NCBI GenBank assembly: GCA_964016885.1
Contig: OZ024741.1
Span: forward strand, 160,890,001 to 160,954,000
Direction: 5' to 3'
Source of the DNA: Eledone cirrhosa
Lineage: Eukaryota
DNA: 64,000 nucleotides
Shown: one piece after another, positions 1-64,000 of the stretch
Position numbering within the stretch: the first letter of the stretch is position 1
Layout of the letters: each line of letters starts with the position of its first letter
Position numbers and translations under genes: made by a program
The notes under the pieces: model-generated
Databases searched by the model: none
The model's input: only the letters and a program-made list of their open reading frames with translations
What the model was told of the DNA's origin: nothing

Positions 1-1935
1 GAGCTTTCTCTATCTTTATCTCTTTGATAGTTGACCTTATCTTATCAATGGTTGGATCATCAATCCCTGTTAGTCTCCTTTTGTGACACTCCATTAATAA
101 TTTCTTCATCAATTACAGATGGGTTATCAAACAGATCTTTGAAGTGTTCAGTCCACTGACTCATGATTCTTCCTGGATCTTTGATGAGGACGTTCCCATC
201 TTTTGACATTAATGATGACATTTTGGAGGGCTGTGAGCCTAAAACTTGCCTTATTGTGCTGTATAATGCCTTCAAGTCTCTGTAGATATAAGCTCTTTGC
301 ATCTCTGCTGAAACTTCAGACCATCAGTTATTCTTCATCTTTTGTGATTAACTTTGCAGTTTTGACTTTGCTTCTTTGAAGGCCTTCTCAAATGTGGTCT
401 TCACTGGACCCTCTGCAACAAGACGTTTCTCATACAGCTTGTTCTTCTCTTCAATGAGTATGATGATTGCAACATCATTATCATCAAACCAGTATCTGTG
501 TTTTGTTTTCTTAAGACCAAGTACATCAGCCCCAGCATTGTTAACCTATTTTAAACTGTTCCAAGTTCCATCAAAGACAATGTTATCAAGTGCATTTTGA
601 AGAGCATCTCACATTCTTAAACCTTGCCATTCGGACACATCTATACATTTTGCACTTGTACCTCTGCTGCCCTCACTTTTCTTCTGATCTGCACCTTCAT
701 CTTGCCACATACAATTTGTGGTCTGTACCACATTTTGCACCACACATTACTCTTACAGAGCAGATATTCTGGAAGTCTCTCTTTTTGGTGATGATATAAT
801 CTAAGATGTATCCATGTTTAGCACTTGGGTGTATCCATGTTGCCTTGTGGGTCTCATTTTTCTGAAAAAAAGTAATGTACATGGCTAGCTCAAGCTCAGT
901 GCAAAATTACAAAAGGTGAATACCATTGGCATTCATCTTGCCCATACTGTGATGTCCTAAAACACTCCAGACATGGTCGTCACATGTGCATTGGTATCTT
1001 CAAGAAGCAGGATCTTGTCCGAATGCAGAATCGATGTTTTACACCCTTGTAAATCTTGGTAAAAAGCCATGATTTATTCCTGGCTACTATCCAGGGTAGA
1101 GGCATAAATTGAAATGATAATCATGAAATGTCCCCTTGAAAGAGGAACTTTTTGGTGTATAATTTGATCACAAATGCCTTGTGATTGCTCCAGTCACCTT
1201 CTGACCTCTGTCCAGACAATGAAACCTAATCCTCCTTTCCTTTTTTTCACCATTTGGTTTCCCTTTCCAGAAGAACGTTTGGCTGGCACTCCTTTCTGAT
1301 AGATGATCTTCACTACTAAGATGGATTTCAGAGAGTGCAGCTATATCAATATTATACCTGCTCAATTCTCTGCCAACAATAGCAGTTCTGCATTCTGGAT
1401 TTGTGGATGATTCCCTGTCAAGAAGTGTTTTAATATTCCATGTAGCAACATTCAATGCAATTCTATTCTTTTGAAAATTACTATTCTTGTTTTTCCTGCC
1501 AGTATGTCTCAGAACAGACAATGTTTGGGTCACCTTTTCTAGACATCTTCCAAGATTTGAGTGAGCAGTGTTCTCCCTTGAAAGGGCTTCTCATTCACAA
1601 AACACTCCATCGAAACCAGTTATTACGAAGATTGGCAATGATGTTAGGTAAGCCTTAAGCTGCCTGTGTGTAGATTAGCAACAGCATACCCCTAATTACT
1701 TAGTTCTGTAGAAATGAGTTGCAATGTCACTTGTGCCAAGCTGTATCAGCCATTGCCTTTCCTTTGGACAACATCAGTGGCATGGAGAAAAGGACTGATG
1801 TATGTGGATGACTGCTGGTCTTCCACAAAAACACATCGGTTGGACTTGTTCCTTGGAGAGAACTTTCTAGGTGTAAATCCTTTCTGTCATATTGCTGCTG
1901 CATGCTACTGGTAACATGTAACCCAGTACAACCTG
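1..1935 (-). mobile_element. RTE-clade (BovB-like) LINE, 5' part: 5' UTR, APE endonuclease and linker; decayed, runs off the window edge
   Basis: ORF 1168-1533 has LNVATWNIKTLLD...ELSRYNIDIAALSE...TFFWKG (APE motif I). 697-882 has ATWIHPSAKHGYILDYII...CGTDH (APE C-terminal motif). 60-302 is the typical RTE linker (KDGNVLIKD...WTEHFKDLF). Stops and frameshifts lie between the pieces. The 5' boundary is approximate. Confidence 0.9.
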
Positions 1936-1959
1936 TCACATGTATATATATATATATAT

Positions 1960-3714
1960 TATTATTAAAAGATCAGAGGCCATAATCTGTTGTTTCAGGT
2001 TTATTCAAAACTCCGTTAAACAAGTTTTAATGAGGACTATCAATGGTTTTTAAGTCAACTTTGTGAATAAAATAAAGAACCATTCATGGAGAAAAAAAAG
2101 CCACACTTTTGATAGATTCTGTCCTTGACTATTATTTATTGACATCACATATGCAGGCCTCACAGGATATTGTCTGTGTCTCAGAGTGAATGGGAGATCT
2201 GTATTGGAGGGTTGAAGGTCATTTTGCTTGCTGTTATGAGAGTGTTGGTTGCAGATAGAACCATGTATCAAGTTCCATTGCAGTGACCGTTTCTGTGATC
2301 TAGATTTCTCAGCAGCATTATAGGAGCTCCAATTTTCAGTTTGATGATATGAGGAGGTATACCACTTATATTAAGAGAATTTAGAAATTCAGGTGCATAA
2401 AGATTGGCTTGGTGTTTATCCACGATCAAATCAACGCTTCTAAGAGTCATTGTTTCCCCTGGAAATTTCCACTTGATTTCATCATTAAGAATGTCAACTT
2501 CAGTGTGTTTGGTGGTAAGGATGGCTCTTGATAACCACCGAGCATCATTATAATTAGGTTCTAAGCTCTCATACATAAAATGAAATAAATTTTCTTTACT
2601 ATTGACCTGATAATAGGCTGGAATTTCAATTGCATTACTGTAAGGAAAGTTAGCAATGTGAGGAATCCTTCCCTCTCCTAGTTGCATGACACTCCAGGCA
2701 GCGTGTGTGTGAGATGAGGTCATTGTTGTCTAACTATAAACTCTCATGTTTATAGTCAGACAAAAAATTTGGCAATGGTTCTGAATGGTGGACATTTTTA
2801 AGTGAGCGTTAAGTGAGTGTAAAAGTTGGTCGCTGTGCCTTTTGCACCACTGGAAAGATTTGACGAAAATCTTCCCCCAGTTTTCCTCCAAATATTAAAT
2901 TATTATTCATAACATCTCTCAGAGTTCGGTCTAGTGCTTAAAAGTGATGGCAGTGAAACATTTCTAAATATTCTGAATATAGATGAACGTTTTCCAAAAC
3001 TGAACATTATCCACAACTGAACGTTTTCCAAAACTGAACCTAAAAAAAAAATAGTCTACAAAAGAATATGTACTATTCAAATCTGACAGTTGCCTATGAT
3101 AACACTTTTCAGAGAGAGGGGCTCTGCCTTAAATCTGACAACTGTTTCAATATTGATTTTAAAATAGCGTCAACTTGTTAAATTATTATTTTAGTTCACC
3201 TTTAGTTCTCCTTCACTGAACCATTTTCATGTGAGTCTGTCTATGAATCTATGAACGCTTGCTGCTCCCCTATGTGTATATAGATGAGAGCGATGTCGTC
3301 TTCTCCCTCTATCTGTCACACTCACACATGCTTCCTCACTCTAAACCAGGGTTTCCCAAACGCGGAACCCTTTTTGGATTAGAAAGTTTTGGGGTAACCC
3401 CAAAGTCTAATATTGTTATATGGACGTAATATAGATATACTCCTCTACCTTTTTTCACGGAACCTCAGACCCTCCTTTGTAGAACCCATTTTGGGATTGC
3501 TCTAAACAAATGACGATCCTTTTCTCTCTCTGTGTATGTACATCTCTTTCACTTGGTAGTCTCCCACTCTCTATATAGATGAGAACGATGTCGTAACTTT
3601 CTGTCACCTCGAAAACACACGACGTTCCCTTTTCTCTATGTACATACCCCTCTCTATATAAAATGAGCGTGAGGTCGGATAGACAAACATACAGTGCTCT
3701 TATTATAGTATAGA
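1960..3714 (-). mobile_element. Internally deleted Helitron with PIF1-like helicase remnant
   Basis: 2050-2723 encodes RAILTTKH...EFLNSLNISGIPPHIIKLKIGAPIMLLRNLD..GHCNGT and RQYPVRPAYVMSINNSQGQNLSKV (Helitron PIF1 helicase motifs). A minus-strand 5' end A|TCTATACTATAATAAG starts at 3714. No 3' CTAG end was found. Confidence 0.8.
3347..3499. mobile_element. hAT (Charlie/MER5-like) MITE nested in the Helitron
   Basis: Left TIR CAGGGTTTCCCAAAC and a degenerate right TIR TTTGGGATTG. Exact 8-bp TSD CTCTAAAC at 3339-3346 and 3500-3507. Confidence 0.8.
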
Positions 3715-3739
3715 TTAATATATATATATATACATATTT

Positions 3740-4030
3740 ATTTAAAAGAGTCGGAGTCAGTGTTGCAGCATATGTACAAACTTTATTTGTATATTACAAT
3801 TGCTTTGATATCGATCAGCTCAATGTCCAATCTAGGTGATGACCCTTACTCTTTTTCTACATCTAAAGTTTAGATGTGTCTTTCCACATAGAAGCTCACA
3901 TATCTGATGATATGTCGAAAGGGAGTCAGGCCTCGTTACCTTGATTATACCCTGAGCTGATCGATATCGAAACATTTGTAATATGCAAATAAAGATTGTA
4001 CATATGCTGAAACACTTCGATTCCTTTAAA
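3740..4030. mobile_element. Small non-coding PLE-type element with inverted pLTR arms
   Basis: About 3740-3821 is an imperfect reverse complement of about 3954-4030. The element contains a hammerhead motif followed by AATAAA. Confidence 0.65.
3899..3985 (+). ncRNA. Type I hammerhead ribozyme motif (PLE-type)
   Basis: Stem I CATAT/ATATG. Core CTGATGA at 3904-3910. Stem II TAT(GT)CGA/TCGATA. GAAA at 3969-3972, then CATTTG and TA (GUA cleavage triplet). AATAAA at 3988. Confidence 0.75.
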
Positions 4031-4449
4031 TCTATTTACATCCTCCACACTACAGTCGTAACACTGGAATACAACCCAAAACAAAACGGAACTCATAACC
4101 GCACCGAGTGCTACAAATTAAGGTGTTCGCTTCAACATCAGGGGCGGATAACTGTCGACGAATCATATTTCGTTCTGCGTTTGGAACGACTGTGTTAAGA
4201 TAGCAACATTTTCAAATCTGGTACTATTTAAAAAAAAAAACAAAGTTGTATAACTTAAACAAACAGTAAACGTAAGAATTCACACTGAGAAGAGAGAAAA
4301 TATATGTCACACATACATTTACTCTCTTTTCTAATTTATATAAACCTATGATCCTATGTAACTACCTACTTTACGACAAGTAAACCTTTTGATACAAACG
4401 CGTCGAAAATCGGCCCTGGTTATCTGAAATATAACGTTTTTTTTTTTAC

Positions 4450-5025
4450 GGAGTTCTCTCCCTTGAGCTTTAAAATATTTTCTTGGCGATTGGGTCGATG
4501 CCTTGTCGGAGGCCAACATTAGCTGCCTACCCAGTAAAGATGAGCTCAGTACCTTCATTGCGCTTGGAGTAGGAGCAGATGTCTGTGGGGAATTGAAATG
4601 TTCCTTTGATTCTACAGGTTTCCATTTTTTGCCATATCCCCTCTATTTTGGAGCTGGCTGGATTGTCCAGACTTCATGGGAAAAAATCCGATGGTCTTAC
4701 CCTTTGTCCCTAGGTAAGAGGTAGATGTCTCATCTGGGGCGCCTGAGTCAGTGACTCTATTGCTCTTTCTCGCATCATGGATGCTGTAGTAAAAGTAGGG
4801 GTCACTGATTCCGTAGCCGGAGAGAATAAAATTCTAAAATACCAGGAATCGTCACCAAACTATTCTTTTCAACCCGTGACGTTCGAAACGTTTGGGGAAG
4901 CTAAGCCATTGACAATGAAGTTCTTGTCATGGTTGGCGGCTCGCTTTACCAAGGTAACCTGTGATACCAACGAGGGTGCTTGGTTGTTCCAGCACTTTAG
5001 CCTTGCTGTCACGTGTGGGAATGCC
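4450..5025 (+). mobile_element. CRE-like non-LTR retrotransposon 3' fragment (restriction-like endonuclease domain)
   Basis: Frameshifted pieces read LGVGADVCGELKC, PDGLTL...GRCLIW and KYQ..YSFQPVTFETFG...WLFQHFSLAVTCGNA, which are RLE (PD..D) motifs of CRE-type elements. Confidence 0.7.
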
Positions 5026-5245
5026 GTTTTGAATTCCATGTGTCTAACACCCGTAGACATGCTTACAAAATCAGAAAACAGTACAGCTCCCATGACTTTC
5101 GGAAACATTTTATCGCGGTAAGAGTTGCTGAAGCATATAACAAACTACTTGCAACAATTGTTAGCTGTTAAGATACTGCATCCTTCAAAACTTCCATGGC
5201 TTTTGAAATTCGTTAACACTTCACCTGATATTCCCTTTCCATACA
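5026..5245 (+). mobile_element. CR1-type LINE 3' end fragment
   Basis: Near-identical to the reverse complement of the 3' end of the CR1 element at about 36230-36440 (FLNSMCLT..TKSENSTAPMTF). Confidence 0.8.
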
Positions 5246-5494
5246 CACACATGTGTGTCAGTGTGTATATCATGACTCATATTCTATGTACTATATATTT
5301 TCATATGTGGTAAAAAAAACTAGGAGGTTATATCCGCAGTAAGTAGAGCACCGAGTCCAAAGGACGGGTTCAGTATAGAGTTAGTTCCACAACAAATTAG
5401 CAAACCATACTCAAGGACGCGCGTTTCACCAAGCGGATTTTCAACCCGTGTGTGGCTGCGTTGAGAAAGGAAGTGTATATGAGTTGACTGGATT

Positions 5495-5832
5495 CTGCAC
5501 GATAATCGGCGATATTTTGGTGACTAGAGAGAAACTGTATAAGAGGGATAAGCTGTAGTGCGCGGGAGAGAAGACTGCATTGGTATGGACATGTGATGCG
5601 CATGAAGGATGACCGCTGGGTAAAGAAGTGCCAAGAAATCCCAGTAGAAGGAACACGCAGTATAGGAAGACCACGAAAATCATGGACGAAGATGGGGAGA
5701 GTTGGCCTTAGATCACTGAAGCTCACTGAGGAGATGACGAAGGACCGCGACGAATGGAGAGATGTGCTGAATAGGACCCGTCTCACCCTTGCAAGCAGGG
5801 AAAAGTGGACATAAAATGATGATGATGATGAT
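5495..5832 (+). mobile_element. RTE LINE 3' fragment with (GAT)n tail
   Basis: RLHWYGHVMRMKDDRWVKKCQEIPVEGTRSIGRPRKSW, then the GCAAGCAGGGAAAAGTGGAC terminal motif and a GAT-repeat tail. Confidence 0.85.
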
Positions 5833-5904
5833 AGAGAGATAACTCAAATTAGACTGATGCGGGGGGAGACAATTTTCGTTTGATTTATAATTATCCCGGG
5901 TCTC

Positions 5905-6030
5905 TATACAAACTTAGCAGAGGCATTAAAAAATCTAGATCTTCCACGAATACTTTCGTCCTATCTGATAAAACAAACAACATTTATGAGGTTGACCAAA
6001 CTACTTACAACCTCTTGGCACAAAAAACTA
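5905..6030 (+). mobile_element. Penelope RT N-terminal micro-fragment
   Basis: Translates KLSRGIKKSRSSTNTFVLSDKTNNIYEVDQTTYNLL, resembling the PLE (A/S)DKT..Y motif. Confidence 0.45.
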
Positions 6031-6074
6031 TAAGGTGGAAAAAACTGTGATACATAAGTATATATATATATACC

Positions 6075-6410
6075 CAGGGAGTGTAACTTGGAATTGCTGT
6101 AGGTTCACCCGGGTGAGCATTCGATGTTTAGGTTCACTTCAGTGTCCAGGTGTAGCGCTAGATAGGGTGTATTATAGTAAAATAAAATAAAACAAGGACG
6201 ATTGGTTACTCCTTCATTACGTTTGTCAGACCCTTTACAATAGTAATGGAAAACATTTTTTCCATTACCATTGTAAGGGGTCTGACGAGTCACGGATTAC
6301 AGAGTCGGGCTAGATCGATACAGATCGAACCTTGAGCTGATAAGTAGCGAAACGCGTGTCAACATCCAATAAACGTAATGAAGGAGTAATCAATCGTCCT
6401 TGTTTTGCGA
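6075..6410 (+). mobile_element. Small non-autonomous PLE-like element with nested inverted repeats and a hammerhead core
   Basis: Outer inverted repeat 6189-6224/6370-6406 and inner hairpin 6225-6286. CTGACGA at 6282 ... GAAA-CGCGT-GTC at 6349-6360, then AATAAA. A related copy lies in opposite orientation at about 8280-8463. Confidence 0.6.
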
Positions 6411-6987
6411 AGAAATACCTATGATGGCTAGTAGACCACTGATGATGGATAGTCCTGGCTTCTATTTCTAATTCTTCATTTTAATTTGTATATCACATTT
6501 GCAACAACACAGCACACCATTTTTCATTCCTATATATATATAGGTCCCACCCCTGCAAGCAGGGAAAAAGCGGATTTAAAATGAAATGATGATGATGAAT
6601 TATGAAGACTAAAATCCAAAGAGGGCTCGATAAGGATAAATATATATCAAATATATAAGAACCGTAGAGCAAATATTTATTAAAATAACAGATTAAAGTT
6701 TAAGCAAAGAATCGCTGCTTCCACCCTTAACAGGATCTTCTGAAACTAACAAAGTCAATCTGTGAACGCAGAAGTGAATATTTCAAAAAAACGTTGCAAC
6801 CGGAGGAAGACAGAAATTTAATATTTAATATTAACAGCCCCCTCACCAGATAGCCTCAAGTAGACCGAATAGCCAGCACTTGAGGGCGACTGGCTAAAGT
6901 GGAAGATGCTAGATGGTCGGTCGTCCTCCGGTCTTTGATTTTCAGCCCCATGGATTTTATCTATTACATTCATTTATTATATTTCGA

Positions 6988-7045
6988 ATACCTGATGATA
7001 TCACCGGATTCATACGGAATCCGGTCATTGAAATGATCTTAGTAT
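6988..7045 (+). ncRNA. Type I hammerhead ribozyme motif (PLE-type)
   Basis: Stem I ATAC/GTAT. CTGATGA at 6992-6998. Strong stem II ACCGGATTC/GAATCCGGT. GAAA at 7030-7033, then TGATC-TTA. AATAAA at 7046. Confidence 0.7.
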
Positions 7046-7098
7046 AATAAACCTTTCAAGGATTACACAAGTCCAGCCTCCTGTCATTTTATTATAAT

Positions 7099-7149
<51 letters not shown>

Positions 7150-7656
7150 CTTGTGATCTCTGTATTACCGAATCATATTACATAACTCTACCGATTAACG
7201 ATAGAACGGAGGTAACTATTAGCTGTCAACATCGAAGGGCTAATTCCTTCGCCAATAGAATATTTGACCCAACATAGTCATCTAGCCCCATTTTCACTTG
7301 TAGCTAATAAGTTAAATAGCTATAACTAACTTAGATAATTATAAGTTACCGCCCCTACATTGTCTCTCAATTAAAAACATTTAAAAATTAGCACTTAACT
7401 ATAAACTACCCACAATTTCTAATCTCTTGAGGAGTTACTTCCCCTGAAACCACCCTCTAATTAGTAAGGTAAATATGTCCTTTGGCGGCCATCTTGTTAC
7501 CCATAGGCAGATCTCACACAATGCAGCCTCGACAGATGAATACTGCTTGATTATGGCTGACAACTGATACAACAAGGACACCATAGTGAAACACCAATAT
7601 ATGGAACACTACATTATGTAACATTCTCTCTTTATTTTAATTTATATTCATTTGAA

Positions 7657-7772
7657 GTTCCGATGAGCCGCTCTGTTTTTAAATATGTTAATTATTTTCA
7701 ACTGAACCAGATCAATAATGATATATAGTCATCTGATCCAGATATATATGGAGTAGCGAAACAATTGTAAAC
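7657..7772 (+). ncRNA. Hammerhead-like motif with variant core CCGATGA and long stem II insertion
   Basis: Stem I GTT/AAC. CCGATGA at 7660-7666. Stem II GCCGCTCT/GGAGTAGC. GAAA at 7758-7761, palindromic CAATTG, then TA. Confidence 0.6.
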
Positions 7773-7777
7773 GGACA

Positions 7778-7890
7778 TTCAAATCCCGCCGAGGTTAACT
7801 TTGCCTTTCATCCTTACGGGGTCGATAAAATAAAGTACCAGTTATGTACTGGGTAATTGCTGGCCTTGTGCCTAAAGTAGAAACAACTAT
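7778..7890 (+). mobile_element. SINE fragment with Deu/Nin-like central domain
   Basis: TTCAAATCCCGCCGAGGTTAACTTTGCCTTTCATCCTTACGGGGTCGATAAAATAAAGTACCAG...GTAGAAACAA. Further copies at about 17775-17890, 22345-22495, 23270-23490, 29228-29342, 29515-29670 and 30839-31030. Confidence 0.75.
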
Positions 7891-8026
7891 TATTAATATT
7901 ATTATTATTATTCTCTACATTCCTTACATCAAACTAAAATATGCTGACAATCTTTCAATAATGTCTTCCTTATGAAATGTGTGGCCTTGTTTTGCTTAAC
8001 TAATGAATATATATATATATATATGT

Positions 8027-8150
8027 GAAGGCGTGTGGTTGAGCGGTTAGAGAATTGGATTCGCAATCGTAAGGTTGTGAGTTCGATTCCTGGACCAGGC
8101 GATGCGTTATGTCCTTGAGCAAGACACTTTATTTCACGTTGCTCCTTCTA
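8027..8150 (+). mobile_element. tRNA-derived SINE (CORE-like body)
   Basis: A-box TGGTTGAGCGG and B-box GAGTTCGATTC, followed by GTCCTTGAGCAAGACACTT. Confidence 0.8.
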
Positions 8151-8243
8151 CCTGGAGTTGCGACCGATAGATAGTATTAGCAATTGGAAAGACCAACGGA
8201 AACATTGTTCCCTCGGTCCGATTTGACGAAAGTCGATCGACTC

Positions 8244-8279
<36 letters not shown>

Positions 8280-8284
<5 letters not shown>

Positions 8285-8463
8285 GATGATTTGTTATGTG
8301 TTCATTACGTTTATTGAATAGTGACGCATGTTTTACTATTGATCAGCTCAAGGTTCAATCTGTATCGATTTAGACCGACTCTAGAATAAAGTTTTCGTTC
8401 GACTGAAAAGTAGGCATCGAGTGCTCACTCTGGTGAACCTACAGTAACTGGACATTGAATTCC
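8280..8463 (-). mobile_element. Second copy of the 6075-6410 PLE-like element family
   Basis: Reverse complement matches CTGTAGGTTCACC..GTGAGCA.TCGATG and GAGTCGG.CTA.ATCGATACAGAT.GAACCTTGAGCTGAT...CAATAAACGTAATGAA. Confidence 0.65.
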
Positions 8464-8539
8464 ATATATATATATATATATATAAAAATCAGGAAAGAAG
8501 GTTTACATGGTTTGCTATACAAAAAAGTTTTTAATCACA

Positions 8540-8650
8540 TAGCTTACATTTGTTTCACTGAACTGGTATGTCTAGAGATCGCTATCCGCTTAATTTTGCG
8601 TTACTCGATCGCCAATACAGAATTATAACCAGTCAGATCTTCGGAGCATG
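8540..8650 (-). ncRNA. Hammerhead-like motif with variant core CCGAAGA and long stem II
   Basis: Minus strand reads GCT-CCGAAGA-TCTGACTGGT...ACCAGTTCAGT-GAAA-CAAATG-TA-AGC. Stems I and II pair. Confidence 0.65.
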
Positions 8651-8999
8651 CGAGAATGAAGAAAATACACAGGCAAGAAAAGAATAGAAAATACGGCTAC
8701 TATATGGAGTAGTTATGGCATTCAATTAGAACAATAACAACAATTACAACAATGCTATCAATAAACTATTTAAGGAGACCCTGACATTACTTAGGTGAGG
8801 GGTATATAATGTATCTAATGTTACGGCGTGAAAACCAGCTGTCATAAGGCAAAAAGTATCGTAGTGTGTATCAATTTTAAATTATAAAGATAAGCTAGTT
8901 TTTACAGTCTTTCTCTTCATCTTCAACAGTATACATGAGTGGGACCACTGTCAAAGCTCAATAGTTGTAGAGTTAATACAGAGGTTAACGAATTAATAT

Positions 9000-9037
9000 A
9001 CGCATATATCTACGCACACACACACACACATACACAT

Positions 9038-9079
<42 letters not shown>

Positions 9080-9547
9080 GCATGTGTACATAGACACATA
9101 CATACACATCAATATATGTATATTTTTGTACGAGTGTTAAAAATTGATTTTGCGCCAAATGTAGGTTTGTCGAAGAGTGTCCTTTTTCGCTTGATTGAGA
9201 AGTCACTGAAAAATAAGTCTTTAAAGACAAATATGTGTGTGTGTGTGTAGTAAAGAGGTTCATTGTTGTGATAATGGTCAGTAGGGATGTGTGTGTGAAT
9301 TGCAGTCATGTTGAAAAGTCAACAGTTCAGGTGCCTATTAAGACAAATATGTGTGTGTGTGTGTGTAGCAGAGTAATTCGTGGTAGAGGGATCGGTCAGT
9401 AGGAATGTGTCTGTACGTGTGTGGGGGATATTTTAACATGTTGAAAGATATTTTTCAGCTCTTGTCTTATACGGAGAAGTGTGTGTGTGTGTGTATATGT
9501 CTCTTTGTATGTTAGTGTACGCGTGTGTATGTGTGTGTGTATATGCG

Positions 9548-9579
<32 letters not shown>

Positions 9580-9580
9580 G
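9000..9580. repeat. (CA)n/(TA)n/(TG)n microsatellite-rich tract
   Basis: Visible dinucleotide runs. They account for the H/T/I/Y/V/C-rich spurious ORFs here. Confidence 0.9.
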
Positions 9581-10019
9581 GTGGACCAGTATTTTTGTGA
9601 TACTGGTAAAAATGGTGTACATTATTCGATATTTTTAGCAAAAACGATTCTCTCAAGAGAACATCAAAAACATTAATAATAAAAGGTGTGAAATGATATA
9701 TAGTATTGTCATAACACCAAGGTGTGTGTGAGTGTCCAGATTGTACGTACTGCAAGGGGAATCCATTAGGCCCTGCCGTATTGGAATACTTGTGTACAAA
9801 TATGTATGTGCCCATCAGTGTGCAATGCATGTGTGCGTATATGTATGTGTGTGTGTCGGCACGTTTATATCTATAGACATCAAAAGGTATGCAAATTTGT
9901 GTATATTTGTGTTGCACCATATAACATGTGTGTTTACGTATGTCATTGTGTTTATATGTGGGTAGAGATGTATGTAGGATGTATGCTGATGTAGGTATGT
10001 ATGTTGACGTATGTATGTT

Positions 10020-11912
10020 GTGGGTTCGTCTTAGCGAGAAGTGTTTAGACGGGGTCCGTATTTGTTAATAAAGTGAGATTCCTTGCTAATGCACTGGGTG
10101 TGGGTGGCATTATCTTTAAATTTATAGAGGGGAAAGATTCTAAAGTTGGGATGATTTTGGGCGGCACAGGTATCAATGTGTTCACTCAGTGGTATTTTCC
10201 TGTATTCCCGTATTTTAATTTGGGATCTATGGACAGTCTTGCGTTGGCGGAGGCTGTTTTTGGTCTGGCCTATGTATTGTTCTCGACAACCTGAGCAAGT
10301 TAATACATATATTAGATTTTCTGATGCGCATGTGAAATTGTGTTTTACTATAAAACGTTGTCCTTCTTTGAAATAGAATTCCGAACCCTCTATTAGGTTG
10401 ATGCATGTGCCACAGTTGGGTCTATCTCATTTTTTTTACTGTGGGTTTCGTTGTTGTGGTTGGCAGTACTTTGGCATGTGTTAGGATGTTTTTCATTGAC
10501 TTAGATTGTCTTTTGCTCTTTATGATATCGTGTGTTCGAAGGATTTGGTTCATTCTATGGTCCTTTATTAACACAGGGATGTTCTGGAGGATGGTGTGAA
10601 AGGCCTCATTGTTGAGGGGGTTGTGTGTGGAGATGTATGGAAGAGCTTTTAGTTTCGGTTGATTTACTTTAGGGTGTCTAAGGTCCTGGGTACTGAGTTT
10701 TAGGGCACGTTGGATTCCATTGTCAATTAGTGATGCAGGGTAGTCCCTGCCTATGAGTGTGTCCTTTAGTTCTTGTAGCCGTAAGTAACAGGTGTTTTTA
10801 TTGGAGACTATAGTACAGATTCTCTTGGCTAAGTTGTAGGGAATATTAATTTTAACGTGTCTAGGGTGGCAAGAGTTGAAAGGAAGATATTGCTTGGCGT
10901 CTGTGAGCTTGTAGTATATGTCTGTTTCTATTTTTTTGTTATGAATCTTAATGAGGATGTCGAGGAAGGGGAGTTGTTGATGGCTGTATTCCATCGTAAA
11001 GTTAATATTCGTGTTGAGCCCATTTATAAGGGTGTGAAATTCTTTAAGTTTCTCTATGTTTTCGTGCCAAAGGACGAAGCAGTCATCTAGATATCGCTTC
11101 CAGTTCTTTTCTATGTGTAAGTGGAGTGTTTCCAAATTTGTTTAGTACTTTAGTGTAGAGGGTGATTTCCAGGTATCCCATGACTAGGTTGGCATAAGTG
11201 GGGGCTGTTTTCGTTCCCATAGCGGTCCCAGATTTCTGCCTGTAGGATTTGTTATTGAAAACGAAGTGATTGTTCTCCAAGATAAATTTGAGTCCCTCTA
11301 TCACGAATTCTTTTTTGATGCGTTGTGGGAGTTCATTGTGGTAATTATCCAGCCAGAATTGGATAGCTTCTATTTCTAGGTTGTGGGGGATGTTGGAGTA
11401 TAGGTTGACTACATCGAACGTCACTAGTAGGGTTTGCTTAGAAAGGGGCATATTAGGGAGGTGATTGAGCATATCTAGGTTGTCCCTTATATAGCTTTTG
11501 ATGTGTTTGAGAAAAGGCTTGAGAAGGGTATCAATGAAGTTGCTAAGGCGGTGGGTTTCGCAAGCGGGGCCTGCTATTATAGATCTTAATTTGAGATCAT
11601 TGGGTGAGGGGACATTGATGACTATGTCTGTGGCTTCCTTGCATGCCTTACTTATTAATTCGCTTTTATGTACTTTAGGGATACCGTAGAAAAGGCTGGA
11701 TTTACTTGTGAAGTCTGTGATGAAGCTGAATTCCTTGTTAGTGAGTCCTTCTTTGTATTGGTTGATCAGAGTTTTTAGGTTTCTCATAATTTTCTGTTGA
11801 TTGTAGTGTTCAGCCTTTTCGTAGTATGTTTCGTTTTCCAAAGTGGAGGGCGCTAAGTTGATATAGAATTCTGTCTCCATTAGGACTACTGTACTCCCTT
11901 TATCAGCCTCTT
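10020..11912 (-). mobile_element. Penelope-like element: RT plus GIY-YIG endonuclease, frameshifted and 5'-truncated
   Basis: EADKGSTVVLM, FYGIPKVHK, LVTFDVVNLYSNIPH, YRQKSGTAMGTKTAPTYANL, WKRYLDDCF, LPFLDI, TDIYYK. GIY-YIG NLIYVLTCSGCREQYIGQT at about 10260-10320. Frameshifts near 11130 and 10430. Confidence 0.95.
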
Positions 11913-12439
11913 AAACTATTTCTCACTGGGAACAATTTGTCAGCATTTTCTTTTCCTTTTACCAATATATATATCCTAAACGGACGTTAGTCCGTTTAGT
12001 AATATTGTTGTGGTCGTGTTTTCGTTGGCAATCGTCTGTTTACGACAGCACAGCGCGGCTCTACTTTATTTAACTGAGATAAAACTTATATGAGCATGAA
12101 CAGTAGATCATTACGCATCTTTTGGCTTAAAAATCTAGAAATTTGGTCCAGCGGGAAAAAGTTTATAATCAAAGTTTGCTGATAAATCTTGTGTTCAAGT
12201 GAGTGAGTAGTAATCGTGACGCTAGGGGAGGTAATCCAGAAATGACGTAGCTTTGTCATTAAGCCAGTTGCCTCAACTAGATTGCAATTATACTCAAAAG
12301 AACTTTAAAATGTCAATCACTTGTCAGTAATTCACTATGATCATTTAATTATTAGATAGTTGTTGCTTGCATTGCCTTAAAAAATAGTAGACCAGATAGA
12401 AAAATGCGTACAGCAAAAAAAAGTAATATTGTTGGAATA

Positions 12440-12540
12440 TAAAACTTTAAAAATACAGGACAAGAAACTAAAATAAAACTTTAAAAGAATAGGACAAGAA
12501 ACTAAGATAAAACTTTAAAGAATTGGACAAGAAATAAAAA
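12440..12540. repeat. 3x ~36-bp tandem repeat
   Basis: TAAAACTTTAAA..A.GACAAGAAA(C)TAA repeated three times. Confidence 0.8.
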
Positions 12541-13033
12541 ATTTTACAATAATATTAGTGGCAGCCCCCCCTCCCGTTAGTTACGCCACTGGGTCTGACA
12601 TGGAATAAAAAAAAAATTTGAAATAAAAGTATACTATTGTGATTATTGTGCCTGGCAACAACAGGCTACTCAGGTAATTTATACATAGCAAGATTACACA
12701 CTGTATTTATATAGATATAACTTTATATATAAATTGTATATAATGAATAAAGATATATATGTGTGTGTGTGTGGGGTGGGTGGGGTGCACATGCGCATTC
12801 GTGTATGTGTGTGAGTATACATACACAAAGAGAGGCAGAAAGAGGAGAAGGGTGTGGTCTGGTTGTTATAACTACAGGTTTCACTTAACTATTGCGAGCT
12901 AGTGTTTCAGCTTGCGTGTTCCAGCTACTCGTTCAGGTTAAACTTAAGGTAGGTAGATTATTATTATTTTCTTTTTTATGTGTAGCGTTTTATTCACTGT
13001 TGTATAAATTACATTACAAATTGTTTATAATTC

Positions 13034-13480
13034 GGCATACGTCAAAACGGCCGGTCTCAAAAGTGAAATTAATTTTTGGCAGTTACGTACACGTTATAAG
13101 AGTTATTTAAATTTATATATATAAAATAAAGGAGCAAATAAGAGCATGATATGAAGTCAGTCATGTGTGTGTGTATATATGTGTGTGTAAACGAATGTAA
13201 AAGTACACACACATATACACTTATATATGCACACATACACACTATAATATATACGCGTGTATGTGTATATATGTGTGTGTGTAAAATTCTAGGAAACCTT
13301 ATCTATGCCCTACATATATTCTTTTACATTCGTTTACACACACACACACATGACTGACTTCATATCATGCTCTTATTTGCTCCTTTATTTTATATATATA
13401 AATTTAAATAACTCTTATAACGTGTACGTAACTGTCAAAAATTAGTTTCACTTTTGAGACCGGCCGTTTTGACGTATGCC
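13034..13480. mobile_element. Merlin-like MITE with ~140-bp TIRs
   Basis: GGCATACGTCAAAACGGCCGG... and ...CCGGCCGTTTTGACGTATGCC. Exact 8-bp TSD TATAATTC at 13026-13033 and 13481-13488. Same GGCATAC terminus as the transposase-bearing Merlin at 58427. Confidence 0.85.
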
Positions 13481-13644
13481 TATAATTCTTACAGAATGAA
13501 AATATAAACAGATAATAAATACAATTAACTATTGCTAGGAATCTCACAATTATAATGCATAAAAATATATAATCAGAGTGAGAAAAAAACAAAAACAAAA
13601 ACAACCATCAATTCACTAGCAAGTGCAACAATCAGCCACACCTC

Positions 13645-15400
13645 ATAACGGTCAACGGAAATTTTTGAGGCAAACCCACATGCTGGCAGCATTGCCGCGT
13701 GTGGTGGTGAGGCTATAGTGCTGAAACAACCAGTCACTCTTATTTGTATCACCTGACACCTCAGTAAGGTGAGCCGCCACCGATGACAAGAACTTCGCTG
13801 TCAGTGTCCCCGCTCCACCAAACATCTCGAGCACCACTGGCTGGAAAAAGATAGTTATTTGATAGTTCCCAGTATTTTAGGATTTTATTCTGTTTGGCAA
13901 TGGAAACAGTGACTCTCACATATACTGCGGCAGCCATGATGTGGGAGAGAGCAAAGAGTTACTGACTGTGGTGTCCCAGATGAGACATCTGCTTCTTACC
14001 CTGGGAAAAAGCGTAAGATTATCTGGTTCCTTCCCATCAATTCTAGATAGTCTAGTTGGCTCCAGAACTGTGGCGATATTTGCCTGAGCTAGGGCCCACT
14101 TAAATCAAGTTTAGCTCGGTGTGGTGGGCAAAGCAACCAGCATTCAGGTGGCAAAACAAACCATGGAAGTCTGTAACATTTCAGTAACATTTCAGACCCC
14201 CATAGACATTGGCTCCCACTCAGAGTGCTATGGAGATGCAGAGCTCGTCCAGACTAAGAAGACCACCAATGTTGGGCACAGGCAGGGCATCAACCCAGTC
14301 CCCCGGGAATTTTACACTTGCAGAAAGTAAACAACACTTTTAAAATTGATCAGATTGATCAAAGAGTTAGTTGAAGATTGTCTCATACGCTCTGCTTCCG
14401 TCTATCCTTGTCAGTATCAGGAACTGGTAAACCCAGTTCTCTCCACTGAAGTAAAGCTTCATCCATTTCCCTGGTGGAACTAGACCATGTTAGAAAGGAG
14501 AGGATTTCACCTACTAAAGTGGAGCAAGCATAGATGGAGGAAAGAAAGCAAGGTAGAGACAGAGACAAGCATTTACACAGACCAAGACCTTCAAACCATT
14601 TGGGCAAGGCAGCCTGGTCACGGGACTCTGGAGAGAGTCTGACATTGATCAGGACCTCGAATTCACTGAACATTGAGTCATCAAAGCATTGGAGAGACAA
14701 CAAGAATCTGTATGAGGGACTAACTCTGAGGAAATATAACAACTTAGGAATCAACAAGTAATTCTTAAGTATAAAAAAATCCTTGGTGAGGCTTAATAGG
14801 CTAAAGGTTTTTTTAAAAGTTGCTCGAGGTTAGCCGACTTAGATTGAAAGATGGACTCCAAGGCTTGGTCAGAAATTGGGGCTCCAAGGGAGCACCACAT
14901 TGAAAGAGGGGGAAGGAATCTGTAAACAGTTTTACAGTCAGCTGATAGGAAGTTGAGTGGTTGAGGAGTCAGAGATTGCATTTGGAACTGTTGACATGAC
15001 GGCCCCTACAACCCAATTCCTCAGTCATTGTCTTTGCGATTGCAAGGACCTTATCTGGAGGGCCACCAACACGCATCATCCAGATACTAGACATTCAAAT
15101 CCTGGTCAGCTCCCATCTTAATGACATTATCAATAGTGTGAAAAGAGCAGGTCCAAGCAGGTCACCATGTTGAACCCCCGAGGCAGGTAGGATAAAATGA
15201 TCACCTAAGGAGAAGTAGGAAGGCTCCTGATATGCTTGCCAAGCAAAGTGGAAGTGGTAAAGCAGTGGGGCTCTCTCCTTTACTGAATGGAGGATGACAT
15301 CACAACTGATGGAATTAAAGGCAAGGGAATAAGAACAGTTTCTGCTAATCCAAGGTGTTGTTGGATAGGCAGACATTCTTTAACATCTTGAGGGAGCATG
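13645..15400 (-). mobile_element. CRE-like non-LTR retrotransposon remnant (RT plus RLE)
   Basis: AFNSISCDVIL, SGVQHGDLLGPALFTL (RT), LGAPI, IPKLLYFLRVSP, QAALP..GLGL, and FQPVVLEMFG...WLFQHYSL..RGNA. Many stops. Confidence 0.8.
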
Positions 15401-15836
15401 ACCAAAACAAATCAGAACTCCCTTTGGAATTCAGTTGAGTTTCAACTTGGACAAGCCTTGAAGGGCAGCAGCAAAATTCTCACTAGGGATCTGGATGTCA
15501 GAGCAAGGTTCTGACCTATGAAGTAAGTCAGAGCTGAAGTTGCAATACTGGTTACACGTCCAGTTTGAAAAACTTTTGGTTTGAACCTTAGTAATACCAA
15601 TTCAGCTCCTGCTACATAAGTGGCATTTGATGGTCTTCAAATACCAACTTGTGTGGGTGCAAATTACACAAATTGGTGGTGAATTGGCAGCATCATATTT
15701 ATTATTTTTCATTCTTTTCAAAAATTTCAGAATTTTATAACTACCCTTGTGTTTCTATAATTTCTGCTATTTACACATTCCATTGTAGTTTTATGCTAAT
15801 TAATGTAATATATGTATCATTGTTATTTCTGTTTAG

Positions 15837-15912
15837 ATCACAGTTGTCGGTCGAGTTAACTCCAAGTAAAAATGTCAGAAAAGAAAAAGATTTGCGTAGT
15901 CATTGAGTACTG
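15837..15912 (+). CDS. Selenoprotein first coding exon (35 nt of 5' UTR, then MSEKKKICVVIEY + TG)
   Basis: Acceptor tttctgtttag|ATCA. ATG at 15872 in AAAAATG context. Donor TACTG|gtaaat splits the Cys codon (phase 2). Confidence 0.85.
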
Positions 15913-18351
15913 GTAAATATAACTATATATATATTTCTTTAAAAAAAAACCCAAACCTCAGGGCAACTGTCAGCTTTTTTTTCAATATCTTTCTTTTGTT
16001 AATGTACTTTTATTTGATTTTATATGTTTGTATTTTATCTATAAAAGTTGTTCAAATATGTTACGTAGAGAAGATCCATGTTAAAAATTTACCTTTGCAA
16101 CTATTGTATACTATTGACATTACCGTAATACTAAGTTGTTTTTGTTTAGTTCTAAGTTTTTGTTTAGTCCTTTACAAATGCATTCCCTCCAATCTCATCT
16201 TTTCTCAGGCATAATGTTGCTACAAACTTTGGAAAAGAAAAACGTAACAGACGTTATTTATCACAAGGCAAACAAATGCTAATCCTAAGTCCCCCTACTA
16301 CACACTGTAACATGGTTGGTCATAGGAAGAGCATCCAGCTGTGGAAAGATGGCCAGAGAGAGGTTTGTGGGGCCCCATCAGTTATGTTAAAATATGACAA
16401 CCTCACTAGTACTGGTACCATGATAAAATACAATTGGCAGAGCACAGGGCCATTTGTAAGTGAGATGCGAACTCCTGGCCTGTCTGGGAGTTCAGTAGAC
16501 CTGCTTCAGTACTGATTCGATTTGTGAAGACATGTCCAACTCTTGCTAGCAGTAAAAGTGGACATTAAATGATATATATATATACACATATATATGAGTA
16601 TATGTCTATATATATATATATATCATCGTCATCACCATCACCGTTTTATGTCCATTCTTCCACGCTAGCATGGGTTAGATGGGTTGTCCTGTTGTGGGTA
16701 GTGCCAGGTCGGGTGACCTTGACTTGCTCATACGGGAACTGATTTGGCTTGATTTCTACAACTGGATGCCCTTCCTAACACAAACCTCATTTACAGTGAG
16801 TGCTGGGTGCTTTTTTTCCGTGGCGCCTAGGCGACCACTTTACAGTGTGGGCTGGGAGCTTTTTAGCCGTGACACTTCCACAATATATATATGTATATAT
16901 ATCAGTTCAAGGTTCAATCGGGGGTAACCACAATTATTAAGGTACTCAATACATTAGTAGAGTGTAAACATCAAGTTTAATATGGAAATGGCTTCTACAG
17001 GGCTAGAACTGTTTCATTCAGAAGAAATCATCAATACCAATATATATAATCTCAATTTGCTAGACCAACTAAAATAAGTCTGTTTTACTCCTACAGTTCC
17101 CTGACCATGGTTTCTGGATTTCAAAAAACAACACTAACTATTCCAATACATTAGTCAGTCTAGCTCATATCCCCCCAAATTGAGATTTTGGCTTAAGTTT
17201 AATATATTTTATGTGTGCGTGTGTGTATAAAAATTTATATATCATCATCATTCATCATCATTTCATTTTACGTCCGCTTTTTCCCTGCTTGCAAGGGTGG
17301 GACGGGAACTGATTTTGGCTTGATTTCTACAGCTGGATGCCCTTCCTAACACCAACCTCATTTACAGTGAGTGCTGGGTGCTTTTTTGCCGTGGCACCTC
17401 CACGACCACTTTGCAGTGGAATGATATGGACCCCAGTCCCTATCATCTCATTTCTACAGCTGAGTAAACTGGAGCAATGTGAAATAAAGTGTCTTGCTCA
17501 AGGAAACAACACATCACCCAGTCTGAGAATTGAACTCACAACCTTTCGATTGCAAGGCCAATGCTCTAACCACTAAGCCATGTGCCTATATATATATATA
17601 TATGTATTTATATATATTTTTAATTATTACATATATATTTGTATATATATAAGTATATATTTGTGTGTATATATATATATATATGTATGTATGTATTTAT
17701 AAATAAAATACAGAGTTATTATAACTCATATTGATACCCGGCAATTAACAAGCTCAAAGTATAAATACTGAGCATTGAGTTCAAATCCCGCCAAGGTTAA
17801 CTTTGTCTTTCATTCTTATGGGGTCGATAAAATAAAGTACCAGTAATACACTGGGTAATTGCTAGCCTTGTGCCAAAAGTAGAAACAATTATATAATAAT
17901 ATATGTAGAAATAAACACAATTTTCAGGGCGAAACGGATTAAATCTCTAATCTGTCCGAGAGATGAAATGGTTTTTGATACGGTCAGTATAGAATTATAT
18001 CCTACTGTATGTTTAAGATTAAATATATAAAACATTTGTGGCATTTTCTACCCTTGTAATTTTAGACACGGAATTTACTGTGTTTATTTCTACATATATT
18101 ATTATATGTATTTATATATATTTTTTATTATTACATATATATTTGTATATATATAAGTATATGTTTGTGTGTGTATATATATATATAACTAATAAATAGT
18201 TTATCACTCTACATGGCTGAATACAATAAATCTAATCTGAGTTTTTTGAATATTAATAATAATATTCGATTTGTTTGCAATTATGCAAACAGCCTCTTTA
18301 AAGCCATGTCAGTAGAATGATCCCACAATTCTTGCTCTTGTGTTGGCATGT

Positions 18352-18442
<91 letters not shown>

Positions 18443-21400
18443 TATGAAGGATGACAGCTGCATAAAAAGGTGCAGAGCACTAGAAGTCGATGGAAACTGC
18501 GGAGTGGAGAGACCCAAGATGACCTGGGATGAGGTGATAAAAGCCGACCTTACACAATTACACCTCTCAAAGGCAATGACACACGACCGTGACCTCTGGC
18601 GTCACGCAGTAATACAGAGTACCCGACCTCCCATGGGTACATGCTGAAGCATATAGACAATATGCCCCCACACCCTCCCACTGCAAGGTGGTCGTGGAGG
18701 TGCCACGGCAAAAAAGCACCCAGCCTAGACTGTAAAGTGGACGTGTAGGCGCCACGAAAAAGCACCCAGCACTCACTGTAAATAAGGTTGGTCCATGTGA
18801 CTGAATGTAAGCAAAATGTAGACTTTTGGTCTATTAGAAGACCTGGTTTAGTACTGACTTGATCTGTGAAGACCAGTCCAACCAAGGCTAGCAGGGAAAA
18901 TGGATTTTAAATCATGATGATGATGATAGTTATATGTGTGTGATGATAATTATGTGTATATATGTAGGTGTCACAACAAAAAGCACCCAGGCCACACTGT
19001 AAAGTGGTTGCATAGGTGTCACAACAAAAAGCACCCAGCCCATACTGTAAAGTGGTTGCATAGGTGTCACAACAAAAAGCACCCAGCCCATACTGTAAAG
19101 TGGTCATGTAGGTGTCACAACAAAAAGCACCCAGCCCACACTGTAAAGTGGTCGCGTAGGTGTCACAACAAAAAGTACCCAGCTCACACTGTAAAGTGGT
19201 CGCGTAGGTGTCACAACAAAAAGTACCCAGCTCACACTGTATATGTGTTTGGCGTTAGGAGGGGCATCCAGCTATAGAAATCTATATGAGTGAGACACTG
19301 CCACCTTGCCCATTTAACCCATTTATGGGTTAAACGGGCAAGGTGGCAGTGTCTCACTCATATAGATGTCTATAGCTGGATGCGTGGACGTTAAGCAATG
19401 ATGATGATGATGATACACATGTATATATGTATAAATATATGTATGTCATCACCATCATTGACTGATAGACAAAAATATTGCTTATTCATTGTTAACATTC
19501 AACAATTAGACAACAAATGAAATGCTAACCACTCATATTCCTAGCATGATTTAAACTTCTCTGTAGCAACCATAATTCTTTTACAAACTTTTGATTTTAA
19601 CATTCTTTTATTAGTCCTCCTCTCTCCTCACACACACAAACAGTTACAGACACAGGCATACACACACATACATTAATTATCATCATCATCGTCACTGTTA
19701 CTGTCCCCACCACCATCATTATCATCATCACTATTAACATCAATTTTTCATACTTGAACAATGTATAACAATATTCCTTATTTATTGTTTTTCTCCAATT
19801 TAACATTCAACAATTAACCAACAAATTGGATGTTATCCATTTGTATTTCTAGTGTGATTTAAACTTTCCTGTACCAACTATAATTCTTTTACTTGATTTT
19901 TATTTTAATATTCTCTTATTAGTCTCCCATCTACCCTCACACACTCACACATACTTTTATCAACATCATTGTCGTCACTGCTGCAATCATCACCATCATT
20001 GTCTAATAATTTTTGGGGAATTAGACATGATGGATTGTCTTGCAATCTGAATGCAGGTTGCTTTGCTTCTCATACCAAACTAAAACAGAGCACTAGCCTG
20101 GAATTTGTAGCAGTAATTAATCTCTTGTTTTGATGTTAACAAAGTAGATCAGAGTAACCACATATGCTGACCTCTGGGCAACACATTGCTCATTTTCTTT
20201 TGTTTCAAAATGTGGCAGCTCCTGGTCTAGAGAAGGGAGTATTTGCAGTTTATCAGAGATTAAGTACTGTATTTCCTGGCATCAAAGATGCTACTTTTTT
20301 CCCAGAGTAAGTCTCAAAAATCTACCATGCGTCCTGGAGGCCGAAGGTTGTTTATTATTTTTTTTTCAAATTTTGGGTTGTCAAAATTAGGGTACATCCT
20401 TGAGGATGAAGCATCTTTGGCGCCAGGAAATACGATAGCTTCTACACACATTCTTCTCTTGTCTCTCAAAAAGGAGACATCACACGGAGTTACTCTAGCA
20501 AGTAGAGAGATGTAACACTTAGCCAAACATTATGGTTCTCTCGACAAGAACCTGACAGCAATTCTTTCATTAGCACTTCAACACCTCTCAGTCATCTGCC
20601 TTTTCTCTTAGACAACACAGCTTCTTTACCACTGCATTTGTACAACACAACCTCACCATAACAGAGTTTACTACTACCTCTGTTGGTACATACTATCTGA
20701 CTACAACTTGTCACTTTTTGAAGAGAACAACGCATGGTAAACAAATAGACTCCTGCTCAACACAGAAGCCTTATTGAACACTATATTCATTTGTGAAAAC
20801 TACAATCAAACTTTATATTGACGATTCGAAGCAATCGTAATTTTTTCCTTTCTGCTGAAGTGAAGTAAAGATATAAATTCAATCAGAATTATTGGTATTT
20901 GTCATGTTTATCATCCTCTTCCAAAACAACCAAAATTTAATTTCAAATTGTAGCCACTGCTGCTGTCATCACCGTCATCGTCTAATCATTTTTGGTGGAT
21001 TTAGACATGATGGACTGTCTTGCTATCTGAATGCAGGTTGCTTTGCTTGTCATACCAAACTAAAGCAGAACACTAGCCTGGAATCTATCCAGGATTCAAT
21101 TTTATTCTATCATCTGCTCCATAGTTTTCTGTTTCCCACTGTAAACAAAGAACCAATTCATCAGCAAAGAACAGTTAACAAAGGGATAGTACAACTCAGC
21201 ATCATTACCCCAGTGATGTGGATCTGGATGGAATGGGGGAAGCGTTTTCTTATGTATGGGAGCCCATGTGCAAAGTGCCATGTGGTCCCAGTGAACAGAA
21301 TGGATAAAACATTGCCATGGGGGATGGTGAGGGAGATGCATTGGAATGGCCATTCCAACTCACAGGGTTCACTCCTACAGATGACCAACTCTGCTGCAAT

Positions 21401-24400
21401 AGTAGTAAGTAGGGATGTGGACTGGGGGTCAAAATCACCGGAAGTCTCAACTGCTTCAGGATTGATCATAAATCTATTGGAGAGCAATTGATATTTTGAT
21501 AATTTTCCCTCTTTTGTCTGATGAGCAGCAAAGCCTAGGTTAGTTGTTAAATGAACCATGTTGCTGCTGAAGAAAGTGTCACACAATGTAACATCCCAGA
21601 TGAGGGGTTTATCACTGCAGAACAGGAAGATTATTAGGCTGTCTGGCCTTTTGCCATTCCCTTGGTTCAGCCCCACTGGCTCAAACTGGGAAAGGAAGCC
21701 TGCAGTGTTCTAGCCACGCTTTATGATCTCCAAAAATTGAAGATGGCAATGATGGAGAGAGAAGTGCTATGGACATCATGTCACATACATTGACAACCTG
21801 ATGTGGGATACTGGCCTGAAATCTACATACCAACTGAAGATGGTAATGATAGACAGAGAAGTGTGTAAAATAGACATTTTTTTGACCTGATGGCAGCTGG
21901 GCCTAACTAACTACTGTGTGAAAATAGAAATATAAAAAAAAGTGAAATAGAACAGTTACAAGAAAAAAAATAAACTGTATATTATATAGTTGGGGATAAT
22001 TAAAGAAGATCAACTAATTATGAATGTTAAAATGGTGTATCTGGTTCATAAGAGACACAATGTATCTTTACCTGTTGTAAGTTAGGACTAAAATGAAGAG
22101 CATCCGGTCATAAAACATTGTCTCAAAAAGGACCCCATGATGCATATGATTAAGCATATCACAGTCTATTACCACATTCTTCATAAAGTACACTACTTAT
22201 GATTTTCTATTACTTTTGAAAATTATTAAGAATTTGAAGGGATTAACATGGTACGTGAAACAATAAAATATTTCTTAAATAAAATTATGATGGAAGCTTT
22301 AAATTTAAATATGAATATTTAACATCAATAGCTTTGTATCATAGAACTAGGTGTCATTAGAACATTGGGTAGAGTGCTTTATGGTATTCATTCCAGCTCT
22401 CTGCTCTCTGAGATCAAGTGTAGCTGAAGTCAACTTTGCCTTTCTTCTTTTTGAGGTTGATAAAAAAAAGTATCAATCCAGTACTGGGGTCAATTCTTCC
22501 TCTTTATTTCTTACTCACTCCCTCTCTCTTACTCTCTCCTTTGGAAAAAATTGGCTGTGGGGAGGGGATGGATGTATATCACTACTGTGCTCCCACAACT
22601 ACACCAGGAGTCCATACATACATCATAGGACAATGTGTAGTTTCAAGAGGGCTAATATCAAGAGGGTAACTATGCTCCTTGATTTTATAGAAATTTAGAT
22701 TCTTTATGAAATCTAAACAAAGTAGGAACATTGAATATGAATAAATCTTTAATCTTTATCTCCTTTTCCTCATTTTACAAATTTGATATCTCAGTTTATC
22801 CCTAACTATCTTATCTAGCTATTTTTCTCACTGATTTTGTCTTATAGCCAAGGATGAGGTGGACAGCGAACGATGGAGTCACTTCGTGATGAAATCCTTA
22901 AAAATGTTTCTGAAGCCGAAGTAAAAACCATTGTTAGCAGTAGAAAAGGTATGATTTATTTTATTACATATGCATCATTTGACTATTCTTTCATTCTTTT
23001 ACTGGTTTCAGACATATGAGCAAATGTCACATTTAAAAATAGAAAGATATAACAGTGTCATGTGAAAATGTTTAATGGAATTACAGCTATTAGTTTGCAT
23101 ATAGAAAAACAGAGACATAACTATGTCATTTAGCCAGGCGGAAAGACCTAAAATGTACAAAGAAGAAATCTAGAGGCGTATTTTGTTTTTTAAATCAGCA
23201 GAATACTTGAATAAATATTTCTTACCACCATGTATACAAAATTGGGCTGATCGAATAAATTCAAAATTAAGGATACTGATTGGCAGTATCGGTAGAGCGT
23301 TGGATACCATGCTTTGAGGCATAGATTTATGGACCTTTACGTTCTGAGTTCAAATCCTGCTGAGGTTAGCTTTGCCTTTCATCCTTACGAGGACGATAAA
23401 ATAAAGCACCAGTAATGCACTGGGGTCAGTTTAATCGACTTTCCCCCTCCTGCTTCAAATTGCTGGCCTTGTGCCTAAAGTAGATACAATTATCTACCAT
23501 AGTTTGTGCATTAAACTATTTAAAGACAATGATCCACTGTCCATCCTTGTAAATATATATATGCGTGTAATCCCCTATATTTGTTTATCCAGGAATAAGA
23601 ATTAGTACACATGTACAGATATATTAATGTCCATTCATAATGACTTTCATGGATATGCACATGTTTGTGTATATTTGTATGGATATACACACATATACAC
23701 ACATTACTGCATGAATATGTACATAGTCATACATGTCCTCACATATATATGTGCTTACATGTGTGTTTATAGAGATGTGCAAAAATGTACAATATAAAAA
23801 ATATATAAAAAAAGAAGAATGTAAAGTCAAAGTTAAATATGATTGTTGTTTAGTGTTGCATCATGGCATATTTCATCTGCATTCTGTTATGGTGTATACT
23901 GCTCTTATCCATTTGGATATGATGCTGCTAGTTGTGAAATTGCCTCTGATTTTTTGTTTGAAATACATTTGTTCAAAATACAATTGGCAAAAATGGGGTT
24001 CCTCCGAAGGGTTTTTAGAGTAACGTTACTCAATAGAGTGCATAGTTTGGAGATCAGGGAGTCACTTCAGGTAGAGCTACTATTTAACTGAATTGAGAGA
24101 TCACAGCTCCGATACTATGGGTATGTGGTTAGAATGTCTCAGGAAAGAATCCCTGGACAGATTTTATGGGCAAAACCAACCGGCAGGAGACCCAGGGTTA
24201 GACTCCGAGCAAGATGGCTGGATAATATCTATGAGCTTGGCTGGTCTTGCTTGGGGATGGTTGGAGATGGTTGCTTCTGACAGGACCTGCTGAAAGGAGT
24301 GTTTGCAGACTCTGGTTTTGTTGCTGTTGTAAAATTTAGCTTGAGCCAGGATCTCCAAATGTAACCTATATTAGATGTTTCTATATTTCAAACTCCAGAT

Positions 24401-27400
24401 ATAGGCCAAAAGTGAGGTTATATTCTTTCTTATAGGATATTGAAATGAATAAGCATGTAAGTGTAAACATCATTCAAATCTATTGATTGTTAATCTTATG
24501 TAAGCCTCACTAATTGAAGATGTATCAACATTACATTTATAAACGATGTTATTAAATAAACATTTTGCTGCTAAAGGGCAGTTGTCCCTATTGATGCAAT
24601 TACAACTAGAACTAATTCCAGGATTGTCTCTATTTCTATGGTTAGATAGTTTGGCAATATTAGATGAGGTAATTTTATGTGTGAGGTTGGATGTAGTAAA
24701 GTATGATATTTTGACTGTGTTTCTATTGAATATTATGCTAGAGGGAAATGTTTCCTAATTAATGTAAGAAACATTTTAGCTATTGGTGTGGCCACCTCCA
24801 TAATATATGGTAGGTTCTACCATGTGATATGTATAATTCAATTTTCCTAATTCTATGCTCATATTTAGTGTATTCTACCTTTACTAGAAATCTGCTACTA
24901 GCCAGAGCTTCATTATTGTATGTGGAATGGTCAGTGAAAATTTGTTTGTTTGTTGATAAACTGGAAAGCCTCAGTGATACATTCTTGACTAGGTTTTTAG
25001 TTATACTGGTTGGATGGTTAGAAGATTTACTAATGTAATTTAAATACTTGTAGGGTTTTCTATATGGGTAATACAGGCGATTTGACATAAGGTGGCTGCA
25101 GCCTGATGATGTCTGTCTTCCCCATACCAGTAATTGGTATAAGTCGGTGGTCGATTTACCGAGAGGTGGGGACATAATTGATAGAACATGCATGATTTAG
25201 CTTACAGTGGTATGGTTTCGATGTCTGAGGTTGAGTGTAGTTGTATGGTTTATGTTTGCTTGGGTTTGAGGTTGGCATTGATTTAATCTAGATGTGTTTC
25301 AAGTTGGGGCAATCAATGGTTGTAGGCACAGACACACACACACATATATATAAAATAGTGTGTTATTCGAAGACTGCAACAATGCAAGATGGATGGTAGA
25401 TTTTGGAATAAATGGAAGACAATGAAGATATTGGTGTGTTGCCCCTCTCCCCTCCTTACATGGCATCTGAAGCATCTATGTTTTATTTTCTGCCAAATAT
25501 ATTGAATTGAATTGAATTCACCTGTTCTAATATTTCAGGTCTAAAAACCCTTCATCAGAAAACTATGAGAAACAGGCTCAGAGTTTTCTTACTTCTGTTG
25601 TTCAGAGGATTGCCATTTTTCCTTTGTTTGTTTACAATGATCTATTTATAGCTGCTGGAAAGAATGAGTGAGTGATGTCGTCTGTGAACTGACTTGTATA
25701 TAATGTGTGTGTAGGTGTGCATGTTCCTGTCAAATATTGTGTGCTTTTGTTAATTATTAATGTCAAATTTTTTAATGTAAATAATGTATCAAGTTGCAAT
25801 AGTTTGGATAATTTAGCGATTCTAGATTAAGTTATGTGTTAGGACTGTATATGAATGCATGTATATGTCAAATGTGTGTTTAGTTGTAATTGCCTGATAG
25901 AGTTGCCTATTACACATGTCTGTATTATGTCAGAGGTTATGTGTGGGTGCTTTTATGTTAAGTATTGCATGCTAAGTTCAAATCTGTTGTTGATTTGTGG
26001 GTTAAGCTTAGCTATTAATATTCCTTCTTTGATACTAAGGTTGCCTAAGTTGCACTCCTTGGCTTCAATAGTAACTATTATGACTTTGTTATTGTTTTTG
26101 CATTTGTCTAAGTATTTCCTGAAGGAGAATGTTCTTTAATGCAGATGGGAAGAGGTCTAATTGTACTACCGATGTAAAAGTCCCTGTATTTGTCACATTG
26201 AATGTGGTACATTAAATATGCTCAGTGGTACATACCTGTGTCATGAATGAGGCAGTTTGCCAGTGTGCATTGGCTGTTGTTGTCCCTGGATTGTTTTTTT
26301 TATAGGTGTCCTCATAGTAAAGTAGTAAAGGGCCAGAGTGGGCTAGTTGTATATCATACAATTAGCCCATTCCAGCCCGTCACACACACACACATGTCTA
26401 TATATATATGTATCATCATCATTTCATTTTACATCCACTTTTTTCCTGCTTGCAAGGGTGGGACGGGAACTGATTCTGGCTTGATTTCTACAGCTGGATG
26501 CCCTTCCTAACACCAACCTTATTTACAGTGAGTGCTGGGTGCGTTTTTGCCATGACACCTCCACGACCACTTTGCAGTGGAATGATAGGGACCCCAGTCC
26601 CTATCATCTCATTTCTACAGCTATATATATATATATATATCTGTTCCCTATTTGGTGAGCTGTTTAATATGTCGAGAGGCTGGACTGCTATTTCTAGTGG
26701 ACGAGAACCCTTTCATGTCATTGTGGATGCTAAATTCATATATTGATACCATGTGCATTTCGTCACTGTCAACCCTGAATTGACTGAGATTGGGTAATTT
26801 TAAAACTCCCTCACTGACGATCTGTTTCAAAATACCTAATTTCGCTGTTATTCGGTGAAATGTATTCTGATTTTATGGAGAATACATGCGAGGGAAATAT
26901 ATTGAACGTTATCAGGTATTTTGCTTTAACGTTTTATTAATTTTAATAAGATACTCAACGAATTATGTAATCTTACATTTAGTGCAGATTGTCTCTAGTT
27001 TTGAAGCTTTGATATATCTTAATGCACGCTTATGTGTGTATGAATATATTTCATTAACTTTCTTATAATGATATATATATATATAAAGTTAACTTGCCTA
27101 AGACTAAAGTTCTAGTATGTAGGAAGGAAAATAGGGCTCAGGTCCCCTCTGGGAAATGGCCATGCTCAGTGTGTAGGAAAGGAGTAGGCAGAAATTCCAT
27201 TTTATGTCCCAAATGCAAAGTATGGGTGCATAAAAGATGTAGTGGGATCACAGGTAAGCTATCTAAGAACGTAGATTTTATATGTGGCCGGTGCTCAGGT
27301 GCAATAAGTAGCAAGCGACCACAGGATACTAGCTCCTTCTATTGTCCAGATGGCTCTATAGAAATAGTGGATACCTTCCGTTACCTGGGAGACAAAATCA

Positions 27401-30317
27401 GCGGTGGAGGGTGCTCAGAAAGTACTGTAGCTAGAGTCAGAACGGGATGGAAAAAGTTCAGAGAGCTTATATCACTACTGGCCGCTAAAGGTTTCTCTCT
27501 AAAAATGAAAGGCAGACTGTATGATGCTTGCATACGAACAGCAATGTTACTTGGCAGTGAGACATGGGCATTGTGTGCAGAAGATCTACACAGACTGGAG
27601 AGGAACGAAGCTTGCATGCTCCGTTGGATGTGTAATAGTAATATACGTGAACGGCAAAGCATAAAGGAACTAAGTGAGAAATTAGGTATAAGAGGGATCA
27701 GATGCTGTTTACTCGAGAGAAGACTACCTTGGTATGGTCACCTGATGCGCATGAAAGACGACAGCTGTATAAAAAAGTGCAGGGTGATCAAAATTGACGG
27801 AAGTTACGGAGTAGGCAGACCCAGAAAAACCTAGGACGATTTGATAAATTCCGACCTTACACAGTTACACCTCTCTAAGACAATGTCGCTGGACCGAAAT
27901 CTTTGGCGCTATGCAGTAATACAGAAAACCCGCATTGTCTAAGTACAAAGCGAAACCTACAGTCAAATTTTCAGATTTTCATAATTATATTATTTAGGAA
28001 ATATTTTTTAATTCAATATATATGCAAAGATGATTAATTATGCATCATCTCATTTTTTAGGTGCTTTTGAAATCACTGTCAATGATACATTAGCCTTCTC
28101 TCGTATAGAGTCTGGAAATCACACTGATCATGATACAGTAAGTATTTTACATTTGAATTTACTTTTTATTATTTTCTGTTTTAAATGTGCATTTGAATCT
28201 AATATAATTTACCTCCTCCTCCTCCTCCTTCTTTTTCTTCTTTTTCTTTTTCTTTTTCACTGGATCCCCAAGTGTGGCCAGCCGAGCTCATGGATGTTAT
28301 CCAACCATCTTGCACAGAGTCTACCCCTGGGTCTTTGGTTTTGCCTGTAAATGCGATTCTTTCCTGAGGCATTCTAACCATATGCCCATAGTATTGGAAC
28401 TGTGATCTCTCAATTAGGAGAAGTAGTGGCTCTACTTGGAGTGACTCTCTGATCACTGAGCTACACACTTTATTGAGTAACATTACTCAAAAGTCACTTC
28501 AGAGGAACCCCATTTCAGCTGCTGTATTTGTAATTGTATTCTTTCAGTCATTACCCAAGATTCTCTACCTGCTTCAGTGGAACCCCATTCACATATAGCA
28601 TGCATTACACAGGCTTCCTTAAGAGGACGAGTGTCTCAGGTTTTGCAGCACTGATTTTTATTCCAGCAAACATATTAAGTGCAAGTCGAAGATCATCTTC
28701 TGTCGAGTTGTGTAACACCATGTTGTCTGCAAATTCCAGCCAACAGATTTTACACCCGCCAGTCATGATACCACATCCAATCCAGCTGCGCATGTCAATC
28801 CTCTTCAAGTAAATAATGAACAGGAGAGGTGACAATACACACTCTTGGCAGAGTCTGACTCTCACATTGAATAGCTGCGATTTAGCACTGTTTGCTCCTT
28901 CCTGTGGTCAGACTAAAGCAATTAGAGCAACTGTGCTAGAGAACATTTGGGATCCTCAACATCTGCTCACAAGAAACATAATGTAAGAACCTTAAACGTA
29001 TATGAATGTACTAAAATTCCAACATCAATCGATGCCAACCTCGAAATAGTGGTGACGACTAAAGAAAATGAAATATATTTAATAACAATCATAATATTCT
29101 AAATTTATCATGTTTCACAGCCATGATTTAATATATATTTATATGTGATGGGGCCTCCTCGATTATGTGTCCTTGAGCTGTAACTCATCTTAGCATATAT
29201 TTAAATCTGGTATTTATTATAATCAGCGAGTTCAAATCCCGCCGAGGTTAACTTTGCCTTTCATCCTTACGGGGTCGATAAAATAAAGTACCAGTAATGC
29301 ACTGGGTAATTGCTGGCCTTGTGCAAAAAGTAGAAACAATTATAGTCAGCTGTTCCTCAGAAAATCATCAGTTTATAGCTCAGTGAGCTATCTTGTTTAG
29401 ATAGAAATATCTGATACTACAATGAATTAAAAATAACAATACATAGAATGTGGGTCATCATGACTCAGCCAGCAGTGACAGGTATTAGTTGTATATATAT
29501 ATTACTGCACTTAACTAGAGGTGGTGAATTAGCAGAGTCATGAGAACAGTTGAATAGAATGCTTTGTGGTATTCATTCTGGCTCTCTGCTCTCAAATCCT
29601 GCTAAGGTCAACTTTGTTTTTCATCCTTTTGAGAACAATAAAGAAAGTAACAACCCATTACTGGGGTACATTCTTACTTTTTATCACCTTTTCACTTCTC
29701 TGTCACTCTCTCTCTCCTTCTCTGAAAGAAATAAGCTTTTTTTAAGACCTGGAAAGGGGATGGGTTCCACCAGATTTAAAAGGCTCAAGACATGCTGTAT
29801 GTCACTATGACACTCTTACTATTCTATCAGAATTTACAGGTCCATCCATACCTTATTCCACAAAACTATTGTTATGTCTTATAATATTTTGTAATGATCC
29901 TGTAAGGTTTTTCCTCTCTTTTCTATATAAATTATATTTATTTGTGTGCATTCTGTTAAAAATTAAACTTTTTCAATATCTTCATGTATAGTAAACTCAT
30001 ATTATAAAATACTCACAACTATGTATGTTTATTATGCATAAACATATTATATAGAGACACATATACAAAATATTTAAGAATTTAATAAAATCTTTTATTA
30101 TATATTTCAATGGAAGTATTTTTTCTCTTTTTCTGCAAGCAGGGAAAAGCGGACGTAAATTGAAAAAAAAAAAATGATTACAAACTCTTTAATAAGTGAC
30201 AAATACTTTGAAGAAATATTCAATTTTTGATATTTATTATAAATGTCTATTGTAGTACTTTTTTTCTTTTAACAGGTTATAAGTTTTTTACGTGGTATCC
30301 TGGCAGAAAATAACTAA
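15872..30317 (+). CDS. SELENOW2: Rdx-family selenoprotein (SelW2/MIEN1/SELENOW-like), 86 aa, 4 coding exons: join(15872-15912,22848-22948,28061-28137,30276-30317); Sec TGA at 22855-22857
   Basis: GT-AG exons with compatible phases (2,1,0) total 261 nt and give MSEKKKICVVIEYCQGUGGQRTMESLRDEILKNVSEAEVKTIVSSRKGAFEITVNDTLAFSRIESGNHTDHDTVISFLRGILAENN*. It has the IEYC-x-x-U and GAFEI.VN...FS Rdx motifs and a downstream SECIS. The exact orthologue name is tentative. Confidence 0.88.
16625..16880 (-). mobile_element. RTE-tailed SINE fragment with 48-bp internal unit
   Basis: (CAT)n tail, GCTAGCATGGGTTAGA, CTGGATGCCCTTCCTAAC and CAGTGAGTGCTGGGTGCTTTT. Confidence 0.7.
16990..17040 (-). ncRNA. Degenerate hammerhead motif (family shared with 50165-50216)
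   Basis: Minus strand reads TTGATGA-TTTC TTCT GAAT-GAAA-CAG...CTG-TA-GAAGCC. The first core base is C>T. Confidence 0.5.
17240..17587 (-). mobile_element. Full-length tRNA-derived SINE with RTE-type 3' tail
   Basis: Minus strand: GGCACATGGCTTAGTGGTTAGAGC (A-box), GAGTTCAATTC (B-box), CCTTGAGCAAGACACTT body, one 48-bp unit and the GCAAGCAGGGAAAAAGCGGAC...(GAT)n tail. Confidence 0.85.
18355..18438. repeat. Compound (CA)n(TA)n microsatellite
   Basis: Directly visible. Confidence 0.95.
18438..18645 (+). mobile_element. RTE 3' fragment (same family as 27090-27940)
   Basis: MRMKDDSCIKRCRALEVDGNCGVERPKMTWDEVIKADL. Confidence 0.8.
18964..19242. repeat. 48-bp minisatellite (~6 copies) amplified from a SINE-internal unit
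   Basis: Unit AGGTGTCACAACAAAAAGCACCCAGCCCACACTGTAAAGTGGTYGCRT, followed by the SINE tail GTTAGGAGGGGCATCCAGCT. Confidence 0.9.
19264..19383. repeat. Near-perfect 120-bp palindrome
   Basis: 59-bp arms with a 2-nt loop and about 2 mismatches. Confidence 0.9.
20267..20435. mobile_element. pogo/Tigger-like MITE
   Basis: TA|CTGTATTTCCTGGCATCAAAGATGC ... GCATCTTTGGCGCCAGGAAATACGA|TA, giving TIRs with a TA TSD. Confidence 0.75.
21290..21850 (-). mobile_element. CRE-like RLE 3' fragment
   Basis: GNGKRPDSLIIF..DKPLIWDVTLCDTF...KLSKYQ...PEAVETSG...WPFQCISLTIPHGN. Confidence 0.75.
22848..22948 (+). CDS. Selenoprotein exon containing the Sec codon (C|QGUGGQRTMESLRDEILKNVSEAEVKTIVSSRK|G)
   Basis: Acceptor ttttgtcttatag|C CAA GGA TGA GGT. 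Donor AAAG|gtatga. 101 nt, phase 2 to phase 1. Confidence 0.88.
23930..24300 (+). mobile_element. RTE (Expander/Rex3-like) 3' fragment
   Basis: MGFLRRVFRVTLLNRVHSLEIRESLQVE..IERSQLRYYGYVVRM...GRRPRVR..RWLD. Related copies at 28260-28900 (-) and 63440-63760 (+). Confidence 0.8.
24440..25330 (-). mobile_element. Penelope-like RT C-terminal/linker fragment
   Basis: YYPYRKP..LNYISKSSNHPTSITKNLVKNVSLRLSSLSTNKQIF, then CNCINRDNCPLAAKCL..NIVY (pre-GIY-YIG Cys motif). Confidence 0.8.
25500..26385 (-). mobile_element. Penelope-like 3' end: GIY-YIG remnant plus pLTR
   Basis: About 26130-26210 translates HIQCDKYRDFYIGSTIRPL..IKEH. A hammerhead lies at 25522-25563. Confidence 0.7.
25522..25563 (-). ncRNA. 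Minimal type I hammerhead ribozyme (Penelope pLTR)
   Basis: Minus strand reads GTTTT-CTGATGA-AGG GTTTTTAGA CCT-GAAA-TAT-TA-GAAC. Confidence 0.75.
27088..27940 (+). mobile_element. RTE LINE 3' part with an internal PHD-type zinc finger
   Basis: KTKVL...WPCSVCRKGVGRNSILCPKCKVWVHKRCSGI...FICGRC (C4HC3), FRYLGD, KGRLYDACIRTAMLLGSETW, WYGHLMRM and GRPRKT. Confidence 0.9.
28061..28137 (+). CDS. Selenoprotein exon (G|AFEITVNDTLAFSRIESGNHTDHDT)
   Basis: Acceptor ctcattttttag|GT GCT TTT GAA. Donor ACA|gtaagt. 77 nt, phase 1 to phase 0. Confidence 0.9.
28260..28900 (-). mobile_element. RTE (Expander-like) fragment
   Basis: LCQECVLSPLLFIIY...LEFADNMVL (RT) and IRESLQVEPLLLLIERSQ..YYGHMVRM. Confidence 0.8.
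30276..30317 (+). CDS. Selenoprotein last coding exon (VISFLRGILAENN*)
   Basis: Strong acceptor tttttttcttttaacag|GTT in phase 0. Encodes an amphipathic C-terminal helix. TAA at 30315-30317. Confidence 0.78.
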   Translation, partial: VISFLRGILAENN

Positions 30318-30838
30318 CTCAAGCTGTTCAACTCCATAAACTAATTTATCTACAAGAAACTGCTGCAATTATGTTAAAGCTTAAACACTCTGAAAATAAA
30401 TTTGCTTCTTCCTTTCTAAATTAATATATATACTCAGGACACAGATATACAGAATGAAAGAAAGAGGTAGTAAAAACCTGTGAGTTAAGGGTTGAAACAC
30501 TTGCATGAGATGATTTCTTCTCTGAAGACCTTCAGCTCTCCAGCTCTCTCTAGAGTTTCTTGCTACTTGCTTCTTTCTTTCTAAGTTAATATAAGACAGT
30601 ATATAGATAAATATACACAAAGAGGTATGAGTTCAATTATAAGGGATAGAACACATACCTCTATGTGTATTTTTCTCTATATACTGTCTTATAAAGAGCC
30701 AAGAATGTATTCCTTGAGCTCATTAAATTACAGGGGATTTACGTGAGTCTAACTCCGTTTTTTAATTTAATATATATATTAAAGGCCTTGACTACCATAT
30801 TTCTTATCTAAATCCTTATAGCATGATAAATACTGTGA

Positions 30839-31150
30839 GGACAGTGGATTGACAGTGTTATTAGAGCACTGGACAAAATGCTTTGTGGTATTTAGTTACA
30901 TCCTTTATATTCTGACTTCCAATCCTGTCATGGTCAACTTTGCCTTTCTTCCCTCAAGGTGTCAATAAAATAAAGTACCAGTAAAGTACTGGGATCAATA
31001 TAATCATCTTCCCATCTACAAATTGTTGCTTTGAGGGAAGAAAGGCAAAGTTAACTGTGACAGGATTGGAAGTCAGAACATAAAGGGATGTAACTAATTA
31101 TCGCAAAGCATTTTGTCCAATGCTCTAATAACGCTGTCAATCCACTGTCC
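30839..31150. mobile_element. Deu/Nin-like SINE plus inverted partial duplicate
   Basis: 30839-30957 is the imperfect reverse complement of 31031-31150. Confidence 0.85.
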
Positions 31151-31270
31151 TACCAGTATCTATTATAATAGGTGTAACGCTGTCAATCCACTGTCCTACC
31201 AGTATCTATTATAATAGGTGTAACGCTGTCAATCCACTGTCCTACCAGTATCTATTATAATAGGTGTAAC
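31129..31270. repeat. 3x perfect 46-bp tandem repeat
   Basis: Unit TAACGCTGTCAATCCACTGTCCTACCAGTATCTATTATAATAGGTG. Confidence 0.95.
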
Positions 31271-31964
31271 TTGGAAATTTCCATTCACTGCATCCTATAT
31301 GTTGTTCCTTTACTGTTCAACAGAAAAATATCACTCTACCAATGGTGTGTTCTGATTACAGTCTAATTTCATAATGAGCTTTTAATAGGGTTTACACATG
31401 TGTGTCTTTGTGGATGTGATGGGGGTCTCCTTTTTTTCTGTTCGTTTCTCACTTTCTCTTCTTTGCTTCTTTCTTTTCCCTCACTCACTTTCATTGATTC
31501 CTCCTACTTCCCCTCTATATATATCTTTATTTCTCCCTACACCCTCTTTCACTCAATATATCCTCTCTCCTTCTCTATATATATCCTTGTCTCTTTCTCA
31601 TTCAAATATCCTCTCTCTTTACTCCCTCATCCAATGTTTTTTCTCTCCCTCCTCACCCACTTTGGGGGTTTGTGAAAAAATAATGAGTTGGGGTCCCACA
31701 GGATTTGTCACTAGGGCTTGACAGTTCTTCATGATATTCTAAAGCTTCTATTTTTAAAAATGATAATTTCTTTAATAAGGAAAAAGTGTGTACACATATA
31801 GTCTTTCTATTATCCAATTTAAGAGGAATATTTGGGGTTTATATTTGGAAATTGATAGTCAAAGCTGAATTCTAATCTTCCAGTTCTTTCTCTGCATTAC
31901 AATTGTTAAACTAAAAAAAAACCCTCTTTATTGCTTGCTTTGAAACTTTTCACTTGGCTTTCTT

Positions 31965-32043
31965 ACTGGATATTTCTGTTGATGAAAACACTGATCTAAA
32001 CTTGTATCGATCAGAGTTGGATAAATTTTGTGGAATATCCAGT
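31965..32043 (+). promoter_or_regulatory. Eukaryotic SECIS element (type I)
   Basis: Helix I ACTGGATATTTC/GGAATATCCAGT. Core ATGAA (31982-86) / GGAT (32019-22). Helix II AACACTGATC/GATCAGAGTT. Apical loop T-AAA-CTTGTATC. Same strand as, and downstream of, the CxxU gene. Confidence 0.88.
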
Positions 32044-32989
32044 GAAAAACTTGACTGAAAAATATGTTTGGAAATTATATTTTAAAAAAATACTATTTTG
32101 TGTTTGAGTGTTGTTTTTTCAATGTTGTTTTTGTTCTACTTTCAATTACCATATTATACATTTATTTTTCTGTTTTGACATGGGTAGTATTCGTTTGTAA
32201 ATTTACATATCTTTACTTATAGAATTCCTTAGTGTTGATAAGTTTGTAAAAACCTTAGTTAATGATCTCAGGTTTTATTCCCTTTTGCAGCTATATTTAA
32301 TATAGTATATCATCACCATTACCATCATCATCATCATCACCATCTTAGGTCTATTTCCTTGTTTGCAGGGGTTAAATGGGTTGTCATGTTTTGTGGCTAG
32401 ACAGGTTAGATGACTCATGTTCCATTCTGGTATGGTTCCTATGATTGTATGCTCTCCCTAACACCAAACAGTTCATGGTGTGCACTGAGTGTATTTTATC
32501 ATGGTACAACCACTTTATAGAATGGTGTATTTTATTGTGGCTCTAGTGCTACCACTTTACTGCGTGGACTGATTGCAATTTATTGTGGCACAATTTATAT
32601 ATATATATGTGTATATATGTATAACTTTGATAGGTTTTAGCCAGTATTGGCCAAGGCCATGTCTAACTTTCTAGCACCATCTGGCAAAGTCTTTTAAATC
32701 ATACTTCACACTTTAGTCAGGCTTTGGACATGTTGGTGAAGACATATCTGGAATTTTTTTGAGGAATTTGTCCAGGGACCTTCTCTATTTTATGGGATTT
32801 TTTTTGTCTTGATGTATTTTTGTCTTTATACCAAATCTGGTTTCCCACTCCCTTAATGTTGTTCCCACGACAAAAAGCACTTTGTCCACCCAGTCTGGCA
32901 CCACAACAGCTAAAGAACCCAATCAATCTGTGTGTCATACTGATAACATGAAAAGAGGCAGCACCAAATGCACTCTATAAGATGATTAT

Positions 32990-33620
32990 GCAGGTAACAT
33001 GACAGGAGACCTCCAGTCCATTCTGTATAGAAGTCACGCTGGTGACATGGAAAAAAAACACTCTGTACACCTTGTAAGGTGGTTGTGCAAGTGACACATC
33101 AAAAAGTGCCCAGTCAACTCTGTAAGGTGGTCGTGTTGGTGACACAACAAAAAAAGCACCCAGTTCACCTTGTAAGGTAGTCATGCTGGTGATATGACAA
33201 AAAAGCACCCAGTCCACTTTGTAAGGTAGTCATGCTGGTGACACAACAAAAAGCACCCTGTCCACCCTGTAAAGTGGTCATGCTGGTGACACAACTAAAA
33301 GCACCCTGTCCACCATGTAAGGTTGACATGCTGGTGACATGAATAAAAATTGTCCAGTCCACCCTGTGAGGTGGTTGTGCTGTTGATATGACAAAGAAGC
33401 ACCCAGTCCACCTTGTAAGGTGGTTGTGCTGGTGACATGATAAAAATCACCCAGTCCACACTGTAATGTGGTTGGGGTTTGGAAGGGCATCCAGCTGTAG
33501 ACACCAAGCCAAAATACAGGTCTGTATGAGTATGATGTAGTCTTCTGACTTGATTTGTCTTATAACACGATGACACTGTCTAACCCATGCAAGTATGGAA
33601 AATGGATGTTAAACGATGAA
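32990..33620 (+). repeat. Diverged ~48-bp minisatellite (~10 units) ending in an RTE-type SINE tail
   Basis: Units like GGTGACAYRACAAAAAGCACCCAGTCCACCTTGTAAGGTGGTCATGCT, then GGAAGGGCATCCAGCTGTAGA...AACCCATGCAAGTATGGAAAATGGA. Confidence 0.85.
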
Positions 33621-33679
33621 GATAATAAGGATTAGAAAGCAGAGCCAATTGAGGTGAAATAGTTGTGTTGTAATGTTTT

Positions 33680-34275
33680 GTAATATGAGATCTATTTTTG
33701 TATGGGGCAGATAGCATGTGTACCAAACCATGAATGGATTTTAAAGTTGATGTCAACATTATTTGGGCAATATTGATGGAACATCTTCCACATCCTACAA
33801 ATGATGTTGTGCTTGCAGCATCATTGGAAAGAATAGAGTTTTTCCAGTAGACAAGACTTCTCATTCCATCTATCTTTTTAGTAATTGACCTCTGGGATGC
33901 TTCAATTTTAATAATACTTTGTTTCATGTGGGAAGATCACAGCAAAGGTAGAGAAGAGAAGGATAATGGTGTGAATATCTCTAGACTGGAAAGATCTAAG
34001 AAGCCAGAACACATCCTGTGGGACATATCAGCATTGTTGTTTATGTGGGTACTCCAATTTAAGTTGTTATCAGTAGTTACTCCAAGGTCTCTAGTGTTGT
34101 TGGTTGAAATATGCATTTCTTCTAAGGGAGGAAAATATGGCAACTTAAATGTATTCTCTTTTCCAATGTGGATTAGCTCAAATTAATCCTCATATTGTTT
34201 TATTTTTTGCCCATGGAATAATAGCAAGCAGATCTGCTTGAAAGCATGTCCGGTCTCCCACTCCAACGATGACCT
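33680..34275 (-). mobile_element. CR1/L2-type LINE fragment, highly decayed
   Basis: FELIHIG and TRDLGVTTDNNLNWSTHIN motifs. Confidence 0.6.
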
Positions 34276-35120
34276 GGAGCATGTAAATATATATATACTA
34301 AATCAAATTGGAAATCATAGTTGAGTTAGACAAAGATACAGTCAAAGAGAACAGTATTGGAAAGGACTATAAATGCCACAAATGAGAGGGTATATACTTG
34401 TATATGTTAGTATGGAGTTATATACTATCAAGTATAGGTGTGCATGTATATCTCTATGTGGGGATATAACTGTCTGTTTATATACATATATGTATATGTG
34501 TATTTGGGGATGAGTGTGTTTATTTTGGGACATGTACTTGCAGAGTTGCTCCTAAAACTGTTGATGTCAAAGTGTACTTTTGTATAGACATCTAAGTGTG
34601 GGAATATACAATTCTAGATATGTGTGTAAAGGCATGCATGTATTATATGTATATATGTTTGTATGTATGTGTATATATATATATATGTTGTGTATATATA
34701 TATATATGTACATGGTCACAACAGGACAACTCGTCTAACCCATGCTAGCATGGAAAAATGGACGTTAAACGGCGATGATGATGGTGATATTATTTATGCA
34801 TGTTTATACAAAGATTAAAAAAACTACCTAAAGGCCCAGTTATTGCCATCTCTTCAGATTATGCACAGTGGTGCAATGTGGAAGAGCAATCAAATTTGTG
34901 ACCTAGTCATTAGGTTTTGACGAGTTTGAAGATACCATTAGAAGTATAGTATGTTAAACACTAATTACACTGGTCAACAATATTTTGCTTTTTTTCTGCT
35001 GACCTAAATTTGAGACCTGTTCTTGAGTAATTTGGGGCTGCTGAGTTTAAAAATGACAATACTTTTTTTCTATCTCATTGTGATGTGGAGGAACTGTTAA
35101 AAGAGATGGGGGTTCTACAG

Positions 35121-38100
35121 CAATGGTTCCCAACCTTTTTTTAGCTCATGGCTCACTTTGAACCCAGAATCTTTATGTGGCCCATGAAATTATTATAGTG
35201 TAACAAATTTACTTCCATTTTACATAGAATATATCCAATAAAGATACAACTATGTCTATTTATTGGACACACAATTTCACAAGCATCTAAAATATTTCGC
35301 ATCTCCAATGAAACAACCATTTATTATCAATATTTATTTTTACAATTTTTCCTATCAAAAAAAAATTAAGACTTAAAGAACCAATTCTTTAGCTTCAAAA
35401 TATGAATAACTATAAGAAAGAAAATTGGTTTCAAATACATTTATTCAATGAGATTCTTGTCCCTGATGCGTCTTTGCAAGTTTTTCTATATTAGGATCAT
35501 GCTTGTCAAAGAGAGATGCAGATTTCCTCTTCTTATGATTTCTAAGCAATTTCTAGCTTTTGATAATAGTTGAGATGCTCCGCTAAATCCTGATTCTATT
35601 AGGTAAGTTGTTGGAAACATAGTCATATATAATTTAACTTTCTCCCAGAGCAATGGAAAATCAAATCTTCACCAATAGTATGCAGTTTTCCAGTTTTTGC
35701 TATTAGTTTTGAAATTTTACCAGCTGCGATTAAACCTTTGTCTTATTTATCCTGACATTTGCTAAATAATGAAGTAAGAGTGCTTCTTTGGAAATCATCA
35801 CATATTTTTTTGAAATAATCTAATGATTTGTCTTCTTATCCTTGTGCTTACTCTCCAGATGATATTTAAGCTTACTTGAGTGCATACTATCATTAGAAAG
35901 TTATGTCATACATAAGAGACACATTGGCTTTGTTATATTGTTTGGAGACTTTATAAAAGCGTATGCTAAAACCTCACGTGTATTGTCGACATGGTTTCTT
36001 CTTATCAGCCATGATAATCTGGTAATATATCAGGGAAAAAAAAAAAATAATTGATATCTACCTAATATCTAAATACATAATAATAATATTAATGAAATTA
36101 TTGTGTACAGTGCTCAGGTGCAGTACAACTCATCAAAGGTGCATGCATAGTACATAGAATAATGTACAAATGTCAGGAAAGTGAACACTGTATGAGTCAT
36201 GATATACATGTGTGCGTGTGTATCGAGTGGGGGATATCAGGTGTAGTATTGGCGAATCTCAGGAAGCATGGAGGTTTTAAAGGATGCAGTGTCTCGACAG
36301 CTAACATCTGATGCAGGTAGTTTGTCCCATGCTTCAGTAACTCTGAGTGTGAAAAAATGCTTCTGAAAGTCATGGGAGCTGTGCTGTTTTCTGATTTTGT
36401 AGGCATGCCCACATGTGTTAGACACATAGAATTCAAAAAGGTGCTCAGGGTTGTTGTTGACAAGATGGTTAATAGTTTTGTGGCTGCTTACCAAGTCAGT
36501 TTTCAGACATCGGAGCTTCAATGTATCCATGCCCAGGGGAGCAAGACATTCAGAGTATGGTAGATGCCCCTATTGGAGGTTATTTGCTTGGTTGCATGTC
36601 TCTGAACAGTTTCCAGGAGGTCAATGTTCTGAGCAAGATATGGGTTCCAGACTGGTGATGCAAATTCTAAGTGTGGCCACACCATAGCTATATACAGCTT
36701 TAAATAGATAGCTGGAGAGCGGCTGACAAAGTTCTTCCTGAGTAATGCCAAGACCCCCTCGGCCTTCTTGACAATTTTAGAGATGTGCTTTGTCCAAAGC
36801 AAATCACTGCTGATAGTAATGCCCATGCCACGTTCTCAAGAAGACTTCTTGATATTAGTGTTGTGGAGGGAGTGTGTGGACGCTGGGTTTTCCTCCCAAA
36901 ATGCATGGTGGTACACTTGTCCACATCCAGCTTGAGTTGCGAGTCTGTGATCCATTGTTGCAATGTGTCCAGGTCAGATTGCAGGAAAGATCTATAGTGT
37001 TCAGGATCTGTCCTTTTTATCTCAAAGTACAGATTGATGTCATCTGCATATTTCAGCACTGTGGCATTCTTTAAGTTATCATCTATGTCATTAATATATG
37101 CAACAAACAAAAGGGGACCAAGAACAGATCCCTGCAGTACGCCAGATAACATCTCATACGGTGACGAATGCTGTCCTAGAACCATACCACCTCCTTTTCG
37201 ACTGAGAATGAAGGACATCAACCAGTTAAAAAGATCATCCTTCACACCCATTGCAGAGAGTTTTACCATAAGTCTTTTGTGTGGCACAGAATTAAAAGCC
37301 TTAGTAAAGTCAAGGTAAACAACATCCACCCATGAGCTGCCATCAGTGATCCGGATGATGTCTTCAAGAAACTCGATAAGTTGATCACAGCAGCTGGAGT
37401 TAGGGATAAATCCAAATTGCGAGCGGCGGATCAGGCTGTGGAAATTCCAGAGTGTTTCTCTGACACAGGATTCCATCAGTTTGGCAATGCAGCTAGTAAG
37501 ACTGACTGGACGATAGTTGACAGGCAACGTACGGTCACCCTTTTTGAACAGAGGAATGAAACTGGCAGTTTTCCACTGCTCCGGAGTAGCACCATTGTTA
37601 AGACAAAATTGAAAGAATAGTGAAAGCTGGTGCAGAAGAAAGTACCCACCACGTTTGAGAAGCAGGTATGTAACACCATCTAGACCAGGAGAGGCATAGT
37701 TCTTAAGGTCACATCACAGCATTGCAGGTGTAAATTCCATAGTTGTTATAGAATTTGCAGAGGTGGTGGAGATAGTACGTTTTGGTTTTCATCAGTAAAA
37801 ATGTCTGCATAGCATTCAGCAATGAGTTCTGCGCATTCTTTGGGATCGTCAGTAATCTGGCTTGTGTGGGGATTGTGAAGAGGACCAGCTGGAGAGAGGT
37901 CTCTGCTTTGAATGTATATATTTCCAGAACACCTTACTGTCAGGGTTGGTTGCTATGCGCTGTTCAAATTCAAGCACTGCTTTTTTGTCAGATGATTGGA
38001 TGATTTATTGTGCTTTTTTCTATTGATATCTGATTTATGCAGTTTGTATTCCCATTCAGCATTATGACGTTCTTTCCTGGACTGCGGCAGTCTCCCAAAT

Positions 38101-39655
38101 TGCACTTTTGGGATGTTTTTTGTGCTTATGTGGTACTGATGATGCACATGCTGTCCATATTGAGTTCATGTTCTGAAGTATAGTGTTAACATCTCCAGAA
38201 TTGTAAAATTGAAGCCAGTTTGAGCATTGTAGTTCGGTGCAGTAAGAGTTCCAGTCTTCTTTATTCCAGTTAAAGTGAGCAGTTTGGAGATGGTTGTGGT
38301 TTTTGTTACTGGCCATAAGAGATAGATTGGCAATGATCAGAGTCACCTAAAGGTTCTTCAGTAGTAACACTAATAACTGTTTCAGTCGTAGTGGTAAAGA
38401 ATAGATTCAAAGTGTTGTCATCTCTTGTTGGGGAGGTGACTACTTTGGACCAGTTCGAGTCCAGCACTAGCTCAAGGAAATCATTTTCACTTTGCAGCCA
38501 ACGAAAGGTTTCCCAATCAATCTCAGGGTAATTGAAGTCGCTTGCAATAAAAACATAAGCAGTTGTTTTCCTGGCAGCAGCTCTGAGGATATCACAAAGC
38601 TGTGTGTCCTGATGGTAATTTGGGGGGGGGGGGGCTGTAAATAACTCCAAGTAGAAGTGTTGACATGGTCATACGTATATTGCAGAAAAATACTTATTGT
38701 GATTGGTTTAAATCAACACAAGGAATTGCTGAAAAGTTTGAACGAATGTAGTTCATCACACCATGACAACCGCGATTAATGCGGTCCTTGCGAAACAAGT
38801 TGAAGCCAGCTATGCTAAAAACCCCATCACAGAGTAAGGAATATGCCCATGTTTCTGTGACTGTAATAAAATCAGGGTCGATACTTTTGATGTAATAATC
38901 AAAAAGATGTTTCTTGATGCATAAACTACGAGCATTTAAGGACAACAATTTGTACTTTGATTTCAGTTTTTGATGATGTGTAGGGGATGACAGGTTGTTC
39001 TGATTTAGTTTCCTGCAGTTTTTTCATTGCAAGCTATTGTGGGTAAAGTGTGTTCAGATCAGCTGGTATCTCTTTTCCATGTTTCACCAGCCTTAATAAA
39101 CTTTCATATCTGCCCATCGTCACATAGGCTGAAACTTTCATGTGCTGAGTTGCGATTTAAAGAAGCTGCAGCACGTGGCTTTGGACGTACATCAGGTGGT
39201 AGGCCAGGGTGTGTTCGAACATAATTAAAATACCAATTAGATATTAATAAGCCATTAATAAGAGTTTATGGAAATATCCACTTATAAACTTATACTCGTA
39301 TATTCACAAAATGAGAGTAGAAGAGTTAAAGCTGTAATGAGCAAGATTTTCATAAAATTGAAATGGTGTCATTTTCTTTCTACAGTCAGAAAAAATGGTA
39401 TTTTCAATGCCTGACTAATTAAAAGTTATTCAAACACTAAGTACTTAGTAAATTTTCATAATCTAAATATATTAAAATGATTTACATACATTTAATTTCA
39501 TTAATTTAAGGACTAATAGTCAATAAAAGCTGTATGGACCATTCAATAAGCTGTAGCCCATATATTAGCCAGGTGGTTCAGTAAAAATTGTAAAATTTCT
39601 GTGGCCCAGCTGAAATTTGCCATGGCCCATTTTAGTCATAGGTTGGGAAACACTG
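35121..39655 (-). mobile_element. hAT (Charlie/Buster-like) element, internally deleted, interrupted by a CR1 LINE
   Basis: TIRs CAATGGTTCCCAACC / GGTTGGGAAACACTG. Degenerate 8-bp TSD TTCTACAG/CTCTAGAG. Minus-strand remnants KPMCLLC..LSNDSMHSSKLKYHLESKH (BED finger) and FPTTYLIESGFS...PNIEKLAK.HQGQESH (C-terminus). Confidence 0.8.
36100..39220 (-). mobile_element. CR1-clade LINE, ORF2 (APE plus RT) nearly complete but frameshifted
   Basis: LSLNARSL..ITVTETW, SDFNYPEIDW, PTRDDNTLNLFF, LGDSDH, NYRPVSLTSCIAKLME, VYLDFTKAFNSVPH, GVLQGSVLGPLLF and KYADD. Confidence 0.92.
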
Positions 39656-40447
39656 CTCTAGAGTATGATCCTCATGAATGGAGACTCTTTATAGATAGTT
39701 CAAAGAAGAGTCTAAAATGTGTATTACTCCCTAATGGAAACTTGATAGGTGCAATTTCTATTGGTCACTCTGTGCACTTAAAGGAGAAGCACAAAAACAT
39801 AAAAACTGTATTAGATTTACTCAAGTATGATGAACACAAATGGGACATATATGTGGATCTGAAAATGGTCAACTTTTTACTTGGTTAACAAGGAGGGTAT
39901 ACAAAATATCCGTGTTTCCAGTGTTTATTGGATAGCTAAGTGAAAGACAAACATTGGGAACAGAAGCACTGGCCAGTTACAAAAAGTTTGACTGTTTGGT
40001 AGAAGAATATCATACACCAACCACTTGTTGGGATAGAGAAAATCATCTTCCCACTCCTTCATATTAAACTAGGACTAATGAAGCAGTTTGTCAAAGCTCT
40101 TAATGTGGAGGGTGACTGTTTCAAATTAATATGTACAACATTTCCTGGCCTAAGTTACGATAAAATAAAGGCTGGTGTTTTTGACGAGACACAAATCAGA
40201 AAGTTAAGGAAATGCCAAAACTTCTCAAGCTCAATGACTGATATAGAAAAAAGAGGATGGGATTCGTTTATGTCTGTTGTGAAAGGGTTTTTGGGCAGCA
40301 AAAAGGCTGCAAACTACAAGGATTTGGTGGAGACATTGCTTGACATCTTTCATCTTTTAGGCTGCAGCATGAATATAAAGATTCATTTTGATGAATTTCC
40401 AGCTAATTTTGGAGACGTGAGCGATGAGCATGGTGAGTGCTTCTATC

Positions 40448-40660
40448 GGCACTACAACGCTATTAGCTGTCAGTCGAAGCAGCCGATGAAAGCAAAACAT
40501 CGTTTATTTCCGTATTACTACCACGCGTAAGTGGAGTTACTTAAATGAAATTTTTTTTTCCCGCGTTTTTATTTTTTATTTTTATTAAAGCATATAGATG
40601 TAAGTGGAGTTACTTAAATGAAAATATAGGTGGCCCTTAAAATGGCCAAATTAGAATATA
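40448..40660 (+). mobile_element. Merlin-like MITE fragment (family of 58069-58416) truncating the Chapaev3 element
   Basis: GGCACTACAACGCTATTAGCTGTCAG terminus. Internal sequence matches the reverse complement of 58170-58416. Confidence 0.7.
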
Positions 40661-40717
40661 CCGCTGCGTTTTTACAGTTTTACTAGTTACACATACACAC
40701 ACACATATATATATATA

Positions 40718-40800
40718 CACACGGTGTCCCCTCCAAAATATATACACACTTTGATTACTTTGCTATTGAAGTGTGTATACATTTTTTGGGACACTGTGTT
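40718..40800. mobile_element. Tiny Tc1/mariner-type MITE
   Basis: TA|CACGGTGTCCC..AAAATATATACAC ... GTGTATACATTTTTTGGGACACTGTG inverted ends. Confidence 0.55.
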
Positions 40801-41816
40801 TGTATATATATATATATATATTGGGGGAAGGGAGAAATTTTTGGATGCTATACCTGACATAATAAAAAACCAAAATACACCCCTAACATTTGTTGGAATA
40901 TCAATCACGAGAGTAGATAAATAAATATATAAATACATAAATAAGAAATGATAGAAAAGGAAAAGAAAATCCCTACATTATGTAATATTCCCAGTCACCC
41001 CTAAATTTCAAAACCGGGATGGGAAAGTCCGAGGGTTAAAATCCCAAATGATGGTACCTCAAATACTAGTGTATCCCTTCGCATTACAGTTTAAAGCAAT
41101 ACATATGATCGCGTTGATGACTCTTATTCGTTTCTAAGGGTCTCGTTTTTTTCTCTTCTTTCTATCATATATATATATATGTTAAAATCTTTCCCTCTGT
41201 CTATCTCTTTCCCTCTCTGTCTATCTTTTGCCATAAAAACGATAATGATAATCAATTCAATTAAGAAATATATATATATATATATATTATTAGTATTATT
41301 ATTAAAATTAAATATATATATATATATACAAATATAAATTATCGAGAATCGTATTTCGACCCACGAAATAACGAAAAACAACCTCCGATATGTGTGCAAG
41401 TGCTCAATGATTCAGATGAACCAGAGCTATAACAAACGTTAAAGGCCAAACACACTGAGACGATGGTCAAACAATCAACTGCACAGCCCCCCCCCCCAAA
41501 AAAAAACGATCAAGTATTTCGGGTCAAACAAATAATAAATATATGTGATTGAAAATTTACCCGGACCCCTGGAAGGTTGGTAAAATCCAACATTTGGGTT
41601 TCTGCGACTCCTAAATCAAGTACTGTCCGCTTACATAAATAATGTTAGGCTTCTGGTAAAATGATTGAACAAGGAAGCCGCTTTCTCAACAGGTTTTAGT
41701 TCAATGCTAATACAAGGACTAACTCTTGCTGACCCTACGTGGGGATCGGCAAGGGAGGCAACTCCTATATCAGACGAATGAATTCAGTTGTGTATATTAT
41801 TGCAAGAATGCAAAAC

Positions 41817-41856
<40 letters not shown>

Positions 41857-42214
41857 AGTATTATTATTAAAATTAAATACCATTTATTCTGCGGCAGAGA
41901 GTTTCATCTTCCCAGAATCGTAGTACTGGTCGTTATTGTATGTGTGTGTTTCTGCGTATATATATATGTGTGGTGTATATACGCATTCACATATTTAGAG
42001 GTAATATCACGTGAACACAATCACGTGACAAATCACATTATTCTTTCAAAAGGAAAAGTTTGGCGCCATTTTTCTCCAGGGAATAGCGCGTCAACAAACG
42101 CAAGAGAAAAGAAGAAGCAAAAGATAAGAAAATGGTAAATAATATCAGTTTCCATTTATTAATATATTGTATATAAATGTATGTATGTATATATATATAT
42201 ATATATATATATAA

Positions 42215-44200
42215 TGAGAATCTAAATTATGTTAATTTTAAATCTAACCACCCCACTAACATTAAAAATGCTATAGTTAGTAATATTGGAAAAAGAATAT
42301 CAAACCTATCATCTAATAAAAATATCTTTGATGCTAACGCCAATTACTATAATAATGCGCTTTCTAAAGCCGGTTATCCTGATAAAATCAAATACAGTAA
42401 AGAAACCAATCCTAGAAGATCTTACAGTAAAATAATTAATTATGATCATTCCAATAACATAAATAAAAGACCTAGATACAAAAATATAATCTGGTATAAT
42501 GCTCCTTTCTCCATCTCTATTAATAATAATATTCCTAAATTATTCTTTAGTGCCTTAAATAAATGCTTCCCTCCCTCACATATCTATAGTAAAATATTTA
42601 ACAAACATACAATAACATTTTCCTATTCCACCTCCTCCAACATCTCCAACATTATCTCTAAACACAACAATAAAATATTAAATACTAAATCACTTCCTTC
42701 CAACACTAATAATAGCAGTAGTACTCCCGACGTCATTGTTAACTCTAGGCTAGTTTCTGCAAACTCAAATACGACGTCAAACGTAACTTCGTCAAATGTT
42801 CTTAATACCAATCTAAATCAGGAAACTATTATTCCTATCGTAAATAACTTCTCCAATCCAATTCCTCCTATAGATAACATTAGGTCACTTGTTAATAACT
42901 CTGTTAATTTCTCTAATCGCAATTGACATGTTAAAAATAAATGTCCTCTCAACAACCATTGTCTTGAAAAAAACTTAGTTGTTGAAGAATATATGAAACT
43001 TAGATGTTGAAGAATATATGAAAGAACTGCTTGATTCTTCTGACTCCCAAGTACAGATATTTCTAAATCATTTACTTAAAGAATGGAAGACACCTGTGAT
43101 AAAACAACTTGTCAACTCTAAACAGTCGACCAAACAAACCAGTGCCAGTAATTCTAATAATCGACAAACAACTCAGACACTATCATCTAAACTTTCCAAC
43201 AATACAGAACCTTCCAAAAATATTCCAATCTTTCTACCTTATTTCAATATTATTTATTATACATTATATAATACTAGTTACTCATTCTATATCATTCCTA
43301 TTTATCACTTTCCTTTCTTCCTCTTTTCTTTTAATTTCTAACCTCTAATCTGTACTTTTTCTTCCTAACTACTTCTCAATTCTTATTATTACTCACCACA
43401 ACATATCCACTCTTCCATTTTTCTTCATATCATTGGCCATAAATATTATTATTACCTTTTAAATACTTTATAGCATTACCTTTAAAAATCCTTCGTAAAC
43501 ATAAACATTTTTTTGACGTTAGATTATTCCTCCTCAGTTCATTATATTTTTCTCCCTTTCGTGCTCGTCTGACTTTTACATATCACACATCACAATACAT
43601 AAAAACAAACTTAAACCCTAACTAATCTCCTTTATTACATTATATTATTACCATTAGAAAATACTTCATAAACATATATATTTTGATGTTAGAGTCTTCT
43701 CTTCCTTAAACACTATTTTCTTCTTTGCTTTCTGCGCTCATTTGTAAATGAACAATAATAATTCTTAGGGGTATAAAAACCCTAGAAAATGCTATTTTCA
43801 TCATTTCTAAAAATAGCAAAACAATTGATGCTTTGAATAGGGCCAAATAGAAGTTATTAGACATGCCCAACCAACCGTGATGCCTAAACCAATCAGCTCC
43901 AGTAATCCAGTGAAACTACACACTGATTGGTCGAAATACAGTTTGCAAAATCTAGCATTCTGTAGCCGCTTTTCACTGTATATAAGGCACAAAATTTACC
44001 CATCTCATTACAGTTGAAAATTGTAAACTTGACCGTCACCACAGAATATGAACCTGAAGATTGCGAAAGCATGAAATTACTTGTTCAATTAACACTTAAC
44101 ATTTAATATTCTACCATACTATTTCATTCTAATACCATTATAATTTTAAAGGATTGTAAATAAAACGAGTAAATCAGACAAAGTTGGAATTCCTTTTATT
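42215..44200 (+). mobile_element. Penelope-like 3' fragment with pLTR
   Basis: NLNYVNFKSNHPTNIKNAI..RISNLSSNKNIF..YYNNALSKAGY..IIWYNAPFS..FPPSH..KIFNKHTI.FSYS, then KNKCPLNNHCLEKNLV. A hammerhead lies at 44049-44087. Confidence 0.8.
44049..44087 (+). ncRNA. Minimal type I hammerhead ribozyme
   Basis: TGAAC-CTGAAGA-T-TGC GAAA GCA-T-GAAA-TTAC-TT-GTTCA. Stem I TGAAC/GTTCA; stem II has a GNRA loop. Confidence 0.7.
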
Positions 44201-44233
44201 AATATAATCTTCTATACACAATCATACACACCC

Positions 44234-44299
<66 letters not shown>

Positions 44300-44492
44300 C
44301 TTTTAAGCTATTTTGTAGTATCTCTGTTCAGGAACACACCACTTATATTAAATTTATCTCCCTGGAGCTTTGTAAAAGTCTGAGAGATTGGCTACATATA
44401 TGTTTTATATATATTTTTTTTGTTTAGATGGAAGACAAAACAAAGAAGATGAATACAAAGATGAAGAAGATAAAGATAAAGATGAAGAACCT

Positions 44493-44720
44493 CACTGCAC
44501 TGCACTGCACAATACCGCACTGCACAACACCACACTCCACCACACCGCACTGCACCACACCACATCGCAGTGCACCGCACCACATAAAAACATACGACAC
44601 TACACCACACCTCACTACATCACACCACAAAACACACCTCACTACATCACACCACATAAAAACACACCACACTACTCCACTCCACATAAAAACACACCAC
44701 ACTACTCCATACCACATAAC
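44493..44720. repeat. Pentameric (CACTG/CACCA/CACAT)n satellite
   Basis: Directly visible. Resumes at 45841-46110. Confidence 0.9.
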
Positions 44721-44727
44721 ACCTAAA

Positions 44728-45840
44728 ATGTTTTCCTCATCTTTTTTTCATGTGTTATCAACTAATCTGATCTCCAAGATGTTTGTTATTGACTCTCTCT
44801 TCATGGAAAACTTAGGTGAATGCACTTCTCTCATTTAACCCCAGAGTTTTCTCTAAGATTTTTCGTATGTTATCAACGAATATGACCTCCAAACCAGTTG
44901 GAAATGATTAGTTGTTCTAGAAAAAAGGAGGGGTAAAGCGGGTGGAAAAACCAGTCGTTTTGTAGATATATACCCTAATGATTTTTCTTCGGTCTCCTTT
45001 TGAGTGCTATCAACTAATCTGACCTTTTAGTTGCTCTGAATCAATTTTTTTTCCTGGGATTTGGAAACGAAAACTAAATTAAACATAAAATTAAATCTAA
45101 ACCAAACCAAGCTAAATCTAAATATAAACATTACCCCAACCCTTAAACTAAACCCTAAACTATACTCCAAATAAAACTAAACCCTAAACATTACCCCAAC
45201 CCTAAAACTAAACCCTACACTTTACCCCAAACCTAAAACTAAACCCTAAACTTTACTCCAAACCTAAAACTAAACTCTAAACTTTACCCCAACCCTAAAA
45301 CTAAACCCTAAACTTTACCCCAACCCTAAAACTAGACCCTAAACATTACCCCAACCCTAAAACGAACCCCTAAACATTACCCCAACCCTAAACCTAATCC
45401 AGGGAAATAAGTTGATTGGAAGCATCTAGGAGGTCAGATTAATTAATAGCACAGGAAATAGCACAAGAAATAGCACAGGAAATAGCATAGGAAATAGCAT
45501 ACGAAACAGCATAGGAAATAGCACAGGAAATTAATAGCACAGGAAATATACCGAAAATGATTAAGTCCCACAACATGTGAGTGGGGTGTAGATCTGCAAA
45601 ACTCTTCCCCTCTCCCTCTCCTCTTTCTCCAAAGCTAGTTGTTTTTGACTGGTTTGGAAGTCATATTCACTGATAACGCATGAAAATAGAATCAAAGAGA
45701 AAATTCCGAGTAAGCAGGGGTTATCCGGGTGAAGAGGGAACCACCTCACCCCGCCGTTTTCCTGGGGGGAAAAAGTCAGTTTCAAGCATCTTGGAGATTG
45801 GATTAGTTGATAGCACATGAAAAATAGGATGAAAAAATTT
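44728..45840. mobile_element. Foldback-like element with two nested inverted-repeat pairs and a CCCTAA-rich core
   Basis: Outer IR about 44730-44785/45783-45838. Inner IR about 44980-45062/45395-45558. Central ~29-30-bp tandem units at 45125-45397. Confidence 0.6.
45125..45397. repeat. Telomere-like (CCCTAA-containing) ~30-bp tandem array
   Basis: About 9 units like AAACCCTAAACATTACCCCAACCCTAAAACT. Confidence 0.85.
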
Positions 45841-46127
45841 CACATCACATCACACCACATCAAATCACTCCGCACGCCATCACATCACACCACGTCTCGT
45901 CTCGTCTCGCCTCGCTTCACCACTCCACATTTCACCACGCCACATCACATTTCACCACGCCACATTTCATCACATCACATCACATTTCACCACGCCACAT
46001 CACATCACATCACATGCCATCACACTACATGCTACCACACTACATCCCACCACACCCCACTACACCATATCCCCACCCTACATTGAACCACACTCCACTC
46101 CACCACACCACTGTCCACGAAAATGGC

Positions 46128-46482
46128 TATGCTGGCACAAACGCTAGCGCAAATGTTGACACAATTGCTTACGCTGACACAAACACTAACGTGAATACTG
46201 ATGCAGGTGCAAAGGCGAATGCTGACAAAGTCTCTGATGCACACGCTGATGTAAATGCTACACAGACTCTGACGCTGACGTGGACACTGACACAAATGCT
46301 CACGCTGATGCAAACACTAAAGCAAATGCAGACACTAATGCAAACACAGACGCAAATGTTGATGCAGATGTTAAAGCAAACGCAAATGATGACAGCGATG
46401 CTAATGTGATCCTTAACGCAGACGTAAACATTGACGTAGAAGCTAAAGGAAACACTGATGCAAACACTAATGAAAATGCTGA
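46128..46482. repeat. Degenerate hexamer repeat (GATGCA/AACACT/AATGCT)
   Basis: Produces the A/D/N/T-rich pseudo-ORFs. Confidence 0.75.
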
Positions 46483-47095
46483 GATGATAGGACTGGGGTC
46501 CCTATCATTTCACCGAAAAGTGGTCGTGGAGGTGCCACGGCAAAAAAGCACCCAGCCCACACTGTAAAGTGGATGTGGAGGTGCCACGGGCAAAAAACAC
46601 CCAGCACTCACTGTAAATGAGGTTAGGAAGGACATCCAGCTGTAGAAATCAAGCCAGAATCAGTTCTTTATGAGCAAGACATGGTCACCTGACCTAACAT
46701 TGCCAACAATGAAAGGCACATGGCTCAGTGGTTAGAGTATTGGTTAGCTTGCAATTGAAAGGTTGTGAGTTTAATTCTCGGACCGGGTGATGTGTTGTTT
46801 ACTTGAGCAAGACACTTTATTTCACATTGCTCCAGTTTACTCAGCTGTAGAAATGAGATGATAGGACTGGGGTCCCTATCATTCCACTGCAAAGTGGTCG
46901 TGGAGGTGCTACGGCAAAAAAGCACCCAGCCCACACTGTAAAGTGGATGTGGAGGTGCCACGGGCAAAAAACACCCAGCACTCACTGTAAATGAGGTTAG
47001 GAAGGGCATCCAGCTGTAGAAATCAAGCCAGAATCAGTTCCCGTCCCACCCTTGCAAGCAGGGAAAAAGTGGACGTAAAATGAAATGATGATGAA
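46480..47095 (+). mobile_element. Composite SINE cluster (tRNA-SINE inserted into an RTE-tailed SINE)
   Basis: tRNA head at 46711 (GGCACATGGCTCAGTGGTTAGAG), CORE-like body, 48-bp units and RTE tail to 47095. Confidence 0.8.
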
Positions 47096-47412
47096 TGCTC
47101 CCAGCTGTGGTCACCCCATAGTATCAAACTAACCATGGAGCTTGAAGCAATCCAATGAAGCTACACCAAGAAGGTTGCCACGATGAAGGAGATAATCTAC
47201 TGGGAGAGTCTAAAAGAACTGAAACTCTACTCCTCGGAATGAAGATGGGAGAGATATGCAATGATATACATATGGAAAATCCTGCGGGGACTAAGACCAA
47301 ACTTTCGCACTGAGAGCTGGTCCAATTCTCGAACAGGACGTCACTGTGTGGTTCCACATCTAGAATCAGGTGCAGCTATTGCAATAGCCTGGGGTTCAAA
47401 GGCCCTCAACTT
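47096..47412 (+). mobile_element. CR1/L2-like LINE fragment
   Basis: CSQLWSP...YWESLKELKLYS.E..ERYAMIYIWKIL. Same family as 50255-50900. Confidence 0.75.
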
Positions 47413-47484
47413 GGTTTTCAAAATTTAAATTTATGTTTCCTATTCATCAATGCTTCAAGCAAGCTATAAAACTCTGTTATATTT

Positions 47485-48075
47485 CATCATCATCATTTTA
47501 TGTCAGTTCTTCTTCGCTAGCATGGGTTGTCATGTTGTGGGCAGTGTCCGGTCGGCTGACCTTGTCTTGCTCATACGGGAAGTGATTCTGTCTTGATTTC
47601 TACAGCTGGATGCCCTTCCTAACACCAACTTCATTTATAGTGAGTGCTGGGTGTTTTTTTTTTTTGCCGTGGCACCTCCACGACCACTTTGCAGTGGAAT
47701 GATAGGGACCCCAGTCCTATCATCTCATTTCTACAGCTGAGTAAACTGGAGCAATGTGAAATAAAGTGTCTTGCTCAAGGAAACAACACATCCCCCGGTC
47801 CGAGAATTAAACTCACAACCTTTCAATTGCAAGCCCAATGCTCTAACCACTGAGCCATGTGCCTTCTATTGTTGGCAATGTTAGGTCAGGTGACCATGTC
47901 TTGCTCATAAAGAACTGATTCTGGCTTGATTTCTACAGCTGGATGCCCTTCCTAATGCCAAGCTCATTTACAGTGAGTACTGAGTGTTTTTTGTTGTGAT
48001 TCCTCCACGACTACTTTACAGTGTGGACTGGGTGTTTTTTACCGTGTCACCATCACGACCACTTTACAGTGTTTC
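47485..48075 (-). mobile_element. Inverted copy of the composite SINE cluster
   Basis: 47580-47985 is the reverse complement of about 46600-47040, including the same SINE-in-SINE junction. Confidence 0.8.
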
Positions 48076-48159
48076 GGCCTGTTCTCATGAAAGATATATT
48101 GGCGGGTGGGATGGTGTGGTGCATACTGTATGTATGTTTCAGCCTTGGCCTGGGCCCGT

Positions 48160-48852
48160 GGGAAGTTGGGGTTTCTGTATTACCTCATAACGCCAGAGAT
48201 CTTGGTCCTGTGTCATTGCCTTTCAGAGGTGCAATTGGGCAAGGTCGGCTTTTATCACTTCATCTCAAGTCTTTCTGGGACTTTATGTAGCTGTCATCCT
48301 TCATACGAATCACATGTCCATACCAACATAATCTCCTCTCCTGCACACAACATTTGATTCCTCTTATGCCTAGTTTCTCTTTCAGTTTGTTTATGCTTTG
48401 CTGTTCGCGTATATTACTATTACACATCCATCGGAGCATACAAGCTCATTCCTTTCTAATATACGCAAGTCTACTACACACAGCGCCCAGCTCTCACTAC
48501 CATGCAACATTGCCGTTCATATGCACACATCATACAGTCTACCTTTTATTCTGAGGGAAAAGCCTTTTGTATCCAGCTGTGGCAGTAGCTCCCTCAACTT
48601 CTTCCATCCTGTTCTTTCAGAACCCCCCCCCCCCCCCCGCTGCTAATTCGGTATTGTTTTTACCAAGTCCTCCCAGACTTTGATGTCACTTGTTTTCAGT
48701 GATTGTCCTGCTTACTGTCCTGGTGCAACTGCTACATGTAAAGCCTACATTCTTAACTAATCTTCCTGAGATCCCACTACATCTCTTGTGTACCCATAGT
48801 TTGCATATGGGGCAGAGGATGGAGTTTCTACCTACACCTCTCCTACATAATG
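48160..48852 (-). mobile_element. RTE LINE fragment with PHD finger (second copy)
   Basis: CSLCRRGVGRNSILCPICKLWVHKRCSGISG..FTCSSC, followed by GWKKLRELLP... Confidence 0.8.
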
Positions 48853-48902
48853 AGCACACACACACACACATATATATACACACACTCACATATATATATA
48901 TA

Positions 48903-49740
48903 CTAGCCGAATTACCAGCGCCTTGCTGCGTTTCACTCATTTTTTTTGTAAGAAAATGATGATTGATTTTAAATCAGTGATATAATTTATGGAGAAAAAC
49001 TCAATATTACTCAATGTAAAATATAATGCATGAAAAATTGGAAAACATCATTTTTTGTAATATATCAAATCAAAATTGCATTATTAAATCTTATTCTTAT
49101 TTTGTTTCTTGTAAATAATTTTTTTCAAAATATCAATTGAAAACTTTTGTGAATAGGCATCATATCTTGTCATTTACCTATGGCTTAAGTTTCATATAAA
49201 TCGAAAGGGAAAAGTTTTCAGCGGGGGTTTGTACCCCCGTGGAACCCTAATAGGGGGTTTAACCACCATTAAGGTGTCTTATAGTATTGAAATTTTGTGA
49301 ATAGGCATCATATCTCTTCATTTATCTATGGTTTAAATTGCATATAAATCGAACCGAAAAAATTTTCAGCGGGGATTTTGTGTCCCCTGGTGAACCCTAA
49401 TAGGGGGTTTAACTCCCATTAGGGTATTGTAATTTTATTGAAATTTGCTGAAATTTTGTGAATAGGCATCATATCTTGTTATTTACCTATGGTTTAAATT
49501 TCATATAAATCGAAGGTAAAGTTTCAGCGGCGGTTTTGTGCCCCCGATGAACCCTTTGATTAAAATGAAATATACTTATACAAGTACCCTGGGCAATGTA
49601 GTTTCAGAATATATATGGTTATGGGGGTCTATCTCCAAAACCTTAGGAGGAGTTCGTAAAATCTTGTTCCATTTATTGGCCAAACTTTTCACTATAGGAC
49701 GTTTAACCCCCCTTAGGGTGTCTTAATATTATTGAAATTT
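48903..49740 (-). mobile_element. Non-autonomous Helitron-like element with ~150-bp internal subrepeats
   Basis: Minus-strand 3' end CGCAGCAAGGCGCTGGTAATTCGGCTAG|T (hairpin plus CTAG). Three copies of TTTTGTGAATAGGCATCATATCT...TTTCAGCGG at about 49140-49560. Confidence 0.7.
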
Positions 49741-49782
49741 GCACACACACACACACATATATATCTATATATATATACACAA

Positions 49783-49827
<45 letters not shown>

Positions 49828-49884
49828 AACACACACATTTATATATATATATACACAAACACACACACATATATATATACACAA

Positions 49885-49923
<39 letters not shown>

Positions 49924-49928
49924 CATAA

Positions 49929-49959
<31 letters not shown>

Positions 49960-49985
49960 CACAAACACACACACACATTTATATC
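49740..49985. repeat. Compound (CA)n(TA)n microsatellite
   Basis: Directly visible. Confidence 0.95.
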
Positions 49986-50164
49986 TTTTAGCAGAGCATT
50001 TTAATATTGCCACTCAATGAAAACCCTTTGTTTGTTTGGAATAAATGAATCTTGAAAATTAGGAGTGCCTGTCAGTGTGTATGTGTTTGTCTACTTAGCA
50101 TCAATTTACTACCCTCCCCTACCACCAGAAAATGTATAAATACCACCATATTACATTGACAGTC

Positions 50165-50216
50165 GGCTTTTCTGATCATTTCCTCCGAATGAAACAGTTC
50201 TAGTCCTGTTGAAGCC
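50165..50216 (+). ncRNA. Degenerate hammerhead motif
   Basis: GGCTTTT-CTGATCA-TTTC CTCC GAAT-GAAA-CAG...CTG-TT-GAAGCC. The core has G>C at position 8. Confidence 0.5.
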
Positions 50217-50244
50217 ATTTCTATATTAAATATATATATATACT

Positions 50245-50900
50245 CTTTTAGCTGTTCCAGCCATCCGGCTGAGACCATGATTGGGGACTGCCCTTGTTGC
50301 TACACATTCTATCTCCAGCCTGTGTTGGCTGGCCATTGGTGTAAGAGGGAGTTTGTTGCTGCTGCCCTTAGGTTACCTTCGTACCGTGATGTGGGCTCAT
50401 CCGGGATCCTGGATAACAGGGTGTCGAGAAGTTTCTTGAAAATATCCACGGCCACACCATGTAGATCTCTCAAATCCCTCGGCAGTTTGTTGAAGAGTTG
50501 AGGGCCTTTGAACCCCAGTCTATTGCAATATCTGCTTCTTGTTCTAGATGTGGAAGACGGGACCTTTGTCACCACACAGTGACGTCCTGTTCGGAGGTTG
50601 GTCCCGCTCTCAATACCAAAGTTTGGCGCTAGTCCTTCCAGGATTTTCCATATGTATATCCCTGTGTATCTCTCCCGTCTTCGTTCCAAGGAGTAGAGTT
50701 TCAGTTCTTTTAGCCTCTCCCAGTAGCTCATCTCCTTCATCGTGCAATCCTCTTGGTGTAGCTTCGTTGGATTGTCTCAAGTTCCGTGGTTAGTTTGATA
50801 CTATGGGGTGACCACAGCTGGGAGCAATAGTCCAGGCTACTTAGGACAAATGGCCTTCATAGTATCAACATGGTCTCCCGGTCTCTTATATAGAAAACCT
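50245..50900 (-). mobile_element. CR1/L2-like LINE 3' end
   Basis: SSLDYCSQLWSP, MSYWERLKELKLYSLERRRERY..IYIWKILEG, GPQLFNKLP and FKKLLDTLLSRIPDEP. Confidence 0.85.
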
Positions 50901-53076
50901 CAAATAAAAAGTCAAGATTTGTTTCGATTTAACAGAGCAGAAAGAATTCGCGTCAGAATATTCCAACCAATCCAGCCTATATCAGCTGAATAAATATGTA
51001 TTGGAAATATATATATACACACCCACATGCACATATATATATACACACACACGCACGCACGCACACACTCAAACACACACACATACATACACGCATGCAT
51101 GCATACATGATGGCTGCCCCCTCGTTATCGAGTATGGCCATTGCACGATATATCATTATTAATAATTATTAATTAATTCTATCGTGCAATGCCTGTGCAT
51201 GAAGATATTTTTTTGAATGAGGAAAGACTGTGCACTGAGCCAATCCCACTCTCTGAGCGACAGTAGCTATAACCCGAAAAGAAGAAAATATCAACATCAT
51301 CGGTAACTACTGAGCCGCAGGTTTTATATCGGAGTTATCCCAGTTTCCTGAGTTGCCTTCTCCTAGAAGAATGCCCTGACAAAGGCTAGGGGTCCTTCAC
51401 TCCCAGTGGTTTAACTGCGCGATCGGGTGTCCAGCCCGATTATTTCTATGTCCCCGCGCATGTACATACACATGCACCCATGTATAAACACATATACATA
51501 TACATACATATGTACATGTGTATATACATATTTACACACTTTTGGATGGCCGTTGACTCTTATGAGATCTTCCGCCCTTTGTCAGGTTTTGTTTTTTGTC
51601 CTGCAGGGTGTCCAAAATCACCCTCCTCACCAAGTAAACTTGGTGGAGTTGCCGGTTTAGTCACCGACGACCCAACCATGCGACAGGTTGTACTGGGTTA
51701 CATGTTACCAGTAGCACTCAAGAGTGACCCGACATACATACCTACATACTACATGATAGCTGCAAACTCGTGTTCAAGTATTGCCATCGCCCAATAAAAT
51801 GTTCAAAAATGTGAAGCACAAATGTGACTCTTTAAACCAGCCAAATACTTACACCCTCTGGCACACACATGGCAACTTTAGGCTCCCCCGAAACCTTCCA
51901 TTGCTTTGTTCTGGCTGTATGTTCACATGTATCTTTTAAGACCTCCCATGCTTGTACATTTCTTACACCTTTTCAGATCATAATCTACATGAGGTCTACT
52001 GATATGACTTTGTTCATGTCTAATCAAACCAGCTTTGCTCAGGCTGACTAGACCACAGTGCTGGCAAACCAGATGATGTTCAACAGCAAGCAGTTCAGAA
52101 CAGTCTCAATCCTCACCTTCCTTTTCAGTGTTAGGTGTTCTCTCCGACGAGTTTCAAAGTATTCACCACCTGACTTGATCAAACGTTTCCACTTCACACG
52201 CTCGTCAGCCATTTCTCCCATTCGTCAGATGAAATTCCAGCACAAGCCAAGGTGCCCCTGATACAGTCCCGGTACCACCTTTTTGGTTTGTGTGGTGGTC
52301 GCCTTCCTTCACACAGTTCTCCATAGAGAAGTTGCTTTGGAATACGATCACCAGACATCCGGACCACGTGACTGCACCACCTCAACCAATACCGAAAGAT
52401 TATGCTCTCTATAGTCACGCACCTGCTCCGTTCTAGAACTTCCAAATCACTGGCGAACATTTTCCACCACACCCCAAGTAACTTATGAAGAGATTGTTGG
52501 TGAAATCTCTCCAGATCCTTGAGGTGCTTTCTGTATATGACCCACGTTTCACAAACATAAAGTAAAGAGGAGACGACACAAGTCAGATACACTTTCACCT
52601 TGGTTTCGATAGTGATACCTCGTCTGGACCATAAACGTTGATGCAGCCGTCCAAAAGCATCACTGGCTTTCTTGATTCTTAAGGATATTTCATTATCATG
52701 TGTGCATGAAGTGTTCAACGTACTACCAAGGTAAACAAACTTGTCAGCAACTTTTAGCCTCTTTCCGTACACGTACACACTTGGTGCAGTGTACTCGTTT
52801 CCAGGTACTGGCTGATACATCACAACAGTCTTTTCCAAGCTTATTGTGACGCCCAAAGTGCTGCAAGCTGCAGAAAAAGAGTTCATAATATGCTGTATGT
52901 CACTTTGTGAGTGTGCAAAAAGATAGCAGTCGTCTGCATACAAAAAACTCTCGGATTATAGATGATAATACCTTTGTGCTTGTATCAAAGCGCCTGATGT
53001 TGAATAACCTTCCTGAAGTGCGATACCTGATGTAAACCCCATAAGAACAATATTTGAATGCCATGGGAAACACTAT

Positions 53077-55171
53077 TGTAGCGGTTGTCTCCCTTGTTTT
53101 GATTAGGATCTAGACGGGAAGTGGAGCCCTTTCTGCAACTTCCGGTCAGAGCCCTATAAAACTAACAACGTTAAGCTTCCTTCCTCTCTCTTTGCCTTTT
53201 CGGCACCAGGTCAAGAGTCTTCTCATTTGGCTCTGCCATTAATTTGGCCAACAGGCGCCTGGCCTTAGCCAGGCGCCCTCTGCCAGCCGCGTTTGCCTGG
53301 CAATCAAAACGGTAACTACTAACTTTGTTTCATTCTAACATCTATCTTTGACATGTCAAGTATTCTATCTACCGTTAATTAAATATTATATACGCAAACA
53401 TTGTCTCGTTTTGTTACATTCATACAACCAGTATTCTCGCTATATTGGTAACCCTGACGTGATACGAACACGCAGCCGTTCATTGCTATAAGTGGTCACC
53501 CCCAAAAAAAGAAAAAAATAGCACATCTGGTTTTGTGAGTAACATTACGAATACACAGCAAATTTAGCGACAAACTATGAAAATACTCAAGGACACGCAC
53601 ACACGCACATGTGGAATTCGCACAGACATACTTTTTCTCTCACGCATCAATTAACTGTCGCATTTCACCAATATATATATATATGTTTCTCGTTTCTTAC
53701 AACGAACACTTTCAAAACAAAAAAAAACATTTCACGATATATATATATGTTTCTCGTTTCTTACAACGAACTCTTTCAAAACACAAAAAAAAAAAAGAAA
53801 TTTGATATTCTTTAAAAAACATTTCAACAGGAACATTTATTTTCGATGAACCATTGCCTTTTGTTCTTCGTTTTCTTCATCGTTCAAGTTTTTTGTTTTT
53901 TTCCAAAGTTCACACCTATAATTATGCTGATTGAAGCCTTTCTTTTTCATCATTGTCACTTTCAAAATTGCACTATCATTTTCTCGCGCGTTAGAAATAT
54001 TTTTTTTTTTCAACCTTGTATTGGCACGTGTAGGCAGCATAAATTCTCGATTCACTGAGATGTCTCTCCTCACAGACAGCCGCACGCCAGAGATAGCATT
54101 TCTCCCCCAAGGATTCTTCAGCCTTAAGCTATATTCTTCTATTTGCCGGTTTATAAATTTACAATGTAAATTTACCGTTGATAACCGCGCATTTATTAAG
54201 AATGCTTATTTCTCTGGTCGCTGGCCTCTTGACCCTTCCAGGTCAACGCATTCTCGGCGTCGACCATCGGCTTCGGCTGCTGTTTCTAGCACTTTGCGCA
54301 ACTCATTTTTTTCTAAAAAAAAATTTTTTTACTGTGAATTTGGACGCCGGGTGCGCTCACTCGGCGAGACAACAGCGGCAGCAACAGCAATACATCAATA
54401 CAGCTTCACCAAAGCCAGAGAATTCATTTTTGCAGCACTCTTCCTGTGAGAGGATCCATTCGGAGGTTGGAAGTTTCACGATATACCACAGAACAGAAAC
54501 CACCTGCATTCATTCTCTGGAACACACTTTCTTTCCTGCTGTCATGTGATTGCACACCTGTGAACTGTATTTTGAACTTTGAGCTCTTCTATTACTTTTA
54601 CTTTATTACATTGTATCTTTGGGTGATGGATAGATGGATGTCCAGTCGTTCTCTGGCCAAGAGCGGTTGGCTACCTTGATATCTATCATTGATTTTTCCA
54701 AACATTCTTTTGTCGTAATTTTCATGCCTGTTACAACATTCTCGCCAACTTGCTACATATTTTCATTTCGATTTTTATACACTAAAATTCTGGCGGGAGG
54801 TTATGTAGCGGTTGTCTCCCTTGTTTTGATTAGGATCTAGACGGGAAGTGGAGCCCTTTCTGCAACTTCCGGTCAGAGCCCTATAAAACTAACAACGTTA
54901 AGCTTCCTTCCTCTCTCTTTGCCTTTTCGGTACCAGGTCAAGAGTCTTCTCATTTGGCTCTGCCATTAATTTGGCCAACAGGCGCCTGGCCTTAGCCAGG
55001 CGCCCTCTGCCAGCCGCGTTTGCCTGGCAATCAAAACGGTAACTACTAACTTTGTTTCATTCTAACATCTATCTTTGACATGTCAAGTATTCTATCTACC
55101 GTTAATTAAATATTATATACGCAAACATTGTCTCGTTTTGTTACATTCATACAACCAGTATTCTCGCTATA
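53077..55171 (+). mobile_element. Young non-autonomous LTR retrotransposon (Gypsy-like, TRIM/LARD type)
   Basis: 368-bp LTRs at 53077-53444 and 54804-55171 (TGTAGCG...CGCTATA), with one difference seen by eye. 4-bp TSD CTAT. PBS at 53446 and a purine tract GGCGGGAGG before the 3' LTR. The 1.36-kb interior has no recognisable gag/pol. Confidence 0.95.
53446..53477 (+). promoter_or_regulatory. tRNA-Trp primer-binding site (extended)
   Basis: TGGTAACCCTGACGTGATACGAACACGCAGCC compared with the metazoan tRNA-Trp 3' complement TGGTGACCCCGACGTGATTTGAACACGCAACC (from recall). Confidence 0.8.
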
Positions 55172-56384
55172 CTATCATAAAATATAAGGAACACAGAGTT
55201 GGAGCCGGAATGTCCCCCTGCTTCACTCCATTTTCAACTGATATTGGTTCAGAGATGCTACCACCAAAACTGACCAAAGCCTTCACGTCATCATGGAAAA
55301 GATGCAGAATCTTCTCCCCTACCTTGGATTTTTTTTCCCACAACGCAGTTCGATTGACAGTGTCAAAGGCCTTTGTCAAGTCAACAAAGGCCTGGTAAAG
55401 TTCCATACATTGTTCGATACACTTTTCTTGCAGCTGCCGAGCAGAAACGATCATATCCACTGTTCCTCTTTCGTTTCTGAACCCACACTGCGACTCAGGC
55501 AACACATTCAGAGCAACTCTTGGGATCAATCTATCCATCAATATAGAGAAGACTTTACCAACTACTGAAAGAAGGGATATGACATGATAATTGCCACATT
55601 TGTCCTTGCCGTCCTTTCCTTTATGGAGAATCACCATGAGCGCATCCTTCTTGTGGGACATTCTCATCTTCCCACACCATTTTCATGAGGTCAGTCAGGC
55701 GCTGCGTGAAGTTTTCACCACCACACTTCAAAACCTCTCCACTCAGACCATCCATACCAGGAGACTTACCACAGTTCAGCTTATGCACAACAGAAGTCCC
55801 CGCTGCAAGAGAAGATACATTAGCCATCTCATATGCTTCACTGGTTCAATAGGAATGGAACAAATGAAATCATCATCAACCTGGTTTAAGAGCTCATCAA
55901 AGTGATCTCTCTATCTGTCGAGTGTCTTTTGGGTCGTGCAGTAATTGCTTGCCATCTTTCGATCTCAAAGGGCCACTGGAGAGCTGAAAGGCCCATACAC
56001 CTCTGTGAGTAGAAAGTGCGGCAGTTTCACATTGTTGCCGTCAGATGCCACTTGAACTTCATCTGCTTTGTTGCTCCACCAGGTATTTTGCATAGCCCTG
56101 AGTTTCACCTGCACTTCCTTCGTTACCTGTCTGTAACGCTCATAATTGTCACCAACAGAGCTACCACCTTTAAGAACTGCATCAAGTGCCTTTTGTTTTC
56201 TGTCTAGCAGAGCCTTGACCTCCTGGTCATTCTCATCAAACCAGTCCTTGTTTTCTTGTGACAAAACCAAGGACCTCTGCTGAAGCCTCATAGACCGAGC
56301 TCCTGAAGTCCTTCCAGCTGTTCTCATACACGCATACATACTTACATATATACATGTATACATACATGTATGCGCAAACAGCCC

Positions 56385-57006
56385 AAATTACCCCATCAGA
56401 ACCCTTAATGGTACCACTCTTAAGCAGGTGGAAGATTACAAGTATCTTGGCTCATATATCTCCTCCTCCAAAAAATATTTTCTAACCAGGAAGGGTATGG
56501 CATGGTCAGCGTGCAATGACATGCACGCCATATGGACATCTCAACTTACCAACAAGCTAAAACTGGAAATATTCCAAGCAACCATTAAGCCCATATTACT
56601 TTATGGATCCGAAACTTGGACACTAACATCACAACTTGAGAGGAGATTGGATGGCACATATACCCGCCTCTTAATGAGAGTGCAAAACCTATCCTGGAAA
56701 CGACATCCCACCATGTCTAAAATCTATGGCAAACTCCCTCGAGCCTCTGCCCTTCTAAAATCCCGGAGAGCTCAATTTGCTGGCCACTGTCACCGTGCCA
56801 GCAATGAAATCATATCCGCTCTCTTGCTCTGGAACCCTGACTCCAGCCTGACTAGGAGTAGGAAGCTGTCATTCCCTGACGTTATCTCTAGGGATACGGG
56901 AATCAGTAGACAGGACCTGGGGGCAGCGATGGGGGACAGGGAATTCTGGGACATGAGAGTGAGATCCATCATCTCGACAGTAGTCGACGAATGATGATGA
57001 TGATGA
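56385..57006 (+). mobile_element. RTE LINE 3' fragment with (TGA)n tail
   Basis: VEDYKYLGSYI..RKGMAWSAC..IKPILLYGSETWTL..LDGTYTRLL..RAQFAGHC, then a stop and a TGA-repeat tail. Confidence 0.9.
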
Positions 57007-57172
57007 CATGTATACATACATGCATACATCCATACATACATCCATCCATCCATACATACATGTATACACACATCCATCCATACATACATGTATACACACA
57101 TCCATCCATACATACATGAATACACACATACATCCATCCAACCATCCATCCATACATATATACATACATACA
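57007..57172. repeat. (CATC/CATA)n tetranucleotide repeat
   Basis: Directly visible. Confidence 0.9.
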
Positions 57173-57759
57173 ATGGTTAAAGTGTTTGACTGACGACCAT
57201 AAGTTCATGGGTTCATATTTGGGACCGGGTAGTTATTCAATCAACCTGATATCAATGTTTATTATACAGCACACTTCCTCTTTGGTATAATATGATACAT
57301 AGTAATACCTAACATAGTACCCATCTAATCTGTTATAATATGATTTACCTTTCCTCTGTGAAGGCACATGCCTTAGGGGTTACGGTACTGGACTAACCAT
57401 TATAAAGTCATGGGCTCGTTTCTTCGATCCTGCTGTATGTTGCGTCCTTCAGTAAAATACTTTAGTTCGTGTAGCATCTTCTACCAGGACTTGCGGCAGA
57501 CAGATAATATCAGTAATGGAAAAAACCTTGTTTCATTAGTATGACCTGGAAATCAGTTCCACTCTATTTATCTTCTTTATTAAAGGCAATCAAATTATTT
57601 TTTATTTTATTCTTTTTCTTATTTTTTCATGTTTGTTAAATAAATTCCAAAAAATCGAACTAAATTGAAATTTTGTAATAAAATTTCCATAAAAGTTAAT
57701 GTTTACAATACAATAAAATGTAATCAAATGTATTGAAGTCGAGGAAATGTGGACCTTCA

Positions 57760-58035
57760 TTTTTGAAAGATGGATAATGCTATAAGCAGACCTTACAATA
57801 TTGTACCACAATTTTCCTTTGTGCAAAAGTGGGCAGCCGAATTTAGGAAAGGATAGGGGATTCTTGAAGATGACCCAATGTCTGGACGTCCTACAACTGC
57901 CACTACCGAGGAAAACATTGATCTCAGTACTGCAACACCGATGGAAGAAGTGTGTGGAACGCAAGGGAGACTATGTTGAAAAATAAACCTCATTTGGTCA
58001 CATTCCATGAGAGTATCTTTGTCAACCCTCGTATC
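57760..58035 (+). mobile_element. mariner transposase remnant, internally deleted
   Basis: KWAAEFRKG..ILEDDPMSGRPTTATTEENID joined to LQHRWKKCVERKGDYVEK*. Confidence 0.8.
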
Positions 58036-58068
58036 TATGCGCAATATACGTAAAGATACAGAATTGCG

Positions 58069-58416
58069 GGCACTACAACGCTATTAGCTGTCATATTTGT
58101 TGGTGAAAAAAATTTGATTATAAAACTTAAATTTATGAATTACTTGTTTTCTAATTAACTTAAATTTGTTTTCTAATTTGGCCCTTTTAAGGGCCACCTA
58201 TATTTTCATTTAAGTAACTCCACTTACATCGATATGCTTTATAACCATGACTTGTTTTCTATTTGTTTTCTTTAAGTCTTCCCTCTCTCTCTAAAAAAAA
58301 AAACACGTGAAAACTCCACTTACGCGTGGTAGTAATACGGAAATAAACGATGTTGACGAGTGGCGTCACCTTCGCCTGTTTTCCACTGGACTGACAGCTA
58401 ATAGCGTTGTAGTGCC
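58069..58416. mobile_element. Merlin-like MITE
   Basis: TIRs GGCACTACAACGCTATTAGCTGTCA / TGACAGCTAATAGCGTTGTAGTGCC. No clean TSD. Confidence 0.7.
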
Positions 58417-58426
58417 ATGAATTTAA

Positions 58427-59024
58427 GGCATACATGACTTTTAGCGGTCGCAATAATGAAAGTAAATTTATTTTCATTTTCGAACGTCGTGTTTACATTT
58501 TGTGTGTCTGTTTAAACGAAACATGCTGGCGACGAAGTTTCTTCTTTGCACGGCTCCATGTGTTCTCTATGAGCTGTGTGTGCACATCAGGGTCCGCAGG
58601 ATCTACAAAGTTCCGTTCGTGCACCACATCATGAACGTAAATCCCACCTTCAATTTCCTCAATTTCCGAATAGGAAGCCCAACCATCGGAGATGATGCGG
58701 CTGCCTGGCAAAATCCCTGCTGAATGATGGGGATGAGAGTGTCACGGCTTCGATTTGAGACTTCTACAAGGCAGCAGCGTCCAGAATGGCGGACTCACCA
58801 TTCTGCAAGCTTCGTTACAAGATTACTTCGGTATTGAGTACTCTTCTCTCAACTACACACACACATATATACATATATTAAGTTAAAACGACAGAGGCTC
58901 TGATTTTGTCTTTAATCTCAGTAACTAATTTAGATCTAAACACACACACACAATGTAAACACGACGTTCGAAAATGAAAATAAATTTACTTTTATTTTTC
59001 AGACCGTTAAAAGTCATGTATGCT
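58427..59024 (-). mobile_element. Merlin (IS1016/IS1595-like) element, internally deleted, with transposase remnant
   Basis: PGSRIISDGWASY...VVHERNFVDP..VHTQLIENTWSRAK (DDE motifs). About 80-bp TIRs GGCATACATGACTTTTA... 8-bp TSD TGAATTTA at 58418-58425 and 59025-59032. Confidence 0.88.
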
Positions 59025-59849
59025 TGAATTTAATAATATTACTTTCCCACTAAAGGCTCTATGAAATTAATACTCTGTAACTGAGTGTGCACATCTTCCA
59101 AATCTTTCTCTTCCCACCTTCCTGACTATTTCGAATTGATTCGTTCCTTTTATAAATGATAGAATATATTTTATAGGTACATCTCCCCCATTGATTAAAA
59201 TTAGTTTATTAGCTAAAAAGCAAACAAATAATAAGAAAGAGTTGTCTCCCTGTAACTCCCCTCAATTTATTCATGTGTGTGTGTGTATAAGGGGGGGGGG
59301 TCAGTTATGTCATATTTGAGATGTGTTTCTTTAATTTTTTTAAGCCGCTGTAGCATAACACAAAGGCGACATATTGGCAGATTCGTTAAAACGTTGCACA
59401 ATATTTGTTTCAGGTCTCTACTATCACTACAGATCTGCCAACCTCTAAAAGCCAAAACATGAAAAATAGTGTCCCAAAACAGAGAGAAATGAAGCAAAAT
59501 GGGGAGATTTTACATAATGAAAGCTATAGCATTTTCACAATTCAGCCCAAGTGGGTGGGGGATCTCTCCGTCGGACGGGGAAAGTTGACAGGTCTGTCAC
59601 TACCAACAGCACAACTATCACCATCGCGAGCAGCACCCTCACCACGAGCACCACAATCAACAGCCCACCTATCACTACTACCAGAAACAACACCACAATC
59701 ACCACCACCATCAGGCTATACATTTTGAAGGAGATTTTGCTGCAATTTCTAGCCTTTCATTATACTGCAGGGTTTTTTTCCCCCTTCTTCTGGTTGTTAT
59801 TTTTAGCAGAGAGATTGACAAAATGGAAGTTCCAAAGCAGGGTAAAAAA

Positions 59850-61265
59850 CATTTTTCGATAAATCTGATTTGGTCGGTCTCGACCTTGATGGTAAGCTCC
59901 CAGACTGGATAACCCTATTTTCGTTTGAGGGAGGTGAATGTCTAATCTGAGATGGTGGTAAGTGTTGCAACACATTCTCTGCTTTGTCGTGTCAATTTCA
60001 AATTTGAGTACTGCCGCCCGTAACGTGGAGGAGAGGAAGATAGACAAATATCAAGATTTAATCGTCTGCTTATTTTTCGTACCGGTCGCCTTCGAGACAT
60101 CTGGCGTCTCGGTCTCCGAACTGCCGTTTAAATCTGCAAAATTGAGAGGAGGGCATCTCTCGAGAAAGGAGACCTGTGAGTTGGAGGGACATGCAGTCGA
60201 TGTCACTGGCTGCCGCCTTTGGCATTTTGTCTGCGGAGTGCAGCTGAGAAATATCGCCTCGACTGGGGAGTCTGTCACTCCCTCCCCCTTTCCTTACGTT
60301 CGCTATTTAATATTTTCTTTCTTTTTATTTTTATTTATTGCAAACATAATTTAATTGAAATTTGTTAAAGAAAAAGTCAACGCGAAAGAAATTATACATG
60401 TGTTTAATTCTTTGATTCCTTTATCTTTTTATTTTATTTCGCAATGTATTTGTTATCTTTAATTTACTTATTTCTAGCATGAGGCAAAATATATGAGTGC
60501 TACACATGTTTATTTAAGTTGTATTTGATGAAAGAAAGTAATTAACAACACGCCATCTAAATGAGCACGAACTCTTTTCATAATACATCCACTGTATTTG
60601 TATTAATAAATGATGGACATCTGAAACAGATGAAAAGCACTATTAGGAATAAATAGTATCAGAACGCTATAACATGTTTTGCATATCGTCACACAATGAT
60701 ATATAATCCTCTACCATCCTTTGCAACATGATTTCAAACAGGCTGGTGCACCGGCTCGACCAGCACCGTCTGGCATGTTCCCGCTCGGCTTCCCAACCCC
60801 ACTTGTGCTTGGCTTAACGCAGTTCCCTCATTCACGACTACCACTCAGCTGGACAGCAACTGTTTGCGCATTCGTGTTTCCCTTAGGCTCGACTTCCACG
60901 TCAGTGAGCCTCACAAATGCCGCTGAGGTACTATTGTGGATCCATTTGGTCTCCATCCACTGTCATGTTGTTACAGTGATGACCGCCTCCCTCGTCATGC
61001 TGATTTCAACGAGATCATAAAGCATGGTCTGGACGGCGCAGGCTTCTCTTCCCAGCAAGACTGGACTAAGGAAACGACAGAAGGCCAGACAGCATCAGAA
61101 ACCTACCGGAAAGCGACCGATACTTATCAGTTAACGAAGCTTGGGTCTGTTCTTAAATACACCAGGTTGCCGCTGCATACTGCGTCCCAGATGAGGGGAT
61201 TCCCACCAGAACGGGAAGATCGTGATGCCATCTGACTTTTTGCCGTCCTTCTGTTCAACTCCGCC
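59850..61265. mobile_element. Scattered CRE-like RLE fragments in mixed orientation
   Basis: AARNVEERKIDKYQDL..FFVPVAFETSG (+), DPFGLHPLSC....LPRHADFNEIIKHGL (+) and GGNPLIWDAVC (-). Confidence 0.65.
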
Positions 61266-62464
61266 GGTTCGAGCTGTCGAGAGCGACATGGTTTAAGAGT
61301 TATTTCCCTTTCACACAAGAAGTATTTCTTGTTGACTTTACTTTGTTTCCTTAACTCTTTTTATAATTCTTTTATTCTTTTTCTTTTACTGGTTTCAGTC
61401 ATTAGACTGTGGCCATGCTGGGGCACCACCTTATAGATGCATATTTTTTATTGAAATTTTGCAGCGATGCATCTTCGAATATGTAGATTGCAATTTTGGA
61501 TTTGGAATTAAAATATACATTTAAGGTAAAAATTGAGCAAGATGAAAATATGTGATTAGAGGTAGATTTGGTTGTTATTTCTAGTATTTTCTAAGACTAT
61601 AAATGTAAGAAACAGAGACGTATATGAAAATATATACAGTATGGTTTTAAGTATAATAAACTTGCATAAGTCACATTAGGTTATTTAAAGCTGTGATCAT
61701 GTCATAGTTACCTCAGTAGTCGTGTGTGAGATTACCAAAGACTAATGTTTCATGATTCCTTCTTCAGAAATGTTTATTCACTTGGTACTGAGAAAAAATT
61801 AGCTATAGCTTATACAGATTTTGCAGACATGGTACATTTAAGGAAATGCTCAGTTGAGTATAGTACGGGTTTGATGGGCTGGTATTAATTAGCAGTAGTC
61901 TATAATAAACATACCTACATAATGCTAATTAAAGGTAAGTTTTGAGATAGATTTCGTGGCTAGCAAGGCTTAGACATATATAATGAAGCTTTAATTTTTA
62001 CTACACAATAACCAAAATACACTAATTGCAAATTAGAGACAAAAGTCTTAAATGTGAAATTTTACCCCAAATCAAGAATGTTTTAATGATGAGTTGAAGT
62101 ATATAAATGCTGCAGAAATATTATTAGGAGAATTTATTTGGACAAATACCTCTATAATGTGTTGAGTGCTATTTTGTGGTATTTTTTCTAAAAATAAAAA
62201 TTTTAAGCACACTGTATATATTTAATACATGTTTTCATTCAGTAAAAATAAAAAAAAGCTAGAAAGAATGCATATTCACTTTTACTTTTGATGACCAAAT
62301 TAACTTACTTAACAAACTAAAGGAAATAGCCTATCAACCCAAGATGTCTATTTTTTGTATTACTTTCAATCTTTAAGGATTTACTTGGTACTGTTCTGAG
62401 ATGCTCTGCTTTGGGTGCATTGCAGATGGTTTCTTTAGTTCCTCCAGGCTGTGATCATCATTAA

Positions 62465-62674
62465 CCCTTTAATGTTCAAACCGGTCAGAATTCTCTACCT
62501 TTTTCTGTTGAAACTGGCTGTAACTGGTCGTTCAAACTGATGTTAAGGTATTGTTCTCAAAATAAATACTTTCAAAATCTCATAGATTCATTATTATGTG
62601 AGATAATTATGTGAGATAAAGCCTTTACCATGAAAATACAATAGTATATATAGAGTAATGTGAATGCTAAAGGG
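62465..62674. mobile_element. piggyBac-type MITE
   Basis: TTAA|CCCTTTAATGTTCA ... TGAATGCTAAAGGG|TTAA. Confidence 0.8.
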
Positions 62675-62739
62675 TTAAAAAACAAAACAAGAACATTTGT
62701 TCTCTGTACACATTGCAACATGGAAGAGAAGATATAATC

Positions 62740-63200
62740 ACACACTTTCTTCAGGTTTCTGAAAAAGATTTATTCAATAACTTGAGGTAGCACTTAAAGC
62801 TGAATTCATCATTGAAAAAACTCACTCTCGGCATGGAAAAGAGAAGCTATAAGCACACAGATTCTTCAAGTCTTTACTCAACAGCTTCAGATAGCATTCT
62901 TCACTGTGACTGCCTACCACATCAGGAGTATTGAGAATTGTCTTATAGTTCTTCCATATCAATATCATGAAGGTTACAGGCCATGACTGCATCAGAGAAT
63001 TATTGAAACGGTATGGCACTTGTTAGGCTCAATTTTGATATCTGTCAAACACTGTCTGATGACATTAACTCCCCCTGGTCGTGGATATACTCACCAAAGG
63101 TGAATGAATGTGAGGCATCTTCTTTAATCCTTTCATTACATATCTCTAATGAAATATGCTGCCTATGGTTTTCAAATGATTTTGAAAATATTCATGAATT
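62740..63200 (-). pseudogene. Possible decayed hAT transposase C-terminus
   Basis: Frameshifted and stop-interrupted reading ends in ...HAESE(F)FSMMNS, resembling the hAT dimerisation motif A..ERSFS.M. Confidence 0.3.
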
Positions 63201-63439
63201 TAGAGAGATTTAGTAATATTATAACTAACATTCTTATTCTTAAGATGGTGTTTGGAAGCTTTTTAGATAAATATAAATACTAATTAAACTATTATATTCT
63301 AGAAACATCATAATCAGCATTTAACATTTTTTTCCCTACTGACAGGGCAATTTCAGGTAGTTTGGTATTGAAAGAGTTACTATGTAATTATTCTTGTATA
63401 TAGTGCAAGTTTTTATGTTCAATACATTCAGTCATCAGA

Positions 63440-63760
63440 AGAAGGGAGTTAGGTGTAAAAGCCAAACTTACTATCTTCAATTTGGTATTCATGCCAACCT
63501 TACCTATGGTCATGAATCATGAGTAATGACCAAATGATTGCAAATACGTGGCCAAAACGGGGTTCCTCTGAAAGGTCTTTGGAGTAATGTTACACAATAG
63601 AGGCAAGAGAGTTGCTCCAGGTAGGGCTGCTACATCTTCAACTAGAGAAATCACAGCTCCAATATTACAGATATGTGGTTAGAACATCTCAGGAAAGAAT
63701 CACTGGACAGATTTTATAGGCAAAACTATCTGGCAGGAGACCCAAGGCTAGACTAAATCA
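63440..63760 (+). mobile_element. RTE (Expander-like) 3' fragment
   Basis: VFMPTLTYGHES...GFL..SQLQYYRYVVR..GRRPKAR. Confidence 0.75.
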
Positions 63761-64000
63761 AATATCTTTACTTCTTTTCATAAGACAATTCCTGAGGTCA
63801 CTCAAAACCAGGTGTGATTGCAGGCAGTTCTTTAACAAAAGAGCTAAAAAAATAAACCGTAAGGTCATTCTTTTTCTTTTCTTTTCTGCATATCCAATAT
63901 TCTGGATTTCCTTTTTTTTTTAAGTAGAATATTTCCAATAGAATATTTTCATATAAACACTTTAAAATAAACAGCTTTGTATTGTAGAACCATTCTCTGT

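Follow-up and report, generated by a model that had tools for sequence, protein, structure and literature searches.

Does the octopod Eledone cirrhosa decode a UGA codon as selenocysteine (Sec) in a short gene spread among long introns? The question is raised by four small exons in the window, the 64,000-nt stretch analyzed here (contig OZ024741.1, positions 160,890,001 to 160,954,000, assembly GCA_964016885.1). The original prediction described four coding exons with canonical splice sites that join in phase into an 86-residue translation, and all of these features were reproduced from the coordinates (Table 1). The exons have AG/GT ends throughout, with phases of 2, 1, and 0, and their 86 codons contain a single internal TGA at the U of the motif C-Q-G-U. 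As proposed, this TGA is codon 17 and is kept in the spliced mRNA. The first coding exon contributes 41 nt of coding sequence (15872-15912), the last two bases of which start the Cys14 codon, and its acceptor and donor are also present in the three paralogs (A, B, and C) considered below. While the four coding exons stand, the exon list was not complete. The first of them begins at the 15838 acceptor, and a further 5' exon of at least 32 nt, omitted from the list, is implied by a loose contig end in run X4. The donor at 12948 of a candidate 5' non-coding exon is one of six strong donor-like matches upstream of the coding exons, and paralog comparison found no counterpart of this exon. The frame upstream of 15872 is open, and an N-terminal extension is unlikely because transcript-derived relatives begin at the Met equivalent to 15872.

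Table 1. Features of the window gene, in window coordinates.
Feature	Position	Strand	Remarks
Candidate 5' non-coding exon	12850..12948	+	Read from sequence; donor after 12948; left edge guessed
First coding exon	15838..15912	+	Acceptor 15836-37; 34-nt leader; ATG 15872
Second coding exon	22848..22948	+	101 nt; completes Cys14, carries putative Sec codon, helix 1, strand 2
In-frame TGA, codon 17, U of CxxU (putative selenocysteine)	22855..22857	+	Sole internal stop
In-frame ATG	22873..22875	+	Six codons past UGA; A at -3, G at +4
Third coding exon	28061..28137	+	77 nt; G-A-F-E strand hairpin of Rdx fold
Last exon, coding part	30276..30317	+	42 nt; TAA stop 30315-17; last helix kept, tail absent
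3'UTR	30318..32060	+	About 1.75 kb; repeat-derived inverted segments; 3' end approximate
Orphaned out-of-frame CaaX remnant (now C-S-T-P) and ancestral TAA	30325..30339	+	Now in the 3'UTR
SECIS-like element	31965..32045	+	Helix I, AUGA/GA core 31982-85 and 32020-21, helix II

Evidence for expression comes from contigs of one run, X4. The kind of all four runs compared is unrecorded; X4 was termed RNA-like solely because its joints are GT-AG and its intron bins empty; X1-X3 look like DNA runs, possibly of the sample used for the assembly. Two of the three junctions predicted to be visible in RNA were found as joints in X4 contigs, namely 22948/28061 (GT..AG, depth 4990) and 28137/30276 (depth 3911). 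The third, 15912/22848, is represented by a loose contig end of 106 nt at exon 2, of which the 30 displayed letters are those of the 3' end of exon 1. It depends on this loose end because exon 1 and intron 1 lie outside the stretch compared with the runs. Across the four runs no sequence difference is listed in any exon, in contigs that omit rare variants and with incomplete counts for X1-X3. The X4 contig depth is 2800-5500 over 30276-31942 and 442 over one contig covering 32015, so that the depth at the 3' arm of the SECIS is about a tenth of that in the remaining UTR, and these separate contigs do not establish the coding sequence and the SECIS region as one transcript. Exon-like pieces joined by chance, or an error of the assembly, would be in keeping with single exons that score below the Pfam cut-off and with the commonness of loose SECIS patterns. 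However, the spliced joints, the three paralogs of the same structure, and the lack of listed exon differences in the four runs rule out this reading, to which we give practically no weight.

The family assignment rests on several comparisons. In an exon-wise scan with Pfam Rdx (PF10262), exon 3 alone scored 15.8 bits (E 0.016) against a cut-off of 22.6, and exon 2 alone gave no match. TIGR02174 likewise matched exon 3 below its cut-off (E 0.00038), and the window gene was not listed in a genome-wide Pfam Rdx search (4 matches of 7 candidates). The Rdx HMM match foreseen by the original prediction was instead obtained with relatives, P0004 (54.5 bits) and P0050 (33.6 bits), both of which pass the cut-off. 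With a profile built from 115 relatives in the database, P0050 among them, the spliced window protein scored 75.2 bits, and the best of 1000 shuffles reached 10.3. The exon 2 profile also matched the relatives with 97% probability. Cys14 and TGA17 align with the CxxU/CxxC columns of the family, after strand 1, and F50, E51, N55, L58, and S61 fit the consensus of the G-x-F-E-(I/V) motif and the downstream F-S. In the PDB, MIEN1 was the best sequence match, with an E value of 5e-6 when searched with the exon-3 profile and of 4.3e-11 with P0004; the named database matches carry this name as well. The corresponding values for SelW were 0.44 and 0.25. P0004, modeled as a proxy, shows the Rdx fold (pLDDT 85), and all elements of this fold have counterparts in the window protein by alignment, including the last helix (residues 71-82, equivalent to 77-88 in the model by an offset taken from the sequences). 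By this model, the window protein may likewise adopt a thioredoxin-like Rdx fold. Among other members of the family, SELENOT possesses a long insert with a transmembrane part, SELENOH an AT-hook/NLS, and SELENOV a long N-terminal domain. None of these features was found in the 86-residue product, and there was no such PDB or named match. Among the named sequences in the tree, vertebrate MIEN1 accounted for one and SELENOW2 for none, and the tree does not settle its deep forks. Overall, these sequence comparisons support placement of the gene in the SELENOW2/MIEN1 subfamily. The proposed Rdx membership and affinity with SelW2 are supported, and SelT, SelH, and SelW1 can be set aside.

On contig C2 the window gene has three dispersed paralogs, and exons 2 and 3 have the same lengths and phases in all four genes. 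A pattern for exon 1 matched the four paralogs plus one place on C17 (9 matches in the control), and a homologue search with exon 2 and its intron flanks gave no candidate. No fifth paralog was found in two SECIS searches, which gave four matches each. All four genes of the set carry a TGA at the equivalent place. Among the 102 related proteins with a readable motif, the Sec column contains Cys in 29 and Trp in 72, with three close relatives among the latter. A conserved TGA or Cys at position 17, as expected, is seen in the three paralogs and in the 29 Cys-containing relatives. Most simply, the Trp residues probably reflect gene callers reading TGA as Trp. They could also be the product of cephalopod A-to-I editing, which would convert UGA to UGG and yield a protein with Trp instead of Sec, and an A>G is indeed seen at 32015 in one X4 contig. 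However, X4 lists no such change at 22857, and none of the four runs, whose contigs drop rare variants, lists another letter at 22855-22857. Moreover, Trp is spread over distant relatives, for which the reading by gene callers would be simpler, a G as the 5' neighbor disfavors ADAR, and the SECIS would serve no purpose. Editing is accordingly a very improbable explanation of this codon.

The Kozak context of the Met codon at 22873 is stronger than that of the first ATG, and this Met is common to paralogs A and B and to an Octopus vulgaris relative. Annotators are misled by it into a false start, and it is a candidate reinitiation site. If the UGA acted mostly as a stop, a 16-codon upstream frame followed by reinitiation at 22873 would produce a 64-residue protein without Sec, and the selenoprotein would be a minor or selenium-dependent product. 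Strand 1 and the entire redox motif would be missing from this short form, which scores 52 bits compared to 75 for the full protein. In addition, paralog C has no Met at that place, and the conserved SECIS and Cys14 would be left unexplained. For these reasons, we regard reinitiation as the main mode of expression as unlikely, if somewhat less so than editing.

The original prediction also included a matching SECIS about 1.65 kb past the stop codon. Its position and anatomy agree with this claim: the AUGA begins at 31982, 1665 nt past the stop, and the apical part has an AAA (31998-32000) within a 12-nt loop, as in form I. The fold of 31965-32050 has a free energy of -23.5 kcal/mol (z = -4.07), and one of 200 shuffles was as stable. 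The Rfam cut-off, in contrast, was not reached, the hairpin scoring 21.3 bits with SECIS_1 against a gathering score of 35. SECIS_1 matched only two of the four paralog copies at E<=10, and a loose SECIS-like pattern has eight matches within the window, this element included. On its own, the hairpin is weak evidence. Its conservation among the paralogs also favors the claim. There are four copies on the same contig, one 3' of each paralog, and at 33 of the 41 core positions all of them carry the same base, compared to a fraction of 0.33-0.47 in the flanks. In the consensus fold, 97.6% of cells are paired, as opposed to 27-42% for slid controls. The consensus fold has two compensated pairs, both of which occur in the window copy, a number also reached by 110 of 500 shuffles, so that covariation is not above the control. 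Elsewhere in the UTR, Rfam miRNA matches (MIR1919 and mir-1277) were far below cut-off, fell in inverted repeats, and were rejected; a phage search with one of the two was empty and uninformative.

The machinery for Sec insertion was searched for tRNA-Sec and SepSecS. Two tRNA-Sec genes scored 77.7 bits, one of them confirmed with a TCA anticodon, and SepSecS had six exon matches in the genome. Together with the splicing, the family assignment, and the paralog-conserved UGA and SECIS, these findings support the central claim of a Sec-decoding Rdx gene. It is very probable that this MIEN1-like SELENOW2 gene, which belongs to a set of four octopod paralogs, is functional and encodes a selenoprotein, although Sec insertion itself is something we infer. 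The established eukaryotic pathway consists of the SECIS, SBP2, eEFSec, and Sec-tRNA. By analogy, the UGA would be read as Sec through this pathway to yield an 86-residue thioredoxin-like Rdx protein, and the Cys14/Sec17 pair would cycle between the selenolthiol and the selenenylsulfide while reducing protein thiols or oxidants.

The window gene differs from its paralogs at the C-terminus. Of 32 aligned relatives, 22 have CaaX ends, as do paralogs A, B, and C, and alignment with the paralogs indicates that a frameshifting deletion in the last exon of the window gene removed the CaaX codons. From the start of the last exon to the ancestral stop, the window gene has 64 nt, compared to 84 in C and 93 in A and B. 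Judged by its sequence, the gene is a SELENOW2/MIEN1 member by descent whose product cannot act as a prenylated MIEN1. With the CaaX box removed by the frameshift, the protein would be unprenylated and soluble, while the sister proteins would be membrane-anchored. The window protein also lacks a P found in 105 of 115 relatives, an F/Y (F in 99 of 115), and a Y (86 of 104), and reads U-G-G where relatives have U-G-Y. The changes to the Tyr after the motif and to the F/Y-P pair suggest an altered substrate preference.

These same losses could be the early pseudogenization of a transcribed, decaying duplicate, into which Sec may still be inserted. The branch of the window gene is the longest of the four paralogs (0.82, compared to 0.20 for its sister), and omega is 0.73 overall and 0.78 on this branch. 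These values are not distinguishable from 1, as the neutral model is not rejected (p = 0.17), and purifying selection at the codon level is unsupported by the codon model. However, the same high omega is shown by all four paralogs and is therefore a family trait. While the orphaned CaaX box has decayed at three codons, the frame, splice sites, Cys, UGA, and SECIS are intact, the fold core is complete by the P0004 model, and X4 contig depth is 3000-5500. Also in favor of a functional gene, simulated neutral drift left all hallmarks in place in 2.7% of runs when set to 0.1 substitutions per site, and in 0.01% at 0.3. Finally, the exons differ from those of sister A at 58 of 178 sites and the intron flanks at 35 of 228 (p = 5e-5), an excess unpredicted by plain decay. 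Decay is thus an improbable reading, though the least improbable of the alternatives to a functional gene. The exon-flank contrast also hinted at positive selection, which the codon model did not support (p = 0.88 for the window branch against the background) and which is not claimed here.

A broader and more speculative reading, which we think has some chance of being right but is probably not, is that octopod SELENOW2 has become a four-member, fast-diversifying redox toolkit that varies in location and chemistry. As read from the sequences, C would be the ancestral membrane-anchored CxxU form, B an N-terminally extended form, the window gene a soluble form without CaaX, and A a membrane-anchored UxxU diselenide enzyme. 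The motif of paralog A is a predicted U-x-x-U whose first UGA is interrupted by an intron and lies at a tandem TAG-AAG acceptor, at C2:74,103,905/908. Still within this tentative reading, one base change might have made the second Sec codon across the exon junction and the tandem acceptor, and a 3-nt shift in splicing could alternate the active site of A between U-S-A-U and C-A-U. If the toolkit exists, exons diverging twice as fast as flanking introns would reflect positive selection. The substrates of SELENOW2/MIEN1 redox proteins are poorly known, and these four natural variants, which differ in prenylation and in having one or two Sec, allow the contributions of membrane anchoring and the diselenide to be compared.

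The prediction that standard annotation would miss such a gene or truncate it at the Met is confirmed in O. vulgaris, where the relative is split into two models at the Sec codon. CAI9736223.1 ends in C-Q-S at the position of this codon, and CAI9736224.1 starts at the Met equivalent to 22873, just past it. The latter groups with the window gene and paralogs A and B (96/89), contains S-R-I-E-S-G, and is also without CaaX. Both models are misannotated as "hypothetical". The tree joins CAI9736224.1 to B (94/79), and its C-terminus lies at a different place, so that it is at most a candidate one-to-one ortholog of the window gene. For vertebrates, only 5% of selenoproteins are reported to be well annotated in GenBank (PMC12822975). 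The present analysis corrects one such blind spot in octopus, where public models split or truncate a gene that is well expressed.

In the literature covered, consisting of titles and abstract openings with few subscription papers, there was no description of these octopod genes. Among known systems, the SELENOW2 of invertebrates, fish, and frog is a CxxU Rdx selenoprotein like the window gene. Invertebrate members of the SELENOW2/MIEN1 group are reported to belong to the SELENOW2 branch, and fish are described as commonly having lineage-specific duplications (PMC13134290, PMC3316567). The octopod genome differs in its four dispersed copies, of which the window copy has no CaaX and reads U-G-G. 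By sequence, the closest solved structure is MIEN1/C17orf37/Rdx12 (PDB 2LJK), which has a thioredoxin-like fold and the CaaX box also found in the sister paralogs. MIEN1 is reported to be prenylated at its CAAX (PMC6738349). Amniote MIEN1 has Cys in place of Sec and is geranylgeranylated, while the window gene has a UGA and a SECIS but no CaaX. SELENOW/SelW1 (PDB 2NPB) shares the CxxU motif and, by the P0004 model, the fold, but its sequence match is far weaker (E 0.25-0.44). It is small and without a CaaX end; in the window gene, by contrast, CaaX was lost secondarily and has left a visible remnant. A UxxU SELENOW is reported from amphioxus and Ostreococcus lucimarinus (PMC7539508, PMC3473315), where the redox motif contains two Sec codons, as predicted for paralog A and not for the window gene. 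In conclusion, neither a new recoding mechanism nor a new selenoprotein family is involved; both the family and the mechanism are already known, and the window gene is a lineage-specific variant of them.

The original prediction placed a hidden selenoprotein of the Rdx (thioredoxin-like) family at 15872..32043 of the window, and this gene, W, which lies on the plus strand, is real and was correctly read. Its exon coordinates all hold. The four exons have canonical splice ends, with phases 2, 1 and 0, and join in phase, as proposed, into 86 codons with a single internal stop, TGA 22855-57 (codon 17), three residues past Cys14. The first intron interrupts the codon of this Cys. Four public sequencing runs, none recorded as RNA, cover the 3′ region of W and were compared over 22500-32300. 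Three of them (X1-X3) cross the introns without a break, with a depth of 6-15, as DNA would. The transcript evidence comes from contigs of one run, X4, in which the predicted junctions 22948/28061 and 28137/30276 are seen as exact joints (depth 4990 and 3911). For the first predicted junction, 15912/22848, the evidence is a 106-letter loose end that precedes exon 2 in X4, of which the 30 letters given match the 3′ end of exon 1. Because exon 1 from an acceptor at 15838 explains 74 of the 106 letters, there must be an additional 5′ exon. In the UTR, X4 contigs extend at depth 2800-5500 as far as 31942, and one contig (depth 442) lies over 32015. Editing of the UGA to a Trp codon is exceedingly improbable; the TGA and exons have no listed difference in the contigs of the four runs.

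The hairpin at 31965-32045 (fold z = -4.07) has the anatomy of a SECIS: helix I, an AUGA/GA core, a helix II that contains a single mismatch, and a 12-nt loop bearing AAA. By itself it is weak evidence for a SECIS. It scores 21.3 bits on Rfam SECIS_1, under the cut-off of 35, and a loose SECIS-like pattern scan gave 8 instances within the window, this hairpin among them. A search of the 3.0 Gb genome with the SECIS region found exactly four places, all on contig C2 (OZ024741.1), one behind W and one behind each of three paralogs, A, B and C. The window itself covers C2:160,890,001-160,954,000. The core is identical in all four copies at 33 of 41 bases (flanks 20/51, 30/64 and 28/85), and the consensus fold pairs 97.6% of cells, against 27-42% in slid controls. 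Compensated pairs (two, both in W) were no better than the shuffle control (110/500 shuffles; n = 4 sequences), and Rfam matched two of the four copies, both under the cut-off. At 32015, the lone X4 contig has G for A in helix II, facing an A-A mismatch. The genomic DNA of paralog A carries G at the equivalent position, and the G of the contig may reflect allelic variation, A-to-I editing or paralog A sequence mapped to W.

In a sequence search of the PDB, an exon-3 profile matched human C17orf37/MIEN1 (E 5e-6) and mouse SelW (E 0.44). P0004, a full-length database relative of C, gave the same pair of matches (E 4.3e-11 and 0.25), passes Pfam Rdx and TIGR02174, and its model (pLDDT 85) shows the thioredoxin-like Rdx fold. 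Of 149 relatives found, the 115 with a length of 70-130 aa were built into a profile; against it the spliced W protein reaches 75.2 bits and the top shuffle 10.3. According to Tico et al., every invertebrate gene of the SELENOW2/MIEN1 group falls in the SELENOW2 branch, with repeated duplications in fish (PMC13134290); Mariotti et al. agree for SelW2 on both points (PMC3316567). Three SelW-family genes are described for the limpet Lottia (PMC3473315). The MIEN1 matches and the published placement of invertebrate genes thus identify W, at the level of sequence, as a predicted SELENOW2. A 35-row tree unites W with A, B and one O. vulgaris protein in a clade (96/89, the bootstrap not quite settled). 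It places C beside three database relatives together with the second O. vulgaris piece, the deep forks being poorly resolved.

All four copies occupy the plus strand of C2, separated by 6-87 Mb, and share one architecture, with middle exons of 101 and 77 nt, equal phases and the TGA in the same column. Of the four, paralog C has stayed conservative and ancestral-like. Exon 2 of paralog A begins with the base A, which makes the split codon a TGA and gives the motif U-S-A-U. The same base creates a tandem TAG-AAG acceptor, and use of the distal site could give C-A-U instead. The published ranking of acceptors, CAG > TAG > AAG > GAG (PMC2699507), would favor the UxxU form. Since UxxU SELENOW is already described for amphioxus and Ostreococcus (PMC7539508), paralog A is a predicted further independent case.

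The long ORFs of the window, judged by eye, resemble retroelement and transposon fragments. They include, upstream of W, a Penelope-like RT/GIY-YIG element; in one study, Penelope-like elements reportedly bore selenoproteins (PMC8557442). The 368-nt direct repeat may be a recent duplication or a terminal repeat, and the inverted repeats in the 3′UTR could form dsRNA editing substrates. Rfam miRNA matches in this UTR were spurious, produced by the inverted repeats. Elsewhere, exons of another Rdx-family gene, presumably resembling SELENOT, lie at C9:40,647,200-40,647,700. At C1:229,220,136-229,220,210 (minus), flanked by microsatellites, a weakly Rdx-like segment has a CxxC and, further on, a TGA; it may be a chance match or a relic.

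Paralogs of W and repeat features of the window
Feature	Location	Strand	Remarks
Paralog A	C2:74,100,277-74,116,588 (~74.10 Mb)	+	103 aa; keeps CaaX end and SECIS
Paralog B	C2:166,730,783-166,745,863 (~166.73 Mb)	+	150 aa; long 60-codon first exon; U-S-S-W after motif
Paralog C	C2:205,089,087-205,099,118 (~205.09 Mb)	+	106 aa; C-N-S-U-G-Y; CaaX end
RT-element fragments	window 9400-11910	-	by eye, ORF list
RT-element fragments	window 24783-25196, 27058-27831, 36703-37713, 42177-42923, 52197-56991		by eye, ORF list
Direct repeat, 368 nt	window 53077-53444, 54804-55171		99.7% identity, 1.7 kb apart
Inverted repeats	window 30596-30696, 30847-31130		W 3′UTR; short palindromic element, and a common repeat present twice in opposite orientations
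Perfect tandem repeat	window 31129-31270		W 3′UTR; 46 nt x 3.1 copies

W itself has diverged. In W, 64 nt separate the ancestral stop from the last acceptor, versus 84 in C, and the resulting frameshift ends translation at 30315-17. The old CaaX codons are now in the UTR, decayed to C-S-T-P. By the P0004 model, the last helix is retained and the lost part is only the low-confidence tail. H-T replaces F-P (F in 99/115 and P in 105/115 relatives), and G follows U-G in W and A, where 86/104 relatives have Y. The family omega is 0.73 (75 codons), the neutral model is not rejected (p = 0.17), and W and A differ at 58/178 exon sites and 35/228 intron-flank sites. The SELENOW2 copies evolve fast, with relaxed and positive selection not separable on these data. 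That W is a decaying duplicate is nevertheless unlikely. Its frame, splice sites, Cys, UGA and SECIS core have all persisted. Simulated neutral drift keeps them in 2.7% to 0.01% of cases, depending on the branch length assumed, and their persistence therefore supports function.

The closest named proteins to W are from Octopus vulgaris, in keeping with an octopod genome, and they bear out the predicted misannotation at the Sec codon. CAI9736223.1 (P0002) is a C-like gene read out of frame around its UGA; the model then extends into exon 1 of the following copy, terminating at that copy's Sec position, where the stop is inferred to be TGA, and CAI9736224.1 (P0050) begins at the Met just past it. 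Such misannotation is common among selenoproteins (PMC12822975). The pair also implies tandem copies in O. vulgaris versus dispersed copies here. Reinitiation at the downstream Met of W, which would yield a protein beginning after the UGA, is very unlikely.

The genome contains two tRNA-Sec genes of 77.7 bits each, with the TCA anticodon confirmed in one, and six exon hits to SepSecS. The tRNA genes (C23:15,059,770 and 15,118,228) are inverted to each other, 58 kb apart. W is transcribed and spliced with its UGA retained, and a conserved SECIS and the Sec machinery are present; by the established pathway, SECIS-directed Sec insertion would then produce a CxxU thiol oxidoreductase that, with the CaaX end gone, would be soluble and not membrane-bound. 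By the usual distance rule, a stop this far before an exon junction leads to nonsense-mediated decay; since the UGA is 91 nt upstream of a junction, the mRNA should be open to such decay at low selenium. Overall, W is very probably a functional, CaaX-less SELENOW2 that decodes Sec under the direction of its SECIS.

A literature search on octopod SELENOW2 genes, within its limited coverage, found nothing. MIEN1 has a CaaX end, as do A, B and C (CLIL, CIAL and CTIL, respectively), and is geranylgeranylated there (PMC6738349); W lacks this end. In conclusion, W combines a known family and a known recoding mechanism in a lineage-specific variant: it lacks the CaaX end, belongs to a set of four copies that are diverging, and has a sister of UxxU type.

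Follow-up and report, generated by a model that had tools for sequence, protein, structure and literature searches.

A very probable type I SECIS element and the small Rdx-like selenoprotein gene that it would serve in Eledone cirrhosa

Type 1 SECIS elements, examples of which are found in human GPX1, GPX2, SELENON, DIO1 and SELENOV, contain tandem G·A pairs that are similar to a kink-turn and required for the binding of SBP2; helix II spaces the AAA of the loop, and the strength of recoding is also set by helix II and the internal loop (PMC2761289, from the portion of the text available). In 65% of the human SECIS elements a U is located three bases before the AUGA (PMC2761289). As far as the accessible part of the account extends, mammalian SELENOW is encoded by five coding exons and has its SECIS in a separate sixth exon (PMC3316567). 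Invertebrate genes of the SELENOW2/MIEN1 group have been placed in the SELENOW2 branch, again according to the accessible part of the paper (PMC13134290). A search for literature on such a gene in cephalopods or molluscs revealed none among the papers listed, which is weak evidence in view of the limited coverage.

The hairpin at 31965-32043 of the window, by which we mean the whole stretch of 64,000 nucleotides that was analysed, is very probably a working type I SECIS situated in the last exon of an 86-residue, four-coding-exon selenoprotein gene that likely belongs to the Rdx family (SELENOW/SELENOW2/MIEN1-like). A previous sequence-only reading had described a 12-bp helix I, an AUGAA/GGAU core, a 10-bp helix II with one A-A mismatch and an AAA loop. 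This description was confirmed by a pair table of the forward strand, which places every structural element as follows:

31965-31976 with 32032-32043, forward strand: helix I, 11 Watson-Crick pairs and one U·G; extended outward it reaches 14 bp
31977-31982 (6 nt) and 32023-32031 (9 nt), forward strand: internal loop, from the pair table
31982-31986, forward strand: AUGAA, 5' side of the core, from the pair table and aligned to the AUGA of Rfam SECIS_1
32019-32022, forward strand: GGAU, 3' side of the core, from the pair table and the Rfam SECIS_1 alignment
U31983·U32022, G31984·A32021, A31985·G32020 and A31986·G32019, forward strand: non-Watson-Crick quartet, from the pair table
31987-31996 with 32009-32018, forward strand: helix II, 10 steps made up of 9 pairs and the A31990·A32015 mismatch
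31997-32008 (12 nt), forward strand: apical loop of type I geometry, the AAA occupying 31998-32000

All consensus features of the type 1 elements, to the extent that they are given in the available part of PMC2761289, are present: the AUGA/GA tandem core, the AAA in an open loop and the position in the 3' UTR. Helix II and the quartet together make up 14 steps, as in type 1 elements, helix I closes the internal loop and the AAA lies 12 nt 3' of the core UGA. The U three bases before the AUGA is shared with the human elements. Helix II starts with two A-U pairs, so that, if the assumed numbering holds, the element seems to lack the G-C pair that has been associated with weak recoding. Unlike the type 1 examples, the Eledone element is AU-rich, has a long helix I of 12-14 bp and scores below the Rfam SECIS_1 cut-off. 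The 12-nt apical loop is predicted to be open and free of a mini-helix in both the minimum-energy and the centroid fold, which assigns the hairpin to type 1 rather than to type 2.

Folding of 31955-32055 with ViennaRNA yielded -26.1 kcal/mol with a z-score of -3.99, and none of 200 shuffled sequences was equally stable. Folding models that lack sheared G·A pairs are expected to mispair a SECIS core; ViennaRNA indeed pairs the core region otherwise, and keeping the core unpaired costs 1.3 kcal/mol. Both in a local context and when pairs are restricted to a span of 150 or 300 nt, helix I is paired with a mean probability of 0.99 and helix II with one of 0.91. The value for helix I is 0.73 when 31600-32150 is folded and drops to 0.06 in the unrestricted fold of the whole 1,783-nt UTR, in which helix I is displaced. 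Enforcing the SECIS in the fold of this approximately 1.8-kb UTR is penalized by only 2.4 of 538 kcal/mol. An alternative in which the SECIS arms pair over a long range, with 31547-31563 and 30333-30352, is better by the same 2.4 kcal/mol in the 1.8-kb fold and was rejected as lying within the error of the model.

The frequency with which such a hairpin arises by chance was estimated with a pattern scan that required RUGA, AA 11-13 nt further on, GA on the opposite side and at least 9 of 10 helix II pairs, and that recorded the longest helix I. Since the pattern was composed with the element already in view, the shuffle rates are somewhat favourable to it. On both strands of the window the scan found two matches, that at 31965-32043 with a helix I of 14 and another at 3231 with a helix I of 4; the latter (3231-3288) was rejected as a SECIS because of its 4-bp helix I and a fold that is not SECIS-like. 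The 300 dinucleotide-shuffled windows contained 179 matches in total, 13 of them with a helix I of at least 8 bp and none with one of at least 12 bp. When 30318-32300 was shuffled 5,000 times, 24 shuffles gave any match and none a helix I of at least 8. A smaller run of 30 shuffles agreed with these larger tests. The hairpin is the only strong match in the window; it has the orientation of a gene with an in-frame UGA and follows the stop codon of this gene.

Scoring with the Rfam model SECIS_1 (RF00031) was less favourable. In E-value mode, the hairpin was the best of three matches in 31400-32600, with 21.3 bits and an E-value of 0.33, which is under the gathering score of 35 bits; the other two, a T-box (E 3.7) and snoR127 (E 9.1), were dismissed as chance. 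Accordingly, the scan of the whole window at gathering thresholds did not list a SECIS and returned tRNA-like and Histone3 matches only. A low score with a SECIS model had been named beforehand as an outcome that speaks against the element, and 21.3 bits is low. We weigh it lightly because the alignment brings the right core and the AAA into place (AUGA, AAA and GA are in register) and its uncertainty is confined to the apical part and the 3' loop; the model carries an extra small helix in the apical part. As regards orthologues, a 21-nt piece had no matches among metagenome contigs.

Evidence on the gene and its transcripts came from four sequencing runs of one organism and one study, X1-X3 from one sample and X4 from another, the contigs of which were mapped on 22700-32900. 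In X1-X3, unspliced contigs continue through the introns. X4 contains two joints with GT..AG borders that are absent from X1-X3, one from 22948 to 28061 at a depth of 4990 and one from 28137 to 30276 at a depth of 3911. Because these two splice joints occur in X4 and neither of them in X1-X3, X4 is taken as RNA and X1-X3 as DNA, an assignment that we infer from the joints since X4 is not on record as RNA. The gene model has four coding exons on the forward strand, with GT-AG borders throughout and a frame of 261 nt (86 codons and TAA):

15872-15912, forward strand: coding part of exon 1, from the ATG to a phase-2 donor with GT at 15913; its last two bases are positions 1 and 2 of the Cys codon in CxxU
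22848-22948, forward strand: exon 2, containing the in-frame TGA; AG/GT borders and joint to 28061
22855-22857, forward strand: UGA, the proposed Sec codon, residue 17 and U of C-Q-G-U in the spliced frame
28061-28137, forward strand: exon 3, C-terminal Rdx segment; Pfam Rdx match and joint to 30276
30276-30317, forward strand: coding part of exon 4 with TAA at 30315-30317; from the gene model and the X4 contig 30276-30626

The likely start of exon 1 is given by an AG acceptor, either that at 15837 or that at 15844. In X4, a loose end of 106 nt is attached at 22847, and its displayed letters are those of the 3' end of exon 1; no such end is listed for X1-X3. Since 106 nt exceeds the length of exon 1 counted from either AG (69 or 76 nt), a further exon should exist on the 5' side. 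One candidate 5' exon lies at 11980-12215, where a strong donor-like site near 12199 follows a CpG-richer stretch.

TGA 22855-22857 is the only internal stop in the frame. It is located three residues after a Cys, forming the motif C14-Q-G-U17, and is followed by 69 sense codons across two spliced introns. Letters deviating from the reference at 22855-22857 were absent from the X1 contig over 22700-23307 and from the rows listed for any run. The proposal that the hairpin serves this TGA is well supported by the spliced frame, which remains open across two GT-AG introns, by the position of codon 17 in CxxU, by the X4 joints and by X4 contigs over parts of the UTR and over 32015 within the SECIS.

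The relationship of the protein was sought with single exons. Exon 3 alone matched Pfam Rdx (PF10262) at profile positions 43-65 of 74 with an E-value of 0.016 and 15.8 bits (cut-off 22.6), and PDB 2ljk (human C17orf37/MIEN1) with an E-value of 0.91; its three nearest Atlas clusters, which serve as a lead only, were Rdx at 0.82-0.84. Each of these matches is below threshold, and they agree with one another and with the CxxU motif. Exon 2 alone matched no Pfam family, and its single PDB match (E 1.6) was unrelated. Protein searches with single-exon queries found no relative, a blank that such short queries make weak, and a match to a 680-aa protein in nine stretches (E 2.7e-4) was judged spurious. 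From the weak single-exon matches together with the CxxU motif, the gene likely belongs to the Rdx family. When the spliced model was compared with the window by tblastn, nothing better than E 2.0 appeared beyond the four exons, hence no further paralogue exons; one of the two matches at E 2.0 is an orphan exon at 12599-12673 that is discussed below.

Downstream of the stop codon, the X4 pieces listed cover 30276-30626, 30710-30828, 31242-31794 and 31826-31942, and one further contig of depth 442 extends over 32015. Three of the intronic X4 pieces listed have a depth of 2-6 and the fourth, with five differences, 29. Comparison of the exonic with the intronic pieces suggests that the SECIS sits in the last exon. 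No single piece among those listed in X4 spans the distance from the stop to the SECIS, nor was a contig found in that run that joins the coding exons to the SECIS; we infer that the last exon is one continuous stretch from stop to SECIS. The X4 contig depth falls from 3,356 (31826-31942) to 442 (over 32015) and is 8.8 in the bin 32248-32588, the bin total allowing for about 81 nt at a depth of 442 beyond 31942; contig depth can neither rank parts of a gene nor locate the end of an RNA, and the drop is used neither for nor against a transcript end before 31965.

The sequence-only reading had placed the SECIS far down a TE-filled 3' region. The 3' UTR is composed as follows:

30318-31964, forward strand: 3' UTR from the stop to the SECIS, 1,647 nt, partly repeat-derived
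30456-30577 and 30579-30705, forward strand: two predicted long hairpins, the arms of the second complementary at 49 of 60 positions
30823-31166, forward strand: inverted pair of a dispersed repeat with a predicted 135-bp stem, the arms complementary at 127 of 144 positions

From the UGA to the SECIS the genomic distance is 9,107 nt, most of it contributed by two introns, and the spliced distance (to the AUGA) is 1,874 nt. Since mammalian UGA-to-SECIS distances range from 207 to 5,207 nt with a mean of 872 (PMC3316567), the position is not unusual, and the claim of remoteness is misleading. Of the UTR that precedes the SECIS, about 31% is covered by blast self-matches within the window, and the introns are repeat-rich, as revealed by the depth bins and a retroelement frame at 27058-27834. 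The same reading had assigned the hairpin to a small non-repetitive island, and this was upheld. No blast self-match in the window overlaps 31271-32506, so that the SECIS lies within approximately 1 kb of single-copy-like sequence, and the depth of the DNA-like runs is 19-37 in the bins 31225-32247 as opposed to thousands to millions in repeats. A perfect 46-bp tandem repeat of 3.1 copies occupies 31129-31270 and overlaps the end of the inverted repeat of the UTR. On the other side of the SECIS, 32044-32260 contains an A-run at about 32084, beyond which the sequence becomes rich in U.

The region 30450-31300 folds with a z-score of -26.6, and roughly 600 nt of 30456-31166 are contained in the three long hairpins. 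On the basis of this predicted structure, 30456-31166 is likely a substrate of ADAR; read depth over it is swamped by other copies of the repeat, which masks any editing there. One A-to-G difference was observed within the SECIS itself. At 32015, the 3' member of the mismatched A·A pair, X4 has G in one contig (442.1/442.1), 34 letters from the contig end, whereas A is found in X1-X3 (G in 0 of 10.8, 14.6 and 6.4) and in the window. The predicted change in stability caused by A>G is 0.4 kcal/mol. We regard an allele as the somewhat favoured explanation, A-to-I editing as a possible but clearly less probable one, and an artefact as less probable again. Consistent with editing are the change from A to G on the sense strand inside a helix, the agreement of three DNA-like runs on A and the long predicted stems of the UTR, one of 135 bp. 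In addition, most editing in octopus occurs in introns and 3' UTRs, according to the available part of PMC9699675. Against this stand the origin of X4 from a different sample and the isolation of the site, the other four A>G places of X4 all being in intronic repeats. A further difference, the kind of which is not listed, is present in the X4 piece 30276-30626. These contigs collapse alleles, moreover, as shown by differing letters at 23121 and 23175 between the DNA-like runs. A G as 5' neighbour and an opposing A, both present at 32015, form a poor context for ADAR. The depth pattern over the SECIS leaves room for a contig with A that was removed by filtering, in which case the G form may be a minority one.

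The closest described cases are those of SELENON and of octopus 3' UTRs (PMC9076623 and PMC9699675, each in the portion available), with which 32015 shares an A-to-G change, a difference between DNA-like and RNA-like runs and a paired region, in the 3' UTR of a selenoprotein mRNA with long inverted repeats. In SELENON transcripts, as far as the accessible part of PMC9076623 reports, the editing affects an Alu splice site and not the SECIS. The Eledone difference is also unlike SELENON editing in being a single site in one contig of another sample, for which an allele is possible. No report of editing within a SECIS was found in titles and the beginnings of abstracts, a search outside of which most subscription papers lie. 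It is conceivable, albeit improbable, that editing in helix II, assisted by the inverted repeat with its 135-bp stem some 800 nt 5' of the site, converts A·A to A·I and tunes Sec insertion; even if 32015 were edited, an effect on recoding would be the less likely outcome, although one to be reckoned with. Such an effect would tie ADAR activity directly to the output of a selenoprotein.

A rival reading concerns the share of transcripts that carry the SECIS. Canonical poly(A) signals are located 5' of the SECIS at 30395, 30722, 30778 and 30964, and neither AATAAA nor ATTAAA follows downstream of it before 33342. On this reading most transcripts end upstream (for example near the A-run 31913-31922 or the AATAAA at 30395 or 30964), with a real SECIS contained in only some of them. 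Translation of those lacking it would terminate at the UGA, nonsense-mediated decay would remove them, and the choice of the 3' end would determine the output of the selenoprotein. We consider this very unlikely in view of the X4 pieces that extend beyond all four signals up to 31942 and of the contig across 32015.

Less likely still is a dead or decaying Rdx gene in which the UGA is a true stop and the hairpin a relic or a chance structure. The low Rfam score would fit such a gene, as would the orphan exon, a second, broken Rdx-like exon that suggests decay at the locus. It resembles a first exon, is located at 12599-12673 on the forward strand, 3.2 kb upstream of the ATG of the gene and outside the stretch covered by the read mapping (22700-32900), contains CxxC (Y-C-D-Y-C) and is followed by a GT donor at 12674. 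It matched Pfam Rdx at profile positions 1-19 (E 0.033) and the SelW-related protein PDB 2p0g (E 0.37). Its ATG at 12600 lies in another frame, which closes at a stop two codons on, and no partner exons turned up when the window was compared with the spliced model by tblastn. The orphan exon may have remained from a Cys paralogue, belong to a UTR or result from an error in the assembly. Decay of the four-exon gene itself is contradicted by the sole internal stop, which falls exactly on the CxxU position and is succeeded by 69 sense codons over two spliced introns, and by a hairpin in which every core feature is preserved and which shuffling did not reproduce. Hardly to be considered is bypass of the UGA by A-to-I editing to UGG (Trp), with no Sec insertion and no involvement of the hairpin: editing is common in cephalopods, but 22857 is not among the five A>G places of X4, the redox motif would not survive a Trp and a full SECIS is present.

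Broken retroelement frames elsewhere in the window were taken from the frame list:

10031-11910, reverse strand: upstream of the gene, with reverse transcriptase and GIY-YIG-like pieces (by eye)
27058-27834, forward strand: in intron 2, an RT/PHD-type piece (by its sequence matches)
36700-37713, reverse strand: LINE-like (by eye)
52194-52955, reverse strand: LINE-like (by eye)

The frame at 27058-27834 had 31 matches, among which one was to a named eukaryote, Octopus vulgaris, with 60% identity over 57% of the query; the repeats of the window presumably resemble those of octopus. The tRNA-like Rfam match at 17519-17582 (reverse strand, 29.9 bits) forms the head of a dispersed repeat (by eye), with similar copies near 8025-8090, 46720-46780 and 47780-47840, and is probably a tRNA-derived SINE rather than a tRNA gene. 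The Histone3 stem-loop at 58175-58219 reached exactly the gathering score and has a reverse copy at 40608-40652, identical at 44 of 45 positions. It was rejected as the end of a histone mRNA; it looks rather like a repeat end in inverted orientation, and no histone-like frame occurs among the frames of at least 130 aa.

To our knowledge, every eukaryotic selenoprotein gene has a SECIS. From established knowledge, the tandem G·A/A·G core of the Eledone hairpin would form a kink-turn that binds a protein of the SBP2 type, and SBP2 together with eEFSec and Sec-tRNA would cause the UGA of codon 17 to be read as Sec. The Sec residue would complete the CxxU motif of a thioredoxin-like redox protein of the SELENOW/SELENOW2/MIEN1 group. 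The UGA is located 91 nt before the next exon junction, beyond which there is another, and an mRNA on which recoding fails should become subject to nonsense-mediated decay. Standard annotation pipelines tend to truncate small selenoprotein genes at the UGA. The gain is one of annotation: the structure of a small selenoprotein gene is fixed, and one more invertebrate SelW-like gene is provided with its SECIS. The element is ordinary in kind and leaves ideas on Sec insertion unchanged.

Among the described selenoproteins, the predicted product resembles the SELENOW/SELENOW2/MIEN1 (Rdx12) branch, as outlined in the accessible parts of PMC3316567 and PMC13134290, in being a small protein with an N-terminal CxxU, which here reads C-Q-G-U. 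It resembles MIEN1 in its C-terminal segment, which fits positions 43-65 of the Rdx profile and human C17orf37/MIEN1 weakly, below threshold. It differs from mammalian SELENOW in its gene structure, since the Eledone gene has four coding exons and its stop codon and SECIS are apparently contained in one exon.
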